Shown: positions 1 to 64,000 of the stretch, piece after piece | Layout: each line of letters starts with the position of its first letter | Position numbering within the stretch: position 1 is the stretch's first letter | Origin: Candidatus Calditenuis fumarioli | GTDB lineage: Archaea; Thermoproteota; Nitrososphaeria_A; Caldarchaeales; Calditenuaceae | Direction of reading: 5' to 3' | NCBI GenBank assembly: GCA_030059665.1 | Contig: JANVYR010000001.1 | Span: forward strand, 704,001 to 768,000 | DNA: 64,000 nucleotides | Position numbers and translations under genes: made by a program | The notes under the pieces: model-generated | Databases searched by the model: none | What the model saw: only the letters and a program-made list of their open reading frames with translations | Told to the model about the DNA's origin: nothing

Positions 1-503
1 CTCCCTCTCGAGGACCTCGAGCTCGTAGACCGTCCTGAGCCTGGGCCTCCTGGCGACCCTCGACCTGACGGGTGGGGTCTGGTAGATCTCGCCGACGAAC
101 TTGGTCAGCGCCTCCGCCAGCTCCCTGTCCGAGACGTCGCCGTGCAGCCGCATTACGCCCACGTACTCCTTGGGCAGGCCCGTCACCGCCTGCGTGAGCC
201 TCGTGGCCCTTCCCAGCAGCACCGGGAGGACGCCGGTTACAGCGGGATCTCCCCCGCCCCGAGGGCGCCAAGGGTCCCGCCGTGGCCGGCCTGCTCGACG
301 CCGAGTATCCGGCGGACGGATGCCACCACGTCCTGGCTCGTAGGCCCGGCGTGCTTGTCCGCGACGAGGTACCCGAACTCGAGCAGATCCCGCAGGGTCC
401 GGTCCTCGGGACGCTTGCCGTACCTCTCGTCGGTCGTCGCGTCCACCACCGTCACGATCTCCCTCTCACGCTCTCTGAAGGGGTCGGAGTAGACGAACCT
501 CAA
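1..503 (-). CDS. cbf5: Cbf5/TruB RNA-guided pseudouridine synthase, intron-split (exon 1 503..269, exon 2 248..<1; 3' end outside window)
   Basis: Exon 1 (probable TTG start at 503, overlapping the rpl14e stop) reads GYLVADKHAGPTSQDVV...AGHGGTL. After removing 249-268 it continues DPAVTGVLPVLLGRATR...KEYVGVMRLHGDV...IYQTPPVRSRV, i.e. the complete TruB motif GHGGTLDP. Confidence 0.93.
249..268 (-). other. 20-nt bulge-helix-bulge (BHB) mRNA intron in cbf5
   Basis: Pre-mRNA CGGCGGGA-CCCU-UG^G-CGCCC-UCG-GGGCG-GGGG-AG^A-UCCCGCUG forms an 8-bp exon-exon stem, two 3-nt bulges and a 4-bp central helix. Excision restores the Asp codon G^AU; the unspliced frame stops at 239..237. Confidence 0.9.
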
Positions 504-790
504 CTGACCCCGACCTTCACCCTCGACCTCACGTACTCGATGAGACCCGCCTCTTCCAGCGCCCTCTTCACCTCCTCGTCGGACGCTCCCCTCGCTATCC
601 TGACCTTGTGCGGGGTGAAAGCCAGGTGGAGCACGTTGACCCTGCGCCTCCTGACGCCCGATACCTCCTTGGGCCCGGTCACCACCACGAACCCGTCCTC
701 CTTGTCGACGTCCACGATCACGCACTTCAGCCCCGCCTCCCTTCCCCTCGTCTTCACCGCGATCCTCCCGATCTCCTCATCCAGGCCCAT
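500..790 (-). CDS. rpl14e: 50S ribosomal protein L14e
   Basis: EIGRIAVKTRGREAGLKCVIVDVD...FVVVTGPKEVSGVRRRRVNVLHL; start placed at ATG 790 within ORF 500..1009. Confidence 0.93.
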   Translation of the reverse strand: MGLDEEIGRIAVKTRGREAGLKCVIVDVDKEDGFVVVTGPKEVSGVRRRRVNVLHLAFTPHKVRIARGASDEEVKRALEEAGLIEYVRSRVKVGVS

Positions 791-888
791 GCCAGCGGCA
801 CAGTCCATCAACCCAAATTTGAACGCTAACGACGCTGGAGGCGTCTGAGGGCGGAAGCGCAATAACCCGCGGGCTCGGTGGCCGGTGC

Positions 889-1461
889 GTGGGCGCAGAG
901 GAGGAGGTCTACGAGCGGTTGCTGAGGGCCCACGCGGAGGAGGTGAGGTCGCAGGGGCTCGCGAAGGTCCCGGAGGAGCTGCTCGACGCGATCGCCGCGC
1001 ATGCCTCATCGCTGAGGAGGGCCATCAGGACCGCCGCGGAGAAGGGGTCGGTACACCAGAGGCTGAGGGAGCGGGAGCTCGAGGTCATGCGGAGGGTTCT
1101 GGCCGATCTGCTCGAGCGGAGGCTGGCGAAGGTCGTCGGTGCGGCACTGGAGGGAAGGGTGCCTGAGAACGCGCTGCTCTTCGAGCTGCAGCTGTACCAG
1201 GAGCTCCGGACCGCCCTCGACTCCTACAGGGACCTCATGCTGCAGGCGGTGGAGGACCTGGACCTCCGGGGCTGCACATACCGGAGGGGACAGGCTCTGC
1301 TGGTCTTCACGGAGGACCACCCTGCGGTTACGGACGAGGAGGGCAGAAGAAGGGGCCCCTTCAGGCGAGGCTCCATTGCCTCCCTGCCACCGGTGACCGC
1401 GCTGCTCGCGCTGGACGCCGGAAAGGCGCGGCGCATCCCGCCACCACGGAGGCCGGAATAG
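889..1461 (+). CDS. GINS complex subunit (Gins51/Gins15 type)
   Basis: Helical A domain with LLERRLAKVV, followed by a C-terminal B domain with GPFRRGSIASLP...A...G.A pattern. Confidence 0.72.
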   Translation: MGAEEEVYERLLRAHAEEVRSQGLAKVPEELLDAIAAHASSLRRAIRTAAEKGSVHQRLRERELEVMRRVLADLLERRLAKVVGAALEGRVPENALLFELQLYQELRTALDSYRDLMLQAVEDLDLRGCTYRRGQALLVFTEDHPAVTDEEGRRRGPFRRGSIASLPPVTALLALDAGKARRIPPPRRPE

Positions 1462-1515
1462 CCGAATCTCCAGTAACCAATATTCATATGACGGTGCGGC
1501 CGAGCAGGGCCGGCG

Positions 1516-2670
1516 TTGTCTATCCCGAAGAGCAGCGTCGGGTATCTAACGCAGGTCTATCAGAACGTCTCCGAGGTCGACTGGTCCGGGGCCGAGGCAC
1601 TCTACAACTCCCTCAGGTCCGCGGGCGTGATCATCCCTGACGGGGAGGGGAGGAGCAAGGGAGCGCTGAGCATCGTCTGCAGCGAGATCGCCAAGATGCG
1701 CGGCGGCAAGGTCGTGATCGACAGGGCCGACATAGGATTTCCGGACAGGGACGTGGACGGAGCTGCACCGATCCTGAGGGAGAGGTACGGCCCAGTATCC
1801 CTGCTGATCTTCTCCGGCAGCGGACGGTCGCTGATACCGCTGGTCGACGCGCAGAAGCTGGCGCTCTACATCACCAAGTCGGGCAGGAGGAGGGACTACA
1901 GCATCGACGTGGTCACGAGCGACCCCAGCTCACCGCTGGGCAGGCTCGGGATGGAGTTCGGGACGTGCCTCGTCGTGAAGGGGAGGGAGCTGGAGGAGGA
2001 CACGGTCGACACCTCTGCCTTCAAGTCCGTCGGCATCCTCGGCGACGTCTTCATCCTCGGCGCCAGCCTCGTGCTCCAGGCCATCGCAGAGTCCCTCTAC
2101 TCGGGCAGGCCCTCCGAGATACGGAGCAGGGCCGCGAGGCTGATGGAGGAGACGAACGCGGTGGTTGAGAGGTTCGTCAACAGCGACTTCCTCACCGAGC
2201 TCGTCAGCCTCCTCGAGAGGAGGAACCTCTGTTTCTTCGCTGGCCTCGGGAGCGGACGTGAGGTGGCCCGGATGACCGCGGTCAGGATGGGTCACGTCAA
2301 GAGGGCGATAGGCGATCAGGTCTACGTCGCCGGCGAGTCGAGCACCCCGCCTCCGAGGGCAGGAGACGTGCTGGTGGTGATATCCTACAGCGGCGAGACG
2401 GAGGTCGTCGCGGCCTGGTGCAAGAACTTCAAGAAGCTCGGGGGGACGATCGCCTCGATCCTCGGCAGGAAGGGGACCACCATCGAGTCGCTCTCGGACA
2501 TGGTCTTCCACATCGAGACGGAGGTCGAGCCCGGCGCACCGAACGACTTCTACATCAAGGCGGCCTTCGCCACCAGTCCCCTGCCCATCTACCTGATCGA
2601 GAAGCTGCAGGAGAGGGGGCTCAAGCTCCCCGAGTACATCATCCGCTGGTACCACTCGGTGACCGGCTGA
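1516..2670 (+). CDS. Tandem SIS-domain protein (6-phospho-3-hexuloisomerase-like)
   Basis: Two SIS-like repeats: G.GRS.../IFSGSGRS and FAGLGSGREVARM.../VISYSGETEVV. Confidence 0.7.
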   Translation: MSIPKSSVGYLTQVYQNVSEVDWSGAEALYNSLRSAGVIIPDGEGRSKGALSIVCSEIAKMRGGKVVIDRADIGFPDRDVDGAAPILRERYGPVSLLIFSGSGRSLIPLVDAQKLALYITKSGRRRDYSIDVVTSDPSSPLGRLGMEFGTCLVVKGRELEEDTVDTSAFKSVGILGDVFILGASLVLQAIAESLYSGRPSEIRSRAARLMEETNAVVERFVNSDFLTELVSLLERRNLCFFAGLGSGREVARMTAVRMGHVKRAIGDQVYVAGESSTPPPRAGDVLVVISYSGETEVVAAWCKNFKKLGGTIASILGRKGTTIESLSDMVFHIETEVEPGAPNDFYIKAAFATSPLPIYLIEKLQERGLKLPEYIIRWYHSVTG

Positions 2671-2759
2671 TCTCCGAACGCCCGACCTCCTCACGTGCCG
2701 GGCCGCTCCCTCCCCTGCTGGGGTAAAGGAGAAAAGGGCCGCTCTGCCCACTACATCTC

Positions 2760-3236
2760 GTGTCGGCCGGTAAGGACGTCGTCATCGGTCTCCTGAGGGA
2801 GGCCAACGTCCCGTTCGAGGTCTACGAGCTCCGGGGTGATCAGGCGGCCACCGTGGAGAGCGCAGCCAGGTCCATCGGCGTCGACCCTTCCGTGATAGTG
2901 AAGAACGTGGTCTTCACCTCCGGCGACGAGGCGGTCGTGGTGCTCTGCTCCGGCGACAAATCGGTCGATCGGGCGAAGCTCTCCGCAGCGCTGGGGAAGA
3001 ACCTCCGGCTGGCCTCGAGGGACGAGGTACCGAGGCTCACCGGCTTCGTGGCAGGAGGCGTACCGCCCTTCGGTCACAGGGGCGAGGTGAAGGTCACCGT
3101 CGTTGCGGACAGATCGATCCTGAGGTTCGAGGAGGTGGTGACCTCCGCAGGCACGCCGAGCTCCCTTCTCAGGATCAGGACCGAGGACCTGCTCAAGCTC
3201 TCGAAGGCGATCGTCCTCGACGTCGCGAGGGGATAG
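2760..3236 (+). CDS. YbaK/EbsC family aminoacyl-tRNA deacylase
   Basis: IVKNVV, VD..KL, TGFVAGGVPPFGH, SAG motifs. Confidence 0.9.
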   Translation: MSAGKDVVIGLLREANVPFEVYELRGDQAATVESAARSIGVDPSVIVKNVVFTSGDEAVVVLCSGDKSVDRAKLSAALGKNLRLASRDEVPRLTGFVAGGVPPFGHRGEVKVTVVADRSILRFEEVVTSAGTPSSLLRIRTEDLLKLSKAIVLDVARG

Positions 3237-3320
3237 CGCCGATAGCGCCGCGAAGGCCCGTCCCTCTTCGCAAATCGACCTTAAATTAACGGGAATGGAA
3301 CCGGGACCGAGGTCGACCTC

Positions 3321-4376
3321 ATGTCACGAAACAAGACCGTGGTTTTGATACGTGGTGACGGAACCGGACCGGAGCTGACGGAAGCCTTCCTCGCGGTGCT
3401 GGAGAAGGTGAACCCTCCGGGACTCGAGGTCCTGATCAGGGAGGGAGGTTACGACTGGTGGGTATCTGCCGGCAAGCCGAAGGTGCCCGCGTTGATGCCC
3501 GAGGAGACGTGGGAGGCGATCAGGAACAGCGACGCCTGCCTCAAGGCTCCCACCACCACCCCACCCGATCCGGAGGCTCCGAGGAGCGTGGCCGTGAGCA
3601 TCCGTCAGGCGATGGACCTCTACGCCAACATTAGGCCGATCAAGACCTTCAAGGGCCTTCCCGGGCCGCTGGGAGAGGTCGACTTCGTCTGCGTTAGGGA
3701 GGCGACGGAGGGCCTCTACATCGGCATCGAGTTCATGGTCGAGAAGGGCGTTGCTGTGGCGCTCCGCAGGATAACCGACAGGTGCTCCGAGCGGATCGCG
3801 AGGGTGGCCTTCCAGGAGGCCAGAGCGAGGGGCTACGGCAAGGTCATCGCGATCACCAAGCGGAACATCCTGAGGCTGACCGACAGCGTCTTCTTCAACG
3901 CGGTCCAGCGGGTCGCCTCCGAGTTCCCGGACATAGCCCTGGAGGAGTACTACATCGACAACATGGCCCAGCAGCTGGTGAAGAACCCCCAGCGCTTCAA
4001 CGGAACGGTGCTGCTCAGCACCAACCTCTTCATGGACGTGATCTCGGAGCTCGCGTCGGCCCTCGTCGCCAACATCGGGATGATCTACTCCGCCAACATC
4101 GGCGACAGCTACGCGATGTTCGAGCCTGCCCACGGATCCGCACCGAAGTACAAGGGGATGTACCGCGTGAACCCGACGGCCATGATCCTGTCCGGCGCCT
4201 GGATGCTGGAGTACCTTGGCTACGTCAAGGAGGGTAGGGCCATCTTCAGGGCGACCGAGGAGGTGGTGGAGGAGCGGAGGGAGGTCACGCACGACCTCGG
4301 CGGCAACGCAAGCACGCTCGACATGGCGAGGGCGATAGCGAGGAGGGCAGAGCAGATCCTCGAGAGGGGAGGTTGA
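3321..4376 (+). CDS. Isocitrate/isopropylmalate dehydrogenase family enzyme (probably isocitrate or homoisocitrate dehydrogenase)
   Basis: GDGTGPE, DLYANIRP, REATEGLY, NLFMDVISE, FEPAHGSAPKY. The KY nucleotide-binding variant is typical of NADP-type enzymes. Confidence 0.88.
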   Translation: MSRNKTVVLIRGDGTGPELTEAFLAVLEKVNPPGLEVLIREGGYDWWVSAGKPKVPALMPEETWEAIRNSDACLKAPTTTPPDPEAPRSVAVSIRQAMDLYANIRPIKTFKGLPGPLGEVDFVCVREATEGLYIGIEFMVEKGVAVALRRITDRCSERIARVAFQEARARGYGKVIAITKRNILRLTDSVFFNAVQRVASEFPDIALEEYYIDNMAQQLVKNPQRFNGTVLLSTNLFMDVISELASALVANIGMIYSANIGDSYAMFEPAHGSAPKYKGMYRVNPTAMILSGAWMLEYLGYVKEGRAIFRATEEVVEERREVTHDLGGNASTLDMARAIARRAEQILERGG

Positions 4377-4379
4377 GGG

Positions 4380-4916
4380 TCAGAGGAGGGCCAGCAACCT
4401 CTCCAGCAGGCCGTCGGCCTCGAGCTCCGTGATCCAGTCTACCTCCTCCGAACGGATCTCTCCCCGAAGGGCCCTCAGCACGAGGTCCGCCACCTCCTCT
4501 ACCGTCCTGCCCGAGACCCTGATCTGGACCGTTCTCCGGGGGCCGTAGATCTCCAGCGTCCTGACGTAGACCAAGTCTATCAGCTCGGCCTCGACGTTCT
4601 GCCTCACCTTCTCCCTGTCGTAACCTCTGGACCTCAGGACCTCCACCAGCTCGATCGGGTTCCTCCTCAGCACCACCACCCTCCTCGGGATCAGGCCCCT
4701 CGGCTTGAAGGGGACGTGCGAGACGACCACCCCGCCCCCTCTCCTCAGTAGGGCTCCGGCCCTCGCGGAGACGGCCCTCATGTCGGCCTCCTCTCCGCCT
4801 GCGAGCTCCGCCAGCTCGATCAGCCTCAACCCTAGCCTCTCGGCCACGATCCTTCCCACCTCGGACTTCCCGACGCCCGGTGTGCCGAAGATCAGCACCG
4901 CCCTCACGACGGTCAA
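4380..4916 (-). CDS. Adenylate kinase 6 / Fap7 (hCINAP)-like P-loop kinase
   Basis: GTPGVGKS, VSH, VVVLR..P..L..RGY..EKVRQNVEAE. Start placed at TTG 4916; the ORF is open to 4946. Confidence 0.85.
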   Translation of the reverse strand: MTVVRAVLIFGTPGVGKSEVGRIVAERLGLRLIELAELAGGEEADMRAVSARAGALLRRGGGVVVSHVPFKPRGLIPRRVVVLRRNPIELVEVLRSRGYDREKVRQNVEAELIDLVYVRTLEIYGPRRTVQIRVSGRTVEEVADLVLRALRGEIRSEEVDWITELEADGLLERLLALL

Positions 4917-4949
4917 ATTTTTTGCATGCCCTCTCAAAGCGTTCACGGT

Positions 4950-5468
4950 TTGGGTAGGAGGCGGCTGAGGATAGTAGCGGAGGGGTCGCTGAGGGAGGAG
5001 GCCCTTGAGGGCTCCGATGCGGTCCGGGAGGCCCTTCCGGTGGAGCCGGAGGTGGTCGTCGCGGACCTCACAGAGCGGGTCAGCAGTTCCAGGAACAGGA
5101 TGAGGGGTCAGGTGAACGCGGTGAGGTTCCTCGAATCGATCGGCACCGATCCGCGCAGGGAGGAGCTGGTGCTCCTGCTGATATCCGACGACATCTACAT
5201 CGACGGCTTCAACTTCTGCTTCGGGCTGGCATACGGTAAATCCGCGGTCGTCTCGGTCTACCGCCTCAGGTCACGGGACCGGCAGCTCTACCTGAGAAGG
5301 GTGAGGAAGGAGGTGGTCCACGAGGTGGGCCACATGCTGGGCCTCAAACACTGCAGGGACAGTAGCTGCGTCATGTTCTTCAGCAACTCGATCGAGGACA
5401 CGGACCGCAAAGGTGAGACCCTATGCCAGAGGTGCGCTGCGACTTTGCAGAGGATCGCCGTCAGCTGA
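4950..5468 (+). CDS. Archaemetzincin zinc metalloprotease
   Basis: HEVGHMLGLKHC-x4-CVM.FS...D.K...LC..C; probable TTG start at 4950. Confidence 0.92.
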   Translation: MGRRRLRIVAEGSLREEALEGSDAVREALPVEPEVVVADLTERVSSSRNRMRGQVNAVRFLESIGTDPRREELVLLLISDDIYIDGFNFCFGLAYGKSAVVSVYRLRSRDRQLYLRRVRKEVVHEVGHMLGLKHCRDSSCVMFFSNSIEDTDRKGETLCQRCAATLQRIAVS

Positions 5469-5553
5469 ACCGCAGTTCCTCCCGGTCTGAGCCCTCGGTG
5501 ACCCGAGGCCCAGCGCTCCCGGATCGGGCTCCGGTGGACGTCAGTAGGCCCCC

Positions 5554-5991
5554 TCACTCCTCCCTCGCTTCCCTCTGCTCCCTCCCCTGCGTCTGGGCGA
5601 GCGCAGCACCCGAGGATATCAGGCCCTCTACGTACTCCCGGGTGATCACCTTCGACTCCAGCAGGTTCACAATGGAGTTGAGCGAGGCTATGCCCGTCAG
5701 CCTGCCGAGGGTTCCGGTGATCTGCCGCCACCTCAGCCTGGTGTTGCCGCTCCTAGAGTTGTAGATCACGCCCAGGACGTCGATCGCCTTCACGAAGGTT
5801 ATGTCCCTGATCTGGGCCAGCTCGATCTTCGCCGCGGCCTCCAGGTAGATCTGTCCCCTCTCCGCCGGTCGCTCAGGGAAGATCGTCGGGTCCCTCAGGT
5901 ACCCCTTCGGTATGAAGGAGAGGCAGGTGTTGTAGATCATGAAGCGCCTGAACCTCTCCAGCGGCGTCCTGACGTCGATCTGCACGCTCAT
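5554..5991 (-). CDS. Hypothetical protein (145 aa)
   Basis: ATG-started ORF with natural composition that fills the gap between convergent neighbours; no motif recognised. Confidence 0.65.
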   Translation of the reverse strand: MSVQIDVRTPLERFRRFMIYNTCLSFIPKGYLRDPTIFPERPAERGQIYLEAAAKIELAQIRDITFVKAIDVLGVIYNSRSGNTRLRWRQITGTLGRLTGIASLNSIVNLLESKVITREYVEGLISSGAALAQTQGREQREAREE

Positions 5992-6102
5992 GCTTCCCGC
6001 ATGTCATGACGTCCTCGGAATATTTATGTGGTTAAGGTAACAGGAGCCGCGTTCGGCCGTCCCGAGTGGAACCGTAGAATACCGGCAGGTCGGAGCAGGA
6101 GC

Positions 6103-7536
6103 GTGGCTTTCAGGAAGGGAAGGCTCGAGGGCGAGGTGCCTGAGAGGGTAGCGCGGTACATCTCATCGCTCGAGGAGGACGAGGAGATACTGGATGAGGT
6201 CCTTGCGGTGAACGCAGCCCACCTGAGGTCCCTGCGGAGGATGGGCCTGATCAGCGACGATGTCCTGGAGAGGGCGCTCGGCGCGCTGAGGGGGTTCCCG
6301 AGGGAGGCGCTGAGGACCGCGGACCCGAGGCTCGAGGACGTCCACATGGTGGTGGAGGAGCACCTGAGGTCGGAGGTACCAGAGGCCGGGGAGAACCTGG
6401 CGCTCGGGAAGAGCAGGAACGACGCCGTCTCCGCCGCGATCAGGATGAGGGTTCGCCGTTTCATCGCCGAGCTCGTCCTCTCGGGCACCGGCCTCGCGGA
6501 GGCGCTGCTCTCCAAGGCGGAGGAATACGCTGAGACCCTCTTCCCCCTCCACACGCACGAGCAGCCTGCCGCTCCGGGGACCCTCGGGTTCGTGCTGAGC
6601 TGCCACGCATCCCGCCTCCTGAAGGCCCTTCGGGCGCTGGCCTCGGCGTACGGAGAGGTTAACGCGTCGCCTCTCGGCGCCGGACCGGTTGGCGGGACCT
6701 CCGTGCCCCATGACCGGCTGGCCATTGCCGAGGACCTCGGTTTCGACGGCGTCGTCCTGAACGCCCTGGAGGCTAGCTCCTCGAGGGACTTCGCGCTTGC
6801 CTTCCTCTGCGGCCTCCTCAGGGTTTCGCTCGTCCTCACAGACCTCGCGGAGGAGCTCGTGAGGTACGTCTCGCAGAACCCTCCGTTGCTGGACTTCGAC
6901 GACGCCTTCTTCTCGACCAGCAGCATCATGCCCCACAAGAGGAACCCGGTCGTCGCGGAGGTTGCCAGGACCTCGCTCTCAAGGGTGCTCGGGGAGCTGG
7001 TGAGGTTCTCGGTCAACGTCTCGAGGAGGTTCGGTGGTTACGTGCTGGACCTCCAGGAGTCGACGGAGCCCCTCTGGAGGGCGGCGCGGTGGACGCTCGA
7101 GACGCTCGAGGCGATGGCGGAGATGGTGCGGACGCTGAGGCCGGGTCCGGGCGCTGGCACCTCGATCGATCCGAAGACCGGGTTGACCGAGTACGCTGCC
7201 TGGCTCACCCTCACCGGCAGGCTAACCTTCAGGAGGGCCCACCTGCTCTGCGGCAGAATCGCCTCGATGCTCCACTCGGGTGCCTCGCTCGAGTCCGTGG
7301 AGGCCTACCTGACGGAGAGCGGGCTAGATCGGGAGGCGGTCGCCAAGCTGAGGGAGTTCCTAGAGCCGAGGCGCGTTATCGGGACCTACGCCGTCATCGG
7401 GTCGTCGAGGCCCGACGAGGTCAGGAGATCGATAGGCGAACTCGTTCGGGAGTGCGGCGAGCTGAAGGCATGGGCCACCGATCGCCTGAGATTCGAAGAG
7501 GAGCGCAGGGCCAGGGTCCTCGGAGGCGTCAGGTAG
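6103..7536 (+). CDS. argH: Argininosuccinate lyase
   Basis: LGKSRNDAV, HTHEQPA, SPLGAG, STSSIMPHKRNP. Probable GTG start at 6103 after GGAG; the ORF is open from 6028. Confidence 0.93.
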   Translation: MAFRKGRLEGEVPERVARYISSLEEDEEILDEVLAVNAAHLRSLRRMGLISDDVLERALGALRGFPREALRTADPRLEDVHMVVEEHLRSEVPEAGENLALGKSRNDAVSAAIRMRVRRFIAELVLSGTGLAEALLSKAEEYAETLFPLHTHEQPAAPGTLGFVLSCHASRLLKALRALASAYGEVNASPLGAGPVGGTSVPHDRLAIAEDLGFDGVVLNALEASSSRDFALAFLCGLLRVSLVLTDLAEELVRYVSQNPPLLDFDDAFFSTSSIMPHKRNPVVAEVARTSLSRVLGELVRFSVNVSRRFGGYVLDLQESTEPLWRAARWTLETLEAMAEMVRTLRPGPGAGTSIDPKTGLTEYAAWLTLTGRLTFRRAHLLCGRIASMLHSGASLESVEAYLTESGLDREAVAKLREFLEPRRVIGTYAVIGSSRPDEVRRSIGELVRECGELKAWATDRLRFEEERRARVLGGVR

Positions 7537-8587
7537 CCCTTCTCCCCATCGACTGTAGCTCCTCCACGGCGCCGATGTAGACCGAGCACGCGGTCCTCAG
7601 ATCGTCCACGCTCACCTCCTCCTCGTTGGTGTGCGCGAGGAGCGAGTTGCCCGGGCCGCAGGCGGCTATGCTCCTAGTCAGCTTCCAGAGTACGTTCATG
7701 TCGCTGCTACCTGTCTTCTTCACGACCCTCGGCCTCTTGCCCGTCTTCAGGATCGCCCTGATCAGCGCCCTCGGAACCGGCTGCGAGAGGCTGGTCTCGA
7801 AGGGCTCGGTCACGTCCCTGATGGAGAACGAGCAGTTGTAGAGGGAGCAGACCGTCTCGATCCTCTCGATCACGGACCTGGTCTCGACGGACGGAGGGAA
7901 CCTCACGTTCACCACGGCCTCCGCTCGCTCCGGGAGCTTCGTGGGCCAGTCGCCGGCCGAGATCATAGTGACCGCAGATGTGGGCTCGTCGTAGCTCCTA
8001 CCGTTGAAGATGGACCTGAGCGTGTTGATCGCGTCCAAGAGCCTCTCCAGCGCCGACTCCCCCATGTAGGGGGCTGAGCTGTGCCCTCCCCTCGCGGTGG
8101 CGTAGATTGTGAAGGTCAGGCTGCCCCTGTAGCTGATCGCAACGCCCGTGGTTCCCGTCGGCTCCCCGATCACTATGTGGTCTGCCTTGAAGCCCGACTC
8201 GAGCAGCTCCTTCGCGCCGGAACCCTCGCCCTCCTCGTCGACGAGACCACCGACCACGAGTTTGTAGCCCTGACCTATGCGTGCCTTCGACCCGGCGAAG
8301 AGCATGGCAGCGAACGGCCCCTTCGCATCGACAGCACCCCTTCCCCTGATGACGTCGCCCCTCCTCACGGCCTCGATCTCACCGGGTATCGTGTCGACGT
8401 GTCCGGCCAGCAGTATCACTCGGTCACCGCTGCCACGGGAGAAGAGGTAGTTCCCCGCGGAGTCGATCGTCAGCTCGTCGTACCCGAGTTCTTGCCTCAG
8501 GCGCCTCATCACCGGCTCCAGGTTCGACTCCGAACCGCTCGGCGAGTAAACCCTCAGCAGCTCCAGCAGGACGTCAGCTACGTCCAC
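7529..8587 (-). CDS. lysK: [LysW]-lysine/ornithine hydrolase, M20 family
   Basis: LAGHVDTIPG, GRGAVDAKG, DEEG, GHSS, TGSSDMN, GPG.S.LAHT.EE; adjacent to argH. Confidence 0.82.
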   Translation of the reverse strand: MDVADVLLELLRVYSPSGSESNLEPVMRRLRQELGYDELTIDSAGNYLFSRGSGDRVILLAGHVDTIPGEIEAVRRGDVIRGRGAVDAKGPFAAMLFAGSKARIGQGYKLVVGGLVDEEGEGSGAKELLESGFKADHIVIGEPTGTTGVAISYRGSLTFTIYATARGGHSSAPYMGESALERLLDAINTLRSIFNGRSYDEPTSAVTMISAGDWPTKLPERAEAVVNVRFPPSVETRSVIERIETVCSLYNCSFSIRDVTEPFETSLSQPVPRALIRAILKTGKRPRVVKKTGSSDMNVLWKLTRSIAACGPGNSLLAHTNEEEVSVDDLRTACSVYIGAVEELQSMGRRAT

Positions 8588-8617
8588 GCCATGAGACCAA
8601 ACCCGCCATCAAATGAA

Positions 8618-9130
8618 TCATCGCTCGTTCCCGGAATCGGCCACCGCAACTCTTCCGGAGGAGAGCGCCAGCTCCAAGGCCCTCCTGAGGGTCGACTCGA
8701 TCCGCCTCCAGTGGCTCCCCTCCCAGTACCGCTGGCCGCAGGCGACGCACTCCCAGAGGTTCTCGGCTTTCGGCACCAGCTCGCCGTTGCAGAGCGAGCA
8801 CCTGGTGGCCTCGGGCTCGAGGAAGCTCCTCGGATCGATCCCCTCATGCGCTGAGACGTAGAGGGCCACGCGGGCCAGCTGCACCTCCACCCCCTCCAGA
8901 GGCAGGAGCACCGACCTGAGGTTCCTCTTCAGCGCTGCCCTGTGGAGCTCCACGTCCGAGGTCAGGAGGACCCTGCCTGTGCGGGAGGCGAAATCGAGCA
9001 GGCCCTCGTCGTCACTGCTCCAGTAAACCGTGTCGTATCCGAGGATGCGTAGCCATCGGGCGAGCTTTCCGTGCATCGAGTCCGCAACGAACCTCGGCTC
9101 ACTCCGTTGGCCTTCCGCGTTCGAGCTCAA
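8618..9130 (-). CDS. Mut7-C/DUF82 PIN-like RNase domain protein with Zn ribbon
   Basis: FVADSMHGKLARWLRILGYD, LLTSD.EL, RC.LCNG.L, C..CGQ.YW.GSHW. Confidence 0.9.
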   Translation of the reverse strand: MSSNAEGQRSEPRFVADSMHGKLARWLRILGYDTVYWSSDDEGLLDFASRTGRVLLTSDVELHRAALKRNLRSVLLPLEGVEVQLARVALYVSAHEGIDPRSFLEPEATRCSLCNGELVPKAENLWECVACGQRYWEGSHWRRIESTLRRALELALSSGRVAVADSGNER

Positions 9131-9677
9131 GGCGGCACTCCTCGCAGAGGAGCTGGTCGTCGACGCGCCGGAGCATGTCGCTCCACTCTCCGCAGGAGTC
9201 GCAGTACCCCTCGAAGTAGGGCTCCTGGGTCCTGAGGGTGATGCCTCCGATCCTGACCTGCTCCTTTACGATCTCCATGATGTCCGGTGTGAACTTCAGC
9301 ACGTCCTTCATACTCAGGATCCCCGCAACCCTTCCCCTGTATGTCACCACCAGCCTGCTGACGTTCAGCTTCGACATCAGCCTCACCGCCTCCTCCAGCG
9401 GCTCGTCGGGCCCGACGGTGATCAGCGGCGACGACATGATCTCGGAGAGCCTGACCTCGCTCGGCCTCCGGTCCCGAGCCACTACCTTCTCGACCAGGTC
9501 CCGCTTGGTCACGATCCCCACCGGTTCCTTGTTCCGGGTGACAAGGACGCTGCTGATCCGGTAACGGGCCATCTGCTCCGCTGCGTCCTTTGCGGTCGCC
9601 GACTCCTCGAGGTCTATCACGGGGCTGGTCATCAGGTCCCTCACCAGTATCTCCCTCGTCAGGAACCCCTCCCTCAA
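9099..9677 (-). CDS. CBS-domain pair protein with C-terminal Zn-binding motif
   Basis: Two CBS repeats (VRDLMT.PV...GIVT.RD; IMSSPLITV...GILS..D) plus GYCDSCGE...LLCEEC. Confidence 0.9.
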   Translation of the reverse strand: MREGFLTREILVRDLMTSPVIDLEESATAKDAAEQMARYRISSVLVTRNKEPVGIVTKRDLVEKVVARDRRPSEVRLSEIMSSPLITVGPDEPLEEAVRLMSKLNVSRLVVTYRGRVAGILSMKDVLKFTPDIMEIVKEQVRIGGITLRTQEPYFEGYCDSCGEWSDMLRRVDDQLLCEECRLELERGRPTE

Positions 9678-9810
9678 GCCGAGCAGAGTCGTTCCCTTGG
9701 AGCTTTAAGCGTTGGCTTTGAACTCCTCGAGGACCGATGAGGTGTTTCCTCGCCGATCTCCCATTCTACGGGTCAACGTTATTCAACCCGCTCGCCTTCC
9801 GGATGAGAGG

Positions 9811-10452
9811 ATGGGCTGGGAGGAGCTGATACCCCTGATAGTGGTGGTCTCGGCCAGCGGCGTTTTATCGCCGGGGCCGCTCTTCGTGGTCACGGTCGCC
9901 TCGAGCATCAGGAACGGGCCCTGGACCGGCCTCAAGACCTCGACGGGCCACGCGCTGGTGGAGTTCCCCCTGGTGATGGTCATCGCCGCGGGCCTCTCGA
10001 CCGTGCTCGGCGACCCGACGGTCCATCTCTTCATCGGAATCCTGGGAGGAGGAGCGCTGGTGGCATTCGGGCTGCTCGGAACCTTCTCGGCGATCCGCTG
10101 GCGGAGCGAAGAACCCGGGACACGGGACCCCTACGGCCTCAGACACGGACCGCTTCTGGCGGGAGCGCTCTTCACCGGCCTGAACCCCTTCTTCATCGCC
10201 TGGTGGCTCACCGTCGGCGCCTCCCTGATCGCCCGGGCCCTCGAACTTGCCTCGTACACCGGCGCGATGATCCTCTTCGCCTCCCACATATGGATGGACT
10301 ACGCCTGGCTGACCCTCGTCGGGTTCGCCGCCTACCGGGGGCTCTCTCTGACGGGTCACAAAGCCTTGAGGTACGTCGAGCTGGCTCTTTCGATCGTCCT
10401 AGTTCTCCTCGGCCTCTGGCTGGCCTACGGAACCCTCACGGGGACGCACTGA
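9811..10452 (+). CDS. LysE/RhtB family translocator
   Basis: LSPGPL, GH.LVE, LNPFFIAWW; six hydrophobic segments; ATG at 9811. Confidence 0.88.
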   Translation: MGWEELIPLIVVVSASGVLSPGPLFVVTVASSIRNGPWTGLKTSTGHALVEFPLVMVIAAGLSTVLGDPTVHLFIGILGGGALVAFGLLGTFSAIRWRSEEPGTRDPYGLRHGPLLAGALFTGLNPFFIAWWLTVGASLIARALELASYTGAMILFASHIWMDYAWLTLVGFAAYRGLSLTGHKALRYVELALSIVLVLLGLWLAYGTLTGTH

Positions 10453-10549
10453 CCCGGGCAGTTCCGGACGTTCTAGGCGCGGTTCCACCCGACGAACGTC
10501 GAATTCCGGAGATTCCGCTTCCCCGGAACTCATCAATCTCTAATACCGC

Positions 10550-11737
10550 GTGGACCGAGTTAGGCCGCAGTTGGAGGGGTCCGGGGGCAGCAGGACGCTG
10601 ATACTGGTGGTGGACGAGGACGACGACATCGGCAGGAAGACCGGGTGGAAGACGCCCATCCTCGGGAGGGACAAGAACTTCCTCGCGGCCAAGGACCTCC
10701 TCCTCTCGGACCCCGAGGAGGCCGACGCGAACGCCATGTTCGCGGCCGTGAAACTGTACGACGAGCTCTCCAAGTCCTCGGATGGGCCCTGCGAGCTCGC
10801 GACGGTCGCCGGGAAGCCTGGAGGCGGTCTCGACTCGGACAGGAAGCTGGCCCAGGAGATAGACGAGGTCCTCTCGGAGTTCCCAGCGGACCAGTGCATA
10901 GTCATCACCGACGGGCCCCTGACGGACTCGGTCAACGCGATCATCACCTCCAGGGTCAAGGTGCTCTCGGTCAGGAAGCTCGTGGTCAAGCAGAGCCCCT
11001 CGATCGAGACGACGTGGATCCTGCTGGGCAAGTACCTCAGAACCGCCCTCTTCGAGTTCGAGTACTCCAGGGTCATCCTCGGCATTCCCGGAGCCCTCGC
11101 CATCATCATAGGCCTCCTGCTCCAGTACAACCTCCTCTCGCCTCCGATACTGCTGGTGCTTTTCGGTGCGGTCCTCGCTGTCAGGGGATTCGGGATCGAC
11201 ACGGCCGTCGTCTCGTTCTTCCGGAGGGTCTGGACGATACCCTACCGTCCCGCTCTGACGCAGCTCAGGATCTATGTCGGCTTCTCCTCGGCCCTGCTGA
11301 TGGTGGCCGCAATCTTCGCAGGCATCAACGGCATCACGGCCTTCGTCTCCGCCAACTTCCCCAACGCGCCCCCGTTCCCTGAGGACCCAGCCTTCTGGAT
11401 CCAGAGAGCGGGCCCGCTGGCCGGAGCCTTCCTCCTCAGCTCGGTAGACCTCGTGATCGTCGCCGCATCGATATCGCTCGCCTACGACCTGTTCTACCAG
11501 CTCTACCTGAGGAGCGTCCGCGTGGTCAGGTCGGCCCAGGCGATAGCGCTCGCGATCTTCCTCTGGGCCCTGTTCAGGTCTCTCGGTTCCTACCTCGTCA
11601 GGGGAGAGGAGATCTACCTGACCCAGATGGTCCTGATAGCCGTCATGGGGGTCGCCTCGCTCGCCACCATCTACGTGCTCCTGCTCAGCGTCGGGCTTCC
11701 CGTGCTTCGTCTGAGGTCGCGGGGTGAGGCGGAGTGA
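10550..11737 (+). CDS. DUF373 family membrane protein
   Basis: LILVVDEDDDIGRK, DPEEADAN.MF, VVKQSPSIE followed by a multi-TM C-terminal half. Confidence 0.85.
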   Translation: MDRVRPQLEGSGGSRTLILVVDEDDDIGRKTGWKTPILGRDKNFLAAKDLLLSDPEEADANAMFAAVKLYDELSKSSDGPCELATVAGKPGGGLDSDRKLAQEIDEVLSEFPADQCIVITDGPLTDSVNAIITSRVKVLSVRKLVVKQSPSIETTWILLGKYLRTALFEFEYSRVILGIPGALAIIIGLLLQYNLLSPPILLVLFGAVLAVRGFGIDTAVVSFFRRVWTIPYRPALTQLRIYVGFSSALLMVAAIFAGINGITAFVSANFPNAPPFPEDPAFWIQRAGPLAGAFLLSSVDLVIVAASISLAYDLFYQLYLRSVRVVRSAQAIALAIFLWALFRSLGSYLVRGEEIYLTQMVLIAVMGVASLATIYVLLLSVGLPVLRLRSRGEAE

Positions 11738-12519
11738 TCAGGGGCCTGCTCAGGGCTCTGGGAGCCTACGCGATTTACGAGCGGTGGCTGCTGGAGACGG
11801 TGAGGAGGGGGCCGATGCCGAGGCACGTGGCCGTGATCCTCGACGGCAACAGGCGCTGGGCCAGGTCCAACGGCCTCCCGCTCGAGGAGGGGTACAGGAT
11901 CGGCGCGAGGAAGGTCGAGGCATTGCTCCGTTGGTGCCTCGACCTGGGGATAACCGCGGTCACCCTCTACGTCCTCTCGTTGGAGAACCTGAGCAGGCGC
12001 CCCCGAGAGGAGATCGAGGCCATCTACAGGGTGCTGATAGAGTCGACCGAGCGTTTCCTCTCGGACCCGGAGGTGAGGAGGAGGAAAGTGAGGGTGAAGG
12101 TGATCGGCAGGACCTGGCTGCTCCCGGATAACGTGAGGGAGGCCCTGGAGAGGCTGGTGGCCGAGACGGCGGATCACGACTCCCACTTTCTGACGCTGGC
12201 CGTCGCATACGGAGGGAGGGACGAGATCGTGCAGGCCGTGAGGAGGCTGGTGAGCGACGTCGTATCGGGAGAGGTGCCGCCTGAGGCGATCGACGAGCAC
12301 GTCTTCAGCAGGTACCTTTACACCGCAGACCTTCCCTTCCCGGAACCTGACCTGGTCATCAGGACCTCTGGGGAGGAGCGGATAAGCAACTTCCTCCTCT
12401 GGCAGATCGCGTATAGCGAGCTGGTCTTCCTCGACGTCTACTGGCCCGACTTCAGGAGGATAGACCTCCTCAGGGCCATCAGGACCTATCAGGCGAGGGA
12501 GAGGAGGTTCGGGGCGTGA
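11734..12519 (+). CDS. uppS: cis-prenyltransferase (polyprenyl diphosphate synthase)
   Basis: HVAVILDGNRRWA, YVLSLENL.R, YGGRDEI, DLVIRTSGEERISNFLLWQ. Confidence 0.95.
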   Translation: MIRGLLRALGAYAIYERWLLETVRRGPMPRHVAVILDGNRRWARSNGLPLEEGYRIGARKVEALLRWCLDLGITAVTLYVLSLENLSRRPREEIEAIYRVLIESTERFLSDPEVRRRKVRVKVIGRTWLLPDNVREALERLVAETADHDSHFLTLAVAYGGRDEIVQAVRRLVSDVVSGEVPPEAIDEHVFSRYLYTADLPFPEPDLVIRTSGEERISNFLLWQIAYSELVFLDVYWPDFRRIDLLRAIRTYQARERRFGA

Positions 12520-12526
12520 AAGGGGC

Positions 12527-13624
12527 TCAGACGTCGATCTCGTAGTCGTGGAGGCTGAACGTCGTCAACCTCTCCGCGCCCCTCTCCGTCACCAGAACCG
12601 TGTCCTCGAGGCGTACCCCCCACTTCCCCTTGATGTAGACGCCCGGCTCGCAGGTCACCACCATATTGGCGGCCAGCACCTCGCTGCTCGTCGGCGACAT
12701 CCTGGGCTGCTCGTGTATCTCCAGGCCCACTCCGTGCCCGAGGCTGTGCATGAAGTGCTGGTCGAGCCTCGCCTCCTCCAGCTTCCTCCTGGCGACGCTG
12801 TCGGGGTAGCTGCAGTGGGTGTCGGGCTTGATGTACTGCTCCGCCGCCTCCTTCGCCGCCAGCACGTACCGGTAAGCCGTCTCGAACTCCTCGCCGACCT
12901 TGCCGAGGGCGAAGGTCCTCGTGATGTCGGAGTGGTACCCCTCGACTACCGCACCCAGATCGATCAGGACCACGTCCCCCCTTGCCAGGGCCCTGTCCCT
13001 CATACCGCCCCTCTGGAGCGGCCCATGCGGCAGCGCAGACCGCGGTCCTGAAGCCACTATGACGTCGAACGCGGGCCTCTCCCCACCGGACCTGTGGATC
13101 TCCGCGAGGACCTCCGCCTTCACCTCGTTCTCGGTTATCCCGGGGTAAAGCACCTCGTACGCGGCCCTCATCGCCCTGTCAGCCACTTCGCACGCTCTCC
13201 TGATAGCCTGAATTTCCTCCTCGTCCTTCACCTCCCTCAGCTCCCAGATCACCGAGGAGCCCTGACGTATCTCCCTCTCCCTGAGCAGTGTCGAGTAGAG
13301 CCTGTACGTGTCGATGTCGATGTCGTCGACCGCTAAGGTGCCGTCGAGGGACGAGAGGGTCTCCGCGACGACCACCTCGAACCTCGCGTTCGTTCCCGTG
13401 TTGTTGATCTCGAGACCGCTGTACGCGTACTCCTCCGCGGCGTGAAGGCTCAGCGGCGGGACGAAGAGCACCGGCCTCTCGAGCTTGAGGGAGACCACGA
13501 GCGCCGCCGGCCCGTCGATCCCGGCGAAGTAGAGGAGGTTCGGCCCCCTCGTTATCAGGAAGTTCTCGATGCCGTGCACCCTCATCAGCGTCGCCAGCTT
13601 CTCGAGCCGCTCGGCGTACCTCAC
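12527..13624 (-). CDS. Xaa-Pro peptidase (M24B)
   Basis: ALPHG, DLG, SDITRT, HSLGHGVGLEIHE, CEPGVY, RLED. Confidence 0.93.
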   Translation of the reverse strand: MRYAERLEKLATLMRVHGIENFLITRGPNLLYFAGIDGPAALVVSLKLERPVLFVPPLSLHAAEEYAYSGLEINNTGTNARFEVVVAETLSSLDGTLAVDDIDIDTYRLYSTLLREREIRQGSSVIWELREVKDEEEIQAIRRACEVADRAMRAAYEVLYPGITENEVKAEVLAEIHRSGGERPAFDVIVASGPRSALPHGPLQRGGMRDRALARGDVVLIDLGAVVEGYHSDITRTFALGKVGEEFETAYRYVLAAKEAAEQYIKPDTHCSYPDSVARRKLEEARLDQHFMHSLGHGVGLEIHEQPRMSPTSSEVLAANMVVTCEPGVYIKGKWGVRLEDTVLVTERGAERLTTFSLHDYEIDV

Positions 13625-13746
13625 AGCCCTGCGTTCCCATCAGGACCGTATAAGGCGTTACGTCGCTGACCGGGCGAGCGGGCGAGCCGCTCCAACTCGA
13701 TCCAGCTTGGCACCCCTAAATCGATCCCTCGGTTTGTTCGGGAGGC

Positions 13747-14754
13747 TTGGGGCCCATCGAGGGCTGGTACGTGACCTTCAGGGGCAGCCACTTCGCGGTG
13801 AAGGGCCTGATCCATCCGGAGGGGAGGGTGGTTGCGGTGCTGGCCTGGAGGAAACACCGCGAGGGCTTCATGAGGGCACGCGGGCTCATCGAAACCTACG
13901 CCTTCCTCAAGGAGCACGGTGAGAGGTACCTCTTTTTCGACGACCAATCGGGTCAGGTGCTGCCCGCGGTTCCGCTCGCTGAGCTCGAGGCGATCCTGGA
14001 GCCTCAAAACGTGGCCTCCCTCAGGAAGAGGGGCGACCTGAGCGAAAGCGTTCGGGCTTTGATGGAGGAGCTAGCGGATCACGGCGTCGAAGCGAGGCTA
14101 ACCGGATCCATGCTCCTGGGTCTGCACGGCCCCGGTTCGGACGCGGACCTCGTCGTCTACTCAATAGAGCAGAGGAAGGCCGCGCTGGAGGTCCTGGGCG
14201 AGATGAGGTCGCGGGGACGAGTCGAGGTGAACGTCAAGCACCTGCTTCGCGACTTCGCCGAGCGGAGGGCCGACAGCCTGATGGGGCCGCGCGAGTGGTT
14301 GGCCCACGAGGTGAGGAAATCGCTCCTGGGGAGCTACAGGGGACTGCCCTTCTCGGTCAAGGCGGTTCACCTTCCGGAGGAGCACTGGGAGGTCAGGAGG
14401 TCCTCGAGGTGGAGGTCGATGGGCGAGGTAGCTCTGGTTTGCGAGGTCCTGGACGACGTTTTCGCTCCGGACACGCCCAACATGTACAGGGTCAGGCCCG
14501 TCGAGCTGCTTTGGGGAAGGGAGGAGGGGATGGAGGTGGGATGGGTGGAGTCGCTCAGGTCGAGGTTCTCCGAGCAGGCCCGCGCCGGAGAGGAGGTCCT
14601 AGTGGCGGGAAGGCTCGAGGTCGACCTCCGCTCGTGGAGGTACAGGGTCTTCGTCTCGGGTGAGCGGACCCACCTGATCGCTTCGAGGCAGGCGCTCGGA
14701 GACCTCTGGTCCGGGCTGGTCGAGCGGGTGAGGGGCGTTGGAGGTCAGGGTTAG
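13747..14754 (+). CDS. Predicted nucleotidyltransferase (COG1665-like)
   Basis: VKGLIHP.GRV, LTGSMLLG..G..SDADLVVY (pol-beta-type GS..D.D motif), C-terminal OB-like region. Confidence 0.72.
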   Translation: MGPIEGWYVTFRGSHFAVKGLIHPEGRVVAVLAWRKHREGFMRARGLIETYAFLKEHGERYLFFDDQSGQVLPAVPLAELEAILEPQNVASLRKRGDLSESVRALMEELADHGVEARLTGSMLLGLHGPGSDADLVVYSIEQRKAALEVLGEMRSRGRVEVNVKHLLRDFAERRADSLMGPREWLAHEVRKSLLGSYRGLPFSVKAVHLPEEHWEVRRSSRWRSMGEVALVCEVLDDVFAPDTPNMYRVRPVELLWGREEGMEVGWVESLRSRFSEQARAGEEVLVAGRLEVDLRSWRYRVFVSGERTHLIASRQALGDLWSGLVERVRGVGGQG

Positions 14755-15664
14755 GACCGGGACGAGGCTCCACATGGGCTTCACCTCCTCAGCCGAAGAC
14801 GTCAGGCCCTGGTCGGGAATAGGCCTCGCGATCGAGGAGCCACCGGTGGAGGTCAGGGCGTTCTCATCGGACAGGTTGGAGGTTGTCGGCGAGGCGGAGC
14901 ACCGGAGGGTAATCCTGAGAGCCCTCGGCATGATGGGGCTGGAGGGCCTGACGGCGAGGATAGAGGTCAAGGCGCCTGACCTGCACGTAGGCCTTGGGAC
15001 CACCACCCAGCTGACGCTCGCGGCCTGCACCGCTGTGCTCGCCCTCTCGGGCCGTCACGTGGACCCGATCGAGGTGGCGCGCGTCACCGGCAGGGGACAG
15101 AGGTCCTGGATCGGGATCGCGGCCTTCGCGAGAGGCGGCTTCGTCGTCGACCTCGGGAGGAGGAGGGACGGGTGGCACCACGACTTCCTGACGCTCCCCT
15201 TCCCGGAGGAGTGGGCTACAATCGTCTGCATTCCGAGGGGCGCGAGGGGACCCGACGAGGCGGAGGAGGCCTTCAGGCTGGAGTCCTTCAGGCTCGATCC
15301 GGAGCGCGTTAGGGAGCTCAGGTCGCTGGTTCTGGGACTCGTGGTTCCCGGGCTGATGGGGCGCGACTTCGAGGAGTTCTGTCGCGGCATCGAGATGGTC
15401 CAGCATACAGTCGGCGACGCCTTCAGTCACCTCCAGGGAGGGAGGTTCAACGTCCGGTCGTCGGAGGCGGTGGAAGCGCTGGTCTCAGCTGGCGCAGCGG
15501 GCGTGGGTCAGTCGAGCTGGGGTCCAACGGTCTACGGCTTCACTTCATCGAGCGCGGAGGCGTTGAGGATCTCGAGGTCGGTGATGGAACAGCTGGGCCA
15601 TCGCTGGTCTGTCCTCGTGACCAGGGGCAGGAACAGGGGCGCCGAGGTCCACCAACGGAATTGA
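14738..15664 (+). CDS. beta-ribofuranosylaminobenzene 5'-phosphate synthase family (GHMP fold)
   Basis: TRLHMGF, HVGLGTTTQL, GRG..SWIG..AF..GGFVVD.G, GQSSWGPTVY. Confidence 0.85.
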   Translation: MEVRVRTGTRLHMGFTSSAEDVRPWSGIGLAIEEPPVEVRAFSSDRLEVVGEAEHRRVILRALGMMGLEGLTARIEVKAPDLHVGLGTTTQLTLAACTAVLALSGRHVDPIEVARVTGRGQRSWIGIAAFARGGFVVDLGRRRDGWHHDFLTLPFPEEWATIVCIPRGARGPDEAEEAFRLESFRLDPERVRELRSLVLGLVVPGLMGRDFEEFCRGIEMVQHTVGDAFSHLQGGRFNVRSSEAVEALVSAGAAGVGQSSWGPTVYGFTSSSAEALRISRSVMEQLGHRWSVLVTRGRNRGAEVHQRN

Positions 15665-15706
15665 TCGGTGACAGGTGAGGCTAAGAGTTGTAGCCTGTGT
15701 GCGGCT

Positions 15707-16348
15707 TCACTCTCCGAGGTACTTCCGCCTGACGGCATCGCAGATTTCCCTGATCCTCTCGGTCGGTCCGAGCCTCTCCGCCAGCGAGAGCAGCTCTCTC
15801 ACCCGCGTCCTCAGCTCCTCGGCCCTTGACTCGTCTACCCCCTTGAAGACCGGTATCCTCGAGGCGTGGACGGCGGCCTCGACCAGCGCGGCGAGGGACC
15901 GCGTGAAGGGCCTGCGCCGACCCTCACCGAGGTGTAATGAGACGGGCCTCAGCTCGAAGCGGTTCCAGGTTTCGTCCTGGGAGAGGAGTTCGGCCCTCGC
16001 GAGGACCGCGGCGAACGCGCCCCTGACCGCCGGCACCTCCCAGCCCCTGACCTCCTCGAAGCCCATCTCCACGACGCCGAGGTCGAGCGCTGCCTCCACG
16101 AGCAATTCCTCGTCAACCACGTTCAGCACCACCACGCCGTTCCTAAGGAGGTTGGAGGAGGTCACCGAGCTCCTGGCGAGCTTGGAGACCGCTTTCCACC
16201 CCAGCTCGTCCCTCTTGAAGACACATCCCATCGCGGCCGCATGGGGCCTGCCGTCAGCGCCGACGGTCACCGCGACCAGCTCGTAGACCACTCCCTCCTC
16301 GACGCCGAGAGCCGAGAGGTCCGGTCTCCCTCCCTCAGGACTCGCCAT
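15707..16348 (-). CDS. DUF447 family protein (flavin-reductase-like split barrel)
   Basis: YELVAVT...PHAAAMG, T..NL...G..V.NV, ALVEAAVHASR. Confidence 0.8.
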   Translation of the reverse strand: MASPEGGRPDLSALGVEEGVVYELVAVTVGADGRPHAAAMGCVFKRDELGWKAVSKLARSSVTSSNLLRNGVVVLNVVDEELLVEAALDLGVVEMGFEEVRGWEVPAVRGAFAAVLARAELLSQDETWNRFELRPVSLHLGEGRRRPFTRSLAALVEAAVHASRIPVFKGVDESRAEELRTRVRELLSLAERLGPTERIREICDAVRRKYLGE

Positions 16349-16409
16349 CGGTCCCTCAGCTTGAGGTCTGCGGTGGCACTCAAAAGTAACGGCGCGTCAG
16401 GCAGAGGGG

Positions 16410-17366
16410 ATGGTCGCGGCGATCGAGGTCGAGGGTCTGCGGAAGACGTACGTGGAGCGGAGGCTCTGGAGGGTGAAACGGGTGGTGACCGCGCTGGATT
16501 CCGTCACCTTCGCGATCGAGCGGGGCACTATGGTGGCACTCCTCGGACCCAACGGCGCAGGCAAGTCCACAACCGTCAGGATCCTCAGCACCCTCCTTCT
16601 GCCCGACGGAGGGACTGCGCGCGTCATGGGCCACGACGTCGTCAAGGAGGCGAGTTCCGTCAGGAGGGTCATCGGCGTGATGCTCGACCCGGAGAAGGGC
16701 CACTTCGGCCGGCTGACGGGGCTGGAGAACCTGGTCTTCTACGGGGTGCTCCACGGCCTCACCAGGTCCGATGCGAGGTCGAGGGCGGTCGAGCTCCTGG
16801 AGCAGTTCGGGCTCGGTGACGCTAGGGACAGGCCCGTCGAGGGCTACTCGAAGGGGATGAAGGCCCGGCTCGCGATCTGCAGGGTCCTGATTCATGACCC
16901 GGAGGTCCTCATTCTGGACGAGCCCACCGCGGGCCTCGACCCGATCTCGGCGCGGGAGGTGAGGGAGAGGCTAAAGGGGCTGAAGAGGGAGGGGAGGACA
17001 GTGCTCGTGACGACCCACAACCTCTGGGAGGCTGAGGAGCTGAGCGACCGGCTGATCGTCCTCAACCGGGGCCGCGTCATCGCAGAGGGGACGCCGGAGG
17101 AGGTGAAGAGGGCGTTCGGGCTGATGTGGAACGTGGAGCTCGAGGTCTCCGGAAACCTCGAGGGCCTGAAGCTCGGCTGGGAGACGGAGCTGGGCATAAG
17201 CGAACGCGGCAGGCCCCTCCTTAAGGTGATGATCAGGGAGGACCCGTCGGAGCTCGTGCCCCTCATCCTCTCCGAGCTGAGGTCAAGGGGGGTCCAGGTC
17301 CTCTCGGTCAGCGTGAGGGAGCCGACGCTCGAGGAAGCCTTCGTGAGGGCCGTCGGGGGTGCCTGA
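16410..17366 (+). CDS. ABC-2 type exporter ATP-binding subunit
   Basis: GPNGAGKST, YSKGMK signature, ILDEPTAGLD, TTH, terminal EPTLEEAF. Confidence 0.93.
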   Translation: MVAAIEVEGLRKTYVERRLWRVKRVVTALDSVTFAIERGTMVALLGPNGAGKSTTVRILSTLLLPDGGTARVMGHDVVKEASSVRRVIGVMLDPEKGHFGRLTGLENLVFYGVLHGLTRSDARSRAVELLEQFGLGDARDRPVEGYSKGMKARLAICRVLIHDPEVLILDEPTAGLDPISAREVRERLKGLKREGRTVLVTTHNLWEAEELSDRLIVLNRGRVIAEGTPEEVKRAFGLMWNVELEVSGNLEGLKLGWETELGISERGRPLLKVMIREDPSELVPLILSELRSRGVQVLSVSVREPTLEEAFVRAVGGA

Positions 17367-17369
17367 GCT

Positions 17370-18176
17370 CTGAAGGCTATCGGCCGCTTCCTCGTCGTTG
17401 TTGAGTCGGACCTGAAGGAGCTCTGGCGCTCGGGCGAGCTTGTGCTGATGGCCGTTCTCCTCGCCTTCTTCCAGGGCCTCTTCTTCCTCATCGGGACCCT
17501 CGTCAGGCGCGAGCAGGAGCTCTTCGCCAGGATCTCGGGTTACAACGACTCGGTCCTCTACCAGATGGCAGGGGTTCCGGTCCTACTGCTGAGCCTCGTG
17601 ATGGTCTCGGCCGTCGGCGAGTACGTCATCGAGCTGGGGAGGAGAGGAGCGCTCGAGCACATCCAGACGCTTCCGGTTGACATGAAGCTGGTGATGGGCG
17701 CCCACGCCACAACGATCGTCTCCGTCTCGCTGCTTTACTACTTCGCGGTCACCGTCCCGTTCGTCTACCTCCGAGGAGGTCCAGGTGCGGTCGCTCACCT
17801 GCTCCCCGCGATGCTCGTGCTGGCGTTGGGGCTTCTGCCGCTCTTCCTCTTCGCGGCGCTCGTCGCTCTCCTCACCCTCCTCGTTCGCACAGAGGCCTTC
17901 CTCGAGCTGGTCTCCGCATCGGTCTACACCTTCACCGGGATAGCTTACCCCCTCACCGTCTTCCCCCAGTTCGTCGCGCTGGTGGCCCAGCTCCTGCCTC
18001 ACCCCCACGTGGCAGAGTCCGTCCGGCTCGCGGTCTTCTATGGCGTCCTCGAGCCGGCCCGTCTGGTCCCGATGCTGGCGGTGCTTGCGGGATACGCGGT
18101 CTTCTCCACCGCGATCTACTCCCGCATCGAGCGCGTCCTCAGGAGGGGAGGGAGGTATGAGGTCGTCACGGAGTGA
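17370..18176 (+). CDS. ABC-2 type permease (start uncertain: CTG 17370 or GTG 17442)
   Basis: Six-TM profile, TGIAYPLTVFP; the upstream in-frame ESDLKELWR helix is typical of ABC-2 permease N-termini. Confidence 0.8.
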   Translation: MKAIGRFLVVVESDLKELWRSGELVLMAVLLAFFQGLFFLIGTLVRREQELFARISGYNDSVLYQMAGVPVLLLSLVMVSAVGEYVIELGRRGALEHIQTLPVDMKLVMGAHATTIVSVSLLYYFAVTVPFVYLRGGPGAVAHLLPAMLVLALGLLPLFLFAALVALLTLLVRTEAFLELVSASVYTFTGIAYPLTVFPQFVALVAQLLPHPHVAESVRLAVFYGVLEPARLVPMLAVLAGYAVFSTAIYSRIERVLRRGGRYEVVTE

Positions 18177-18942
18177 CCTCTGGGCTGGCCTCTGGGCCTT
18201 CTCGAGGCTGCTGCTCAGGAGCCCGTGGTTCGCCGTCGGCCTGGTCACCGCACCGGTCTGGTCGATCGGGATAGGGCTGACCTTCGCGATACACTCTCCA
18301 TCGCTCCTCTCGGACCAGGGTTCCCTCAGGGCCCTCTCGCTCGGAGCCGGTTACTTCGTCGTGACCTCGATCGTCCTCTGGAACGTCGGCCACTTCCTCA
18401 GGCAGGTCAGGGAGGAGGGCGTCCTCCACTCGGTGATCGTCGCCGGCGGCAGGGTCGAGCTGCTGATGCTCAGCAGGGGCATCACGGCCCTCCCCTACAC
18501 GGCCCTCGCGATGGCGCTCTCGTATTCGGCGATGGTCTCGCTCCTCGGCTCGTCTCCGGTCCTGGTGGACCCAGCTGGCGCCGTGATCGCCTTCCTGCTA
18601 CTCCACGCTCTCCTGGTCTCCGTCTCTTTGCTCGCAGGGTCGGCGTTCCTTTGGATCAGGAGGCCTTGGCTGGTCACCAACCTCCTCCAGTTCCTGCTAC
18701 CGCTGAGCTCCGGCATGGTCCCCATCGAGCTGTTCCCCGAGCCCATCAGGTCCGTGGTCTCCGCCTCGCCCGTTGCCCACCTGTTCGAGCTCCTGAGGAG
18801 GACCGTCACCGGAACCGAATCCATCCCGCTCGCCGATGCGCAGCTGTTCCTCTCCGCGTCCCTATCGGTAGTCTCGCTGCTGGCGCTCTCGATGGTGGCG
18901 ATGAGGCTGTCCACCGAGAGGATGAGGAGGACGGGTGCTTAG
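18157..18942 (+). CDS. ABC-2 type permease (second subunit)
   Basis: Multi-TM protein, SGMVPIELFP...ASPVAH.FELLR; ATG at 18157. Confidence 0.82.
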   Translation: MRSSRSDLWAGLWAFSRLLLRSPWFAVGLVTAPVWSIGIGLTFAIHSPSLLSDQGSLRALSLGAGYFVVTSIVLWNVGHFLRQVREEGVLHSVIVAGGRVELLMLSRGITALPYTALAMALSYSAMVSLLGSSPVLVDPAGAVIAFLLLHALLVSVSLLAGSAFLWIRRPWLVTNLLQFLLPLSSGMVPIELFPEPIRSVVSASPVAHLFELLRRTVTGTESIPLADAQLFLSASLSVVSLLALSMVAMRLSTERMRRTGA

Positions 18943-18967
18943 ACCGGATGCTGGTCGAGAGCCGAGC

Positions 18968-19528
18968 TCAGCCGTTGCTTATGCGCTCCAGGACCTCCTC
19001 GAAGTGGGACGGCAAGTCCTTCAGGAGCTCGATGTCCGAGGCCGAGAACCTCTCCCGTGCGCCGTCGCCGAGCGACCTGACGTACTCCGCGATCACCTCG
19101 CCCCTTATCCTCGCCTCGTCGGGGAAGATCTCCTCTGATGCCGGCACCCGGAGACCGGCGTCTATGGCCCCCTTGATCGCAGCGAAGACCCTCGCGCCCT
19201 TTGAGGGCGTCCTCATGCCGATGTCCGCGATCGCCTCAGTGTAACCCTTGGCGACCGCGAGCTTCCCCGCGAGGTAACCCGTGAGGTAGGCGGCAGGGGT
19301 GTTCTTGGTCCCGGCCCTCCACCCATATTTCGAGAGGGCCTTCGAGGTCACCGTGAGGACCGTCCTGTCGCCGCCGGCCTTCGACTCCACCAGCTGGACT
19401 ATCACGTAGCGGTTGGTGCGCCTGACGACGAGCCTCGGCTTCCCCGACTTGACCAGCTTCAGCCTCGCCCTGTAATCGGTCACGCCCTCCCTTCTCCTCC
19501 TCGGAGGCATACGCTTCAGGACGGCCAT
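18968..19528 (-). CDS. rpl18: 50S ribosomal protein L18 (uL18)
   Basis: RRRREGVTDYRARLKL..SGKPRLVVRRTN, NTPAAYLTG, FAAIKGAIDAGL. Confidence 0.96.
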   Translation of the reverse strand: MAVLKRMPPRRRREGVTDYRARLKLVKSGKPRLVVRRTNRYVIVQLVESKAGGDRTVLTVTSKALSKYGWRAGTKNTPAAYLTGYLAGKLAVAKGYTEAIADIGMRTPSKGARVFAAIKGAIDAGLRVPASEEIFPDEARIRGEVIAEYVRSLGDGARERFSASDIELLKDLPSHFEEVLERISNG

Positions 19529-19532
19529 CCCC

Positions 19533-19952
19533 TCACCCCTCCTTCTTCAGCACGCCCATGTCGATGAGGAGGTTCCTGATGTCGGCGATCGACTTGAACC
19601 TCCCCGCCTTGACCTGCAGGTACAGCTTCCTGTAGAGCGACCTGTCGATGACCCCCCTGTCCCTGAGCCTCCTCAGGTACCTCCTCTGCGGCCGGACCCG
19701 CATTATCCAGCGCTCCTTCTTCGTCAGCGTCGCGTACTTCCCTCCCTTCCTCACCCTGGTCTCCTTGACCCTGTTCCGCGTCTGGCCCCTGACCGGTGCC
19801 GCGTAGATCGCCCCCTCCTCGATGAGGGCCCTGACGTCCTCCCGCGTTATGGCGTCCGCTATGTCCTCGAGCCTCTCCGGGTCGAACCTCACCCGGTTCT
19901 CGCCGACGCCCATGATGTCGGCCGCGAGCCTCCGCTGGAGCTTCAGCTGCAT
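19533..19952 (-). CDS. rpl19e: 50S ribosomal protein L19e
   Basis: LKLQRRLAADIMGVGENRV, DAITREDVR.LI, WIMRVRPQRRYL; ATG at 19952. Confidence 0.95.
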   Translation of the reverse strand: MQLKLQRRLAADIMGVGENRVRFDPERLEDIADAITREDVRALIEEGAIYAAPVRGQTRNRVKETRVRKGGKYATLTKKERWIMRVRPQRRYLRRLRDRGVIDRSLYRKLYLQVKAGRFKSIADIRNLLIDMGVLKKEG

Positions 19953-20016
19953 CTCCCAATCGCTCCCCTCCGATCGACTCATAAACCATTCAGCGAGGTC
20001 GCAGGAGAAACGCAAT

Positions 20017-20919
20017 ATGCACCCGTCCTCTGGTCCAGTCGGCTTGACGGTGCGGAAGGCAGTCCTGACCGCCGCCGGCTTGGGGACGAGGCTTCTGCCT
20101 GCCACCAAGGAGCTGCCTAAGGAGATGCTCCCGATCTTCGTCCCGGGAAGGAACGGGCCGGTGCTGAAGCCGCTCCTCCAGGCCATCTTCGAGCAGCTCT
20201 ACGATCTGGGCGTTAGGGAGTTCTGCGTCGTCGTCGGCAGGGGTAAGAGGGCGATCGAGGACCACTTCACCCCCAACTGGGACTTCGTCGAGCGCCTGAG
20301 GTCCTCGGGCAAGGACTCGCTGGTGGAGGAGCTCGAGAGGTTCTACCGGATGATCGAGGACTCCTCGGTGGTCTGGGTGAACCAGCCCTCTCCGCTGGGG
20401 TTCGGGGACGCCGTGAGGAGGGCGAGGAGCTTCGTCGACGGGGACTTCTTCGTCTGCGCCGGTGACACCTACATCGCGTCCCGCAACGGCCGTCACCTGA
20501 GACGGCTCGCTGAGCTCCATCGGAGGACCGGGGCCGACGCGACGCTCCTGCTTAAGCAGGTCGAGGACCCGAGGAGGTTCGGCGTAGCGGTGGTGGAGGA
20601 CTCGGGGGAGGGCGGGATCCTCGCGGTGAAATCGGTCGTCGAGAAGCCGGCCCAGCCGCCGTCTCGGACGGTCATCCTCCCGTTCTACGTCTTCACGCCT
20701 GAGGTCTTCAGGGCCCTCGAGCGGATTGGACCAGGTTACGGCGGCGAGGTCCAGCTGACGGACGCCATCCAGCTCATGCTCACCGAGGGCAGGAAGGTCA
20801 GGGCGACGGCCCTCGACGGCGACGAGGTCTGGCTCGACGTGGGGACTCCGGAGGGTTACAGGGACGCGGTCCTCCTCTCGTACAGGTACGCGATGGAGGT
20901 GTCCGCAGGTGACCGGTGA
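20017..20919 (+). CDS. galU: UTP-glucose-1-phosphate uridylyltransferase family (start at ATG 20017 or TTG 20044)
   Basis: KAVLTAAGLGTRLLPATKELPKEMLP, Q.SPLGFGDAV, VEKP, EVQLTDAI, DVG. Confidence 0.9.
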   Translation: MHPSSGPVGLTVRKAVLTAAGLGTRLLPATKELPKEMLPIFVPGRNGPVLKPLLQAIFEQLYDLGVREFCVVVGRGKRAIEDHFTPNWDFVERLRSSGKDSLVEELERFYRMIEDSSVVWVNQPSPLGFGDAVRRARSFVDGDFFVCAGDTYIASRNGRHLRRLAELHRRTGADATLLLKQVEDPRRFGVAVVEDSGEGGILAVKSVVEKPAQPPSRTVILPFYVFTPEVFRALERIGPGYGGEVQLTDAIQLMLTEGRKVRATALDGDEVWLDVGTPEGYRDAVLLSYRYAMEVSAGDR

Positions 20920-22318
20920 GGGCCGCAACGCCTTCGTCTCGAGGGTCGTCGACGGGATCGACATCGGGTCCGTCTCGGTCGTCGGCCTCGGTTACGTCGG
21001 CCTGACGGTCGCCGTGTGCCTCGCATCGAGGGGCTTCAGGGTCACAGGGATCGACGTGGACGCCGAGAAGGTGGAGGCGGTCAACCGCGGCAGATCGCCC
21101 ATCTACGAGCCCGGCCTCGAGAGGCTCCTGAGGTCCTCGCTGAGAAGGGGGACGCTGAGGGCCACGACGGATTACGGCGAGCTTGTGGTGACCGATGTCA
21201 CGTTCATCACCGTCGGCACGCCCAGCCTCCCGGACGGCGGCATAGACCTGCGCTACGTCGTCGAGGCCTCCACGTCCATCGGAAGGGCCCTGAGGTCGAA
21301 GGAGGGGAAGCACCTGGTGGTGGTGAAGAGCACCGTGCTCCCCGGAACCACCGAGCGGGTCGTCGCGCCGACGGTGGCCGATTCGTCCGGGAAGCAGCTA
21401 GGCAGCTCCCTGCTCGTCTCCGTCAACCCCGAGTTCCTCAGGGAGGGCTCCGCGGTCAGGGACATGCTGAGGCCCGACAGGGTTGTGGTGGGCGACGTCG
21501 GCGACGGCTCCTCCCGGATCGTCGTCGAGCTTTACAGGGAGTTCTACCGGAGGAGGATGCCCAGGGTTCTCGTGACGAGCGCGGTGAACGCCGAGATGAT
21601 CAAGTACGCAAGCAACGTCTTCCTCGCCGCGAAGGTGAGCCTGATCAACGAGGTGGCCCGGATCTGCGAGAAGCTGCCGGGAGCCGACGTCACCGTGGTC
21701 GCTGAGGGAGTCGGGCTCGACGTGCGGATAGGCCCTCATTTCCTCAGGGCAGGGATAGGGTTCGGAGGGAGCTGCTTCCCGAAGGACGTTAGGGCCCTCA
21801 TGTCGCAGGCGAGGGAGCTGGGGATCGAGCCGGTGATGCTCAGGTCGGTCCTCGAGGTCAACGAGCGCCAGCCTCTGAGGGCGGTCGAGCTGGCCGAGGA
21901 GGTCGTCGGAGATCTGAGGGGTAAGAGGGCAGCGGTGCTCGGTCTTGCGTTCAAGCCCAACACCGACGACGTCCGGGAGTCGCCGGCCATCAGGCTGGTC
22001 GAGGAGCTCCTCAGGAGGGGCGCGGAGGTCAGGGCCTACGATCCGGCAGCGGGCCCCAACGCGGCCAGGGTGCTGCAGGGGAGGGCTGAGATAGTGGGGA
22101 GCGTGGAGGAGTGTCTGAGGGACGCGGACGTCTGCTTCGTCGCCACCGAGTGGGAGGAGTTCAGGACGCTGACCCCGGATACCTTCAAGGGCCTGATGAG
22201 GAGGGCCGTCGTGATAGACGGCAGGAGGGTCTTCGAGCCCTCGGTCTTCTCCAGGGAGCTGGTCTACAGGGCGATAGGGTTAGGGCCTACTGTGGATGCG
22301 CCCTCAGCGGCGCGCTAA
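20909..22318 (+). CDS. ugd: UDP-glucose/GDP-mannose 6-dehydrogenase
   Basis: GLGYVG, VGTP, KSTV.PG, NPEFLREG, IKYASN, GFGGSCFPKD, AFKPNTDDVRES. Confidence 0.93.
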   Translation: MTGEGRNAFVSRVVDGIDIGSVSVVGLGYVGLTVAVCLASRGFRVTGIDVDAEKVEAVNRGRSPIYEPGLERLLRSSLRRGTLRATTDYGELVVTDVTFITVGTPSLPDGGIDLRYVVEASTSIGRALRSKEGKHLVVVKSTVLPGTTERVVAPTVADSSGKQLGSSLLVSVNPEFLREGSAVRDMLRPDRVVVGDVGDGSSRIVVELYREFYRRRMPRVLVTSAVNAEMIKYASNVFLAAKVSLINEVARICEKLPGADVTVVAEGVGLDVRIGPHFLRAGIGFGGSCFPKDVRALMSQARELGIEPVMLRSVLEVNERQPLRAVELAEEVVGDLRGKRAAVLGLAFKPNTDDVRESPAIRLVEELLRRGAEVRAYDPAAGPNAARVLQGRAEIVGSVEECLRDADVCFVATEWEEFRTLTPDTFKGLMRRAVVIDGRRVFEPSVFSRELVYRAIGLGPTVDAPSAAR

Positions 22319-23254
22319 GTACCAGTCCACGTACCTCCTCACCGTCTCCTCGAATCCCACCCTGGGCCTCCAGCCGAGCTCCCGTTGGGCCTTCGAGCTG
22401 TCGCTGTAGCTCACCAGAGCCTCGTGCGGTGCGAGCTCCCTTCTCCTCACCTCGACCCTCCGGTCCATGAGCTCCATCATCAGCTCCGCTAGCCTCAGCA
22501 CGCTCTGCGGCTCCCCCCTCCCGAGGTTGTAGATCTCGCCGGGCCTTCCCCTCTCGGCCGCGAGGATCGTTCCCTCGACCACGTCGCCCACGTAGGTGAA
22601 GTCCCTCTCCGCAGGCCTGAAGACGCCGTCGACGGTCCTGCCGTTCACGTCCACCGGCTGTCCGGACGCTATCCTGTCGGCGAAGACCTTAAAGACGATG
22701 TTCGACCTGCATCGCTCGCCGACGACGTTGAAGTACCTGACCGTTACCACCTCGAGGCCGTAGGACCTAACGTACTCCTTGCAGAGCTCCTCGCCGATCC
22801 ACTTGCTGAGCGCGTACGGCCCCTTCGGCCTCGGAGGCATCTCCTCCCTCAGGGGAGGCTGGTGGTCGCCGTAGACGCTGCTGGAGGAGGCGAATACCAC
22901 CCGCGGTGACGGCTCGGTTGTCCTGGCAGCCTCGAGGACGTTGAGCGTGGTCCTGACGTTGTTATCGATGAAGAGGTGAGGTTGCTCGACGCTCAGGCGG
23001 TGGGATGCGAGAGCTGCCAGGTGGAAGACGACCTCTGGTTTGAACCTCTCGAGCACCGTTTTGACGGCGTTCAGGTCGTTCAGGTCCAGAAGGAGCGCGA
23101 TCAGTCTGCCCTCGCCCTTGGCGCGCAGCAGGTCGTCGAGGTAGTTCTCCCCCAGGCGCGGGTGGCCGAGTGCGACGACGTCCTCGCCGAGTCCGATCAG
23201 GCGCTCGACCAGATGGCTGCCGATGAAGCCGAGACCACCGGTGACGAGCATCAC
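22304..23254 (-). CDS. NAD-dependent epimerase/dehydratase (extended SDR)
   Basis: TGGLGFIGS, HLAA, ASSSSVYG, YALSK, RYFNVVG, RDFTYVGD. Confidence 0.93.
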   Translation of the reverse strand: MMLVTGGLGFIGSHLVERLIGLGEDVVALGHPRLGENYLDDLLRAKGEGRLIALLLDLNDLNAVKTVLERFKPEVVFHLAALASHRLSVEQPHLFIDNNVRTTLNVLEAARTTEPSPRVVFASSSSVYGDHQPPLREEMPPRPKGPYALSKWIGEELCKEYVRSYGLEVVTVRYFNVVGERCRSNIVFKVFADRIASGQPVDVNGRTVDGVFRPAERDFTYVGDVVEGTILAAERGRPGEIYNLGRGEPQSVLRLAELMMELMDRRVEVRRRELAPHEALVSYSDSSKAQRELGWRPRVGFEETVRRYVDWYLARR

Positions 23255-23261
23255 GTCTGCT

Positions 23262-24872
23262 TCACCCGACGAGCTCGTCCACCATCATCGCCACCTCCCT
23301 TATGCCTGCGACCGAGGACCTGACGTCCTTGAGGATCGGAGCGGTCATCTTCTCAAGGCTCGACCTCGAAAGCTCACCCCGGGCGAAGTCCGTGTACGTC
23401 TTGAGCAGCGTCCTGAGCGACTCGTTCAGGAGCGTTGAGCTCCGTTGGACCTCTGAGGTCATCTTGCTGACCTCGGGACCGCGGTACGATATCCGCCTCA
23501 GCTCCTCGAGGATCGCATCGGAGGACCTCTTCACCCTCTGGACCCTCTCCCTCAGCGCGGGGAGCGCCGACTTCTCCGGAGACCTCAAAACCCGGGATAT
23601 CTCCTCGACCTCCACCAGCACCTCCTCGATAGCCTCCCTGACCCTGGAGAGCGCGGCCCTGTCGCTCTCGGCGATCTTCGGTCTCGAACCCCTCCTGACC
23701 CTGAACTGGGCCAGAACGGATCCGAGGACCAGCGCCAGAACGCCGATCGCCAGCGCGTATGCGCCCCACGGCTGGGCCGGAGATCCGGAGAGGCTGAGGC
23801 GGAGCGAGCTAAGCGGTGCGGGGCCCGGCAAGGGCACCGGGGACCTCAGATCGGCCACCGTGCCTCCGGTTGAGAGGAGCTGGACGACGTAGTCCGGGAC
23901 CTCCGCGAGCCTGACGCCCTCCGGCAGCGCTACCCTCACCCTGAAGCTCTCGACCGGGGCCTCGACCGGCAGGAATGGGTGGACCTCCAGACCGCCGTCG
24001 CGGAGGACGTACAGCCCGGCGTTGGAGACGTCGAGCAGCACCGAGAAGCCGTACCTCCATCCCTGCCGCAGCTCGTACCTCTCAGGCGTCAGGTAGACCG
24101 TGAGCTTCCCGGCTTCGGGGTCGAAGGAGCTCCTGAGGGTTCCGAGGTCGTCGCCGACCCTGAGGACCTTGACCGATCTCGCCTCGGGAAGGACCAGATC
24201 GACGGAGCTGATGCCGTTGACGTCGTCGTTCCTGAGGACCAGGCTCAACCTGAGCTTGCCGGAGTAGGGCTCGAACTCCTCGACAAGCGACTCGACCGAG
24301 AGCAGCCTGACTCCGGTGCCGGTGAAGGTGAAGGCGTTAGCCGATGGTTTGCCCGCGGGCAGCTCACCGAAGGACCGGCTGGCCGAGCTCTCCGCCTTCT
24401 GGTAATCCGTCGGGACCTGGGAGAAGGACGAGTCGGTCGGCAGGCGTAACGTCACGTTGGCCGAGTAGGTCATCCCCTCCATCACCGGGACGTCGACGAG
24501 CCTGAGGACGTAGGTGTTGGCGGTGCGCTGCTCTACCTTGCCCCGGAGCGCGTACCAGACCTCGACCACCTGCGACGTGGGCCTGATCTCGATCGCCACC
24601 GAGCCGTCGTCGCGCTTCCTGACATCGAACGACGCTCCGGAGACGTAGTGGGAGATCAGACCTCCGGCGTCCTCGCTCGGCACCAGCAACGTGAACGCCG
24701 ATCCTCCGTGTCCGGTGATCCTGTCTTTCACGATCACCAGCCCGTACCCTGTGACCTCGACGGTCCTCTCGACGAAGGCCTGGGAGTCCTCGGCATGGGC
24801 CGCGATAACTGCGGCGAGAAGCGCCAGCGTCATTGCCGTTGCCAGCAGGTGCGTCTTCATTTCCCCATGCAC
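23262..24872 (-). CDS. Signal-peptide, single-pass membrane protein with ribophorin-I (RPN1/Ost1)-like architecture
   Basis: N-terminal signal peptide, about 350-aa beta-rich ectodomain containing VGDDLGTLRSS and PERYELRQGWRYGFSV, one TM (AYALAIGVLALVLGSVLA), then an amphipathic helical cytoplasmic tail. Confidence 0.6.
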   Translation of the reverse strand: MHGEMKTHLLATAMTLALLAAVIAAHAEDSQAFVERTVEVTGYGLVIVKDRITGHGGSAFTLLVPSEDAGGLISHYVSGASFDVRKRDDGSVAIEIRPTSQVVEVWYALRGKVEQRTANTYVLRLVDVPVMEGMTYSANVTLRLPTDSSFSQVPTDYQKAESSASRSFGELPAGKPSANAFTFTGTGVRLLSVESLVEEFEPYSGKLRLSLVLRNDDVNGISSVDLVLPEARSVKVLRVGDDLGTLRSSFDPEAGKLTVYLTPERYELRQGWRYGFSVLLDVSNAGLYVLRDGGLEVHPFLPVEAPVESFRVRVALPEGVRLAEVPDYVVQLLSTGGTVADLRSPVPLPGPAPLSSLRLSLSGSPAQPWGAYALAIGVLALVLGSVLAQFRVRRGSRPKIAESDRAALSRVREAIEEVLVEVEEISRVLRSPEKSALPALRERVQRVKRSSDAILEELRRISYRGPEVSKMTSEVQRSSTLLNESLRTLLKTYTDFARGELSRSSLEKMTAPILKDVRSSVAGIREVAMMVDELVG

Positions 24873-24959
24873 GCTCAGCCCCCATCTCTAAAATCTTGAG
24901 TGGGACCCTTCGGTCAACTGCCAACTCTTTTGATCCGCTGAGACGTACGCTTTCAGGCT

Positions 24960-25565
24960 ATGCAGGAGATCGAGCCCCGGGTGCGGCCCTTCGACCCCCA
25001 CAAGAGGGGATACAGGGTGATGGGCGTCGCGGAGAGCTTCTCGCCCGACCAGCCGACGGCCACGCTCGGGGCAGTCGTCATGAGGGCCGACCTGATAGTG
25101 GACGGAGTGGCTCTGGGGAGGTGCAGGGTGATGGGGACCGACGCGACGGAGGCGGTGATCTCCTTGTACCGGTCGCTCGGAAGGGACGACGTCAACCTGA
25201 TACTTTTGGGCGGGTGCATCATCAGCCTCTTCAACGTGGTCAGGGTCAGGGAGGTGGCATCCGCGACGGGGCTGCCTGTGGTCTGCGTGACGTACAACCC
25301 ATCCGAGGGGCTCGAGGAGGTCCTCGTGCGGAGGTTCGGTCCGGATGCGGAGGAGAGGCTGGCCGCATACCGGGAGCTCGGAGGGAGGGAGGAGCTGAGG
25401 CTGAAGACCGGTTACACTGTCTACGTCAGGAGGGTCGGCGTCTCGAGGAGGGCAACGGAGGTGATGCTGAATTCGCTCACCGTCAGCGGCAGGGTACCCG
25501 AACCGGTCAGGCTAGCGAAGCTGGTGGCGAGGGCCGCGAGGTCGTTCCTCGGATCTTCACCGTGA
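24960..25565 (+). CDS. DUF99/UPF0215 endonuclease V-like protein
   Basis: GVAESF, V.RADLIVDG, G.DAT, LGGCIISLFNVV, VPEPVRLAKL.A. Confidence 0.85.
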   Translation: MQEIEPRVRPFDPHKRGYRVMGVAESFSPDQPTATLGAVVMRADLIVDGVALGRCRVMGTDATEAVISLYRSLGRDDVNLILLGGCIISLFNVVRVREVASATGLPVVCVTYNPSEGLEEVLVRRFGPDAEERLAAYRELGGREELRLKTGYTVYVRRVGVSRRATEVMLNSLTVSGRVPEPVRLAKLVARAARSFLGSSP

Positions 25566-26591
25566 GACGACGGTACCGGGCGGGACCACCACCGGCTCCT
25601 CCGGCCTCCCCACGAGGACCGCACCGTCTTGGACGACGGATCCTGGACCGATCACGCACCTCTCCACCCTGGAGCCTGCGCCGATCCTGGCGTCCTCGAG
25701 CACCAGCGATTCCCTGACGGCCGTGCCGCGTCCGACGGTTGCGCCCCTCATCACCGCAGATGCGATCACGGAGGCCTCAGGACCGATTGTGACCAGATCG
25801 TCGACGAAGGACGTCCTGAGAACCGATCCGCTAAGGACCTTCGCTTCCCTCCCCAGGTGAAAACCACCTCCCAGCTCGCGGTTCAGGTAATCGACGTTGG
25901 CCCTGAGCAGCTCCGCAGGCCCTCCCAGGTCGAACCACCAGCTCCCCTCCGACCTCAGGACCCCGATCCTCCTGCCCCTCTTGACCAGGGCGACCACCGC
26001 GTCCGTCAGCTCGTACTCTCCCCTCGGAGAGGGAGGCACGGAGGAGGCCGCATCGACGACCTCGCCCGGAAGGACGTAGATCCCCGAGTTGACCAGCGCA
26101 GGAGGCCTCACGTCCCTCGACTTCTCCGCGATCCCCCTGAGCAGGCCTCCCTCCACCTCGAGCGTGCCGAACCTCCAAGGGTCATCCCGGACCACGCCGA
26201 TCAGACCTCCGTCAAGCCCCTTCACCCGCACCATCTCCAGCAGCTCCTCGAGCGGGCCCCTCGAGACCGTGACGTCGCCGTAGACCAGAACGAACCTGTC
26301 CTCTCCCGCAATGAAGTCCCTCGCGGCCAGCAGCGCGTCCGCCGTCCCCCGAGGCCTCTCCTGGGCGGAGAAGCTCAGCCTCACCTCTCTAACGTCCGAC
26401 AGGGCCTCCCTGATCCGGTCCGCCATGTACCCGACGACGACTCGGACCTCCTCAACGCCCACCTCGGAGAGGGCCTCGATCGCCCGCCGCACGACGGGTT
26501 TGCCGGCCACCGGCAGGAGGTGCTTCGGCCTCTCCGACGTGAGGGGGTTCATCCTCGATCCGATCCCGGCAGCTAGCACGACGGCCCTCAA
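25557..26591 (-). CDS. Sugar-phosphate nucleotidyltransferase with left-handed beta-helix C-terminus
   Basis: LAAGIGSRMNPLT..RPK.LLPVAGKP, Q..PRGTADA, YGD, EK, RGEYELTDA; hexapeptide repeats. Confidence 0.9.
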   Translation of the reverse strand: MRAVVLAAGIGSRMNPLTSERPKHLLPVAGKPVVRRAIEALSEVGVEEVRVVVGYMADRIREALSDVREVRLSFSAQERPRGTADALLAARDFIAGEDRFVLVYGDVTVSRGPLEELLEMVRVKGLDGGLIGVVRDDPWRFGTLEVEGGLLRGIAEKSRDVRPPALVNSGIYVLPGEVVDAASSVPPSPRGEYELTDAVVALVKRGRRIGVLRSEGSWWFDLGGPAELLRANVDYLNRELGGGFHLGREAKVLSGSVLRTSFVDDLVTIGPEASVIASAVMRGATVGRGTAVRESLVLEDARIGAGSRVERCVIGPGSVVQDGAVLVGRPEEPVVVPPGTVVSR

Positions 26592-26665
26592 TCCACCGGT
26601 CCAGCGCGGAGAGCCACCTGAAAAATCAGAGCGCGGTTGTCGGGTGGGGGGAAGTCCCGAGGGCG

Positions 26666-27004
26666 TCAGCCGCGGGCGCTTCCCAGGATCCTCGCCAGCT
26701 CCTGGGCCTCCAGCAGGTTACCCTGGACCCTGAGCTTGCCGGAGAAGAACAGCTTGAACGGATCGGCCTGGCCCCTGAAGACGTCGATGAGGTCCGACGA
26801 CGCGGCTATCACGGTCGCCGTCGGGTTATTCGTCTCGCCCTCGTGGACGGCGATGCTGCCCGGCGATATGTGGAGGTAGAAGGGGGCGCCGTCGGTGGGC
26901 CTGAACTGGAACCTCCTCTCCTTCTTGGTCAGCTCGGCGAGGAGCTTCTGATCGGACGATATCCTGCCCACCAGCTCCCTGAGGGCCTCGTACGGTGACG
27001 ACAT
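26666..27004 (-). CDS. SCP2 sterol/lipid-binding domain protein
   Basis: PTATV.A...DL..VF.GQ.DPFKLFFSGKLRVQGNL..A..L. Confidence 0.88.
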   Translation of the reverse strand: MSSPYEALRELVGRISSDQKLLAELTKKERRFQFRPTDGAPFYLHISPGSIAVHEGETNNPTATVIAASSDLIDVFRGQADPFKLFFSGKLRVQGNLLEAQELARILGSARG

Positions 27005-27057
27005 CTTCCCTCGTTCTCAGATCGAGGGGCCATCTGATAGCTGTTCCGATCGACCGC

Positions 27058-28146
27058 TCAACGACGCGAGAGGCCTATCCCCTTGCAGGTGAAGAGCACT
27101 CCTTTTTCGCCGAGCTGCTGGATCTCGAAGGACGCTCCCAGGACCCTCTCCGCGATGTACGCGGCCGTCTCGGCGTGGCTCGTCAGCTCCGTTGCGCGGT
27201 ACCTCGACGTGCCGTCAGCGAGGGCCGTCCATATCACCAGCTGGTCGGAGAGGTGGGAGTCGACGGGCGCGCCGGTTGAGAGCTGCCTAACCGCCTCCTC
27301 CACGGCCCTCTCCGCCACCTTCTCCGCCGGTACCCCCCTCTCGCCGAGGGCGTCGAAGCCCATCCTGAGGCCGTTGTCGAGCTCGACGATGACGATGATT
27401 CCCGTGCCGGGGTCGGGAGAGCACTTCGGGTCGTCGCGCTGGAGCACCTCCGTCTCCTCGACCACGTCCTTGAATCCCCTGCTCCTCAGAAGCGACGACG
27501 CGGTCCTGACCATCCGCTCCGTTATGTGCGAGGGTAGGTTGCAGCTGTACGCGAAGACCCTGATGCGAACGGGCCTCGCCTCCACGACCTCTATCGGTTT
27601 GAGCCTGGTGACCGGCCTCACCCTGGCCCTCACCACCCCTCCTCCTCTCGGGTAGAAGCCCCTTCTGACCAGCTCGACCTCGGCCTGGACGCCCATCCTC
27701 CTCAGCGCCGGCAGCAGGACCTCCGTCACGTACTCGATCGGCGGAGCCAACGGGTTGTTGGTCCCTCCCCTCAGCTCCAGCTCCACCTCGCCCTTCGCGA
27801 AGGACGCCACCGGCAGCAGCGACTGGAGCATCAGAGTCGTGCTACCGGCTGTTCCTGCGTCGACCACGAACCTCCCGGACCTCACCGGGCCCGGCCTGAA
27901 CTCGATCGATGTCGAGCCGATCCTGAGGCCCTCGATGCTACCTCCAGTGAGGTCAGCCACGCCCCTCACCGCGACCAGGTGCTGAGGCCTGAGTCCAGGA
28001 GGGTTACGCCTCGCCCTGATGTTGATCACCCTCAGGGGCCTCCCGAGCAGAGCCGCAGCCGAGACGGCCATCCTGAGGATCTGCCCCCCTCCCTCCCCGA
28101 AGGACCCGTCCACGACCACCAGCTCATCTGAGACCATCGCCATCAC
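27058..28146 (-). CDS. rtcA: RNA 3'-terminal phosphate cyclase
   Basis: DGSFGEGGGQILR, IRARR..PGLRPQH, GTAGS..L, GGT, RRGFYPRGGG, VDSHLSDQL, HAET. Confidence 0.95.
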   Translation of the reverse strand: MMAMVSDELVVVDGSFGEGGGQILRMAVSAAALLGRPLRVINIRARRNPPGLRPQHLVAVRGVADLTGGSIEGLRIGSTSIEFRPGPVRSGRFVVDAGTAGSTTLMLQSLLPVASFAKGEVELELRGGTNNPLAPPIEYVTEVLLPALRRMGVQAEVELVRRGFYPRGGGVVRARVRPVTRLKPIEVVEARPVRIRVFAYSCNLPSHITERMVRTASSLLRSRGFKDVVEETEVLQRDDPKCSPDPGTGIIVIVELDNGLRMGFDALGERGVPAEKVAERAVEEAVRQLSTGAPVDSHLSDQLVIWTALADGTSRYRATELTSHAETAAYIAERVLGASFEIQQLGEKGVLFTCKGIGLSRR

Positions 28147-29354
28147 CTCGCGGAGCTGACGATCGAGACCACGTCCCCCCTCCTCAGTTTGTAGTCCGAG
28201 GGGAGCCTGAGCTTGGTCCGCGCGTCGACGGCGTAGAGGAAGTTCCGTCCGAGGTCCGTGTGGATCTTGAAGGCGAGGTCCCTCGGCGTGGAGCCCTCCT
28301 TCACCAGGTAGACGTCGGGTAGGACGTTCCCCTTCGAGTCCGTGAGCGCGTTGGGGTCCTCCACCGGGAAGACCGGGACGTACCTGAGGACCTCGAGGTA
28401 GACCTTGTCGATCAGCTGCTGGACCCCGGTCCCGCCGTTACGCTCCATGAACTCCGCCACCATCTCGAGAGCCCTCTTCTGCTGGGCCGTGAGCTTACCC
28501 GGTTCGAGGACCTCGAACGTCCTCTCCCCCGGCATGTACCTCACGATGCCCTTCCTCGCCGCGAGCCTCAGCAGCTTCTCCGCCTCGGAGCTGCACGGCA
28601 CCACCTCGTACCCAGCCTCCCTCAGCCTCCTGATACCGCGCTCCGCTGTCGGGACGTCTGCCTTGTTCGCGGCCACGATCATCGGCTTCGTCAACCTCCT
28701 CACCGCGTCCGCGTACCTAACCAGGTCCTCCTCGCTCCACTTAGATGGCGTTGATCCGTCGAGCCCAGCCGCGCTGAGAGCGGCCTCGGCGTCGGCAGCG
28801 GTGACGCGCAGACCGGAGAGCCTGCTGGCGACCTCCTCCGGCAGCGTGGACTGCTTCGTCTCCACCAGCCTGACGAGCCTGTTCCAGTCCTTCCTGATCA
28901 GACCAGCGATCCAGAGGCTCAGCTCGCGCTCCACCAGCCTGACGTCCTCCACAGGGTCGTGCGTCCCCGGCTCCACGGGGTTGCCGTCGTCGTCGGTCCC
29001 TCCCGAGGCGTCTGCCACCACTATCAGCGCGTCGGCCTGCCTGATCTCGTCGAGGAACTGGAGCCCCATGCCCCTTCCCGCGTGAGCGCCCCTGACGATC
29101 CCGGGACAGTCGATCACCGTTATCGGCACGAACCTCCGGCCGTCCACGCAGATCGAGTTCCGCGGGTTGTCACGTACACCCAGCTCCTTGCACACGCAGT
29201 CGACCCTCAGGTAGGTTATGCCCCTGTTCGGTCTGGTAGTGGTGAAAGGGAAGTTCGCGGCTGGCACCTCGACCATCGTGAGCGCTGTGAAGAGGGTGCT
29301 CTTCCCGACGTTGGCCTTTCCGACGATGCCGGCCAGCTCCATCCGGATCACCAA
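28143..29354 (-). CDS. Archaeal YchF-related Obg-family NTPase with TGS domain
   Basis: GKANVGKST, ANFPFTT, DCPG...GAH.G.G.G.QFL, AANK.D, GNVLPD, IHTDL. Confidence 0.92.
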   Translation of the reverse strand: MVIRMELAGIVGKANVGKSTLFTALTMVEVPAANFPFTTTRPNRGITYLRVDCVCKELGVRDNPRNSICVDGRRFVPITVIDCPGIVRGAHAGRGMGLQFLDEIRQADALIVVADASGGTDDDGNPVEPGTHDPVEDVRLVERELSLWIAGLIRKDWNRLVRLVETKQSTLPEEVASRLSGLRVTAADAEAALSAAGLDGSTPSKWSEEDLVRYADAVRRLTKPMIVAANKADVPTAERGIRRLREAGYEVVPCSSEAEKLLRLAARKGIVRYMPGERTFEVLEPGKLTAQQKRALEMVAEFMERNGGTGVQQLIDKVYLEVLRYVPVFPVEDPNALTDSKGNVLPDVYLVKEGSTPRDLAFKIHTDLGRNFLYAVDARTKLRLPSDYKLRRGDVVSIVSSAR

Positions 29355-29534
29355 AAGCCCACGGTCCTCATAAAGGGCAACAACCGCAGCGAGCCACAGG
29401 GAGAGCTCAGTTCCAGCGCGTCTCAGGTCGTCGCGTGGGATGGTCGGTGAGGTTCTGCGGTGGTGGTCTCCCTTGGGCGACCGGATACCGTTGACCCTAG
29501 CGGACCGCGATGAGCGTTATCTGGAGGGGCGGAC

Positions 29535-29744
29535 ATGGGGTTGGCGTTGAGCCCGAGGGCGGTGATCGTGCTGATGGCGGTCGCGTTCACCTTCCTCTCG
29601 GCCCTCGGCCTGGTTCTTTACGGGTTCTTGGCCGGCCTCCGGGTGGCCCTCAGGTTCCTGATGCCGCTGTTGCTGATCTTCCTTGTTCTGCTGTTGCTGA
29701 GCTCTCTCCTCGGAGGCTCTAGGACCGACTCACGTCCCAGCTGA
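29535..29744 (+). CDS. Small membrane protein (two TM segments)
   Basis: 69-aa almost entirely hydrophobic ORF with ATG preceded by GGAGGGG. Confidence 0.6.
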   Translation: MGLALSPRAVIVLMAVAFTFLSALGLVLYGFLAGLRVALRFLMPLLLIFLVLLLLSSLLGGSRTDSRPS

Positions 29745-31016
29745 GGCCCTCAGCGCCGCCTCGAGCCTCAGCGGCCTGACCAGGTGCCTCCTCGCGGAGA
29801 CGGCCACCTCGTAGAGCCCCGGTCTGATGCCGCGATCTACTGCCACGAGGACCTTCTGCGCCCTCGGATCCCTGTGACCGCACCTCCCGCACCTGTAGCC
29901 CTGACCTCTGCCGGCCGACTCCATGGTCTTGCCGCAGACCGGGCACGCCGGCGCCCTCGCGGCGTAGACCTGCCTCAGCTCGATGACCCTCAGCTTCTCC
30001 AGGTTGAGCGTCAGGCCCTGCGGCTTCGCCTTGACGGCACCGTAGACCTCGACCAGGTCGCCCTCCACGAGCCTGAACGCGATTTCCCTTATCCTTCCCG
30101 TGGGCTCGTAAACCGCCACCGTCACGCTCCCCGTTCCGTCGTCGAGCTCGAAGAAGACGTGGCCTCCCGGGCCGATGCGGGGCCTTCCGACCACCCTGCC
30201 GGTGACGATCGCTGAGACGAGGGGCCTGAGGTCCTTCACGCTGAGCCGCTGGTAGTGGACGTCGGTCGCCTGGTTGGTCCTGAACACCTGGTAGAACTCG
30301 TAGGGCTCGCCGAGCCTCAGAACCGAGAGCGCCTCCGGGAGCACCTCGGGTGAGGTACCCCTGATCCCCAGCAGGACAGGGCAGGGAGTGTGGGGGGTGA
30401 GCCTGACCTCGCCATTCTCGTAGTCGAAGTTGTCGAAGGTTCGGTCGCCGAAGAGCGCGTCCATCCTCACGACCGACTCGGGATCGACCCACCTCTCCCT
30501 CCCCCACATCTCCCTCCTGCGATACGCGAGGAGCTCGTAGGTGGTGAGCGTCCCGACCGATGCGCCGGCAGCGGCAACCGCCCCGACGATCCCCCTCCCC
30601 TCACCGTGCCTCCAGAAGGCGAGGGCGTACCTCTCCGCCAGCTCCAGCGCCTCCTCGACCTCGACCATCTCCCTCACGGCCCTGAAGTAGAACCGCTCCA
30701 GGTGCCCCCGGTTCTCCTCGGGGAAGGCCGCAACGCCGGGATCGGCGCCGTTCTCGAGCTCCGCGAGCTCCCTCACGACACCGAGCACCGCCTCCCAGAC
30801 CCGATCGAATCCGGACCGCTCGACCTCCAGCGGCAGGCAGACCGCTGCGTTCCCGCGGGTCTTGTACGGGCAGTTGGGGTTGAGCCTGACCAACCAGGGG
30901 TGATCCGCGGCCCTCGCTCCCTCTCCCTCCGCGGCCCTGAGGGCCCTCGCGGCCACGTAGGTCGTGCACATCCCCTTCGGCGAGTCGGTGTCGTCGATCC
31001 CGATGTAGACCAGCAT
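29730..31016 (-). CDS. tiaS: tRNA(Ile2)-agmatinylcytidine synthase
   Basis: GIDDTDSPKGMCTTY, LVRLNPN.PYKTRGN, GRGIVGA, PCPVL.GIRG, RTNQATD, OB fold, CPVCG...YRC.RCG. Confidence 0.94.
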   Translation of the reverse strand: MLVYIGIDDTDSPKGMCTTYVAARALRAAEGEGARAADHPWLVRLNPNCPYKTRGNAAVCLPLEVERSGFDRVWEAVLGVVRELAELENGADPGVAAFPEENRGHLERFYFRAVREMVEVEEALELAERYALAFWRHGEGRGIVGAVAAAGASVGTLTTYELLAYRRREMWGRERWVDPESVVRMDALFGDRTFDNFDYENGEVRLTPHTPCPVLLGIRGTSPEVLPEALSVLRLGEPYEFYQVFRTNQATDVHYQRLSVKDLRPLVSAIVTGRVVGRPRIGPGGHVFFELDDGTGSVTVAVYEPTGRIREIAFRLVEGDLVEVYGAVKAKPQGLTLNLEKLRVIELRQVYAARAPACPVCGKTMESAGRGQGYRCGRCGHRDPRAQKVLVAVDRGIRPGLYEVAVSARRHLVRPLRLEAALRASAGT

Positions 31017-31130
31017 CCTCCGTTCGAGGTGACCAGAGCCCGCTATGTAGGTCTGTGCGCGGAAGCTGCCCTACAGTGTCCCATCAGACCGGGTTTGCGG
31101 CCGTGAGCAGAATGGTGAGCAGGCCGGCCC

Positions 31131-32486
31131 TCAGAACCTCCCACCGGAGAGGGTCCTGGCGGCAACGATCAGCGGGTGCCAGACGGGTGCGGTGGCTGGC
31201 ATGTAACCGATGTCGGTGAAGAAAAGGTCCTCAATGGTGAAGCCCGCGGTGATCGCAGTTGCAGCGACGTCGGCGTACCCCGCGACGACCGGATCGTCCC
31301 CCACCACCTGCACCCCGAGCAACCTTCCGCTCTTGGACTGGACCACCATCTTCACCGTCACCTCAACCCCTCCGGGGTAGTAGCCTGCTTTGGTCCTGGC
31401 CTTGATCAGGGTCGACTCGACGTTGAAGCCGTTGGCCCTGGCCTCCGTCTCCGAGAGACCGGTCCTGGCGACGTAGGTGTTCCTGAACTTCGTCACGGCC
31501 GTTCCCACGATGCCCCTCATCCTGAGCGATCTGGGGACCACGGCGTTCGCTCCGGCCACCTGCCCCTCCTTGTTCGCCGCAGGCGCCAGAGGTATCCAGA
31601 CCTTCCTCCAGAGCAGGAGGTGGTGCTTCTCGACCAGATCGCCGGCCGCGAAGACGCCCTCGAGGTTCGTCCGCATGAACTCGTCGGTCTCCACGGCCCC
31701 TGTCGCTCCGAGCCTCACGCCAGCCGAGACCGCGAGGTCCGCGTTCGGCCTCACGCCCAGCCCCATCACCACCTCGTCGAAGACCTCCTCGCCGGCGTCG
31801 GTGATCACGGCTATCCCATCTGACCTCCTCCTCAGGGCCCTCACCGGCTGGCCGAGCCTGAGGTCAACGCCCGAGCGCTGCATCGACTCCTCGAGGACCC
31901 TCGAGACGTCGCCGTCGATCGCCGTTGGCAGAAGCCTGTCCATCATCTCGTACAGCGTCACCTTCTTCCCGAGGTCGACCAGGGCCTCCGCAGCCTCGAC
32001 GCCGATGTACCCCCCTCCGAGGACCGCGACCCTGGAAGCGCCGGAGAGCCTCCGCTGCGCCTCCACCACGTCCTCCGGGTGCCTCAACAGAACCGGCCTC
32101 GCATCCTCCACCCCCTCGAGCCCGCGAGGTATCAGCGGCTTAGCGCCCGTCGCTATCACAAGTGAGTCCCATGAGAGCTTCTCCGTCCTGCCGTCGCCGA
32201 GCGAGACCTCGACTCGTTTGCCGTCGACGTCGATCGAGGTCACCGTCGCGTTCGTCAGGACCCTTATCCTCCTCTCGGAAGCGAACCTCTCGGGAGAGTA
32301 GGTCCTCAGCATCCTGTAGGACGGAACTAGCCCTGATATCGCGTAGGGTATGCCGCAGGGAGCGTGGGTGATCATCCCCGTCCTCTCCACGAGCGTCACC
32401 TCCGCCTCCGGGTCGAGCCTCCTCGCCCTCGCGGCCGCAGAGGACCCCGCAGCACCCCCTCCGATCACAACGACCCGCTTGACCAA
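31131..32486 (-). CDS. CoA-disulfide reductase / NADH oxidase family flavoprotein
   Basis: GGGAAG, single-Cys CGIPY, ATGA, GGGYIG.E, FAAGD, GT..TK, Y.PA..P.W.P; probable TTG start at 32486. Confidence 0.88.
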   Translation of the reverse strand: MVKRVVVIGGGAAGSSAAARARRLDPEAEVTLVERTGMITHAPCGIPYAISGLVPSYRMLRTYSPERFASERRIRVLTNATVTSIDVDGKRVEVSLGDGRTEKLSWDSLVIATGAKPLIPRGLEGVEDARPVLLRHPEDVVEAQRRLSGASRVAVLGGGYIGVEAAEALVDLGKKVTLYEMMDRLLPTAIDGDVSRVLEESMQRSGVDLRLGQPVRALRRRSDGIAVITDAGEEVFDEVVMGLGVRPNADLAVSAGVRLGATGAVETDEFMRTNLEGVFAAGDLVEKHHLLLWRKVWIPLAPAANKEGQVAGANAVVPRSLRMRGIVGTAVTKFRNTYVARTGLSETEARANGFNVESTLIKARTKAGYYPGGVEVTVKMVVQSKSGRLLGVQVVGDDPVVAGYADVAATAITAGFTIEDLFFTDIGYMPATAPVWHPLIVAARTLSGGRF

Positions 32487-32798
32487 AGGCACGGCACCGT
32501 CGTGGAGACTTCGGTTTGGAGGATATCTGCCTGACGCACGGGAACGGGAGATGAAATCAGGGAGACTCGGCGACCGCGGCGCCCTGTAGTTGACGTCAGA
32601 TGTGTAGAACTGCGTAAACCCGTCCACACCAGCAGACAGCCTTGAGGCTGCTTTGGCGCCGCCTGACTGTGCTGCCTGACGCCTCGACCCGCGCCACAGA
32701 TCGGGTTATTACCCTCAAAACCGCTGCGAGCATTCGTTGCAGCCCCTCCGCTAGTATTCTTTATTAGCAGTGCGGGAAGGGCACCTGTGGGAAGGAGG

Positions 32799-33560
32799 AT
32801 GGAGGTTCTCCGGATCAGGCTTCCGAACGCGGACTACATCTCTGACCTCCTGAAGGCGGTGACCGCGGTCGTCGAGGAGGGGACCTTCAGGGCCACGCAG
32901 GAGGGCCTCCGGCTCACGGCGATGGACCCCGCCCACATCTCGCTGGTCGACTTCGAGCTCCGGGCGGACGCCGCGGAGGAGTACAAGGTCGCGAAGGAGA
33001 CGGAGATAACGGTGAACGTGGAGGAGCTGGTGAAGCTCCTGAGGAGGGCGAAGAAGACGGACGCGCTGGTGATCAGCTACGACGACGAGCTCCGCAGGCT
33101 GAACGTGACGCTCTCGGACATGAGGGGAGGGAAGGAGCGCCTCTTCACGCTGAACACGCTCGAGCCGATGGGCGGGACGATGAACCCGCCCTCGCTGACG
33201 TTCGAGGCGATGGCCAGGCTAGATTCCGATTCCTTCTACGAGGCGATCGAGGACTCGAAGCCGATAGCCGACGCGGTCAAGATAACCATAAGGCCTGACA
33301 TGGTGGTCGTCGCTGCGAAGGGTGAGACGAAGTCCGCGCAGCACAGGTTCGTCTCAGGAGGTCCGGCTGTTCACGAGATAGACGCCAAGTCCGAGGTCTC
33401 CGCTTCCTTCAGCATCGCCTACCTCGAGAAGATCGTGAAGCCCGGTAAGTCGCTCTCCGACGAGCTCGAGGTCAGGCTGAGCACCAACAGGCCGATAAAG
33501 CTGAGCTTCCCGATCACGTACGGCAGGCTCGAGTACCTGGTGGCACCGAGGATGGACTGA
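32799..33560 (+). CDS. pcn: DNA polymerase sliding clamp PCNA
   Basis: GL.LTAMDPAHISLVD, FS..YLEKI.K, P..L.F...G.L.Y.VAPR; ATG at 32799 after GGAGG. Confidence 0.93.
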   Translation: MEVLRIRLPNADYISDLLKAVTAVVEEGTFRATQEGLRLTAMDPAHISLVDFELRADAAEEYKVAKETEITVNVEELVKLLRRAKKTDALVISYDDELRRLNVTLSDMRGGKERLFTLNTLEPMGGTMNPPSLTFEAMARLDSDSFYEAIEDSKPIADAVKITIRPDMVVVAAKGETKSAQHRFVSGGPAVHEIDAKSEVSASFSIAYLEKIVKPGKSLSDELEVRLSTNRPIKLSFPITYGRLEYLVAPRMD

Positions 33561-33584
33561 GAGGGGAGCCGGTTCACTGTTCCT

Positions 33585-34745
33585 TCACGCCTCAGCTCTG
33601 ATCAACGCGACCTCCAGGTGACCGTACTTCACCCTCCTGACCTCGGAGACGTTCCAGCCCGAGTCCCCGAGGGCGCGGAGCGCGATCGCCTGCTTGCTGA
33701 AGATCGCCACAAGCCTCGGCTCCCTTATCGCCCTTCTGACCGAGGAGAAGGCCCTGAGGTAGAACCCGTAGGGGTCTGAGAGGCCCATCCTGATGCCGAA
33801 GGGCGGGTCGGTGACCACGTGCACCCTCTCCGGCAGCTCCGCGACCCCCTCCCACCTCTCCAGGTTCAGGGCGTCTGCCAGCTCCACCCGCACAACTCCC
33901 TCGAGCCCCGCGGCTGCCACGTTCCTCCTCGCGGCATCGACGGCCCTCGGCGAGACGTCGGTCCCGTACACCCTCGGCCTCAGCCAGCGCCTCTCGGAGG
34001 ACCTCAGCCTTGCCAACGCCTCCTCAAGGACCTCCTGCTCGATGAATTTGAGCCGGAAGACCGGCATCTCCTCCCTCCGCCTGTAGGCGTTTGGCGGAAC
34101 CCGCATCGCGTAGAGCGCTGCCTCGATTGGGATGGTGGCGCTTCCGCAGAAGGGGTCGAGGAGGCACCCGTTCTCGTTCCAATCGGAGAACATCACCATC
34201 AGGAAGGCCAGCGTGGGAGGGAGCGTGGACCTGACGTCGGCCACCCTGTAGAACCGCTTGTGAAGCGAGGGGCCCGTGAGGTTGATCCCCAGGAGGAACT
34301 CGTCGTCCCTGACCAGCGCGTACATCGGCACGTCTGGCGATTTCAGGTCGACCCTCGGCCTCCACCCCGATGACGATAGACATGACTCTATCACGGCCCT
34401 CCCCACCCGGGAAGCGACGTCCATGCTGGTGAAGGGATGGGTGCCGTGACGCTCCGCCTCGACGCCGAAGCTCTGGTCCCTGCCCATGAGCTGCTGGAAG
34501 TCCACCTCGCGAACCGCGCGCTCGATGTCGTCCAGACCCTCGAACCTCGTCCTTACCAGCTGGAGGAAGACGCGGTTGAGGCTCCTCGTTGAGAAGACGA
34601 GCTCCGCGAGGCCCCTCGCGTCGCACTCGGCGAAGACCTTCGCCACGTCAGCCTCGACATCGGTGCCGAGCAGCTGCGACACCTCAGCGGCTGCAAGGTC
34701 CTCAAGCCCCCAGAAGGTGGTCCCGAAGATCCTGAACCTGCTCAC
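33585..34745 (-). CDS. THUMP-domain tRNA (guanine-N2) methyltransferase (Trm14-like)
   Basis: GLED.A..E, THUMP region (F.V..ER.G.H.FTS.DV), DPFCGSATIPIEA, G.D, VTDPPFG. Confidence 0.85.
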   Translation of the reverse strand: MSRFRIFGTTFWGLEDLAAAEVSQLLGTDVEADVAKVFAECDARGLAELVFSTRSLNRVFLQLVRTRFEGLDDIERAVREVDFQQLMGRDQSFGVEAERHGTHPFTSMDVASRVGRAVIESCLSSSGWRPRVDLKSPDVPMYALVRDDEFLLGINLTGPSLHKRFYRVADVRSTLPPTLAFLMVMFSDWNENGCLLDPFCGSATIPIEAALYAMRVPPNAYRRREEMPVFRLKFIEQEVLEEALARLRSSERRWLRPRVYGTDVSPRAVDAARRNVAAAGLEGVVRVELADALNLERWEGVAELPERVHVVTDPPFGIRMGLSDPYGFYLRAFSSVRRAIREPRLVAIFSKQAIALRALGDSGWNVSEVRRVKYGHLEVALIRAEA

Positions 34746-34800
34746 ACGGCATCACCTCGGGTCGTCACATCTCATCGGAGCGGTGTCGAGTGCTTCAGGG

Positions 34801-35154
34801 TCAAGTGGGCATGAAAAGAAGCATGGAGAGCACGGTCACCACCAGACCGGTGATCGCCACGAACTTCAGGTCCCTACGCCGTGCGAAGTAGATCAGGGAC
34901 ACCACCACCCTCGAGTAGGGAGTGAGCATCAGGGCTGCAACGCCGAGCCTCATCAGAAGGGCCGCTGTGCTTCCGCTGGAGCCGATCCCTGCGACGAACT
35001 CCAGGAAGCTGTTGCTCCGCACGACCCACTGATCCGAGACGGAGACCTGCTCCCCCTCCCGGAGGACGTAGAGGGAGATGCCGAGGGCCATGGAGGCCAG
35101 CGAGACGAGCGTGCCTGCCAGCATGAGAAACCCAAGAGCCCTCTCGAGTTCCAT
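34801..35154 (-). CDS. DUF1634 family membrane protein
   Basis: GV..LMLTPY.RV..S..YF...RD..FV.IT; the usual partner of TauE/SafE; ATG at 35154. Confidence 0.85.
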   Translation of the reverse strand: MELERALGFLMLAGTLVSLASMALGISLYVLREGEQVSVSDQWVVRSNSFLEFVAGIGSSGSTAALLMRLGVAALMLTPYSRVVVSLIYFARRRDLKFVAITGLVVTVLSMLLFMPT

Positions 35155-35156
35155 GC

Positions 35157-35990
35157 TCAGACACCCAGCACCAGCGCCCGGTAGAGCATGACCGCGGCCG
35201 AGACTCCGGCCAGGACGAAGTAGAGCCGCCTGAGGTTGACGTCCCTTATGCGCGTAAGGAGGCTCGAGCCAGCGATCGAGCCGAGCGTGGTCCCGAGGGC
35301 CATGGGTGCTGCCAGGTCCAGTACCATCAGCCCAGAGGCGACGTAGACCCCGGCACCAGCGAGGGCTGTCATCCCCATGATCAGGTTGCTCGTGGACGTG
35401 GAGACCTTGGTGGGCATCCTCAGCACGAGCTCGTGAATCGCCACCTTGAAGGCACCCGCACCGATGCCGAGCATCCCCGCAACAGCACCAGCCCACACCA
35501 TCGCGAGCCCTCCGTAGACCGCGTTGGTCAGCCTGTACCTGACCTCCCTTCCCAGCGATGCGTCGAAGTACGACCCCTCCAGTCCCAGCCACGCCGAGAC
35601 CCTGTCCTGCCTCACGCCCTCCGGCCCCTGATGGCTCCCCGTCAGGCGCGTGAGCAGAAGCGAGAGGATCATGACGGCCGAGAAGGAAAGGGCAACCGCG
35701 GTGGAGCTGACGTTGACGGTCAGGAGCGCACCGAGTATCGCGCCCGTGATGGTGAAGCACTCGAGGAACATCGCCGCCTTCAGGCTCGTTACGCCCTCCC
35801 TGAGGAACGAGGAGGAGGAACCGCTGGACGTCGCGATGACCGAGATCAGGCCAGAGGCCACAGCGTGCTTGACCGGGACGCCCAGCAACACGAGGAAGGG
35901 GATTGTGACGCTCGCGCCGCCGAGGCCGGTCAGAGACCCGAGGAGGCCCCCGAGGGTGGAGACGAGAACCACCTCCAGCACGCCGACCAA
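35157..35990 (-). CDS. TauE/SafE family sulfite exporter-like permease
   Basis: GSLTGLGG, A.A.GL.SVIATSSGS, GMLGIG.G, P.KVST.TSN. Confidence 0.9.
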   Translation of the reverse strand: MVGVLEVVLVSTLGGLLGSLTGLGGASVTIPFLVLLGVPVKHAVASGLISVIATSSGSSSSFLREGVTSLKAAMFLECFTITGAILGALLTVNVSSTAVALSFSAVMILSLLLTRLTGSHQGPEGVRQDRVSAWLGLEGSYFDASLGREVRYRLTNAVYGGLAMVWAGAVAGMLGIGAGAFKVAIHELVLRMPTKVSTSTSNLIMGMTALAGAGVYVASGLMVLDLAAPMALGTTLGSIAGSSLLTRIRDVNLRRLYFVLAGVSAAVMLYRALVLGV

Positions 35991-36054
35991 GGTCCCACTG
36001 GCCTGTGGCGCACGGATCAGGATAAATGGTATTCACAGCCGAGGGGGGGTTCGG

Positions 36055-37962
36055 TCAGAAGTACCCGAGCAGCCTGCCCAGGAGGAAGATCAGGATCAGG
36101 AAGATCCCGATGGCGATCCCTCCGACGTTGACGTTGCTGCTGCCGGTCTGGATGTACCTGAAGGCCTGTACGAAGTAGACGAAGGCCCTCGCGGAGGCGT
36201 AGTTGAGGCCGTCGATCACCCTCTCCTCGACGTACCTCCTCACCGCGGAGGCGAGTTTGATGAAGCCGTTGACGAAGACCGCCTCGAAGGCCGCGTCGAT
36301 GTAGTACCTGTTGACGAGGAGGGTGTGGATAGGTCTGAGCGCTCCCGACCTGACGGACGCAGGGTCAAGCCTTCCGCCGAGGAAGTACAGGTACGAGAAG
36401 AGCAGGCCCGTTCCGAGTATCAGGGCAGAGACCGCGTAGGCCATCGGGTCGACCTCGATGTGCTCCTCGATCCCGAAGAAGTGGAGGAACTGCTCCTCTA
36501 CCGGCGGGAGCCCTATAACGGCTGCGAGGGCCGCGAGCACCACCAGAGGAGTCGTCATCACCGGAGGGGACTCGTGGAGACCTCCGTGGCCGTCCGGATG
36601 GTGGACTTCGCCTCCACGGAACTCGCCGAGGAAGACTCTGCTCAGCCACCGGAAGCTGTAGACAACCGTGAGAACCGAGGCGGCCGTCACCAGCGCCAGC
36701 GGGACCCAGTGACCTCCCTTCAGGAGCGAGTTGACGATCAGGTCCTTGGTGAAGAAGCCGCTGAAGGGCGGGATCCCCGAGAGGCTCAGCACGCCCACCA
36801 GGGCCGTGTAGAACGTGACCGGCATGTACCTCCTCAGCCCTCCCATCCTGTCGATGTCGTTGGTCCCCACAGCGTGGATCACCGAGCCCGCCGCGAGGAA
36901 CAGCAACGCCTTGAAGGCCGAGTGGCTCAGCAGATGGTACGTGCCCGCTGTCCAGCCGTAGATTGAGCCAGCGCCGATCGCGGTGAACATCAGGGCCAGC
37001 TGGCTTATGGTGGAGTAGGCGACGACTCGCTTGATGTCGTTCATGACGAGCCCCATCGTGGCCGCGAAGAGCGAGGTGAACGCGCCGATCGATATCATCA
37101 GCGAGTACCACTGGTCGAGTCCCGAGGTCCCGAGGTGCTCCACGGGGATGAGGGTCCACGAGAACCTCGCCATCAGGTAGACCCCGGCCTTGACCATCGT
37201 GGCCGCGTGGATCAGCGCGCTCACCGGTGTGGGGCCCTCCATCGCGTCCGGGAGCCAGACGTGGAGCGGGAACTGGGCAGACTTGCCCATGGCTCCTCCG
37301 AAGGCGAGGAGCATCGCTAACGTCATCAGCTGGGGTTCGATCCCGTGGAGCTCGACCTCGTGGGCGATCTCTGAGACGCTGAGCGTTCCGTACTTCGCGA
37401 AGAGGAGCGCTATCGCCGCGAAGAGCATGACGTCGCCTATCCTCGTCGTGACGAAGGCCTTGATCCCGGCATACCTCGCCTCCTTCCTGTGGTAGTAGAA
37501 GCTGATCAGGGCGTAGCTGCAGATTCCCACGATCTCCCACCCGATGTAGAGGCCTGCGAGGTTGTCGGAGAGAACGAGGAGCGTCATGCCGCCGATGAAG
37601 AAGGTCATGAAGAACCAGTACCTGGGAAGGCCCTCCTCGTGGGCCATGTACCCGACCGAGTAGACCAGGATCAGCAGTCCTATTCCCGTGGCGATGCAGG
37701 CCATTAGGACCGAGAGCGGGTCCACCAGAAGCCCGAACTCGAGCACCTCGCCGCCCGGGAGGACGAGCCAGGGAACCGAGACCAGCAGCGACCTCCCGCC
37801 GTAGACGTCGGGGACCATGGAGAAGGAGGCTGCCGCGGCCGCCGCGATCAGCAAGATTGAGTAGAGCTCGCCGGCCCTCTTGTGGATCCTGAAGAACGCG
37901 GGGACCAGCGCCGAGCCGAGGATCGGAAGGAGCCAAGCTATCCAGGGAGCGTAGGGGAGCAT
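36055..37962 (-). CDS. nuoL: NADH-quinone oxidoreductase subunit L-like antiporter subunit (isolated)
   Basis: YS.GYM, WE.VG.CSY.LI.F, KAF.TTRIGD, GKSAQFPLH.WLPDAMEGPTPVSALIHAATMVKAGVY, AYSTISQL, FKALLFL.AG; ATG at 37962. Confidence 0.92.
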   Translation of the reverse strand: MLPYAPWIAWLLPILGSALVPAFFRIHKRAGELYSILLIAAAAAASFSMVPDVYGGRSLLVSVPWLVLPGGEVLEFGLLVDPLSVLMACIATGIGLLILVYSVGYMAHEEGLPRYWFFMTFFIGGMTLLVLSDNLAGLYIGWEIVGICSYALISFYYHRKEARYAGIKAFVTTRIGDVMLFAAIALLFAKYGTLSVSEIAHEVELHGIEPQLMTLAMLLAFGGAMGKSAQFPLHVWLPDAMEGPTPVSALIHAATMVKAGVYLMARFSWTLIPVEHLGTSGLDQWYSLMISIGAFTSLFAATMGLVMNDIKRVVAYSTISQLALMFTAIGAGSIYGWTAGTYHLLSHSAFKALLFLAAGSVIHAVGTNDIDRMGGLRRYMPVTFYTALVGVLSLSGIPPFSGFFTKDLIVNSLLKGGHWVPLALVTAASVLTVVYSFRWLSRVFLGEFRGGEVHHPDGHGGLHESPPVMTTPLVVLAALAAVIGLPPVEEQFLHFFGIEEHIEVDPMAYAVSALILGTGLLFSYLYFLGGRLDPASVRSGALRPIHTLLVNRYYIDAAFEAVFVNGFIKLASAVRRYVEERVIDGLNYASARAFVYFVQAFRYIQTGSSNVNVGGIAIGIFLILIFLLGRLLGYF

Positions 37963-38097
37963 GACCCGAATGAGTGGTGAGGAGCGATCTCTTAAATGAT
38001 GCTCGTCTCGATCGACGTGCCAGATTCTCATCTGAGGTGATGCGGAGCAGGTGAGCCAACGTTAAATCCGACGCAAATCGGTGCGAGTCGAGGAGTT

Positions 38098-38991
38098 TTG
38101 CCGGTCCTCGTCGACGCTTCGACCAGGGTCCTCGTCCAAGGGATCACGGGAAGGGAGGGTAGCTTCCACACCGAGGCGATGATCCGGTACGGGACCAAGG
38201 TCGTCGCAGGCGTCACACCTGGGAAGGGAGGCACCACTGTCCACGGGGTTCCGGTCTACGACTCGGTCGAGGAGGCCGTGAGGGCCCATCCGGAGGTCAA
38301 CGCCTCCATCGTCTTCGTCCCTGCGAAGTTCGCACCTGACGCGGTCTACGAGGCGATCGATGCGGGGATAAGGCTGATCGTGGTCATCACGGAGGGGATA
38401 CCGATCCACGAGGGGATCAGGATGATCAGGTACGCGCGGATGAGGAACGTGACGGTGATAGGCCCCAACACGCCGGGCGTCATCACACCGGGCGAGTGCA
38501 AGCTCGGCATCATGCCGGGTCACGTCTTCTCCCCTGGCAGGATCGGGTTGGTCTCGAGGAGCGGGACGCTGACCTACGAGGTGGCGATGCAGCTGACCTC
38601 CGCAGGTTTGGGGCAGAGCACCTGCGTCGGCATCGGCGGCGATCCTGTGGTCGGTATGGACTTCATCGAGGTGCTGGATCTCTTCAGGAGGGACCCCGGG
38701 ACGGAGGCGGTGGTGCTGATCGGAGAGATCGGTGGGGACGCGGAGGAGAGGGTGGCGCGTTTCGTCGTCGAGACCGAATACCCGAAGCCGGTGGTCGCCT
38801 ACGTCGCCGGGAGGACCGCACCTCCGGGGAAGAGGATGGGCCACGCGGGCGCGATCATCTCGATGGGCGTCGGCGACGCCGAGAGCAAGATCAGGGCCCT
38901 CTCATCCGCAGGGATCAGGGTGGCCGCTACTCCGTTCGAGATACCCTCGCTGGTCAGGGAGGCCCTCAGCTCGAGGGCGAAAGCAGCCTGA
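38098..38991 (+). CDS. sucD: Succinyl-CoA synthetase alpha subunit
   Basis: [50 protein letters not shown]. Confidence 0.95.
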
Positions 38992-39177
38992 GCCTCAGCT
39001 CGCGGAACCTCTTCCTCAGTCCGATCGGCTCCCAGCATCCCGTCGTCCCACATGCACCTGCCCACCAGCTCCGTCGATAACGGCAGGCCCTCGGAGGACG
39101 GGTCATAGGGCATCCTCGTCGCCCTGACGTAGTCGACGGCCCTATCCTCAACCGAAAATAAGCCCATCGGTGGCAGA

Positions 39178-39966
39178 TCAGTCGGGGAGGAACCTCTTCC
39201 TGACCCTGGAGCTGACGAAATCGACCGCGAGGACGAAGGCGAGCAGCACGATCAGCGCAGTGCTGAGGGACCTGTAGTCTAGGACCTGGACGTACGCCAG
39301 AATGTAGAACCCTATGCCGCCTGCTCCCACCAGCCCCAGGATCGCGGAGGCCCTGACGTTGTACTCGAACATGAAGAGCGACTGGCTCAGGACGTAGTTG
39401 GCGGCCTCCGGCAGCACGACGTACCTCATCTCCGCGAGCTTGCCGACCCTCATCACCCTGATCGCCTCCAGCACCTCCCGGTCGACGGCGTCGAAGGCCT
39501 CGTACAGCAGCTTCGAGAGGTAGCCCGTCGAGTACATCGCTGTTCCAAGGACGCCCGCGAGCGGGCCGAATCCCACGGTGACCACGAAGATCAGCGCCCA
39601 GATGATCGATGGGACCGTTCTGATGACCGAGAGGACGAACCTCAGAGGCACGGTGACCGCATCGCCGAAGAGGGACCTCGTGCTGAGGAGCGCGAGGGGG
39701 ACCGAAAGGGCCACGGCGATCGAGGTGCCAGCGAAGGCGATCATCACCGTCTCGATCATGCTCATCACGAGTGTGGGCAGCGGCCTCGGGTCCGGCGGCA
39801 GCATCCCCGCCACGAACGCGGGCAGGTTTCCGAAGCGCGCAACCACAGCTGGGTCGAAGGCGCCGAACCTGATCAGGAGCGAAAGCGTGACCACCGCGAT
39901 GGCCAGCTGGACCGCCAGACCCACGGGAGGCCTTTGGCCCCTCACAGGGTGTGGCGTGGTGGTCAA
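39178..39966 (-). CDS. phnE: Phosphonate/phosphate-type ABC permease
   Basis: RTVPSIIWALIFV...GFGP.AG, KL.YEA, FE.NVR.SAILG.VGAGGIG. Confidence 0.9.
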   Translation of the reverse strand: MTTTPHPVRGQRPPVGLAVQLAIAVVTLSLLIRFGAFDPAVVARFGNLPAFVAGMLPPDPRPLPTLVMSMIETVMIAFAGTSIAVALSVPLALLSTRSLFGDAVTVPLRFVLSVIRTVPSIIWALIFVVTVGFGPLAGVLGTAMYSTGYLSKLLYEAFDAVDREVLEAIRVMRVGKLAEMRYVVLPEAANYVLSQSLFMFEYNVRASAILGLVGAGGIGFYILAYVQVLDYRSLSTALIVLLAFVLAVDFVSSRVRKRFLPD

Positions 39967-40670
39967 AGCGCCTCCACGAGCTCCTCCGGTGAGGTCATCG
40001 ATGCCAACCGTTCCATCACGATCTTCCCGTCTTTGAGAACCGCCACTTTGTCCCCGTACCTCGGCACCAGATGGACGTCGTGCGTCGTGATCGCGAAGCC
40101 GATGCCCCTCGCTTTCAGGGACCTGATGAGTTCTAGGACCTCGATCGTCGTCAGCGGATCCAGCTGCGAGACGAACTCGTCCGCAAGGACCAGCTCGGCA
40201 CCGTGCATCAGGCTCCTCGCTATAGCAACCCTCTGCCGCTGGCCGCCGCTGAGCTCCCTCACCAGCTCGTTCTCCATCCCTCCGAGCCCCAGCTGCTCAA
40301 GGATTTCCTCGGCCCTCTCGACCTCCTCCCTCGGGAACCGGCCGAGCAGCGTTCCCAGCCCGCGGTTCCTGTCGAGCGCTCCGAGCAGCACGTTCTCCAT
40401 CACCGTCATGTTCCCCACCACACCTATCCCCTGAGGGATGTAACCGATCTTCGGCCGTGAGAGGGGTTCGCCCGAGTCGTCCACGGCGATCACCCTTCCC
40501 CTGCTGGGCCTCAGCAGCCCTGCTGCCACCTTGAGGAGCGTGGTCTTGCCCGAACCGCTCCTTCCGAGGACCATCGTCACCTCGCCAGACCGGAAGACGA
40601 CGTCCACTCCCCGCAGCACCATGACGGGGTTCCGGTACCCGAACCAGACGCCCTCGAGTTTCAGCTGCAC
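39963..40670 (-). CDS. phnC: Phosphonate/phosphate-type ABC ATPase
   Basis: GRSGSGKTT, V.ENVL.G, LSGGQRQRVAIAR, LADE..SQLDP. Confidence 0.88.
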   Translation of the reverse strand: MQLKLEGVWFGYRNPVMVLRGVDVVFRSGEVTMVLGRSGSGKTTLLKVAAGLLRPSRGRVIAVDDSGEPLSRPKIGYIPQGIGVVGNMTVMENVLLGALDRNRGLGTLLGRFPREEVERAEEILEQLGLGGMENELVRELSGGQRQRVAIARSLMHGAELVLADEFVSQLDPLTTIEVLELIRSLKARGIGFAITTHDVHLVPRYGDKVAVLKDGKIVMERLASMTSPEELVEAL

Positions 40671-40675
40671 TTCCT

Positions 40676-41617
40676 TCAGCCCTTGAACTCCAGTCCCGTC
40701 AGCTCGATGTACCTGTCAAGCGCCGAGAGGTGCTCCTCCGAGGTCCTCCTCTCCCACCTCACGAAGATCGCTGAGACGAGGTTCCTCATCAGCTCCGCGC
40801 CGTCAGGGGTGTTGAGGTCAAGGAAGGCCTCGATCAAGGCCTCCCTCAGCTTCGGGTCGAGGTTTTTCGAGACGACCAGCGCGTGGGACGGCAGCGGCCC
40901 CTGCTTCTCGATCACCCGCGTCGAGCTCATCGCCCTCTCGTAGAGCTCCTTCGAGACGTCACCGGCCATCACCGTCACCTCCACCCTGCCTGCCATCAGC
41001 GCCTCGTAGCACTGGGCGTATCCGCCGGCGAAGTAGACCTCCGAGAAGAAGTCCTTGGGGTCGACCGCGCCGCCGTCCTTCCTGCTCAGGAGACCGAGCT
41101 CGACCATCCTCGCCATCGGCGCCAGGTACCCGGACGAAGAGATGGGGCTCGGGAAGCAGGCGCTCTTCCCCCTCAGGTCCTCGAGTTTGGTATACGGAGA
41201 GTCTGGTCTCACTATCCAGTAGGAGTAGTAGAAGGTGCCCTCGACGTACCTGTCGTCGACGTAGACCCTCCTGACCTCCGCGAGCACCACCTGCGCTCCG
41301 GCCGTTTTGACCGCGATCGCCGCCGGCCACGAGCCCATCAGCGCCGCCTGCGCGGTTCCGAAACGGAGGGCCTCCACCACCGCAGCGTAGCTCGTCGGCA
41401 CGTAGACCTCCACCTCCACCCCGAGCCTTGAGGAGAGGTAACCCTTGAGCCGCTCGGCCCTCTCGAGGATCTGGGCTGGGTTCTGCGTCGGCTGCACTGC
41501 CAGCACCAGCTTCTCTTTCCTCGCCGGTTGCGCCGTGAAGGGGAGGACAGCGACCAGCAGGACAGCTGCGACCACCGCGACTGCCGCAACGAGCAGCCAC
41601 CGGGTGCGCGGCGACAT
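40676..41617 (-). CDS. phnD: PhnD/PtxB-family substrate-binding protein
   Basis: N-terminal anchor, SYAAVVEALRFG, YYSYWIV, DLRGK, P.SSSGYL.P, P.HA. Confidence 0.88.
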   Translation of the reverse strand: MSPRTRWLLVAAVAVVAAVLLVAVLPFTAQPARKEKLVLAVQPTQNPAQILERAERLKGYLSSRLGVEVEVYVPTSYAAVVEALRFGTAQAALMGSWPAAIAVKTAGAQVVLAEVRRVYVDDRYVEGTFYYSYWIVRPDSPYTKLEDLRGKSACFPSPISSSGYLAPMARMVELGLLSRKDGGAVDPKDFFSEVYFAGGYAQCYEALMAGRVEVTVMAGDVSKELYERAMSSTRVIEKQGPLPSHALVVSKNLDPKLREALIEAFLDLNTPDGAELMRNLVSAIFVRWERRTSEEHLSALDRYIELTGLEFKG

Positions 41618-41798
41618 CTCGCTCGTCTGTCATAACGGCGTTATTATCAACTTGACGTCGTTGAAACTTTCCTTTTACCCTGTAAAAATCGGAGTGAGGC
41701 TACATGGGGTTCCGGCGCATCGCCGACGCGTGTAGTGACCGGGGACCGGGTGGCAATGGTGATAAGGTGGGTCGGTCGATTCGGTGCTGATCGCCGGC

Positions 41799-41831
41799 GC
41801 CCCGGTAGCTCAGCCTGGTCAGAGCACCGGC
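41799..41831 (+). pseudogene. 5' half of a tRNA-Thr-like gene (acceptor 5' strand, D arm, 5' anticodon stem); no 3' half nearby
   Basis: GCCCCGG-TA-GCTC-AGCCTGGTCA-GAGC-A-CCGGC. It shares GCCCCGGTAGCTCAG and CACCGGC with the tRNA at 53916; no T-arm or 3' acceptor strand was found downstream. Confidence 0.8.
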
Positions 41832-42050
41832 AGAGTCTCAATGATGCGTATGGACTCGAGGGGATTCAGGATCGCCTTTTCCGTTTCGTGAGACTTTACT
41901 TAGCATAACTGCGTGAACCGTGACTCATGTAGTTCGTTCCTCTCCAGAGGCCTATATTTATGAGGCCGGTTCCGCCCTCAATTCCAGCTCATTAATGTTG
42001 CTTTTTATGACTTGAGGGGCGTTCAAGAACATATTTAAGGTAAACTCCTC

Positions 42051-42420
42051 ACCCCCTCTCCCGAGGCCACGCCTCTATCTCCTCCTCTGTTGGTAACAAT
42101 TCTGGTGGGATCTTGATGCCTGATGCACTCTCATACTTGCTGAGGTCGGCCAAAAAATGGATAACCACCTGCTACGCTGATCGGCTCCTTGTGAACCTTG
42201 CGGAAACCCCACTCCTCAAGGGCCCTTACTTCCCTCTCCCTCCCTTCCTCGGCCTTGGGATTCAAGAACGTATCAAGGATGAACTGCTTATGATATGCCA
42301 TACCCCTTATACCCCTCTACTTCATCAACTGCTCAAGGATGGGTATCGCCTGCATCTCTCCTGTCTGAACCAAAACCTCCTTCAGGAGCTTGATGTGCTC
42401 GGAATCAATCGATCGTGATG
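42051..42420 (-). pseudogene. Decayed protein-coding relics
   Basis: Minus-strand protein-like fragments SIDSEHIKLLKEVL...EQLMK*, MAYHKQFILDTFLNPK...GFRKVHKEPIS and VVIHFLADLSKYESASGIKIPPELLP..., broken by stops and a frameshift. Confidence 0.4.
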
Positions 42421-42913
42421 TTAGCTGTCGTCAGGACTCGGTTCCTGAAGGAACGGTCGAGGTGTTTGCCAGGTTGGTGGGGAAGGAAGGCAAAACCTCC
42501 TCGTGGTGGAGGACTAGGCTGGGGACGAGTACAGACTGGCGAACCGCCTAGTGTATGGAGACGTTAGTGTCTTCTCCCTTAACCCAAGTCGTCTTCAAGA
42601 CGCCTCTCCAGATCAACTTACGGCTACGCATCTACCTAGAGGTTCCAGATAGGTGGGACACGTGGCCTCGGCGCTGGTGAGGCCGCAAGGAAACTCCATT
42701 TACAGATGACTTTGTAGTCTACTCCTACATTATAAAGGAACATGGAAGCTGATAAAAGGTCATCGACCTTAAAACCTCATCAGACATTTTGAATTACTTC
42801 TTAGATTGTATGCGGGAACTAACCATATGATGAACTAGTCGTTTTGAGACTGATTTTAACTGGTTTTAACTGGGTTTGATGTCAGAGTTTGAGGTCGACT
42901 CTCACTTATCGTA

Positions 42914-43882
42914 TTATTCCGCGTCTGACATCATAGATTCTTTAAATTTATTCATACATTCTTCGCAACAGAAATAATATGTCATTCCTCCATGAAGCAG
43001 CACATAAGGGGTGTCTTTGGTCACGAACATCCCACAAACGGGATCACGATAATTTTCTACATTTGTATCGTAATGCCACTTTTTATGTGTTAGCTCATTG
43101 TATCGGGTTTCACCAGGAATATTCCTTATAAGTGATATGACCTCTGCTACTATGCTAACTGCAATTTCCTCCAAATTTGATGCATTTATATCTAGTCCAG
43201 CGGGACATTTGACGATGTTGAGGGTCTCAGGACTGTACCCCTCCCTCTCCAAATATTGTCTTAGAGCTTCCCATCTCCTTCTGCTAGCCACCAATAATAT
43301 ATTTCTAAACCCGTTCTTCAGGGCGAACCGTATCGCGTCCTCGTCATAGCGATTCATAGTTGCGACAATAATGATATCGCCAAGCCTCTTATATTCGCCC
43401 TGTATCTTATTCATTACTTGGTCATATGTTATTTTTGAAACTTTATATCCAATAAAATTGAAAAGCTGCTCTAGTTTGCTGGTCAGCTCGTTCTCACCCG
43501 CTATCGTCACCACTGCAGGCTTAATCGGTTCTAAGAGGAAGATCGCTCCGCCCGAACTAATACAGTAATTGACATGAACTGATGTATCAAGCTGAGGCTT
43601 CTCGGTGCCCGCTATAATAGACCTTGAGCGTTGATTGGGGCCAAAAAACACCAGCCTGCTACGCCCCGATTCTAAGCATTTTACGGCCTCGCTAGCTAGC
43701 CATTCGACGATGCAAGGCCCTCCCAGCCAGCCCTCAATCTCCCCGGTGGGGTGCACTATGGCCTTTGTGCCGGGCTCTACGCTTATGAAGGGCGAGGTTT
43801 CGAGCACGGTCACGAGCACGAAACTCCGTCCTTCCTTGATGAGTTCGGTCGCCCTCTGTAAGATTTGCTCCATCAAAGTCAT
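42914..43882 (-). CDS. XdhC/CoxF-family molybdoenzyme maturation factor with C-terminal YHS domain
   Basis: G...GWLGGPC, C.SGG...LLEP, VATM...DE.A, ASRRR, CPAGLDI.A...EEIA.SI.AE; C-terminal DPVCGM...YYFCCEECM..F; ATG at 43882. Confidence 0.88.
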   Translation of the reverse strand: MTLMEQILQRATELIKEGRSFVLVTVLETSPFISVEPGTKAIVHPTGEIEGWLGGPCIVEWLASEAVKCLESGRSRLVFFGPNQRSRSIIAGTEKPQLDTSVHVNYCISSGGAIFLLEPIKPAVVTIAGENELTSKLEQLFNFIGYKVSKITYDQVMNKIQGEYKRLGDIIIVATMNRYDEDAIRFALKNGFRNILLVASRRRWEALRQYLEREGYSPETLNIVKCPAGLDINASNLEEIAVSIVAEVISLIRNIPGETRYNELTHKKWHYDTNVENYRDPVCGMFVTKDTPYVLLHGGMTYYFCCEECMNKFKESMMSDAE

Positions 43883-46221
43883 AGCTCTGAAACCACGCCC
43901 TTTTCCTTCAAGATGCTGTAGACGCGCCACGGATATAGAGGCATCCCTATCTTGGTCACGCCTAAGTGGCTCAACGCGTCTACTACTGCGTTCTCAAAGG
44001 CTGCTGGTGATCCGACAGTTGGTGATTCGGCCACACCCTTTGCTCCCAACGGATGGTGGGGCGATGGTGTCACAGTGCGGTACGTCTCCCACCGAGGCGT
44101 CTCCACTGCCGTAGGTATAAGGTAGTCCATGAAGGTGTTGCCATAGATGTTTCCCTGCTCATCGTACCTTATCTCTTCTAGGAAGGCAGTCCCGAAGCCC
44201 ATGGTCAGAGCACCATGAATTTGTCCCTCCACGATCATGGGATTGATGACGTTGCCGCAGTCGTCCACAGCCACGAACCGTCTGACTTTCACCTCTCCTG
44301 TACCTCTGTCTATATCTACGACGCAGATATAAGCGCCAAATGGGAACGTCATATTTGGAGGATCATAATAGGTTACCGCTTCCAGACCCGGCTCTAGACC
44401 AGGCGGAGGATTGGTGTAGGCCGCGAAAGCCACGTCCTGTATCGTCACGGATTTCTCGGGAGCCTCCTTCACGTAGAAGCGGCCCTTCTCGAAGACTATG
44501 TCCTCCTCCCTTACCTCGAGGAGGTGGGCCGCTATCTTTTTGGCCTTAGCAATAATTTTATCAGCAGTCACCGCCGCTGCAGCCCCAGCAGTTGGTGTGC
44601 TCCTGCTAGCGTAAGTTCCTAGACCGTAGGGTGCTGTGTCGGTATCACCCTCCTCTACTGTAATGTCCTCCTCGGGTATACCTAATTTCTCTGCTAGAAT
44701 CTGCGCGAACGTCGTCTCGTGACCCTGACCCTGTGACTTGGTCCCGAACCGAGCTATGACCTTGCCAGTCGGGTGAATCCTCACCTCGCAGCTTTCGAAC
44801 ATTTTTATACCGAGAATGTCGAAGATCTTCGAGGGGCCAGCCCCTACAATCTCGACGAATGTGCTTATGCCTATTCCCATCAATTCTCCCCGCTTTCTCT
44901 TCTCCTCTTGCTCTTTTCTAAGCTGCTCATAGTCAATTTTCTCCATTGCAAGCCGCAGAGCTCTCTCGTAGTCTCCGCTGTCATATTCCCATCCGAATAC
45001 ACTGGTATATGGGAATTCCTCCTTCTTGATGAAATTCTTCAGCCTCAGCTCCGCTGGATCCATACCCAATTTGTGGGCCAAAATGTCAATCATCCGCTCG
45101 ATGACGTAGGCTGCTTCCGTTACCCTGAACGAGCACCTATACGCTATGCCACCTGGTGGTTTGTTCGTATGGACACCTGTGACCTCTACATAACCAGCCT
45201 TCCACTTGTAACAACCCGAGACTATGGTGAACAGCCCGAACGGGAACTTGGATGGTGTGGCGTCGCCAAAGAATGCTCCGTGATCGCTTAGCACGCTCAT
45301 CCTTAATGCTAGAAGGGTTCCGTCCTTTTTCGCAGCGACCTCAGCAGTGATGTAAGCGTCCCTTGCAAAGGCAGTGCTGCTTAGGTTCTCGGTTCGCGTC
45401 TCGATCCACTTCACAGGCCTCTCAGTCATGATGGAGGCAAAGGCTGCAACAACGTAACCAGGGTATACGTAGACTTTGCCGCCGAACCCTCCTCCAATGT
45501 CTGGAGCTATTATTCTAATTTTATGTTCAGGGATCTTCGTGAACAGTGAGGCAACTGTCCTGACAGCATGAGGTGCCTGGGTTGTCATCCAAAGCGTGAG
45601 TTTCCCTGTAGGCGGATCGTAATGAGCCACGCAACCACATGTTTCCATATGAGCGACGTGTATCCTATGATAGTAGAAGTTCTCTTTCACAATCACGTCT
45701 GCTTCTTGGAAATACCTATCTGTGAGGTCCTTATCTCCAGCAGACCACGTAAATATCTTGTTAGTTCCCTTGTCCGGCCTGACGAGTGGAGCATCTGGCT
45801 CCAAGGCCCTTTGCGGTGTCATAACAGGTTCTAGAGGCTCGTATTCAACCTCGACTAGTTCGGCAGCATCCTCTGCTATATAGCGGTCTTCGGCGACTAC
45901 CGCAGCAACCTCTTGATATGGATAATACACTTTGTCTAATGCTAGAACCGGTTGGCGATCATTCATTAAGGTAGGCATCATGCTTAGTCCTGCGGCCTGC
46001 AAGTCCTTTCCAGTTATTACCGCAACAACTCCGGGTACCTTTAATGCCCTCTCGACGTCAATCCTTTTGATCTTAGCATGTGCGTATGGACTCCTGATCA
46101 GCTTGACGTGGAGCATGTTGGGGAGCTTGATGTCGTCCACATATGTCCCCTTACCTCTGATGAAACGCGCGTCCTCCTTCCTCTTTAATGGGTGGCCCAT
46201 CCCATGGATTGTGGCTGTCAT
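43879..46221 (-). CDS. coxL: Aerobic Mo-Cu carbon monoxide dehydrogenase large subunit, form I
   Basis: Active-site motif AYRCSFR; RKED.RF..GKG.YVDD, GGGFGGK, QGQGHET, YG.GTY.SRS, GAKGVAE; ATG at 46221. Confidence 0.93.
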
Positions 46222-46745
46222 CTCCTCACCACCAATTCGAGGGAACGAACTCCCATCCGATTGAGCTTTTCGGCGGCGTACTGTATAGCTTCGACGATCT
46301 TGACGTAGCCTGTGCACCTGCAGAGATTCCCTGCGATCATCTGCCTTATCTCGTCTTCGGTAGGCATTGGATTTTGATGTAGTAGCCAAGCAGATTGCAT
46401 CAACAGTCCAGGCGTACAGTACCCACACTGAAGACCGTGTTTCTCCCAAAAGCCTTCTTGAACCGGATGTAGCCTACCATCCCTTTCAAGCCCTTCGACT
46501 GTGTATATCTCTGATCCATCGAGCTGCACCGCGAAGAGGGTACAACTCTTGACGGTTACGAAATCCTCGGACCACGGGAATCTCACTAGGATCGTGCATG
46601 CGCCACAGTTAGATGTGTCGCAGCCTATGTGCGTGCCTGTCAAGTTCAGCAGCTCCCTGATCATGTGTACCGCCAATAGCCGCGACTCGACGTCTAGTTC
46701 CTTCTTTACTCCGTTTACAACCACACTTATCTTATGTCTTCCCAT
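46218..46745 (-). CDS. coxS: CO dehydrogenase small [2Fe-2S] subunit
   Basis: [28 protein letters not shown]. Confidence 0.95.
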
Positions 46746-46752
46746 CTTTACA

Positions 46753-47622
46753 TCACCTAACCAATCTCTCGTAGACCGTTTTGATGCCTCTGAGGAGGAG
46801 CACTCTCATTACGTCTCTCTTGTACCAGTCCGGGCCCCTTAAGTCGGAGACGGGATTGACCTTCATTTTGTCAAACGCATTCTTAGCCGAGGTCAGCAAG
46901 TTCTCTAAGCCCCTTTTATCGATTATCGATTCCTCTATTTCCTCCGCAGGCAGAGGTGTAGGTCCCGCGTTTGTGAAAGCCACTCCTGCACGCGTGACCC
47001 TATTATCATCATCAACGGTCAGTTGGACCGCCACCGCCGCTATCGCGTAATCGCCCGTGCGCCTCTCAAACTTCAGGTATGTCCCTCCCGAGTATCCGTC
47101 CCAATGTGGGACGTTCACCTCCACGAGCACCTCGTCTGGTCGCAATTCTGTTGTAAAGGGTCCCTTGTAGAAGTCCTTTGCCGGAATCTCCCGTGTGCCC
47201 CTCTTGCTCTTCACAACATATTTTGATTTCAGACTGATGAAAACTGCCGGTAAATCATTGCCTGGATCGCCGTGGGCTGCGTTACCTCCGACGGTGCCCA
47301 TGTTTCTCACTTGAGGGTCTGCGACCTGTCTAGAGGCCGCGCGCAGAATGTCATATTGGGATGGGAACTTAGTTCGTTCCAATTGCGCAATTCTTACCAA
47401 TGCACCGATCTTTAATGAACCGTCTTCCATGTTCATGTAATTTAGGCCTTTGACCCGATTGATGTCAACGACCAGTGCAGGCCGGGCAATCCTCAGCTTC
47501 ATTAAGGGTATCAAGCTCTGTCCCCCGGCCAGTATCTTGGCCTCTTCGCCCCTCTCATCTAGTAACTTTAGGACGTCATCTAAAGAGTTTGCAGGAATGT
47601 ATTCGAATTGTGGTGGGTACAT
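46753..47622 (-). CDS. coxM: CO dehydrogenase medium FAD subunit
   Basis: [38 protein letters not shown]...YK. Confidence 0.93.
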
Positions 47623-47699
47623 TTCGACACCTTACCCCAATACCTTCTATTAAACCTATCCTTACACATGCCGCGCGATTTGATTACAGTTGGCTGATC

Positions 47700-48010
47700 A
47701 CCTATGAGGGCTTGAAACTCGTCCTCGACGTGCACATGGACCGCAAGTTCCTCGACCATCCCATTGGACTCCAGCTCCCACTAGTCCTCGGCCGTGGGGA
47801 ACCCGACGAGGGCGAAGACTAGCTCCGTCCTGCCGTCCTCCGGAATGATGTGGACGCCAGCGCACGTGGTGACGAGCCCTGATTGAGGAGAGCGTGGGGT
47901 TGGACCACGCTGGTAGGCCGTGGTCGCCGCCGATGACCAGCAGGTCGCACTCGCGGTCCACGAGTTCCGCGATGGTCGTCCGGTTCTTCGCCACGCGTTA
48001 CCATCATCTA
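47700..48010 (-). pseudogene. Fragmented ORF relic upstream of the cox operon
   Basis: Protein-like pieces in shifting frames (RTTIAELVDRECDLLVIGGDHG; VHIIPEDGRTELVFALVGFP*); family not identified. Confidence 0.3.
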
Positions 48011-48339
48011 CCTCCGTGGAACGATCGTTAATCAGGGGAATCATTAGCGTGATCTTCGTGTCCGCCGAGGCGGCGAAGCTCCTAGGCCTAATCGAGTTTT
48101 CGGCGCGAAGTCGCAGGCAATGGAGGCAACCTAGACTCTCCAGCGGTGCGGATCTAGCCGAGCATGATCCGCGTCGCCCTTGAACTAACTAGCCATGAGT
48201 TCTACGAGCCGGGTTGCCACCTCCTCGGAAAGTCCGAATGACAGCCAGAGGTCACAGAAGAGAAAAGTGCTGTGCCAGAAACCAAGAGAAGGCGTTCCAG
48301 ACTGGCTTCCGTTATTTCCAAGATGTCTGAGGTTGTCGT

Positions 48340-48699
48340 TCACCTCCTGAGAGTCTTACCGTGAACGATCTTGGCCATCAAAGTAATGACTCCCGCGACG
48401 AGGGCCATCACGAAATCTGTTGTGAACAGGACCTCAGAAGGCGCTCTGATGAGTACCTCATTGTTGCCGACCCTAAGGACGTAATTTAGCGCGAACGCTC
48501 CGGCTGTCGGGACGCTCAGCCCCATAGGCCTGACGACCTGAGTCCCTGCAATTATTCCCACGAGGAAGACCAGCGGTACCGTGAGCCCCCTCAGGCTCAT
48601 CAACGACCCGGACCACTTCTTCCCGGCAAAAATCGACCCGATTAGGGTCGTCGAGGCCGCGAGCAGCAGGAAAAGGAAGAGAAGGGCCCGCGGCTTCAT
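48340..48699 (-). CDS. Small membrane protein (about 3 TM, 119 aa)
   Basis: MKPRALLFLFLLLAASTTLIG..., LTVPLVFLVGIIAG, FVMALVAGVITLMA; ATG at 48699. Confidence 0.65.
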   Translation of the reverse strand: MKPRALLFLFLLLAASTTLIGSIFAGKKWSGSLMSLRGLTVPLVFLVGIIAGTQVVRPMGLSVPTAGAFALNYVLRVGNNEVLIRAPSEVLFTTDFVMALVAGVITLMAKIVHGKTLRR

Positions 48700-48711
48700 G
48701 GAAGCCCACCT

Positions 48712-49240
48712 CACGTGACCTGCCGGCCGACCTCCGCGGCGCGCTTCGCCTCGAACGGCACGAAGGTCAGAACGGCCCTCGCCCACAAGGGGTCCCCGAT
48801 CTCGGCGAACCTCTGTCCCCTCCCTCTCCGCCTTCAGCACGGCCTTCCGGACCGTTTTCACGGAGAGGTCCACGTTTCAACCGCCCACTCCTGCGCCCCT
48901 CTGTCCATCCCAGGACCTCGAGCATCCAGCTCCTCAGGTCCTCCTCGCTCTCTATCTGCTCGGTGGAGAGCTGGCCCAGTATATGCCCGCCGAGCGTCAG
49001 CCCCAGGGTCAGACCCTTCCCCCACGAGGGCCGTAGCGTTGACCTGCAAAGGCAGATCCGACTATCCCTCCATCACTGTCCTGTCCGCGGCCTCGGAAAG
49101 GGAGACCCCTGTCTTGACGTATCCCAAATCAGATCAAAGCAACTCTGATGCTATCGACTGGACGGTCCTGCGACCGTCTGTCTTGATCCAGTAACAAAGA
49201 CCATGTTGCAGACGTCTGCATTCACTTTCCTCTCATCGCC
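48712..49240 (-). pseudogene. Decayed gene with HTH-like segment
   Basis: Frames can be joined as CYWIKTDGRRTVQSIASELL*SDLG..., GLTLGGHILGQLSTEQIESEEDLRSWMLEVLGW, DLSVKTVRKAVLKAEREG and FAEIGDPLWARAVLTFVPF...*; this requires at least two stops and several frameshifts. Confidence 0.4.
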
Positions 49241-49284
49241 CTGAGATGGGGAGTGAGGCTATCACATTTAATCCTCGTGGCACT

Positions 49285-51201
49285 TCATGGTTGAAGCCCG
49301 CATCGTTGCAGACGACCCTCATCTACACGCTCGGTCCCCGCGCGCCAGACCACCTTTACCGCCCTTCCTGTCCTAGGCGTCGTAACGACGGCCTCTTCCC
49401 ATCCTAGCGTAGCCAATGCATCCCTCTGCGCGTCGTTTAGCATCATCCTCTCCGAGACGACCTCCAGATCGTCGGCACCCGTCAGCCTCTTGCAGATCAC
49501 CGTCCCAGGAAGGGAGACGGCGTCGTCGGATATCCTCGACGGCCTCTGGTCTACTATCCAGACCGACTCTCCGAACTTCCTCACCTCCCTGAGCATCTGC
49601 TCTACGATAGTAGTCCTCCCGGTCTCGGTCCTGGGGAGCAGGTTGTGCGCCTCCTCGCAGACGACGACGTGGATCTTGCTTCCCCTGCCCGACCTCCTCC
49701 TCTGCTCGAAGATCGCCTTGAGAACCAGCCAAGAGACGACGTTCCTCTCCCGCTCAGAGCTGAGGGACGAAAGGTCTATCACCGCGTCCTCCGTAAGCAG
49801 CTCGCCGATGCCGATTGCACCTTCCCCTCCTTCTATGAACCTCGATGCACTTCCGTCCGCAAGCTCGGAGATCCTAGAATAAAGCGAGAAGAGCGCGTCC
49901 CTTGCCCTCCTCGAGTCCAGGAATCCCCTGATCAGTTCTGAACCGCTTCCCTCGAGGTACCGGACGAAGAGCGATGGCCTGAAGTCTTTGAACTCGGCCC
50001 TGAACCTCCTGTATGCTGTCCTGAAGACGGCCGACTGGAGCGGGCCGAACTCCTCGGGCCAGGCCATGGAGAATATGTCCGAAAGGAACACCGACTCCTC
50101 TTCAGGATCTGACTCAGCGGTAAGGAGCTTTAGACCCTCCACATCGCCTCCGGGCCCCACGACCACGTCGGCATTCTCCCTGTACTCTCCGTGCCTGTCC
50201 AGAACGAGGTACCTGATCCCGAGCGACCTGAGCCTCGTCAACAGGGCCTTGACCAGGGAGGTCTTGCCCGATCCGGGGGAGCCGAAGACCGCCAGGGAGT
50301 GAGGGAGGTGCTCGATGGGCACTGAGACCGGAACCCTTCCACCTGGTCCGTGAGAGAACCCTATCAGGAGACCTCTGCCTCCGGCCTCGCCCCTCATCGG
50401 ACGGTGGAAGACCTCTCTTCTGACCACGGCATAGCTCAGGGATGGCGAGAGAACAGGACCCGTCCTGAGGAGCACAGCTAGCTCTTTGGTGGTCAGGTAA
50501 TGCTCCCTGGGCCTTCTGGACCTCTCCAGCTCCGCCATCAGATAGGATCGGGCCAGAGGCTTCAGAACCCTCACGGCGGGGCCGTCGTGAGCTAGGACCT
50601 CGACAGATACGGCCCAGCCCTCCTCGAGCAGCTCGCTGGCCCTCCAGAGCTCCCTCCTCATCCTCTCCATCCTAGGGAGAAGCTCGGGCCTGACCTCCTC
50701 CCTTCCCTCGGACCTCCCTCCTTCCCTCTCGGTCACGATGGACCTGATGGAAGCCTCTGCTTTGCTGAGGTCCTCGGAGACCTCCCTGAGATGAGCCGAG
50801 ATCCTGAACCTGTCCAGGAATCCCCTGGCCGGCCTGGCGGAGATCACCAGGTCGTACTCGAGTCCGGCGGAGGACGTGGTCCTGAGGAAACCCTCTACGT
50901 CAGCCGAATGCTGCCACCCGTCGAGGAGGCGCTTAATTCCGAGTGACGTGCGGTCAGCGTCACCGAGCTGGAACGTCCCTCCAGGGCTGCATGCTCCGGT
51001 CATGGACCGCAGCAGCCTCACCACATCCCCCGGTTCCATGCCCTCTATACCGATCAGCAGGGAGAAGTTCGCCTTCCTGACCGAGTAGACCGTGACGAGC
51101 TTCCTGTTCATGGCCCAGCACGCCCTAAGTATCCTAGACCTCTCCTCGGTCGAGAGCTCGGGCAAAGAGACCGAGACGAGCTCAGGGACCGAGATATGCA
51201 A
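49285..51201 (-). CDS. HerA/VirB4/FtsK-clade (DUF87-like) ATPase with about 290-aa N-terminal extension
   Basis: Walker A FGSPGSGKT, VLDRHGEY, Walker B VVVCEEAH, LREVRKFG, DQRPS. Confidence 0.88.
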   Translation of the reverse strand: MHISVPELVSVSLPELSTEERSRILRACWAMNRKLVTVYSVRKANFSLLIGIEGMEPGDVVRLLRSMTGACSPGGTFQLGDADRTSLGIKRLLDGWQHSADVEGFLRTTSSAGLEYDLVISARPARGFLDRFRISAHLREVSEDLSKAEASIRSIVTEREGGRSEGREEVRPELLPRMERMRRELWRASELLEEGWAVSVEVLAHDGPAVRVLKPLARSYLMAELERSRRPREHYLTTKELAVLLRTGPVLSPSLSYAVVRREVFHRPMRGEAGGRGLLIGFSHGPGGRVPVSVPIEHLPHSLAVFGSPGSGKTSLVKALLTRLRSLGIRYLVLDRHGEYRENADVVVGPGGDVEGLKLLTAESDPEEESVFLSDIFSMAWPEEFGPLQSAVFRTAYRRFRAEFKDFRPSLFVRYLEGSGSELIRGFLDSRRARDALFSLYSRISELADGSASRFIEGGEGAIGIGELLTEDAVIDLSSLSSERERNVVSWLVLKAIFEQRRRSGRGSKIHVVVCEEAHNLLPRTETGRTTIVEQMLREVRKFGESVWIVDQRPSRISDDAVSLPGTVICKRLTGADDLEVVSERMMLNDAQRDALATLGWEEAVVTTPRTGRAVKVVWRAGTERVDEGRLQRCGLQP

Positions 51202-51817
51202 CCAATCTCGCCCTCCTGCCGTTCAGGCTGACCAGCTCCTCGGCGACCAGGCCCTCCTCCTCGAGCTCCCTCACCCACTTCCTGACCGTCGGCAGCGAGA
51301 GGCCTGCAACCCTAGCCAGCTCGGACTTCGTCACGCTTCCCCTCTCCCTCAGGACCCGGAGTATCCTGTCCCTGGGGCCCTCGATGGCGTCAGTCCTCGA
51401 ATGGACGTAGTTCAGGCCTCCGTCGGTCCAGAGATCCTTTCCCCCTGATGGCGTTACCGCCTCTTCCCGGCCCATCAGTCCTGAGATGGCGCCTGCGGCC
51501 ATACGCGCTAAAGCGAGGGGGCCGATGCCGGCGAACCTCCGGAGGAGCGCCAGGGCGGTAGCCGCTATAGCAGCAGCGCCCACCATGGGGTTCTCCACGG
51601 AGAGGACCGCGGCCGAGAGGGTCGCCGTGACCAGGAGACCGGTCTTAAGGACCCTCAGACTCCCGGTCAGGAGAGCTGAGAGCAGGGTGAGATAGAGTCC
51701 CATCGAGAGGACCAGGGATGAGGTCCCCATCCACTCGGTGATGCCGTAGACCGCGATGGCCGGGATCGCCGGCGCGAGCAGCTTGACCGTTGCCGAGCCG
51801 GTGCCCATCCAGGTCAA
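51182..51817 (-). CDS. Membrane-anchored winged-helix protein (N-terminal multi-TM, C-terminal wHTH)
   Basis: About 110 hydrophobic residues, then RDRILRVLRERGSVTKSELARVAGLSLPTVRKWVRELEEEGLV. Confidence 0.8.
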   Translation of the reverse strand: MTWMGTGSATVKLLAPAIPAIAVYGITEWMGTSSLVLSMGLYLTLLSALLTGSLRVLKTGLLVTATLSAAVLSVENPMVGAAAIAATALALLRRFAGIGPLALARMAAGAISGLMGREEAVTPSGGKDLWTDGGLNYVHSRTDAIEGPRDRILRVLRERGSVTKSELARVAGLSLPTVRKWVRELEEEGLVAEELVSLNGRRARLVAYLGP

Positions 51818-51979
51818 CGGAGGACGTACCCGCTTATCCGAATGCGACCCGAAACGGAATTTCTGGGCTTCTCCAGGCGGGGGAGGGGCTGGACCCCGGA
51901 CCGGGTTGATGGGAAAGGAAGGATGATAACTCGGTCTTAGCTGGGTCAGACCGGAGACGGGAGCGTCGGTGAGCGGAAC

Positions 51980-52693
51980 TTGTGTGACGATCCATACGAG
52001 GAGTACGGGTTGGACGCTCTGGGCGGGCTCCTCGTCCTGCTGATACTGCTCCTTGCGATATTGGTCCTCATCGATGCCATAGTGAAGGAGATCACAAAGC
52101 TCCTCATGAGCGTGAAGGCGATGCTGGACGCTCTGGTCGCGACGCTCATCTCGGCCTTTATGGTGGTGGTTATCGGGGCGCTTAACGCATTCGTCTATTT
52201 ACTCGTCGCCGTTGCAACCCTGATACTCGGCGTTCAGCTGTACAAGCGCTCCGACAAAATAATCGGGGCGCTCTCGTCCTTAGCACGCTGGATAGCGGGC
52301 CATATACATTACCGGATGATCGAGCCCCTCCTCGCGATCAGGGAGCTCAGGAGTACGCTGGATAGGATGTCCGGTGACACTTCCTGTCTGATGGTTCTCA
52401 TGGAGCTCTTAAATGGTCCGGCTGGAAGCATCAGCGAGCTCGGTGAAAGGGTCGGTAAAAGGGCCCTCAGCACCGTTCACACCCACATACGGCACCTGGT
52501 GGATTGTGGTCTGGTGGAGAGGGTCGAAGAGAGGATAACGGGCAGGAGGGGCTCTTCGGCCGAGGTCAGGGTGGGGCTGGCGAGGAGGTTCGACAGATGG
52601 ACCGCGAGGCTCTACCTCAGATGGAGGATAGGAAGGCTGCTGAAAGCCGGTGAAAGGGTTGCTGAAAGGCAAGGTTTGAGTAGCTTTCACTGA
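51980..52693 (+). CDS. Membrane-anchored ArsR-like winged-helix protein (N-terminal TM, C-terminal wHTH)
   Basis: LGGLLVLLILLLAILVLI and ATLISAFMVVVIGALNAFVYLLVAVATLILGV, then SISELGERVGKRALSTVHTHIRHLVDCGLVERVE. Confidence 0.78.
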   Translation: MCDDPYEEYGLDALGGLLVLLILLLAILVLIDAIVKEITKLLMSVKAMLDALVATLISAFMVVVIGALNAFVYLLVAVATLILGVQLYKRSDKIIGALSSLARWIAGHIHYRMIEPLLAIRELRSTLDRMSGDTSCLMVLMELLNGPAGSISELGERVGKRALSTVHTHIRHLVDCGLVERVEERITGRRGSSAEVRVGLARRFDRWTARLYLRWRIGRLLKAGERVAERQGLSSFH

Positions 52694-52911
52694 CAGCTGA
52701 TTAGCGAGGAAGGCTGTACGGCCGCCAACGGTCGGATGGGATATAGTGGTACCTTGGTGAGAGAATGAGTGATGGGAAGTTTCAGGACCCCGGGGTTGAC
52801 CCGGAAGCGGTCGCGGCCCCGGGCCCGGGGGATAAGGCCGCGCCCCCTGATGGCGTTTTTGGGCGAAGCGCCCCCATCGGGGAATCTCTCGGGAGGGGAG
52901 GGGTTGAGAGA

Positions 52912-53694
52912 TTGTCCAGAAAGTTCTACGCCGACGTCCACTGGAGGAAGGACCACGTGGTCGTAGCAGACGGGATCGTTAAGAGGTTCAGGAAGCTCGG
53001 CGACATACCCGCACAGGCCGGAGACGAGCTGTACGTGGATGCGATGCTACCGAGCAGATTTCAGGAGTTCGAGGAGTTGCTGAACAGAGGTGTCCGGGTA
53101 TTCTACCTGAGGAGGACCGACGTCTTGGAGAAGTACAGGGAGAAGAAGAGCGATGAGGACGACGCCAGGGCGCTGATGAGAATACCACAACACCTCTTCA
53201 GGGAGCTCATAGGAAAGGAGCTGGAGGTCAGAAGGCTTCTGCACAAATACACGACGACGAAATCGCACCTGGAACTTGTAAAGCAACTGTCACGCGAGGC
53301 GGATGATGAGGAGACCAGGGCACACTACAGACATCTCATCAATCACCTGAGGAGGCGGAAATACAAACTGGCTAAAGAGATAGACGCGTTGGCTAGAAAC
53401 TTCCTTCCGGTCCAACAGATAGCATGGAAACTTGGAATCATTTCAAACAATTGCCTCTTCGGCAGGGTAGCTCTGGTTCAGCTGCTGTTGTACGTGGACT
53501 TCAGCTTAGGGCTGAGAAAGATATTGACCTATACCGGTAACTACTATCCTAACGACGGAAGGTACAGCAGAACTCTAAAGGATGCAACCGAATCGCTGAC
53601 AATCAGCGTCAAGAGAAGGCAGAAGATCAAGGGAAAAGAGGTGAGAGAGGTCCTGAAAACCATAAAGAACGTGCTGAAGGCGATGAAGAGGTGA
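52912..53694 (+). mobile_element. Compact IS110-family-like (DEDD RuvC-type) recombinase/transposase
   Basis: FYADVH (first D), ELYVDAM (D at the usual E position), KSDEDDARAL (KTDxxDA motif), helical linker, short C-terminal RKILTYTG...GRYSRTLK; probable TTG start at 52912. Confidence 0.6.
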
Positions 53695-53698
53695 GAAC

Positions 53699-53811
53699 GG
53701 GGGAAAGAGCCGGATGGGGACCTGGGCAATAGAGCACCGAATGCAGACCTACCGAAAGGGGGGATGAAGCAATTACCAAGCCAATGCTCTAGGTTCTCAT
53801 TCCGGCTCCCC
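53699..53811 (+). ncRNA. Candidate structured RNA downstream of the IS110-like gene
   Basis: Nested stems GAGCCGGA (53707-14)/TCCGGCTC (53801-08), ACCT/AGGT and TAGAGCA (53730-36)/TGCTCTA (53785-91), with an internal CC-GAAA-GG hairpin. Confidence 0.4.
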
Positions 53812-53884
53812 TAGACGGCATACGGCTGGCGATCTAACCCCTCCCCTCTCTTTTTCAATGCCCTCTTCTCACGTTAATTACAGG

Positions 53885-53892
53885 TTTAAATG
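53885..53892 (+). promoter_or_regulatory. TATA box of tRNA-Thr
   Basis: GTTTAAAT about 25-30 nt upstream of the mature 5' end. Confidence 0.6.
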
Positions 53893-53915
53893 TAGAGTTC
53901 ACGGAATTCCGCTTA

Positions 53916-54013
53916 GCCCCGGTAGCTCAGGTGGCGGAGAATTGGGAGAACCCCCAATCTGAATCACCGGCTTGGTAAGCCGGGGGTCGCGGGTTCAAGT
54001 CCCGCCCGGGGCT
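53916..54013 (+). tRNA. tRNA-Thr(GGT) with a 25-nt intron in the D stem (about position 24/25; 53940-53964)
   Basis: Acceptor GCCCCGG/CCGGGGC, anticodon arm CCGGC-TTGGTAA-GCCGG, T arm GCGGG-TTCAAGT-CCCGC. The D stem GCTC/GAGC forms only after removing AATTGGGAGAACCCCCAATCTGAAT. Confidence 0.93.
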
Positions 54014-54390
54014 CACCTGGCTTAATTGGGACGTTCTCAGACGGAATTGGGCGAGCCGTCCGGGAGGACTCGACAGAAACCCAGGCGTTAGGAGATGCCC
54101 AAACAGCACACGGCCTAACGTTGGAATACGCTCAAACGGTCCCGATGTGGACTGGGCCTTCGTGGAGATGGTGATGCTCCAGAACTATAGCTGCAGGTGG
54201 GCAAGGGAGTGCCTGCGCCTCATGAGGCGCTACGCTCATTCCCTGTGCTCAGGCGATGCCTCATCCCTCTTGACGCTCGGTCCCCACGAATGGCTCGAGG
54301 CGATGAAGGCGCGCGGCATGCTCTCGAGGGTCTAGGGCTCCGAGTGAGTGGAGAGCGATCAGAGAGGCTTATGGGCTCAAGTGGAGCCTA
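53979..54390 (+). pseudogene. Inactivated archaeal tyrosine integrase fragment, int(C)-like
   Basis: Frame is open from the tRNA 3' half (GRGFKSRPG) to DWAF...RYAHSLCSGDASSLLTL...AMKA..LSRV*G, then after a frameshift EWRAIREAYGLKWS. This matches my recollection of tRNA-adjacent TACK integrases. Confidence 0.65.
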
Positions 54391-54521
54391 GGCGAATGCG
54401 CATCACCTCCGATGCTCTCTGGAGGAGCATATTCGAGCCTTCTGTCCGATGCGCACAGGGTCTGAAAGCCCTTGAGGAGGGCAGGGAAGCGCGCTCCCCT
54501 CAAACATAGGCCTCGGTTGAT

Positions 54522-55259
54522 GTGTTGATGGACCAGGGTCTTATTACGACCTTTGCTGGTATCAGTAGGTGTCTCGTTGTGGCGAGGGGTCTCCGGCTCA
54601 GACTCGACCGGAAGGACGTTGAGATTTTGAGGGCGCTCCAAGAAGACGCAAGGATTCCCCTCAAAGAGCTGGCCCTCAAAGTCGGTCTCAGCATACCATC
54701 TATAAGGAACAGGATCGATAAGTTGTTGGAACTAGGAGTCATAAAGAAGTTCACCGTTGTTATAGATTCCTCCAGGATCGCCGAGAGGGTCAGGGCGCTG
54801 ATATTGTGTAAGGTCCCGACAGATCGTCTCAAGGGATTAGGGGAGAAGCTCAGTAAGCTTGACTCCGTGAGGGAGCTACACGTGCTTGCCGGCTCGTATA
54901 ACATGGTGTTGAAGGCGGAATTCAGAGACTTCGAGGAGGTGATGAGGTTCGTCCATGAGAGGTTACCAGGAACTCTAGACATGGAGGTTCTGATAATTTC
55001 AGGCACCTATAAGGAGGAGTATGGAGGAAACGTCTACCCTGACGAGGCCATCAGGATGAGGTGTGACTTCTGCCACTCACTTATCGTCGAGAAACCGGTC
55101 GTGAGGGAGATAGGAGGAGGCAGGTACTATTTCTCCAGTGAGGAGTGCGCCGAGGCCTTCGAGCGGAGGTTGAGGGGCGAGGAGAAGGAGGTACCCTGGT
55201 GGGAGAAGCAGTCCCAAGAACCTTCAAGAACCCGTAGGAGGCGGAAGGGAGGCGGATAG
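54522..55259 (+). CDS. Lrp/AsnC regulator with C-terminal TRASH metal-binding domain (true start probably about 54580-54600)
   Basis: LDRKDVEILRALQEDAR...ELA..VGLS...IRNRI..L...GVIKKF; RAM-like middle; CDFC...YYFSSEEC. Confidence 0.88.
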   Translation: MLMDQGLITTFAGISRCLVVARGLRLRLDRKDVEILRALQEDARIPLKELALKVGLSIPSIRNRIDKLLELGVIKKFTVVIDSSRIAERVRALILCKVPTDRLKGLGEKLSKLDSVRELHVLAGSYNMVLKAEFRDFEEVMRFVHERLPGTLDMEVLIISGTYKEEYGGNVYPDEAIRMRCDFCHSLIVEKPVVREIGGGRYYFSSEECAEAFERRLRGEEKEVPWWEKQSQEPSRTRRRRKGGG

Positions 55260-55973
55260 AAGCGCCTGAGTAATCGGCCCATCGCTCCTTAACCTCACGA
55301 TTCCCTCCGAGTCTATGACGAACGTGGTGTCGACGTATGCGATCCTCCATTCTCTGGCCAACTCGCCGCTCTCGTCCAGGACCAGATGCCATCGCCTGTC
55401 TCCCCACTGAGAAACGAATGAGGTCAGAACGTCGGCGTCTTCCGGCGGCGGTACTCCTGGACGTCCCTCAAGTCCAGCCATCTTCAACACCTGCCTCGTC
55501 CAGAGGTCCACCACAATTACGACCACTCTATCTCCCTTCTCCTTGACGACCTCCTTAATCGCCGGACCGACCGAAGCGCAGCTGGGGCACCAAGCGGCCA
55601 TGAACCAAACCACGACGAACTTCCCCCTGAGCTCCGAGAGCCTCATCGTCCTGCCATCGATGGTCCTGAAGGTGGAGTCCGGCGCCCTCATGCCTTCGTA
55701 TGGGCCTACCTTCGAGTCCGCTGCGGTCCGTTGGGTCTCGGTCGTCACGCTCCTTTCTGCTAACCTAGTGGGAAGTCCGCTTTGGCGTCCAGCGTCCCAA
55801 CTCCCAAAGAGGGCCAAGAACGCAATAACCCCTATGAGGAGAAGGCAACACGCTAAGAAGGTTGCTACCTGCCAGCTTCGCCTTCCGCTACCTTCCTTGA
55901 AAGCTGTTGACCTCTTAGCTCTCTTTACGTTGGATGAACTGGAGGTTCGCCCTCCACCACAGCACGTAGCCAC
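55224..55973 (-). CDS. Membrane-anchored TlpA/redoxin-family thioredoxin-fold protein
   Basis: N-terminal TCCGG, one TM, LSELRGK.VVVWF.A.WCPSC, PTTF-like DTTFVIDSEG.VR. Confidence 0.82.
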   Translation of the reverse strand: MATCCGGGRTSSSSNVKRAKRSTAFKEGSGRRSWQVATFLACCLLLIGVIAFLALFGSWDAGRQSGLPTRLAERSVTTETQRTAADSKVGPYEGMRAPDSTFRTIDGRTMRLSELRGKFVVVWFMAAWCPSCASVGPAIKEVVKEKGDRVVVIVVDLWTRQVLKMAGLEGRPGVPPPEDADVLTSFVSQWGDRRWHLVLDESGELAREWRIAYVDTTFVIDSEGIVRLRSDGPITQALLSASLPPPTGS

Positions 55974-55985
55974 GGCTCCCCACCT

Positions 55986-56684
55986 TCAGCAGCAGGCGGG
56001 TGTAGAAGACAACTCGAACCTCAGCTTCCTGTTAGCTTTCCCCATCGAACTCCTGGCCCATCTCCTGTAAAGCGACCAGTGATTGAGCCATAACAGCGCC
56101 ACAGAGAGGACGACCAAGAGCTTACCGTATGTGCTAATCGAGCCCGCGATTAAGGGCAATGCGCCAGCCGACAGTAAGACCGCGAACACCAATCCACCGC
56201 CGCAACAGGAGAAGACGCTGAAGGCTGCCGGGAGCGCCGAGACGAAGACCGAGACGGACCTAGTGAGCGCCGTCCTCCTCGGACAACTCGTGACACCTCT
56301 GTGATAGATGTAGTAGAGAGATGATGCGTTGAGGCCCACGAGGGACGAGAGCACCAAAGTTGACAGGAAGGCCTCGAGGTTCACAGAGAGCGTCCAATAT
56401 CTATCAATGTAAGCTATGAGCCAGGGGACTTGTCCGATGGGACCTCTTGTTATAAGAGTGATCTGTGGCACTGATATATACGATGGAATAGGTTGCGGGT
56501 TCCGAAATACCACTCCTATCGCGAACGCGTAGACCAACGCGAATATGACAGCTGACATTACCCCTGTGTTCCTAGCTCTCTTGTCAGACATCAATGCTCT
56601 GACGAATCCCTTGTACGTCATCCTCATAACGTCCCCTTCTATATCCCGACTAAAGCCTTGTCGTTTAATCTTTCGAAGCTTCAC
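55986..56684 (-). CDS. Cys-pair-rich membrane protein (start possibly ATG 56627)
   Basis: Four hydrophobic segments, SCP, FSCCGGG, C-terminal ACC. Confidence 0.72.
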   Translation of the reverse strand: MKLRKIKRQGFSRDIEGDVMRMTYKGFVRALMSDKRARNTGVMSAVIFALVYAFAIGVVFRNPQPIPSYISVPQITLITRGPIGQVPWLIAYIDRYWTLSVNLEAFLSTLVLSSLVGLNASSLYYIYHRGVTSCPRRTALTRSVSVFVSALPAAFSVFSCCGGGLVFAVLLSAGALPLIAGSISTYGKLLVVLSVALLWLNHWSLYRRWARSSMGKANRKLRFELSSTPACC

Positions 56685-56809
56685 GCCCTTTGGGATCTCG
56701 TCGAAGCGATTGTTTTCGGGACATCAGCCTCAAAACCTGAAGGTAGAGCTGTAGAGCGCTTAAACGATTTACAGGAACGCACTAAATGTTATGAGGCTTT
56801 AACCGTGTA

Positions 56810-58234
56810 GTGATGGCAAGGGAGTACGACTTCGTGATAATAGGTGGAGGTGCTGCTGGCTTTGCGTGCGCCGTCAAGCTCTCAGAGCTCGGCAAGGGGA
56901 GGTTGAGGGTAGCTATGGTCAACGATGGAAAACTGGGTGGAACGTGCGTTAACGTGGGATGCGTCCCATCGAAGGCCCTTATAGAGGCAGCTAAGGCGGC
57001 CTATGGGACATCGTGGTCTAAGATTCCCGGAATAAGAAAGGAGGTGGAGATCGGGTTCGGCGATGTGATGAACTGGGTCAGGCGAATTATAGCAGACCTG
57101 AGGAGGGAGAAGTACGAATCGCTCGTTGAGAGGTTGAACGGCGTTGAGCTGATCGAGGGACGGGCCTCGTTCCGAAAGGACGGGACTGTGACCGTTGAGG
57201 CGGACGATGAGGTGTTACTCGTCAAAGGACGGAAGTACTTGGTGGCCACTGGCTCAAGACCCGCCATCCCCCCGATAGAAGGTCTGAGGGAGGTGGGTTA
57301 CATGACGAGCGACGACGTGTGGGAGATGAGGGAGAAGCCTGACAGCCTGATGGTCATAGGGGCGGGTGCAGTGGGAGTTGAGATAGGTCAAGCGATGAAC
57401 CGTCTTGGCGTTCAGGTGTCAATGGTCGAGGTCCTCGACAGGGTCCTCCCCGGCATGGAGCCCGAGATCTCCCGCGTCATAACGGAAGTGCTCGGGGAAG
57501 AAGGGATCAGGGTCTTCACGAAGACGAGGGTCGTGAGGGTAACGAGAAAGGGTGAGAGGAAGGTCGTCGAGCTGGTTACCGGTGAGGGAAGGAAGGTCGA
57601 GGAGGTCGATCAGATCCTGGTCGCAACGGGAAGGCGGCCCAATACGGACGGGCTCAATCTGGAATCGCTGGGTGTACGGATCGACAGAAGAGGGTTCGTG
57701 GAGACCGATAGCACGATGCGGACTTCCAACCCTCAGATCTACGCAGCAGGAGACGTCGTCTCGAAGAGGTGGATGCTGGAGACGCTGGCTGCAAGGGAGG
57801 GTGTGGTCGCAGCCCTCAACATGTACGGTGAGAGAGCCGAGATGGACTACACCGGAGTTCCCCTCGTGGTCTTCACGGAGCCCCAAGTGGCTTCCATCGG
57901 CCTCACCGAGGAGGAAGCAGTTAAGGAGCTCGGAGGGTGCTCGTGCAGGACCCTAGATGTGAGCGAACTTCCCAAGGCCAGGATAACAGGTCAGAGAGCA
58001 GGCATCGCGAAGGTCGTAGTCGACCCATCAACCGGCAGAGTAATAGGTTATCATATAGTGTCCCCCAATGCCGCTGAGTTCGCATTGGCTGCTTCGCTGT
58101 TCGTGAGACTTGGATTCACGGTAGAGGACGTTCTATGGACACATTCCGTCTTCCCGACCTTCTCCGAATCTCTGAAGTTAGTTGCAACGAAGTTCATCAG
58201 AGCACCAGAACTAATGCCATGTTGCATGGAATGA
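56810..58234 (+). CDS. merA: Mercuric reductase (no N-terminal NmerA domain)
   Basis: GGGAAG, GGTCVNVGCVPSK, ATGS, YAAGD, A.REG, FPTFSE, C-terminal Cys pair MPCCME. Confidence 0.88.
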   Translation: MMAREYDFVIIGGGAAGFACAVKLSELGKGRLRVAMVNDGKLGGTCVNVGCVPSKALIEAAKAAYGTSWSKIPGIRKEVEIGFGDVMNWVRRIIADLRREKYESLVERLNGVELIEGRASFRKDGTVTVEADDEVLLVKGRKYLVATGSRPAIPPIEGLREVGYMTSDDVWEMREKPDSLMVIGAGAVGVEIGQAMNRLGVQVSMVEVLDRVLPGMEPEISRVITEVLGEEGIRVFTKTRVVRVTRKGERKVVELVTGEGRKVEEVDQILVATGRRPNTDGLNLESLGVRIDRRGFVETDSTMRTSNPQIYAAGDVVSKRWMLETLAAREGVVAALNMYGERAEMDYTGVPLVVFTEPQVASIGLTEEEAVKELGGCSCRTLDVSELPKARITGQRAGIAKVVVDPSTGRVIGYHIVSPNAAEFALAASLFVRLGFTVEDVLWTHSVFPTFSESLKLVATKFIRAPELMPCCME

Positions 58235-58719
58235 ATTGGAACACAATTGATAAAATTTATCTTACAAGACTATATTTATACCTCAATTCTAAGTATCCGT
58301 TCTCTTTTCTTATCGTGTGTATTTTTGTAATTTTCCCACCATTACTCGCATTATCTGCAGCAAAATTTATGCAAATAACAATGCTTGTGGTTCTATAGTC
58401 CATGTTCTATAGTGAACGCTTAACCCTTCTTAGGGTCAGTATCCGGTTAAAAGACAGATATGTAAGTTAATTGGCGCGATTCGGCAGTAGAGGTCTCATC
58501 CTAAATTATTCAGCTTCTACTCCACAGTAGACGACAATTTCGGCGAATTCATGATTACAAAGGTTTTTATGCAGCGAGTTGCCTTGCCTCTTTCAGATTC
58601 CATGAGTGAAGGATACTGAAAATCTCTAGAAAGGATGAAAATCATAATGGGTGGTAATTTATAACAAATGGATTTGGATTTTGGCGAGATAAAAAATATG
58701 ACACTAGAGGTTTGGTATC

Positions 58720-59118
58720 CTATGCCTTCCGAATATGTGGAGATGAATTGTGGTGATAACTACCGCGTGAAATCTCTTGAACATCTAATATGCGATATTC
58801 GTGAACCACTCCTGAGGTTGTAACGATCTTACTGTTGAAGATGTTTAGAGAAGTTAGGTCGTTTGGACTTACCTCGCCCTTCTTGAGTATGACTAAGAAA
58901 TGCCCTATATTCTTGTTGACCTGCGAACCTTTCACATATAATATACCTCTCATAGATTTAATACGCGATTCGATGAACTCAACACATTTGCAACATGTCA
59001 CCCCTTCTACAACTAACTTCACGTGTATAACTTCATTCCATTCTTCATCGTATAGCGGTACCGAGTTCTCAACGTCCAATCCTAGATGCTGAGGCCCGCA
59101 GCTAAAACTCTCTGCCAT
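58720..59118 (-). CDS. HMA-like heavy-metal-associated domain protein (start uncertain)
   Basis: KLVVEGVTCCKCVEFIESRIKSMRGI resembles the HMA GMTCxxC motif; lies in strongly A/T-rich DNA. Confidence 0.55.
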   Translation of the reverse strand: MAESFSCGPQHLGLDVENSVPLYDEEWNEVIHVKLVVEGVTCCKCVEFIESRIKSMRGILYVKGSQVNKNIGHFLVILKKGEVSPNDLTSLNIFNSKIVTTSGVVHEYRILDVQEISRGSYHHNSSPHIRKA

Positions 59119-59249
59119 TTCCTCGCGAAATCGCCCCTAAACTTTTATAAAAAGATTTATTATTTATACTGCATTTGGGGGCTTAATTCCCCGACCTTCG
59201 CTCATCTCGTTCTCGTCAAGGGATTTACATATTCTCCTTAGAATTTCCC

Positions 59250-59531
59250 TTGGACATATACCCAGATGCTGGCAGGTCTGTATTCCTTCCTGACAGGGAG
59301 AGGTGCCTGGCCTACCTCAGGAGGGTCAGGTTCAAGGGAAATCTCAAATGCGTCTACTGCGGTTCATCCGAGGTCAGGAAGGACGGAAGGGACAAGAACG
59401 GATACCAAGTCTATGAATGCAATTCATGCTCATTCCTCAAGTCATTCCTATCGAGGTTAAGAAGCGTAAGTAAGAGTTACCTACAGGGATACCTGTCGTT
59501 CCTAGCGCTATTAATTAACAAGGTGGTTTAG
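59250..59531 (+). mobile_element. Internally deleted IS1595-family transposase remnant
   Basis: N-terminal CL.YLR..R...LKCVYCGS...YECNSC Zn ribbon joined directly to a C-terminal SFL.R.RSVSKSYLQGYL tail; the DDE core is missing. Confidence 0.65.
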
Positions 59532-59783
59532 TATACTGCTATCCCTTACGATGCCTGGGTGAGCGCGACCTTTTCCACCTCATGAGCCCCAATTTCCGGA
59601 AATTTTTGACGGAGCCTTCGCGATTTCTCGCGACTTGCTTCTCGATGAAAATTACTACTTAAATCTTACCAGAAAGTTTATGTAAAAGTTTTTCTTCAAT
59701 CGGAGAAGCTTTCCCTAAAAATCGCTTCTGCTACGCCAGGATGGTCGTCTCCAGCATGCAAATGACCACGACCTCCACTTATA

Positions 59784-60104
59784 TTACTCTGCAAAGCTTG
59801 TACCAAAATTGAAGCCAATGCCAAGTACCCTACAAATCTCTTCGACCTCTTTCTGCAATTTCCTAACACCCTCCCTGTGCAGTCTCGACCTCTCTTCACC
59901 TGCTACATCATCTGAGATCACGTCGCTGCAGAACCGATAACAGCCTACGGACTCGTCATAATAACCGAACCATATCAGACTACCGTCTATCACCTTTTCA
60001 AATTGAAGTAGTGGCAATTGACTGCTAATGGACCAGCCACGCGCTATCAACTCCTTAAGCAGACTCGCCGCCTTCTCGCGTGGTATGTATACTGCGATCC
60101 CCAA
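59784..60104 (-). CDS. Hypothetical protein (106 aa)
   Basis: ORF begins immediately after the cobA stop and is probably co-transcribed; no motif recognised. Confidence 0.55.
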   Translation of the reverse strand: MGIAVYIPREKAASLLKELIARGWSISSQLPLLQFEKVIDGSLIWFGYYDESVGCYRFCSDVISDDVAGEERSRLHREGVRKLQKEVEEICRVLGIGFNFGTSFAE

Positions 60105-60105
60105 T

Positions 60106-60861
60106 TCACCGCACCTCTACCGCGACGGCCGATCTCGAATGTAGAGTCTTGCCCACCGTGACTACGTCGCCTATGATCAGGAGGGACGGAGAGCTCGAGT
60201 CGAGGTGGCCAGCAGCGTCGACGAGAGACCTGACATCTGTGAAGACTAGCCTTTGCCCATAGGTCGTTGCATTGGATACGATCGCTGCAGGCTTGTCTCC
60301 TAACCCTATCCCCTCCAATTGTAACTGGAGCTCGCGGGCCTTCGTCAACCACATCATGACGATCAAAGTATCCGCTGCACTGGCCAACCTACGTATATCG
60401 GTTACCCCTCCACCCATACTACTTCCCGACGTGATGCCTATCGAGGACGAGAGGCCCCTGAGCGTCAAAGGTATCAATGCGGCAGCCGGTGCGGCCGTAA
60501 CGGAAGAGACACCGGGAACGACTTCTAGGTCAATACCGCGGGAGCTGAGGTAAAGCATCTCCTCACCGGTCCTGCCGAAAATTAGAGGGTCGCCACCCTT
60601 CAACCTGACGACCTTCTTCCCCTCGAGCGCTTTCTCAGCTATGATCCTGTTGACTTCTGCTTGCCTCCAGGACTCGCCCCTCTCCTTTCCGGCGTATATC
60701 AACTCTGCGTCTCTACAAAACCTGAGGATGTTGGGATCGACTAACCTGTCGTAAATTACTACGTCGGCCTCAGACAGCAGTCTCGAGGCCTTTAGCGTGA
60801 GCAGCTCAGGGTCACCAGGTCCAGCGCCGACGATGTAGACTTTACCTGCTCCCATCCCCAA
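60106..60861 (-). CDS. cobA: Uroporphyrinogen-III C-methyltransferase (SUMT)
   Basis: VGAGPGDPELLTLKA, YDRLV, VVRLKGGDP.IFGR.GEE, VPGVSS. Confidence 0.93.
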   Translation of the reverse strand: MGMGAGKVYIVGAGPGDPELLTLKASRLLSEADVVIYDRLVDPNILRFCRDAELIYAGKERGESWRQAEVNRIIAEKALEGKKVVRLKGGDPLIFGRTGEEMLYLSSRGIDLEVVPGVSSVTAAPAAALIPLTLRGLSSSIGITSGSSMGGGVTDIRRLASAADTLIVMMWLTKARELQLQLEGIGLGDKPAAIVSNATTYGQRLVFTDVRSLVDAAGHLDSSSPSLLIIGDVVTVGKTLHSRSAVAVEVR

Positions 60862-61495
60862 ACGCCTCGATTATCCTCATTGAGATCCTCATGGCTCCCT
60901 CCAGGTCCCGTGAGTAGAGGCGCTCAACCACGCACTGGTCGTGGATTACGGCCTCAGCGACGCTAGACCTGACCGATGGCTCCCTGAACCTAGAGAGGAG
61001 AACGGGCCTGAGCGCCCCCAACAGCTCGACCTTCAGGGCGTCGAGCTCAGAGACTTGGGCCTCCAACCTTCTCCTCAAGGACGAGGCCATATACGGACTC
61101 ATGCCCCCAGTGCTGACTCCTACTTCTATAGGCCCCTTCTTGAAGCTGGCAGGAAGATAGAAGTCGCAAAGGTCTGGCATATCGGCGAAGTTCAGAAACC
61201 TGACCTTCGGGCTCAATACGCCCTTCAACTTCACCGCTAGAGACCTCTCCTTAACTGCCACCACCCCTATGTCGGCCACCGGGACCGAGGATGGGTCGAG
61301 GGATCCCAGATCCATGGCCTTGACCGAGAGCCTGTCACCATACGTCGCGAGGAGTTCGTGAAGACCCTCCTCGGCAGAGCCAGCGATGGCGATGACGCTC
61401 GCACCTCTATCCAAGAACTTCTTCACCTTGGAGACCATCTCCTCTCCCTCTCCAACTATCAGGACGGGACGACGTAGGACGACGTCTATCAGCAA
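60842..61495 (-). CDS. Precorrin-2 dehydrogenase / sirohydrochlorin ferrochelatase (SirC/Met8p-like)
   Basis: VLIVG.G, N.AD.P.LCDFY.PA, VSTGGMSP..A..LR. Confidence 0.85.
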   Translation of the reverse strand: MLIDVVLRRPVLIVGEGEEMVSKVKKFLDRGASVIAIAGSAEEGLHELLATYGDRLSVKAMDLGSLDPSSVPVADIGVVAVKERSLAVKLKGVLSPKVRFLNFADMPDLCDFYLPASFKKGPIEVGVSTGGMSPYMASSLRRRLEAQVSELDALKVELLGALRPVLLSRFREPSVRSSVAEAVIHDQCVVERLYSRDLEGAMRISMRIIEAFGDGSR

Positions 61496-61920
61496 CCCCT
61501 CTCACCCTCAAGGATTGAAGTGACGATGACCTGTAACGATCGGGGACTCGCCAACGTCGGCCCTCCGATCTCCGCTTCTTCGACAAGTACCTCCCTCTCC
61601 AGCTTGCAGGCATAACACGCGACCCTAACGATTAGGACTCCGCCTTCAAGCCTCCTCGGTCTTCCCCTGAGAAGCCAGTGGTGTTTCCCTCCGCACTTCC
61701 AGTAACCCCACGTCTCCCTCGCTATGAACCTCAAGAGGTCTTCGGAGACGTGATCGAAAACGCGGACTTCCGCTATGCCTTTGGAGGAAAGCACCTCGCT
61801 CAACGCGTTGCGGTCACACCTCCCAAAGGCCAACCGCATCACTAGGTAGTCGAGACCGATCTCACATGCCTTAAGCAGTAACTCCCTCACCGCCTCTCTC
61901 ATTGATGACGTGCCACCCAT
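61489..61920 (-). CDS. Hypothetical protein with Cys/His motifs
   Basis: Overlaps its neighbours as in an operon; WKCGGKHH and ACYACK. Confidence 0.6.
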   Translation of the reverse strand: MGGTSSMREAVRELLLKACEIGLDYLVMRLAFGRCDRNALSEVLSSKGIAEVRVFDHVSEDLLRFIARETWGYWKCGGKHHWLLRGRPRRLEGGVLIVRVACYACKLEREVLVEEAEIGGPTLASPRSLQVIVTSILEGERGC

Positions 61921-62179
61921 CGACTTCCACCCAAGCAGCTATACCCCTCAGGACGACCGTTCTTGAGCGGATGTCAATGGAGGCGTAAGGCTGGTCCGAG
62001 ACTCGAACCCTGCCGAAGGTGTGGTGCTTCAGGTACTCATAACACGCACTTATAGCAAGGGCCTCGTCGGTGTGCTGAACTCCTGTAGATACCTCGTCTA
62101 TTCTTCGGAGCAATGAGACCAACCTCTCGAGGTTGCCCTTACCTACGAACCTCCCATTAAGTAGAACATCAATCTCCAA
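61871..62179 (-). CDS. Hypothetical protein (102 aa)
   Basis: Overlaps the cysH stop and the next gene; no motif recognised. Confidence 0.6.
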   Translation of the reverse strand: MEIDVLLNGRFVGKGNLERLVSLLRRIDEVSTGVQHTDEALAISACYEYLKHHTFGRVRVSDQPYASIDIRSRTVVLRGIAAWVEVDGWHVINERGGEGVTA

Positions 62180-62993
62180 CTCGTCTCACCCCTCCCTTCA
62201 GGATAGTTGCGAGTTCCTTCTCGAAGCCGCCAGTGTATATGCTGCAGTGCATGCCGCACTCCTTAGGAGCGTCCCTCTCCCACCACCACCTGCCAGCCCT
62301 TGGATCCTCACCGGGGGAAACGGGCCTAGTGCATGGGGCGCATCCTATGCTCTTGTAACCCTTATCGTAAAGGGAAACGTAAGGAACCCTCCTCTCCCTA
62401 ACGTACTTCCACACGTCCTCGTACGTCCAATCCGCTAACGGGTTTACTTTCAAAATCCCACCGTGGTCGTGATCCACCTCCACTTTCCGGACGTTGACCC
62501 TGCTGGCCCACTGTTCCCTCCTAAGCCCTGTGATCCACGCGTCGAGGTTCGCGAGGTATCTCTGGAGTGGTCTCACCTTCCTTATATGGCAACAGAGCAA
62601 TCTAAGGTCAACGCTCTTGTAGAAGAGATTGAATCCATACCTGTAAACCATCTCAGCGACTTCCTTCTCGTCCGGGAAGATCACCTCTATTTTGATCCCA
62701 TAGTGGTCTCTAACTATGTCGACGTATTCGTAGATCTCCTGGGGCAACCTGCCCGTATCTATGATGAATGCCCTTACTTCGCTGTTGATCCTATATGCGA
62801 TATCGAGGACCACGGCGTCCTCTACCTGTCCACTGAACGCTATGGCAACTCTGGGGTGGTAGTTCTCGAGTACGAACCTGACTAGGTCCTCAGCGGGCCT
62901 CATCTCGTACTCGAGCGCTAACGCTTCGGCCTCCAGGTCATCCAAGACTGTCCTCCTCCTGGACGAAACGCCAGGTTCGGCCATCGAACTCAC
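62169..62993 (-). CDS. cysH: [4Fe-4S]-type APS reductase (CysH family)
   Basis: FSG..ED, DTGRL, LCCHIRKV.PL, WITGLRREQ, NPLADW, GY.SIGCAPCT, GRWW, KECGMH. Confidence 0.92.
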   Translation of the reverse strand: MSSMAEPGVSSRRRTVLDDLEAEALALEYEMRPAEDLVRFVLENYHPRVAIAFSGQVEDAVVLDIAYRINSEVRAFIIDTGRLPQEIYEYVDIVRDHYGIKIEVIFPDEKEVAEMVYRYGFNLFYKSVDLRLLCCHIRKVRPLQRYLANLDAWITGLRREQWASRVNVRKVEVDHDHGGILKVNPLADWTYEDVWKYVRERRVPYVSLYDKGYKSIGCAPCTRPVSPGEDPRAGRWWWERDAPKECGMHCSIYTGGFEKELATILKGGVRRVGD

Positions 62994-64000
62994 CTCTTAG
63001 TAGCCATGAACTGGAGGCCCTCCTCGCCGCCCATGAGCCTCACCAGCTCCTCTGGAGACTTCGAGCGAATGAAGTCCCTGAAGTTTGTGAATCCTGACGT
63101 CTTATAGGCCTTGAGGAGGTTGGCTATCCAGCCCGGTATTAGCTCCGCCGGGACTCTCCTAGCAGTCACGGACCCTATGCTCGCGTCGAGTCCGTAACCG
63201 CCGCCGAGGATCACGTCAAAGGCGTACTTGACTCCCGTCGGGGTCCTAATAGTCGTGCCCTGGAGACCTATGTCACCGAGCCAGTGTTGTCCGCACGCAT
63301 GTGGGCAACCGTCGAGGTTTATCTTCACATCCATATCCAAGAGACCCTCCAGCTCTAGCCTCTTCAATATCCTGATGAGCATGACCTTAGTCTCGCCGAC
63401 GGAATAATTGCAATATGGGTCGCCTGTGCAGGCAACACTGAGGGACTCGACCCTACGTGGTCTGAGCCCGAAGCCCAGCTTCGAAGCCCGCCTCAGGACC
63501 CTCTCCAACTCGCGCTCGGGAACGTTCACCGCTATGAGGTTCTGATGTTGGGTCACCCTGAGCTCTATGCCATCACCTAAGGCGTCGAGGAGCCTCAACA
63601 GCTGCCTTCCGGTGAGGAGTCCTGCAGTGACCGACAAGCCCACCGAGTAGAGGCCCTCTTGTTTCTGGGGGTTCACGCCCAGATGGTCGATAACCCCGCG
63701 CTTCTGGGGCAGTGGGAGGACAGGATGGTCTTCAAGCCTCCGTCCTAGCCTCTCCTCCACCAGAATCCTGAGCTTCTCAACTCCCAGGTCGTCAACTAAG
63801 AACTTCAACCTCGCCCTCACGAAGGAGGCCCTGTAGGAAGGCATGTCGTACCAGACATCGATTATAGCCCGCACCACTTCCAACTCCTCGCCGAGCTCCA
63901 CGAAGACCGGTAGGTGCCTCGATATCCTCGGAGACGAAGAGAGGCCTCCGCCGACTCTTATCGTGTATCCCTTCCTTCCGTCTTCCTTCTCCACGCCTAT
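62990..64000 (-). CDS. Ferredoxin-dependent sulfite/nitrite reductase (siroheme), C-terminal part; start outside window
   Basis: RARLKFL, R.T..QNL, ACTGDPYCN, I..DGCPHACGQH...DIGL.G. Confidence 0.9.
   Translation of the reverse strand: MGVEKEDGRKGYTIRVGGGLSSSPRISRHLPVFVELGEELEVVRAIIDVWYDMPSYRASFVRARLKFLVDDLGVEKLRILVEERLGRRLEDHPVLPLPQKRGVIDHLGVNPQKQEGLYSVGLSVTAGLLTGRQLLRLLDALGDGIELRVTQHQNLIAVNVPERELERVLRRASKLGFGLRPRRVESLSVACTGDPYCNYSVGETKVMLIRILKRLELEGLLDMDVKINLDGCPHACGQHWLGDIGLQGTTIRTPTGVKYAFDVILGGGYGLDASIGSVTARRVPAELIPGWIANLLKAYKTSGFTNFRDFIRSKSPEELVRLMGGEEGLQFMATKR

Follow-up and report, generated by a model that had tools for sequence, protein, structure and literature searches.

We found that positions 41832-53971 of the window, the 64,000-nucleotide stretch of DNA analyzed here (contig JANVYR010000001.1, positions 704,001-768,000, of the hot-spring archaeon Candidatus Calditenuis fumarioli, GCA_030059665.1), probably represent the insertion of an RNA-guided, TasR-like element into the single tRNA-Thr(GGU) gene. 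Sequence comparison shows that the cut in the host gene fell within the 5′ strand of the anticodon stem, leaving tRNA positions 1-31 beside phnD, and that the insert supplies at its end a promoter of its own, a replacement exon 1 (positions 1-24) and a 25-nt hairpin, which now occupies the D stem as a bulge-helix-bulge intron. By the same comparison, the element core (52642-53971) encodes a RuvC-Nop protein and one stem-loop RNA carrying two 9-nt spacers. The features of the locus are listed below.

40676-41617, minus strand: phnD, host gene for a phosphonate ABC substrate-binding protein (NCBIfam TIGR01098/TIGR03431)
41799-41831, plus strand: old tRNA-Thr(GGU) 5′ half, 33 nt, tRNA positions 1-31, no intron
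41821-41829: protospacer A, AGAGCACCG, in the old half
41832-52641: cargo, 10.8 kb between the left half-site and the element core
41835-42410: short dispersed repeats, in the cargo
42914-43930, minus strand: XdhC-like factor (Pfam/NCBIfam)
43879-46449, minus strand: CoxL (Pfam/NCBIfam)
46218-46745, minus strand: CoxS (Pfam/NCBIfam)
46753-47622, minus strand: CoxM (Pfam/NCBIfam)
48340-48873, minus strand: membrane protein
49285-51201, minus strand: CedD/HerA-like ATPase (Pfam/NCBIfam)
51182-51817, minus strand: membrane wHTH protein
51980-52693, plus strand: membrane wHTH protein
52642-52764, plus strand: conserved core leader; similarity to the tRNA-Lys element begins at 52642
52765-53694, plus strand: p309, a RuvC / coiled-coil / Nop-domain protein
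53700-53813, plus strand: predicted rod-shaped guide RNA gene, beginning at the p309 stop codon
53731-53739: spacer A, AGAGCACCG, 9 nt
53774-53782: spacer B, TACCAAGCC, 9 nt
53883-53892, plus strand: element-borne TATA/BRE-like box for the rebuilt tRNA, GGTTTAAATG, seen in the sequence
53916-53939, plus strand: element-borne exon 1, tRNA positions 1-24, with an element-type D loop
53940-53964, plus strand: 25-nt D-arm intron at the right end of the insertion, from sequence and fold
53965-54013, plus strand: tRNA positions 25-76, with CACCGGC at 53965-71 and protospacer B within
53969-53977: protospacer B, GGCTTGGTA, spanning the anticodon stem and loop

The original prediction described a tRNA 5′ half and, 12 kb downstream in the same orientation, a complete tRNA-Thr(GGT), and both were confirmed. 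The old half comprises the 5′ strand of the acceptor stem, the D arm (D loop AGCCTGGTCA) and the 5′ strand of the anticodon stem, with C31 as its last base. The complete gene at 53916-54013 was recognized as a tRNA by Rfam (RF00005, 48 bits) and miscalled by ARAGORN because of a non-canonical insert; deletion of 53940-53964 in silico restored a canonical tRNA-Thr(GGT) cloverleaf. As had been predicted, the two copies share both a 15-mer (41799-41813 and 53916-53930), found exactly at only these two sites within the window, and the 7-mer CACCGGC (41825-31 and 53965-71), their D loops differ, and the 25-nt insert is present only in the new gene. Joining 41831 to 53972 in silico yielded a 75-nt tRNA-Thr(GGU). 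The insert forms a hairpin through ATTGGG/CCCAAT pairing, set in a relaxed bulge-helix-bulge whose bulges are AGA and AUC, and the D loop of exon 1 is unlike that of the old half and of the tRNA-Thr(GGU) of all genus relatives. The TATA box lies ~26-31 nt upstream of the tRNA start; this motif recurs at the same distance upstream of the rebuilt tRNA-Asn and tRNA-Lys genes, whose elements are accompanied by a related hairpin intron, and a genome-wide search for the TTGGG..CCCAA hairpin-intron motif returned only the three split tRNAs and four unrelated chance matches. The shared promoter type and related introns support the earlier proposal that the 5′ half, TATA box and intron of the working tRNA are element-borne. 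Judged from the sequence, the inserted DNA contributes promoter, exon 1 and intron to the working gene, which makes the working tRNA a chimera.

An empty site, as the original prediction had anticipated, was found in the same-genus genome G002. There, phnD (the left synteny anchor, 81% DNA identity to G002:C49) and the same intergenic DNA lead directly into an uninterrupted tRNA-Thr(GGU) that has no D-arm intron (L053:2628-2717), and the gene downstream of this tRNA maps to C1:789164 in the Calditenuis genome. Four other genus members carry tRNA-Thr(GGU) genes with a D loop of the old-half type and no D-arm intron; therefore, the left half is the stranded host half, as had been supposed. The G+C content drops exactly at 41800, from 0.64 to 0.47-0.55. 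The left junction (41831/41832) is genuine: contigs from three independent studies (X3, X4, X11) span phnD to 41881, and four runs yielded contigs covering the entire island at ≥99% identity. The 3′ part of the tRNA, from 53972 onward, is presumed to be host, and the identity of its 3′ 37 nt to the G002 tRNA-Thr agrees with the host 3′ half originally envisaged. Against this, the rebuilt 3′ part lacks the post-anticodon intron present in 5/5 genus relatives, and the 31 kb that follow are absent from G002 and uncovered by contigs of other samples. Given the missing intron and the non-syntenic downstream flank, the 3′ part could also be imported.

The predicted guide RNA has a long outer stem, and its internal loop holds spacers A and B on either side of an inner hairpin. 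Spacer A has the sense sequence of tRNA positions ~21-29, immediately left of the insertion point, and spacer B complements positions 29-37, immediately right of it; read together, the two give the sequence of the uninterrupted tRNA-Thr gene. Besides protospacer A, the old half holds the first three bases (GGC) of the spacer-B side. A consensus fold of 13 homologues contains 30 pairs, 10 of them with compensatory changes, and leaves the spacers unpaired and hypervariable; no Rfam family matched the guide RNA. Across 13 loci the spacers track the tRNA: the reverse complement of spacer B is exact in the downstream tRNA at 10/13 own loci compared with 3/156 cross-locus pairs, and spacer A has 0-1 mismatch to the old half in 5/5 loci with the half present. 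The 17-nt composite Thr target is exact in 4/5 same-genus genomes without the element and absent from the Calditenuis genome, where the closest sites have at least two mismatches. Site choice is best ascribed to a dual-guide RNA encoded by the element rather than to att-type homology. Of the crossover at CACCGGC proposed earlier, what stands is the sharing of the 7-mer at the junction, but not its role in choosing the site. We infer that the guide RNA would be expressed and the target cleaved at the cut positions considered below. We did not find RNA guidance of such tRNA-splitting elements described in the literature.

In TasR, the cut on each strand lies 3′ of the nucleotide that pairs with spacer base 5 (Faure et al. 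2025, PMC12045711). The Thr intron separates bases 4 and 5 of protospacer A, matching the TasR nick position, and the intron junction lies at spacer-A 4|5 (±1) in every interpretable locus. Old halves end 1-7 nt, mostly 2, short of the predicted top-strand nick, and the Thr old half ends 2 nt before it. The two halves overlap by 7 nt in Calditenuis Thr, 3 nt in the relative G024 and 6-8 nt elsewhere; this variation (3-8 nt) implies no fixed target duplication, and CACCGGC is best interpreted as the overlap of two staggered cuts. In four loci, the old half and new gene also have in common the 3-nt stretch right after protospacer A.

The core constitutes the right-hand 1.3 kb of the insertion, and blastn aligned 52642-53813 with the tRNA-Lys element (C2:493173-492048) at 74%. 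The AF2 model of p309 has a pLDDT of 81; the conserved part begins at ~residue 53, the first ~50 residues have low confidence, and its paralogues in the same genome are 87%, 66% and 34% identical. Structural comparison (VIA) of the model gave Z scores of 14.0 for TasR (over 241 residues), 13.4 for TasH, 12.7 for ISCro4 and 12.4 for IS621 (the last two over 248 residues), TasR and the IS110 enzymes being separated by <2 Z units. Searched against PDB sequences, the family profile matched TasR (E 5e-8) and IS621 (E 5e-4); the family motif KSDxxDA aligns with TasR KNDENDS and IS621 KTDTVDA, and D57, D69, D92 and D133 are nearly invariant. On its profile and modeled fold, p309 is assigned to the TasR/IS110 superfamily, and it would act as a nuclease or recombinase. 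No conserved Ser/Thr/Tyr was found in the loop corresponding to the IS110 catalytic-serine loop, which is deleted in several family members, and Pfam IS110 models gave only sub-threshold matches, in 6/36 members.

The Calditenuis genome holds three related elements, splitting tRNA-Thr, tRNA-Asn and tRNA-Lys, and each encodes a ~260-aa RuvC-Nop protein and a rod-shaped RNA with two 9-nt spacers. The same architecture recurs at Thr, Leu(CAG), Leu(CAA), Arg(CCT), Arg(GCG), Met and Lys genes in relatives G024, G038, G017, G050 and G027. The family consists of mobile elements of the archaeal order of Calditenuis, present in 26/61 relatives with up to 43 matches per genome and with copies often at contig ends. 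In another subfamily (G024), copies that are 87-96% identical differ in their spacers, which match the two flanks of the respective copy in either orientation; this points more to a symmetric cutter than to a directional recombinase. These spacer-flank matches reach non-tRNA targets. The Asn and Lys copies are 1.2-1.6 kb and contain the RuvC-Nop gene only, other family members are 1.2-2 kb, and the left ends of the three Calditenuis copies are dissimilar; thus, the 12-kb block may have accumulated through separate events. Its cargo, as annotated, comprises CO-dehydrogenase genes and a plasmid-like module, with a G+C content of 0.47-0.63 against 0.64 in the host. None of 40 relatives has a close counterpart, and the same block was found in contigs of four runs. 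The original prediction treated the whole island as the element; the insertion does span 41832-53971, but the mobile core is only ~1.3 kb, the other 10.8 kb being cargo.

We propose that the protein-RNA complex would recognize intact tRNA-Thr(GGU) genes and nick them in the staggered manner of TasR, between 24|25 on the bottom strand and 33|34 on the top strand, after which the element would be copied or joined into the break. The CACCGGC repeat (positions 25-31) would correspond to the overlap between both nicks. With no protospacer B in the old half and protospacer A interrupted by the intron, the half-sites of the occupied locus would no longer be targets, so that the element would be immune to its own enzyme and the tRNA functional after splicing. 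DNA between the half-sites would travel along, which would allow the 10.8 kb of cargo. A nuclease alone does not explain how new copies arrive at new sites, how exon 1 matches the acceptor stem of each new tRNA, or how spacers are exchanged.

An unlikely alternative retains the element and its RNA guidance but makes the protein a recombinase of the IS110/IS1111 kind with a seekRNA-like dual-spacer RNA, which would pair with the two flanks for circle excision and with the intact tRNA for integration, exchanging strands at a short core (GGC) with no free double-strand break. The fold and domain order of p309 equal those of IS621 and ISCro4 at the scores given above, the family is multi-copy and often at contig ends in the manner of insertion sequences, and the guide lies downstream of the gene, as it does in IS1111-type seekRNAs. 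The shared 3-nt stretch in four loci would also suit this mechanism, by which all DNA between the flanks, cargo included, would move. On the other side, a conserved residue at the IS110 nucleophile position is lacking, the Pfam matches stay below threshold, the best sequence match is TasR, the guide has one loop rather than separate target and donor loops, the overlap of halves varies, and the other subfamily sits either way round relative to its spacer pair.

Far less probable is integration of a plasmid by a pNOB8-type tyrosine integrase, with an attP containing an intron-bearing tRNA 5′ part and spacer matches as by-products, although this is the published interpretation of a homologous locus (Sugahara et al. 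2012, PMC3293823), archaeal integration usually occurs at tRNA genes, and the cargo has a plasmid-like CedD/HerA-type ATPase and wHTH proteins. PF00589 had no match in the island or the whole genome and matched in 14/14 control genomes; the short Asn and Lys copies carry nothing but the RuvC-Nop gene, and the repeats involve the tRNA 5′ part and are interrupted. The covariation of spacers with flanks, which in another subfamily extends to non-tRNA targets, refutes the by-product reading. We give almost no weight to a trans-spliced split-tRNA half or an assembly artefact, both raised in the original prediction. The half does keep an intact acceptor/D-arm sequence and the host upstream region, but it has no evident leader complementary to a partner, the 1.57-Mb genome contains no orphan tRNA-Thr 3′ half, and a complete, foldable tRNA-Thr(GGU) exists. 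Mis-assembly is rejected because the left junction is bridged by contigs from three separate studies.

The guided, TasR-like element resembles several known systems in part. Archaeal rRNA/tRNA-intron homing endonucleases, like TnpB/IscB-assisted transposon retention, rely on a nuclease that recognizes the uninterrupted allele. The Calditenuis element would share with these systems the logic by which insertion destroys the recognition site and splicing keeps the host gene working; its distinguishing features are predicted RNA-guided recognition, a nuclease gene placed outside the intron, an intron confined to the final 25-30 nt of the element, and a displaced gene half that stays behind. Insertion sequences of the IS110/IS1111 group guided by seekRNAs were reportedly described by Siddiquee and colleagues in 2024. 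As in that group (Durrant et al. 2024, PMC11208160), a RuvC-Nop-type protein is encoded beside an RNA that would program the insertion site, the guide segments correspond to top- and bottom-strand sequence flanking the insertion point, and copies are multiple. Unlike IS110/IS1111, the Calditenuis family lacks a conserved catalytic serine, has one loop instead of target and donor loops, falls below Pfam thresholds, carries a gene-repair module (promoter, exon 1, intron) and varies in the filler or cargo inside its half-sites.

TasR of TIGR-Tas (Faure et al. 2025, PMC12045711; PDB 9mty) combines RuvC, coiled-coil and Nop domains as p309 does and is its best structural and sequence match. Like the guide RNA, tigRNAs have two ~9-nt spacers beside conserved short motifs in a stem-loop, addressing different strands of one site, and the insertion junctions fit the TasR cut rule. 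The Calditenuis guide is a single unit rather than a tandem array, and it belongs to a mobile element that has its split target as flanks and would target and repair a host tRNA gene. The biological role of published TIGR systems is unknown and their mobility unreported.

The split and rebuilt tRNA-Thr(GGU) architecture is already published for Candidatus Caldiarchaeum subterraneum as an ‘a+b’ insertion, whose filled and empty alleles coexist in a Caldiarchaeum population (Sugahara et al. 2012, PMC3293823). In both organisms, a multi-copy element with a known empty allele occupies the same tRNA species, a 5′ fragment lies upstream in matching orientation and an extra intron is found at 24/25; the Caldiarchaeum ORF b homologue, P0004, is 44% identical to p309 and directly precedes the rebuilt tRNA. 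The Caldiarchaeum element is 1.87 kb, compared with the 12.2-kb Calditenuis block including 10.8 kb of cargo; its halves overlap by 3 nt rather than 7 nt, and its repeated ‘a’ region was not found in Calditenuis. That study proposed a pNOB8-type integrase and did not recognize a guide RNA or the TasR/IS110 relationship (Sugahara et al. 2012, PMC3293823). It also proposed the element as a source of tRNA introns and scattered fragments (Sugahara et al. 2012, PMC3293823); with at least 10 loci in 7 genomes, our data support the link to tRNA-intron spread made in the original prediction, and the proposed RNA-guided splitting and rebuilding of tRNA genes suggests an origin for odd archaeal tRNA introns and tRNA fragments.

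The original prediction described an island lying between a stranded tRNA 5′ half and a complete tRNA, and re-analysis recovered its landmarks (listed below) in the Candidatus Calditenuis fumarioli genome (G000; 1.57 Mb in three contigs, ~62–64% G+C, 91% complete), of which the window is G000:C1:704001-768000. The 33-nt half, hereafter the old half, comprises the acceptor 5′ strand, the D arm and the 5′ strand of the anticodon stem, and ends after position 31. G+C drops at exactly 41800, from 0.64 to 0.47–0.55. As in the type of locus described by Sugahara et al., this fragment lies upstream of the same tRNA in the same orientation. The complete gene, hereafter the rebuilt tRNA, matches Rfam RF00005 with 48 bits and is preceded by GGTTTAAATG, the proposed TATA box, ~26–31 nt upstream. 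A 25-nt insertion in the D-stem 3′ strand led ARAGORN to miscall the gene; with the insert taken out, the gene folded as a canonical tRNA-Thr(GGT), the identity that had been proposed. The old half and the rebuilt tRNA agree over their first 15 nt and in the 7-mer CACCGGC, and their D loops are unlike.

Features of the tRNA-Thr locus (window coordinates; the protein gene lies on the same strand as the rebuilt tRNA)
41799-41831: old half, a tRNA-Thr(GGU) 5′ half in the orientation of the rebuilt tRNA
41832-53971: insertion
41832-52641: cargo, comprising, from left to right,
 short dispersed repeats, from 41835 (41835-42410)
 XdhC-like factor with a YHS/TRASH domain
 CoxL (TIGR02416, 1219 bits), CoxS and CoxM
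 membrane protein, then CedD/HerA-like ATPase
 two membrane wHTH proteins
52642-53971: element core
52765-53694: 309-aa ORF, RuvC/coiled-coil/Nop protein
53700-53813: putative guide RNA
53731-53739: spacer A, AGAGCACCG
53774-53782: spacer B, TACCAAGCC
53916-54013: rebuilt tRNA-Thr
53940-53964: D-stem insert (predicted intron)

The standard archaeal splice motif is a bulge-helix-bulge, in which two 3-nt bulges are separated by a 4-bp helix and the cuts yield a canonical tRNA. Sequence and folding indicate that the D-arm insert can adopt a relaxed form of this motif, in which the bulges read AGA and AUC, the central helix (CGG/CUG) has a single G-A mismatch and the inner helix is ATTGGG/CCCAAT. 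With cuts placed after the second bulge base, a canonical cloverleaf with the correct D stem is predicted.

Next, we examined the corresponding site in relatives. In G002, a member of the same genus, an uninterrupted tRNA-Thr(GGU) with no D-arm intron (L053:2628-2717) comes directly after phnD (81% identical) and the shared intergenic DNA. The tRNA-Thr(GGU) genes of four other genus members carry an old-half-type D loop and an intron after the anticodon loop, and their D arms are likewise intron-free; the extra 24/25 intron is therefore missing from the empty allele. Contigs from three independent studies cross 41831/41832 from phnD, which argues against the mis-assembly alternative, and the whole island is covered at 99% identity or more in four runs. 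These empty, intron-free relatives and bridging contigs indicate that the junction is real and the left half a stranded host half. The proposal that the present gene is a chimera is supported, with two caveats: the post-anticodon intron of all relatives is missing from its 3′ part, and the gene that lies downstream in G002 is found in G000 only 31 kb past the tRNA, in DNA to which the contigs of the other samples do not extend. Reading the 5′ half as part of a trans-spliced split tRNA is poorly supported, as neither an orphan tRNA-Thr 3′ half nor a second old half was found in the genome or the window.

The ORF directly upstream of the rebuilt tRNA is an ORF b homologue (C. subterraneum protein, E 4.6e-49, 43% identity) and has paralogues at C1:627176-627946 (87%) and C2:492171-493070 (66%), with a distant one at C1:324937-325800. 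The first two of these paralogues lie at tRNA-Asn and tRNA-Lys loci arranged like the Thr locus: an intron-less tRNA 5′ half comes first, then the gene, ~115 nt of conserved non-coding DNA, a GGTTTAAATG-type box and finally the complete tRNA, whose D stem carries a related hairpin insert at the position seen in tRNA-Thr. The hairpin-intron motif TTGGG..CCCAA occurs in the Thr, Asn and Lys tRNAs, and its occurrences at four further places in the genome are unrelated chance matches. Among the ARAGORN "giant-intron" calls, Asn and Lys alone were real; those at C1 848399, C1 624548, C2 180281, C2 261843 and C3 115106 lie inside coding DNA and were therefore discarded as spurious. The Asn and Lys elements span only 1.25–1.6 kb, and the Thr and Lys copies are alike from 52642 onward, which defines a core of ~1.3 kb and leaves the remainder as cargo. 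The left ends of the three copies are mutually unlike. A homologous 1.87-kb insertion was reported in tRNA-Thr(GGU) of Caldiarchaeum, complete with a 5′ fragment, a 24/25 intron and an empty allele, and a mobile element was proposed as the origin of introns and fragments (Sugahara et al. 2012, PMC3293823). We located the Caldiarchaeum-type fragment in G024, a Caldiarchaeum-like genome, at C1:467119, where it ends at position 27. The Caldiarchaeum element carries a repeated "a" region (545 bp) at its left end, whereas the G024 left-end sequence was not found in G000, and other short repeats fill 41835-42410 of the island.

Two further observations came from relatives. The tRNA-Phe(GAA) of G024 (L090:1501-1590; G024:C1:196258-) carries an insert of 21 nt at the D-stem position used in tRNA-Thr (GAG|C), with neither a RuvC-Nop gene nor an old half within 1.5 kb, and is a candidate solo intron left after element loss. 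In G038, a stretch ~80 nt past the rebuilt tRNA-Leu(CAG) (L049:3800-3860; G038:C9) resembles the conserved left end of G024-type elements, suggesting a second element adjoining this locus.

We then analyzed the non-coding part of the core. The stretch past the ORF stop codon folds as a rod with an internal loop, and a consensus over 13 homologues revealed compensatory changes in 10 of 30 pairs. Two 9-nt loop segments, termed spacers, are the most variable columns of this alignment and have invariant flanks on either side. No Rfam family matched the guide RNA at gathering or E-value thresholds. Spacer A equals the sense strand of the intact tRNA over the D-stem/anticodon-stem junction, and spacer B is antisense to GGCTTGGTA in the anticodon stem-loop. 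This spacer–tRNA relation also holds at Asn and Lys in G000 and, among relatives, at Thr (G024), Leu(CAG) and Leu(CAA) (G038), Arg(CCT) and Arg(GCG) (G017), Met (G050) and Lys (G027). The reverse complement of spacer B was found exactly in the downstream tRNA at 10 of 13 own loci, versus 3 of 156 cross-locus pairs, and spacer A matched the old half with 0–1 mismatch at every locus retaining a half. The composite 17-nt Thr target is present exactly in four of the five element-free genus relatives; the nearest site in G000 has at least 2 mismatches. Once occupied, the locus would cease to be a target because the intron splits protospacer A, the tRNA-gene stretch matching spacer A, and the old half lacks protospacer B.

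A second subfamily in G024 (L035, L036, L038 and L039) comprises copies that are 87–96% identical over 1.6 kb and have both 9-nt spacers wholly unlike, suggesting that spacers are replaced in a cassette-like manner or that all but the spacers is homogenised. These spacer pairs match the left and right flanks of their own copies, which are AT-rich and promoter- or TATA-like, in either orientation. One copy lies within the promoter of tRNA-Thr(CGU).

The RuvC-Nop protein had no Pfam or NCBIfam match. Its family is small, with 159 representatives among 1.8 billion proteins; within this order it is patchy and multi-copy, occurring in 26 of 61 genomes with as many as 43 matches in one genome, and the six other genomes of the genus have none. 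An AlphaFold model (pLDDT 81) most closely resembled TasR, a TIGR-Tas protein.

Structural matches of the AlphaFold model
TasR (9mty_A): VIA Z 14.0, 241 residues aligned, rmsd 4.6
TasH Nop domain: VIA Z 13.4, rmsd 2.5
ISCro4: VIA Z 12.7
IS621: VIA Z 12.4
Archaeal Nop5: VIA Z ~7.5

A profile of 36 family members matched TasR (E 5e-8), TasH (3.5e-5) and IS621 (5e-4), and the family motif KSDxxDA aligns with the RuvC motif of TasR and IS621. D57, D69, D92 and D133, conserved in 33–36 of the 36 members, are putative RuvC acidic residues. Like TasR, the protein combines an N-terminal RuvC domain, a coiled coil and a Nop domain, and the guide has dual spacers (9 nt here, 8–12 nt there) with conserved flanks that address opposite strands of one target. 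In contrast to the tandem guide array of TIGR-Tas, all 17 loci parsed carry a single guide unit per element, with no tandem array.

For either strand, the TasR cut lies 3′ of the nucleotide that pairs with spacer base 5 (Faure et al. 2025, PMC12045711). Applied to the Thr target, this rule predicts nicks at 24|25 on the bottom strand and 33|34 on the top strand, so that the common CACCGGC would be the overlap between the two nicks. At all interpretable loci, the intron, which forms the right end of the insertion, joins the tRNA between spacer-A positions 4 and 5 (±1), and the old halves stop 1–7 nt, mostly 2, before the predicted top-strand nick. The insertion junctions agree with the positions given by the TasR rule, and guided staggered cleavage is predicted. 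A fixed-length target duplication was ruled out because the overlap ranges from 3 to 8 nt.

We favour a model in which a TasR-like RNA-guided nuclease opens intact tRNA genes and the element is then copied or joined in. The RuvC-Nop protein and its single dual-spacer RNA would form the nuclease, and its staggered cut (bottom 24|25, top 33|34) would mark where the element inserts. The right end of the element would turn into a spliceable D-arm intron that blocks re-cutting, while the displaced 5′ half would stay behind at the locus. Recombination between the two copies of exon 1 (tRNA positions 1–24; one copy element-borne) could then lose the element and leave a solo non-canonical intron, as at the G024 tRNA-Phe, and rearrangement could scatter tRNA halves. 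Taken together, this chain from guided cut through self-protecting intron to solo introns and scattered halves is put forward tentatively, at slightly below even chances.

The same RNA might instead guide recombination of the IS110/IS1111 type, a possible but distinctly less probable route. The overall fold of the protein resembles that of IS110/IS1111 recombinases, and a bridge recombinase of this kind was our initial guess; it was down-weighted by the profile matches and by the loop holding the IS110 catalytic serine, which is variable or deleted in the family. IS110-type enzymes conserve this serine in their C-terminal domain, whereas no Ser, Thr or Tyr is conserved there in the family, leaving the protein without a nucleophile. 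The protein encoded in the island gave no hit to Pfam DEDD_Tnp_IS110 or Transposase_20; among the 36 members, PF01548 was sub-threshold in six (best E 0.0098), and PF02371 was not among the families listed. IS110/IS1111 guides have separate target- and donor-binding loops, whereas this guide has a single internal loop, and inspection by eye found no donor-type guide, that is, no second loop matching the element ends. The two orientations of the elements and the variable overlap length also speak against such recombination. The 2012 model of insertion by an integrase is poorly supported. Unlike SSV- or pNOB8-type elements, the island carries no integrase gene: no tyrosine integrase was found in the island or the genome, where PF00589 gave zero matches and no Xer-like gene was detected, although 14 of 14 controls matched.

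The origin of archaeal non-canonical tRNA introns, tRNA fragments and split tRNAs has been a puzzle for some twenty years, and a 2026 preprint still calls the route of tRNA intron arrival unknown. The Thr locus, its paralogues and its homologues connect a specific D-arm intron family with a specific mobile element. Two 9-nt spacers reveal which site this element chooses, and its junctions are consistent with where an RNA-guided nuclease of solved structure would cut, making the question directly testable with one protein, one ~115-nt RNA and a 40-bp duplex. RNA guidance, a TasR/IS110 relationship and the cut geometry of these elements were not found in the literature searched. If true, the model would provide a concrete, reprogrammable mechanism by which archaea gain non-canonical tRNA introns, and it would explain where their tRNA fragments and split tRNAs come from. 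A TIGR-Tas-like system would then be known for the first time in a mobile form and with a natural role, its function being selfish homing with self-immunity through the intron. Compact, PAM-free, dual-guide enzymes from a thermophile are of practical interest.

Such an element could bring a 10.8-kb metabolic cargo, which here includes genes for CO dehydrogenase, into a tRNA gene independently of any tyrosine integrase. The 41832-52641 block had no close counterpart among 40 relatives. At the extreme left of the island, a somewhat C/D-box sRNA-like 68-nt stretch (41835-41902) with terminal inverted repeats GTCTC...GAGAC and an AUGAUG box has a second copy, 88% identical, at G000:C1:220103-220170; it matched no Rfam family at gathering or E-value thresholds. 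Within 42047-42410, dispersed repeats of 60–185 nt recur at 74–90% identity at eight or more further sites spread over all three contigs. In other samples the contigs are broken in this interval, and the repeats may be miniature elements or element-end remnants.

Beyond the rebuilt tRNA, ~31 kb of DNA (54014-64000, on to G000:C1:789114) is not in G002, where a dipeptidase gene directly adjoins the tRNA; this downstream gene of G002 lies 31 kb beyond the tRNA in G000. The extra DNA has a lower G+C (0.43–0.60), and in four other hot-spring runs the contigs end or diverge at the tRNA 3′ end, leaving it uncovered. On these grounds, the tRNA 3′ end seems to be the exact starting point of a second, strain-variable block. 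A search for repeats of this 3′ end was negative, and no tRNA 3′ remnant was seen ahead of the dipeptidase gene at the far end of the extra DNA (C1:789164). The genes of this block encode an Lrp/TRASH regulator, a mercuric-reductase-like flavoprotein and siroheme/sulfite-reduction functions.

Contig joints linking 41819-41828 to 53965-53986 were considered as an empty allele of this strain and rejected, as they belong to tRNAs of other organisms; their shorter side spans only 21–27 nt, with other letters between. A joint of 52645 to 53680 probably reflects paralogous elements. In two runs of 2017 hot-spring samples (X8 and X11), a joint of 41799-41819 to 53965- stems from a more abundant organism with an intron-less tRNA-Thr(GGU)-like gene, whose flank is seen for 21 nt only. 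Its D-stem/anticodon-stem sequence would match spacer B in full and differ from spacer A at one position, which makes this organism a potential target population.

Follow-up and report, generated by a model that had tools for sequence, protein, structure and literature searches.

What might a motor ATPase of the HerA/VirB4 lineage do when it is encoded beside membrane proteins that also carry winged helix-turn-helix (wHTH) domains? Such genes lie in the 64,000-nucleotide stretch of Candidatus Calditenuis fumarioli DNA analyzed here, which we call the window, where a first-pass annotation made from the sequence alone had proposed a new system. We find that a VirB4/CedD-like motor ATPase and a membrane wHTH protein are encoded as a pair on mobile DNA of hot-spring archaea, and that this pair is rare. 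It resembles a DNA pump anchored in the membrane and split over two proteins, which would be a new kind.

Genes at the locus

The genes of the locus, with the basis on which each was assigned, are as follows.

49285-51201, minus strand: ATPase gene, 638 amino acids (open reading frame; FGSPGSGKT, VVCEEAH and DQRPS in the translation)
51182-51817, minus strand: gene for the 211-amino acid partner, transmembrane (TM) segments then wHTH (open reading frame; TM segments; Pfam HTH_24)
51818-51979, no strand: 162-nt spacer between the divergent wHTH genes, presumed from its position only to be a shared promoter/operator region
51980-52693, plus strand: gene for the 237-amino acid second partner, TM then wHTH (open reading frame; TM prediction; weak wHTH matches)
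48340-48873, minus strand, probably a 119-amino acid version at 48340-48699: small membrane-protein gene, a neighbor whose membership of the module is not supported

The ATPase gene, whose Walker motifs are intact, the overlapping gene and the divergent gene are present as the first-pass annotation described them, and the same three ORFs appear in the JGI gene calls of an independent metagenome contig. The 211-amino acid partner is encoded on the same strand as the ATPase and overlaps its start by 20 nt, and the 237-amino acid gene diverges from it across the 162-nt spacer. A domain search of the neighboring genes agreed with the earlier statement that NurA, Mre11/Rad50, Sir2 and relaxase are absent from them.

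The small membrane-protein gene had been taken as part of the same system, a claim that we drop. It lies 411 nt downstream of the ATPase gene, has no homolog or counterpart in nine related loci, and gave no match in Pfam, NCBIfam, or PADLOC. An 88% copy elsewhere on contig L002 adjoins an IS240-type transposase. The gene is more likely the 119-amino acid ORF, which is called at its position on L002. The 309-amino acid gene, a multi-copy IS, likewise lies outside the module.

Both partners have the claimed TM-then-wHTH layout, with hydrophobic segments in the N-terminal half by hydropathy and wHTH matches in Pfam. In the 211-amino acid protein, a hydrophobic N-terminal half, the predicted membrane anchor, precedes a C-terminal winged helix (HTH_24, 2e-9, residues 151-191). 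The protein aligns with partners from nine related loci through shared wHTH motifs, and the position of its gene is conserved in relatives. The 237-amino acid protein has four predicted TM segments, then the wHTH, which gave only weak MarR_2/HVO_A0114 matches (residues 136-189), and then the C-terminal helix that the family alignment shows. It resembles the 211-amino acid protein only within the wHTH (E 0.006), and ESM Atlas feature searches with it returned generic small wHTH regulators. The partner at related locus L001 has a faint FtsK_gamma match, at 16 bits against a cut-off of 30.6.

The ATPase forms a separate family

The ATPase consists of a family-specific N-terminal domain (approximately residues 1-285) and a motor domain (approximately 290-620), and hydropathy found no hydrophobic segments in it. 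Pfam matches are to the DUF87/HerA central domain (9e-12) and TrwB_AAD_bind (8e-8), and an alignment of eight family members shows no variation in the columns of Walker A, DRHGEY, CEEAH, and DQRP. The gene is single copy in a genome that encodes separate HerA-like proteins elsewhere. ESM Atlas feature searches with the N-terminal domain found only unnamed clusters.

Scores on the NCBIfam models place the protein far under the cut-offs for CedD, CedB, HerA, and VirB4. The best match is CedD (NF053655), on which the window ATPase scores 93.8 bits, below the 600-bit cut-off, and its relatives score 41 to 117, against 676 to 732 bits for true CedD of Sulfolobaceae. The score on the VirB4 model TIGR00929 is 16.4 bits (cut-off 643), those on the HerA models NF040937, NF040819, and NF042943 are 48 to 58 bits (cut-offs 800 to 970), and that on Pfam FtsK_SpoIIIE (PF01580) is 12.6 bits (cut-off 24). 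Neither CedB nor CedD was found in this genome, which is 91% complete; the best score on the CedB model was 17 bits against a 700-bit cut-off.

In a quick IQ-TREE phylogeny of 60 rows, the family of the window ATPase is a clade by itself (SH-aLRT 99) and falls in none of the CedB, CedD and HerA-proper clades; the first-pass proposal of a new system survives this comparison. The CedD clade is itself separate, with support of 99. The sister clade of the family comprises ATPases with four to five fused N-terminal TM helices. CedD and CedB are the nearest characterized relatives. The family is small, with about a dozen clusters among 1.8 billion representatives, and the patterns used found no relatives in IMG/VR viral contigs.

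Since the AlphaFold2 model of the window ATPase, built from eight sequences, was poor (pLDDT 55; N-terminal domain below 50), we used a model of the relative L029 (AlphaFold2, 20 sequences, pLDDT 83.6). In this confident model, the predicted fold of the relative is a HerA/VirB4-type motor. The top Foldseek matches were to full-length TrwK/VirB4 (E 8e-20). The motor domain gave Z scores of up to 30 to 32 with DndH-C, VirB4, and HerA and 26 with the coupling protein TrwB, compared with 17.5 for FtsK. VirB4 alone aligned across residues 33-731, from the N-terminal domain through the motor; for full-length TrwK the whole-chain alignment covered 577 residues with Z 23 and an rmsd of 18.6 Å. HerA chains, for which an N-terminal HAS-barrel is characteristic, aligned only from residues 335-383 onward and left the N-terminal domain uncovered. 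Complex prediction of the ATPase with its 211-amino acid partner scored 0.00 and was counted neither for nor against an interaction.

The ATPase and its membrane partner recur together

A membrane partner adjoins the ATPase gene in all 16 family loci with readable flanks, and in 14 of them it bears the family wHTH; the partners in the other two are TM-only. The test that the first-pass annotation proposed, for conserved linkage, is thus positive. The partner gene may be co-directional and upstream, divergent, convergent and downstream, or fused, and the pairing spans Korarchaeia-like, Brockarchaeota, and other Thermoproteota MAGs. The fusion, P0011, runs in one open frame of 1018 amino acids from TM segments through the family wHTH (family HMM, E 1.3e-13) and the N-terminal domain to the ATPase, and this natural fusion shows that the ATPase and the membrane partner belong together. 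As the pairing recurs in every related locus examined, the arrangement is not due to chance. A divergent wHTH gene is also found in L001, L032, and L104. The presence of two TM-wHTH genes, which the earlier description had made part of the layout, holds for the window but does not generalize, since only one other locus has two.

No Ced or type IV secretion system (T4SS) partner, channel-sized partner, pilin, or relaxase was found near any homolog, and Pfam and NCBIfam searches of the neighbors in the window and in relatives found no VirB2, B3, B6, B8, coupling protein, or relaxase. NurA, Sir2, and DUF4297 partners were likewise absent from the window neighbors and the related loci.

The module lies on mobile DNA

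The module forms the tRNA-proximal end of a 12.1-kb island inserted in tRNA-Thr, the borders of which are as follows.

41800-41832, plus strand: orphan 5' half of tRNA-Thr(GGU), left island border (sequence; comparison with genome G315)
53916-54013, plus strand: complete tRNA-Thr(GGU), its D-loop region carrying an insert, right island border (ARAGORN, Rfam, sequence)

In G315, a genome of the same genus, an intact tRNA-Thr gene comes directly after the homologous flank; its 5' half matches 41799-41831 and its 3' half matches 53977-54013. The 5' half of the complete tRNA-Thr(GGU) in the window comes with the island. Contig L002 diverges exactly at 54013, and on contig L003 the same 5' half and module continue into the 3' half of tRNA-Thr(UGU) and its flank, both of which in this genome are on contig C2. 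In another strain the module is found at a different tRNA-Thr, and it was not found in the three same-genus genomes searched. No integrase domain was detected in ORFs at the island ends or in its internal gap. Read joints linking 41819-41828 to 53965-53986 were considered as empty sites and rejected: their sides were 21 to 27 nt with foreign letters between, and we read them as tRNAs of other organisms.

The family as a whole is patchy and tied to mobile DNA. Brockarchaeota genomes contain multiple and decayed copies, and relatives of the module adjoin TnpB transposon genes. Some neighborhoods of relatives contain AbiEii, toxin-antitoxin, HEPN_AbiV, SocA, and AAA_15/21 genes.

Repeats beside the wHTH gene in relatives

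In the largest subclade, inverted arrays of four to five phased 11-bp repeats flank the wHTH gene and adjoin TATA-like boxes on both of its sides. These repeats are candidate wHTH binding sites beside the ATPase gene, a position comparable to that of the clt/TRS repeats, which lie beside traB. In relatives, however, this repeat arm is found together with MITE-like remnants of the TnpB element next to it as well, and it may therefore belong to the transposon rather than to the pump. In the window, neither the spacer nor its flanks contain iterons, including 11-bp iterons, palindromes, or direct or inverted repeats, and sigma-70 and terminator scans gave fewer matches than in shuffled controls.

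Inversion of the wHTH cassette as a programmed on/off switch was considered and rejected. The two arms are mirror images and each has a TATA-like box of its own; the regulatory geometry should therefore be the same after a flip, and homologous recombination between the arms is sufficient to explain the inversion.

What the module may do

Our preferred reading, to which we give a probability of about 0.45, is that the module is a DNA translocase of FtsK/TraB/Ced-like type, anchored in the membrane and split over separate proteins. A single two-part machine would be formed by the ATPase with the TM-wHTH protein or proteins. In it a polytopic membrane protein, its wHTH presumably cytoplasmic, would keep a VirB4/CedB/CedD/HerA-lineage ring ATPase at the membrane, and the wHTH would serve as the DNA-binding handle of that ATPase. 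Two polypeptides could in this way rebuild the FtsK/SpoIIIE/TraB layout of membrane anchor, motor, and winged-helix DNA reader. Specific DNA would most likely be gripped at the membrane and then pumped, and the wHTH probably also autoregulates the operon. The module may serve the mobile DNA that carries it, in transfer to or uptake from another cell, or in handling of the element's own DNA. What we observed are the genes with their domains, a pairing that is conserved and in one case fused, a clade of its own for the family, a VirB4-like fold in the model of a relative, and the mobile context; physical binding, DNA specificity, and translocation with its direction are what we infer.

Several points count against a translocase. 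No channel-sized partner, pilin, or relaxase is linked, which leaves the path of DNA across the envelope unexplained. The two loci with a TM-only partner imply that the DNA-binding domain may be accessory, and the main role of VirB4 itself is in assembly, not in pumping DNA. We also counted against it the lack of iterons and inverted repeats at the window module, and the rmsd of about 18 Å at which the VirB4 N-terminal match was obtained.

In another explanation, unlikely in our estimate but to be taken seriously, the TM-wHTH proteins are chiefly membrane-tethered one-component regulators that sense a membrane or envelope signal, control the operon, and maybe anchor the ATPase in the manner of VirB3, while the VirB4-like ATPase powers assembly or secretion of a non-DNA cargo. 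The wHTH domains are of MarR/TrmB/ArsR regulator types, the repeat arrays of relatives stand by TATA-like boxes in an operator-like position, the fold matched over the whole chain is that of VirB4, an assembly ATPase with VirB3 as its tether, and TM-only partners occur. A covalent fusion of regulator and motor would nevertheless be odd for a pure transcription factor, no locus links a gene for a secreted substrate, pilin, or channel, and four to five phased iterons exceed the needs of a simple operator. We rate as quite unlikely an anti-virus or anti-plasmid defense or exclusion module on mobile elements, in which a HerA-type motor would sense or engage invading DNA at the membrane, with the polytopic membrane protein either damaging the membrane as an effector or blocking DNA entry. 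PADLOC models of defense-system HerA (up to 84 bits) and of mad8 match the ATPase, but these matches are confined to the generic motor domain, and the family falls outside the cut-offs of the antiphage HerA models. The distribution is patchy and mobile and the AbiEii, HEPN_AbiV, and other genes listed above occur near some relatives, yet the genes are not linked to a nuclease, Sir2, DUF4297, or any other known effector, and the N-terminal domain is unmatched by HerA structures.

The repeats in relatives would also fit a maintenance or partition device for an episomal form of the element, in which the membrane-tethered wHTH would bind the iteron arrays as a centromere and the ATPase would be the motor for segregation or resolution. 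Plasmid centromeres such as parC of R1 provide a comparison for two inverted repeat sets flanking the gene of a DNA-binding protein, and the module is carried on mobile DNA. We consider this very unlikely, as partition ATPases are of ParA, actin, or tubulin type rather than VirB4/HerA type, neither a replication gene nor a circular form was seen, and the window copy has no repeats. That the genes form no system, being neighbors by chance or through shared residence on junk mobile DNA, is hardly credible: many copies of this very small family are decayed, but distant lineages keep the pairing, even where the orientation has changed or the genes are fused, and the catalytic residues are conserved.

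To our knowledge, Ced/Ted and a few conjugative plasmids are the only cases in which it is known how DNA passes from one archaeal cell to another, and the membrane-proximal steps are unresolved even there. As a split translocase, the module would be a DNA motor of two proteins, anchored in the membrane and equipped with its own DNA reader. It lends itself to biochemistry and cryo-EM, and for small archaeal integrative elements in which conjugation genes cannot be recognized it is a candidate for a role in mobility or maintenance. If it is instead a regulator with an assembly ATPase, or a defense module, it would still define a new type of partner for the VirB4/HerA lineage.

Comparison with known systems

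HerA, as found in HerA-NurA repair and in Sir2-HerA and DUF4297-HerA defense, resembles the window ATPase in its motor domain, by structure (Z 25 to 29) and by Pfam DUF87, but the window module has no NurA, Sir2, or DUF4297 partner and the family lies outside the HerA clade. CedD and CedB are membrane-bound DNA-import ATPases (PMC11868833, PMC11823120). CedD/TedD, the ATPase of crenarchaeal Ced/Ted DNA import, has an N-terminal domain reported to be VirB4-NTD-like, and some CedD orthologs have no TM segment of their own (PMC11868833, PMC11823120). Like the window ATPase, CedD belongs to the HerA/VirB4 lineage, and no other named family scores as well on the motor domain. CedD combines anchor and motor only and is a chromosomal gene of the DNA-damage regulon, whereas the anchor in the window module is a separate protein that also bears a wHTH, the module is on mobile DNA, and neither its neighborhood nor the genome yielded a CedB or pilin partner.

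VirB4 (TrwK of R388) is the only solved protein that aligns with the L029 model from N-terminal domain through motor. VirB3 is the small membrane tether of VirB4, and its gene is upstream of virB4 or fused to it; the family of the window ATPase similarly encodes a small membrane protein upstream of the ATPase, sometimes fused to its N terminus. The sequence scores to VirB4 are negligible, however, no other T4SS genes accompany the window module, and the tether in this family has three to five TM helices and a DNA-binding domain.

FtsK, SpoIIIE, and Streptomyces TraB resemble the module in overall logic: each has a membrane anchor, an FtsK-HerA superfamily ring motor, and a winged helix, which in these proteins reads short repeated DNA motifs (KOPS, SRS, and TRS/clt). 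TraB alone moves plasmid dsDNA between cells. It is conceivable, though we think it doubtful, that the module is an archaeal counterpart of TraB/clt: a minimal self-contained DNA-transfer device in which a single VirB4-lineage motor would dock on a membrane protein, and that protein would recognize a short DNA signal present as repeats. The tRNA-integrating islands and TnpB transposons that carry such a device could then move dsDNA between cells, or take it up, with neither a pilus nor a complete type IV secretion system. The motor of the window module is of the HerA/VirB4 branch rather than the FtsK branch, and whereas FtsK, SpoIIIE, and TraB have the wHTH at the C terminus of the motor, this family carries it on the anchor, with the two parts usually encoded by separate genes.

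Organization of the module

A 638-aa ATPase gene whose start overlaps the gene for a 211-aa protein with N-terminal transmembrane (TM) segments and a C-terminal winged helix (wHTH), with a divergent 237-aa protein of the same layout, had been described in the first-pass annotation; both the coordinates and the motifs match, and the ORFs are identical in JGI gene calls made independently on metagenome contigs from this organism.

Genes of the module and its immediate surroundings
48340-48699, minus strand: gene for a small membrane protein, downstream of the ATPase gene (probable 119-aa version, JGI gene calls)
49285-51201, minus strand: ORF, VirB4/HerA-type ATPase, 638 aa; motifs FGSPGSGKT, VVCEEAH and DQRPS
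51182-51817, minus strand: ORF, 211-aa TM-wHTH protein; 20-nt overlap with the ATPase start
51980-52693, plus strand: ORF, 237-aa TM-wHTH protein; divergent, 162-nt spacer
52765-53694: 309-aa ORF, multi-copy insertion sequence (IS), between the 237-aa gene and the tRNA

Pfam models match the ATPase to the HerA central domain (DUF87, 9e-12) and TrwB_AAD_bind, and the C-terminus of the 211-aa protein is a clear wHTH (HTH_24, 2e-9); the C-terminus of the 237-aa protein gives weaker MarR_2/HVO_A0114 matches. By hydropathy, each TM-wHTH protein has its hydrophobic segments in the N-terminal half, and the ATPase has none. The small downstream gene, probably 119 aa in length, had been listed with the module and is dropped from it here: it matches no family and has no counterpart in any related locus. 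An 88% identical second copy lies beside an IS240-type transposase on a related metagenome contig (L002:859-1163), and the gene seems to move independently of the module. The 309-aa ORF has no Pfam match; because further genomic copies exist (87%, 66% and 34% identity) and it is missing from metagenome contig L003 and also from contigs assembled in three further hot-spring runs (52645 joined to 53680), it is a recent IS insertion.

Classification of the ATPase

The best named model for the window ATPase is NCBIfam CedD, at 94 bits vs a 600-bit cut-off; with this model another gene of the genome, HerA-like and 584 aa long, reaches 83 bits. The HerA, antiphage-HerA, CedB and VirB4 models all fall far under their cut-offs, and neither CedB nor CedD is detectable in the window's genome. 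A tree of 60 sequences was constructed from 13 family members, Sulfolobaceae CedD, CedB and HerA, CedD-like proteins and the top representative matches. In this tree, a quick search under a simple model with VirB4/TedB sequences left out, the 13 family members group in a single clade (SH-aLRT 99) apart from CedD (99), CedB (100) and HerA (100). The sister clade (support 91) consists of proteins of ~910-960 aa that lack the family wHTH and have 4-5 TM helices fused at the N-terminus.

The AF2 model of the window ATPase is poor, and that of a relative, L029, is confident (pLDDT 83.6, 20 sequences). Foldseek with the L029 model returns full-length TrwK/VirB4 first (E 8e-20) and HerA next. With VIA-align, its motor domain reaches Z 30-32 vs DndH-C, VirB4 and HerA and Z 26 vs TrwB, and full-length VirB4 alone aligns across residues 33-731, at large rmsd. 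CedB and CedD are reported to be membrane-bound DNA-import ATPases with VirB4-like N-terminal domains (PMC11868833, PMC11823120). The family therefore falls within the broad VirB4/Ced lineage, to which it belongs as a new branch.

The ATPase is paired with a TM-wHTH partner in relatives

Every family locus with readable flanks was surveyed. In seven loci (L028, L029, L030, L031, L033, L034 and L049) the gene directly upstream of the ATPase, on its strand, encodes a protein of 247-289 aa with 3-5 TM helices in its N-terminal part; Pfam scans of six of these seven proteins found a C-terminal wHTH in all but that of L034. As in the window, L034 carries a second TM-wHTH gene. A partner of the same kind is divergent from the ATPase in L001, L032 and L104/L105. 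In L071 a convergent 191-aa TM-wHTH protein overlaps the ATPase 3' end, a position occupied in L070 by a 107-aa wHTH-only gene, and the ATPase start of L069 and L073 is overlapped or abutted by a 4-TM protein that lacks a wHTH. Locus L068 encodes a natural fusion, a single 1018-aa frame (P0011) running from TM helices through the family wHTH (family HMM E 1.3e-13; Pfam HTH_20/HTH_24) and the N-terminal domain to the ATPase. The proposed linkage thus recurs across lineages and outlasts changes of lineage and orientation, and fusion. We take it as established that the ATPase and its membrane partner work together, and infer binding between the two. A weaker relative of the partner (P0161, 184 aa; L101:5001-5555 and L103:1524-2078) lies divergently beside a canonical NurA-HerA-Mre11-Rad50 operon in other archaea.

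Inverted repeats and TnpB in relatives

In the largest subclade, inverted repeats of 24-92 nt bracket the partner gene; complementarity between the arms is 100% across 86 nt in L034 and 96% across 55 nt in L028. A TATA-like box marks the outer edge of each arm, which contains 4-5 phased tandem repeats of ~11 bp (GATGnnAYAYG-like). A TnpB gene (OrfB_IS605/Cas12f TNB), preceded by a conserved ~190-nt 5' region, is consistently located at the far side of this cassette, in both the L029/L032 and the L034/L104 lineage.

Cassettes and TnpB genes in related loci
L028:2176-3149, L034:10036-10999, L104:1769-2711 and other related loci: wHTH cassettes with inverted repeats
L028:967-1983, L029:5496-6539, L031:4992-6077, L034:11158-12411, L104:2860-4161: TnpB genes

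The cassette is flipped between collinear flanks in two independent comparisons, L032 vs L029 and L104 vs L034, the ATPase genes of the latter pair being 96% identical; arm-to-arm inversion is therefore repeated and recent. Since the arms are mirror images, inversion is read as a by-product of the repeats, and a role for it as a switch is disfavoured. The TnpB, partner and ATPase block is duplicated as a unit inside one genome, and MITE-like remnants (L106:3634-3900, L108:3798-4154) retain the TnpB 3' end and one repeat arm. The TnpB element may be a transposon carrying or regulating the module. The phased repeats are obvious candidates for wHTH binding sites, or may belong to the TnpB transposon instead. 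The window's module shows none of these features, inverted repeats and phased 11-bp repeats included, so they are not part of the core.

The module lies in a tRNA-Thr island

The island and its borders
41800-54013: 12.1-kb island in tRNA-Thr(GGU), orphan half at left, complete tRNA at right, module at the right end
41800-41832, plus strand: orphan intron-less tRNA-Thr(GGU) 5' half, left end
53916-54013, plus strand: complete tRNA-Thr(GGU), 5' half supplied by the element and with an extra insert, right end

In a genome of the same genus (G315) an intact tRNA follows a homologous left flank, and the halves of this tRNA correspond to the two pieces in the window, which identifies a homologous site without the 12-kb insert; past the tRNA, the G315 sequence has no match to the window beyond 54013. 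L003, from another strain, carries the same module and element-borne 5' half joined to the 3' half and flank of tRNA-Thr(UGU), a gene that is intact on another contig (C2) of the window's genome. Module-bearing DNA has thus become joined to two distinct tRNA-Thr genes. In the module-borne 5' half an insert of ~25 nt lies in the D-loop region (window 53916-54013), which is not a canonical place for an intron, and the L003 version (L003:2121-2236) has a second insert after the anticodon. No integrase is recognisable on the island. Its cargo at 42914-47622 is an L/S/M gene set of the cox/xanthine-dehydrogenase type, accompanied by an XdhC-like maturation gene that carries a fused YHS/TRASH metal-binding domain at its C-terminus.

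Distribution

Only two close ATPase relatives were found in a 5.8-billion-protein database, and among 1.84 billion representatives the family amounts to about a dozen 50%-identity clusters, beyond which scores are generic HerA/CedD-like. In a scan of 185,579 species genomes, all copies, whether intact or decayed, came from about ten Thermoproteota MAGs of hot springs (Brockarchaeota, unclassified Thermoproteota and some with the label Nitrososphaerota); the three same-genus genomes searched gave ordinary HerA-level matches only. Searching 5.8 billion proteins with the partner alignment returned only six, so the two families are equally rare. The stretch that holds the module occurs at ~99% identity in metagenomes of hot springs from a dozen or more studies.

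Proposed function and relation to known systems

The core, which is found on mobile DNA, combines a membrane anchor bearing a DNA-binding domain with a ring motor of the VirB4 lineage. The module may be a membrane-anchored, sequence-directed DNA translocase serving its element, a reading to which we give a probability of roughly 45%. Its chief weak points are the lack of a channel or pilus partner and the uncertain ownership of the repeats; none of the family members was found to adjoin a Ced, Ted or T4SS partner. An arrangement of membrane-tethered regulators with an assembly ATPase is a possible but considerably less probable account of the same genes. Slightly less probable again is a function in defence or exclusion; the core contains no nuclease or other effector. 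Partition or maintenance of the element is unlikely, and that these genes form no system at all is very improbable.

Full-text literature searches found no description of a VirB4/HerA-lineage ATPase with a TM-wHTH partner; they retrieved the two CedD papers and otherwise just general accounts of HerA/FtsK in mobile elements of archaea. We class the module as a variant of the membrane-anchored FtsK-HerA-superfamily machines, rare in nature and well defined, whose closest functional analogues are FtsK/SpoIIIE/TraB and CedB/CedD.
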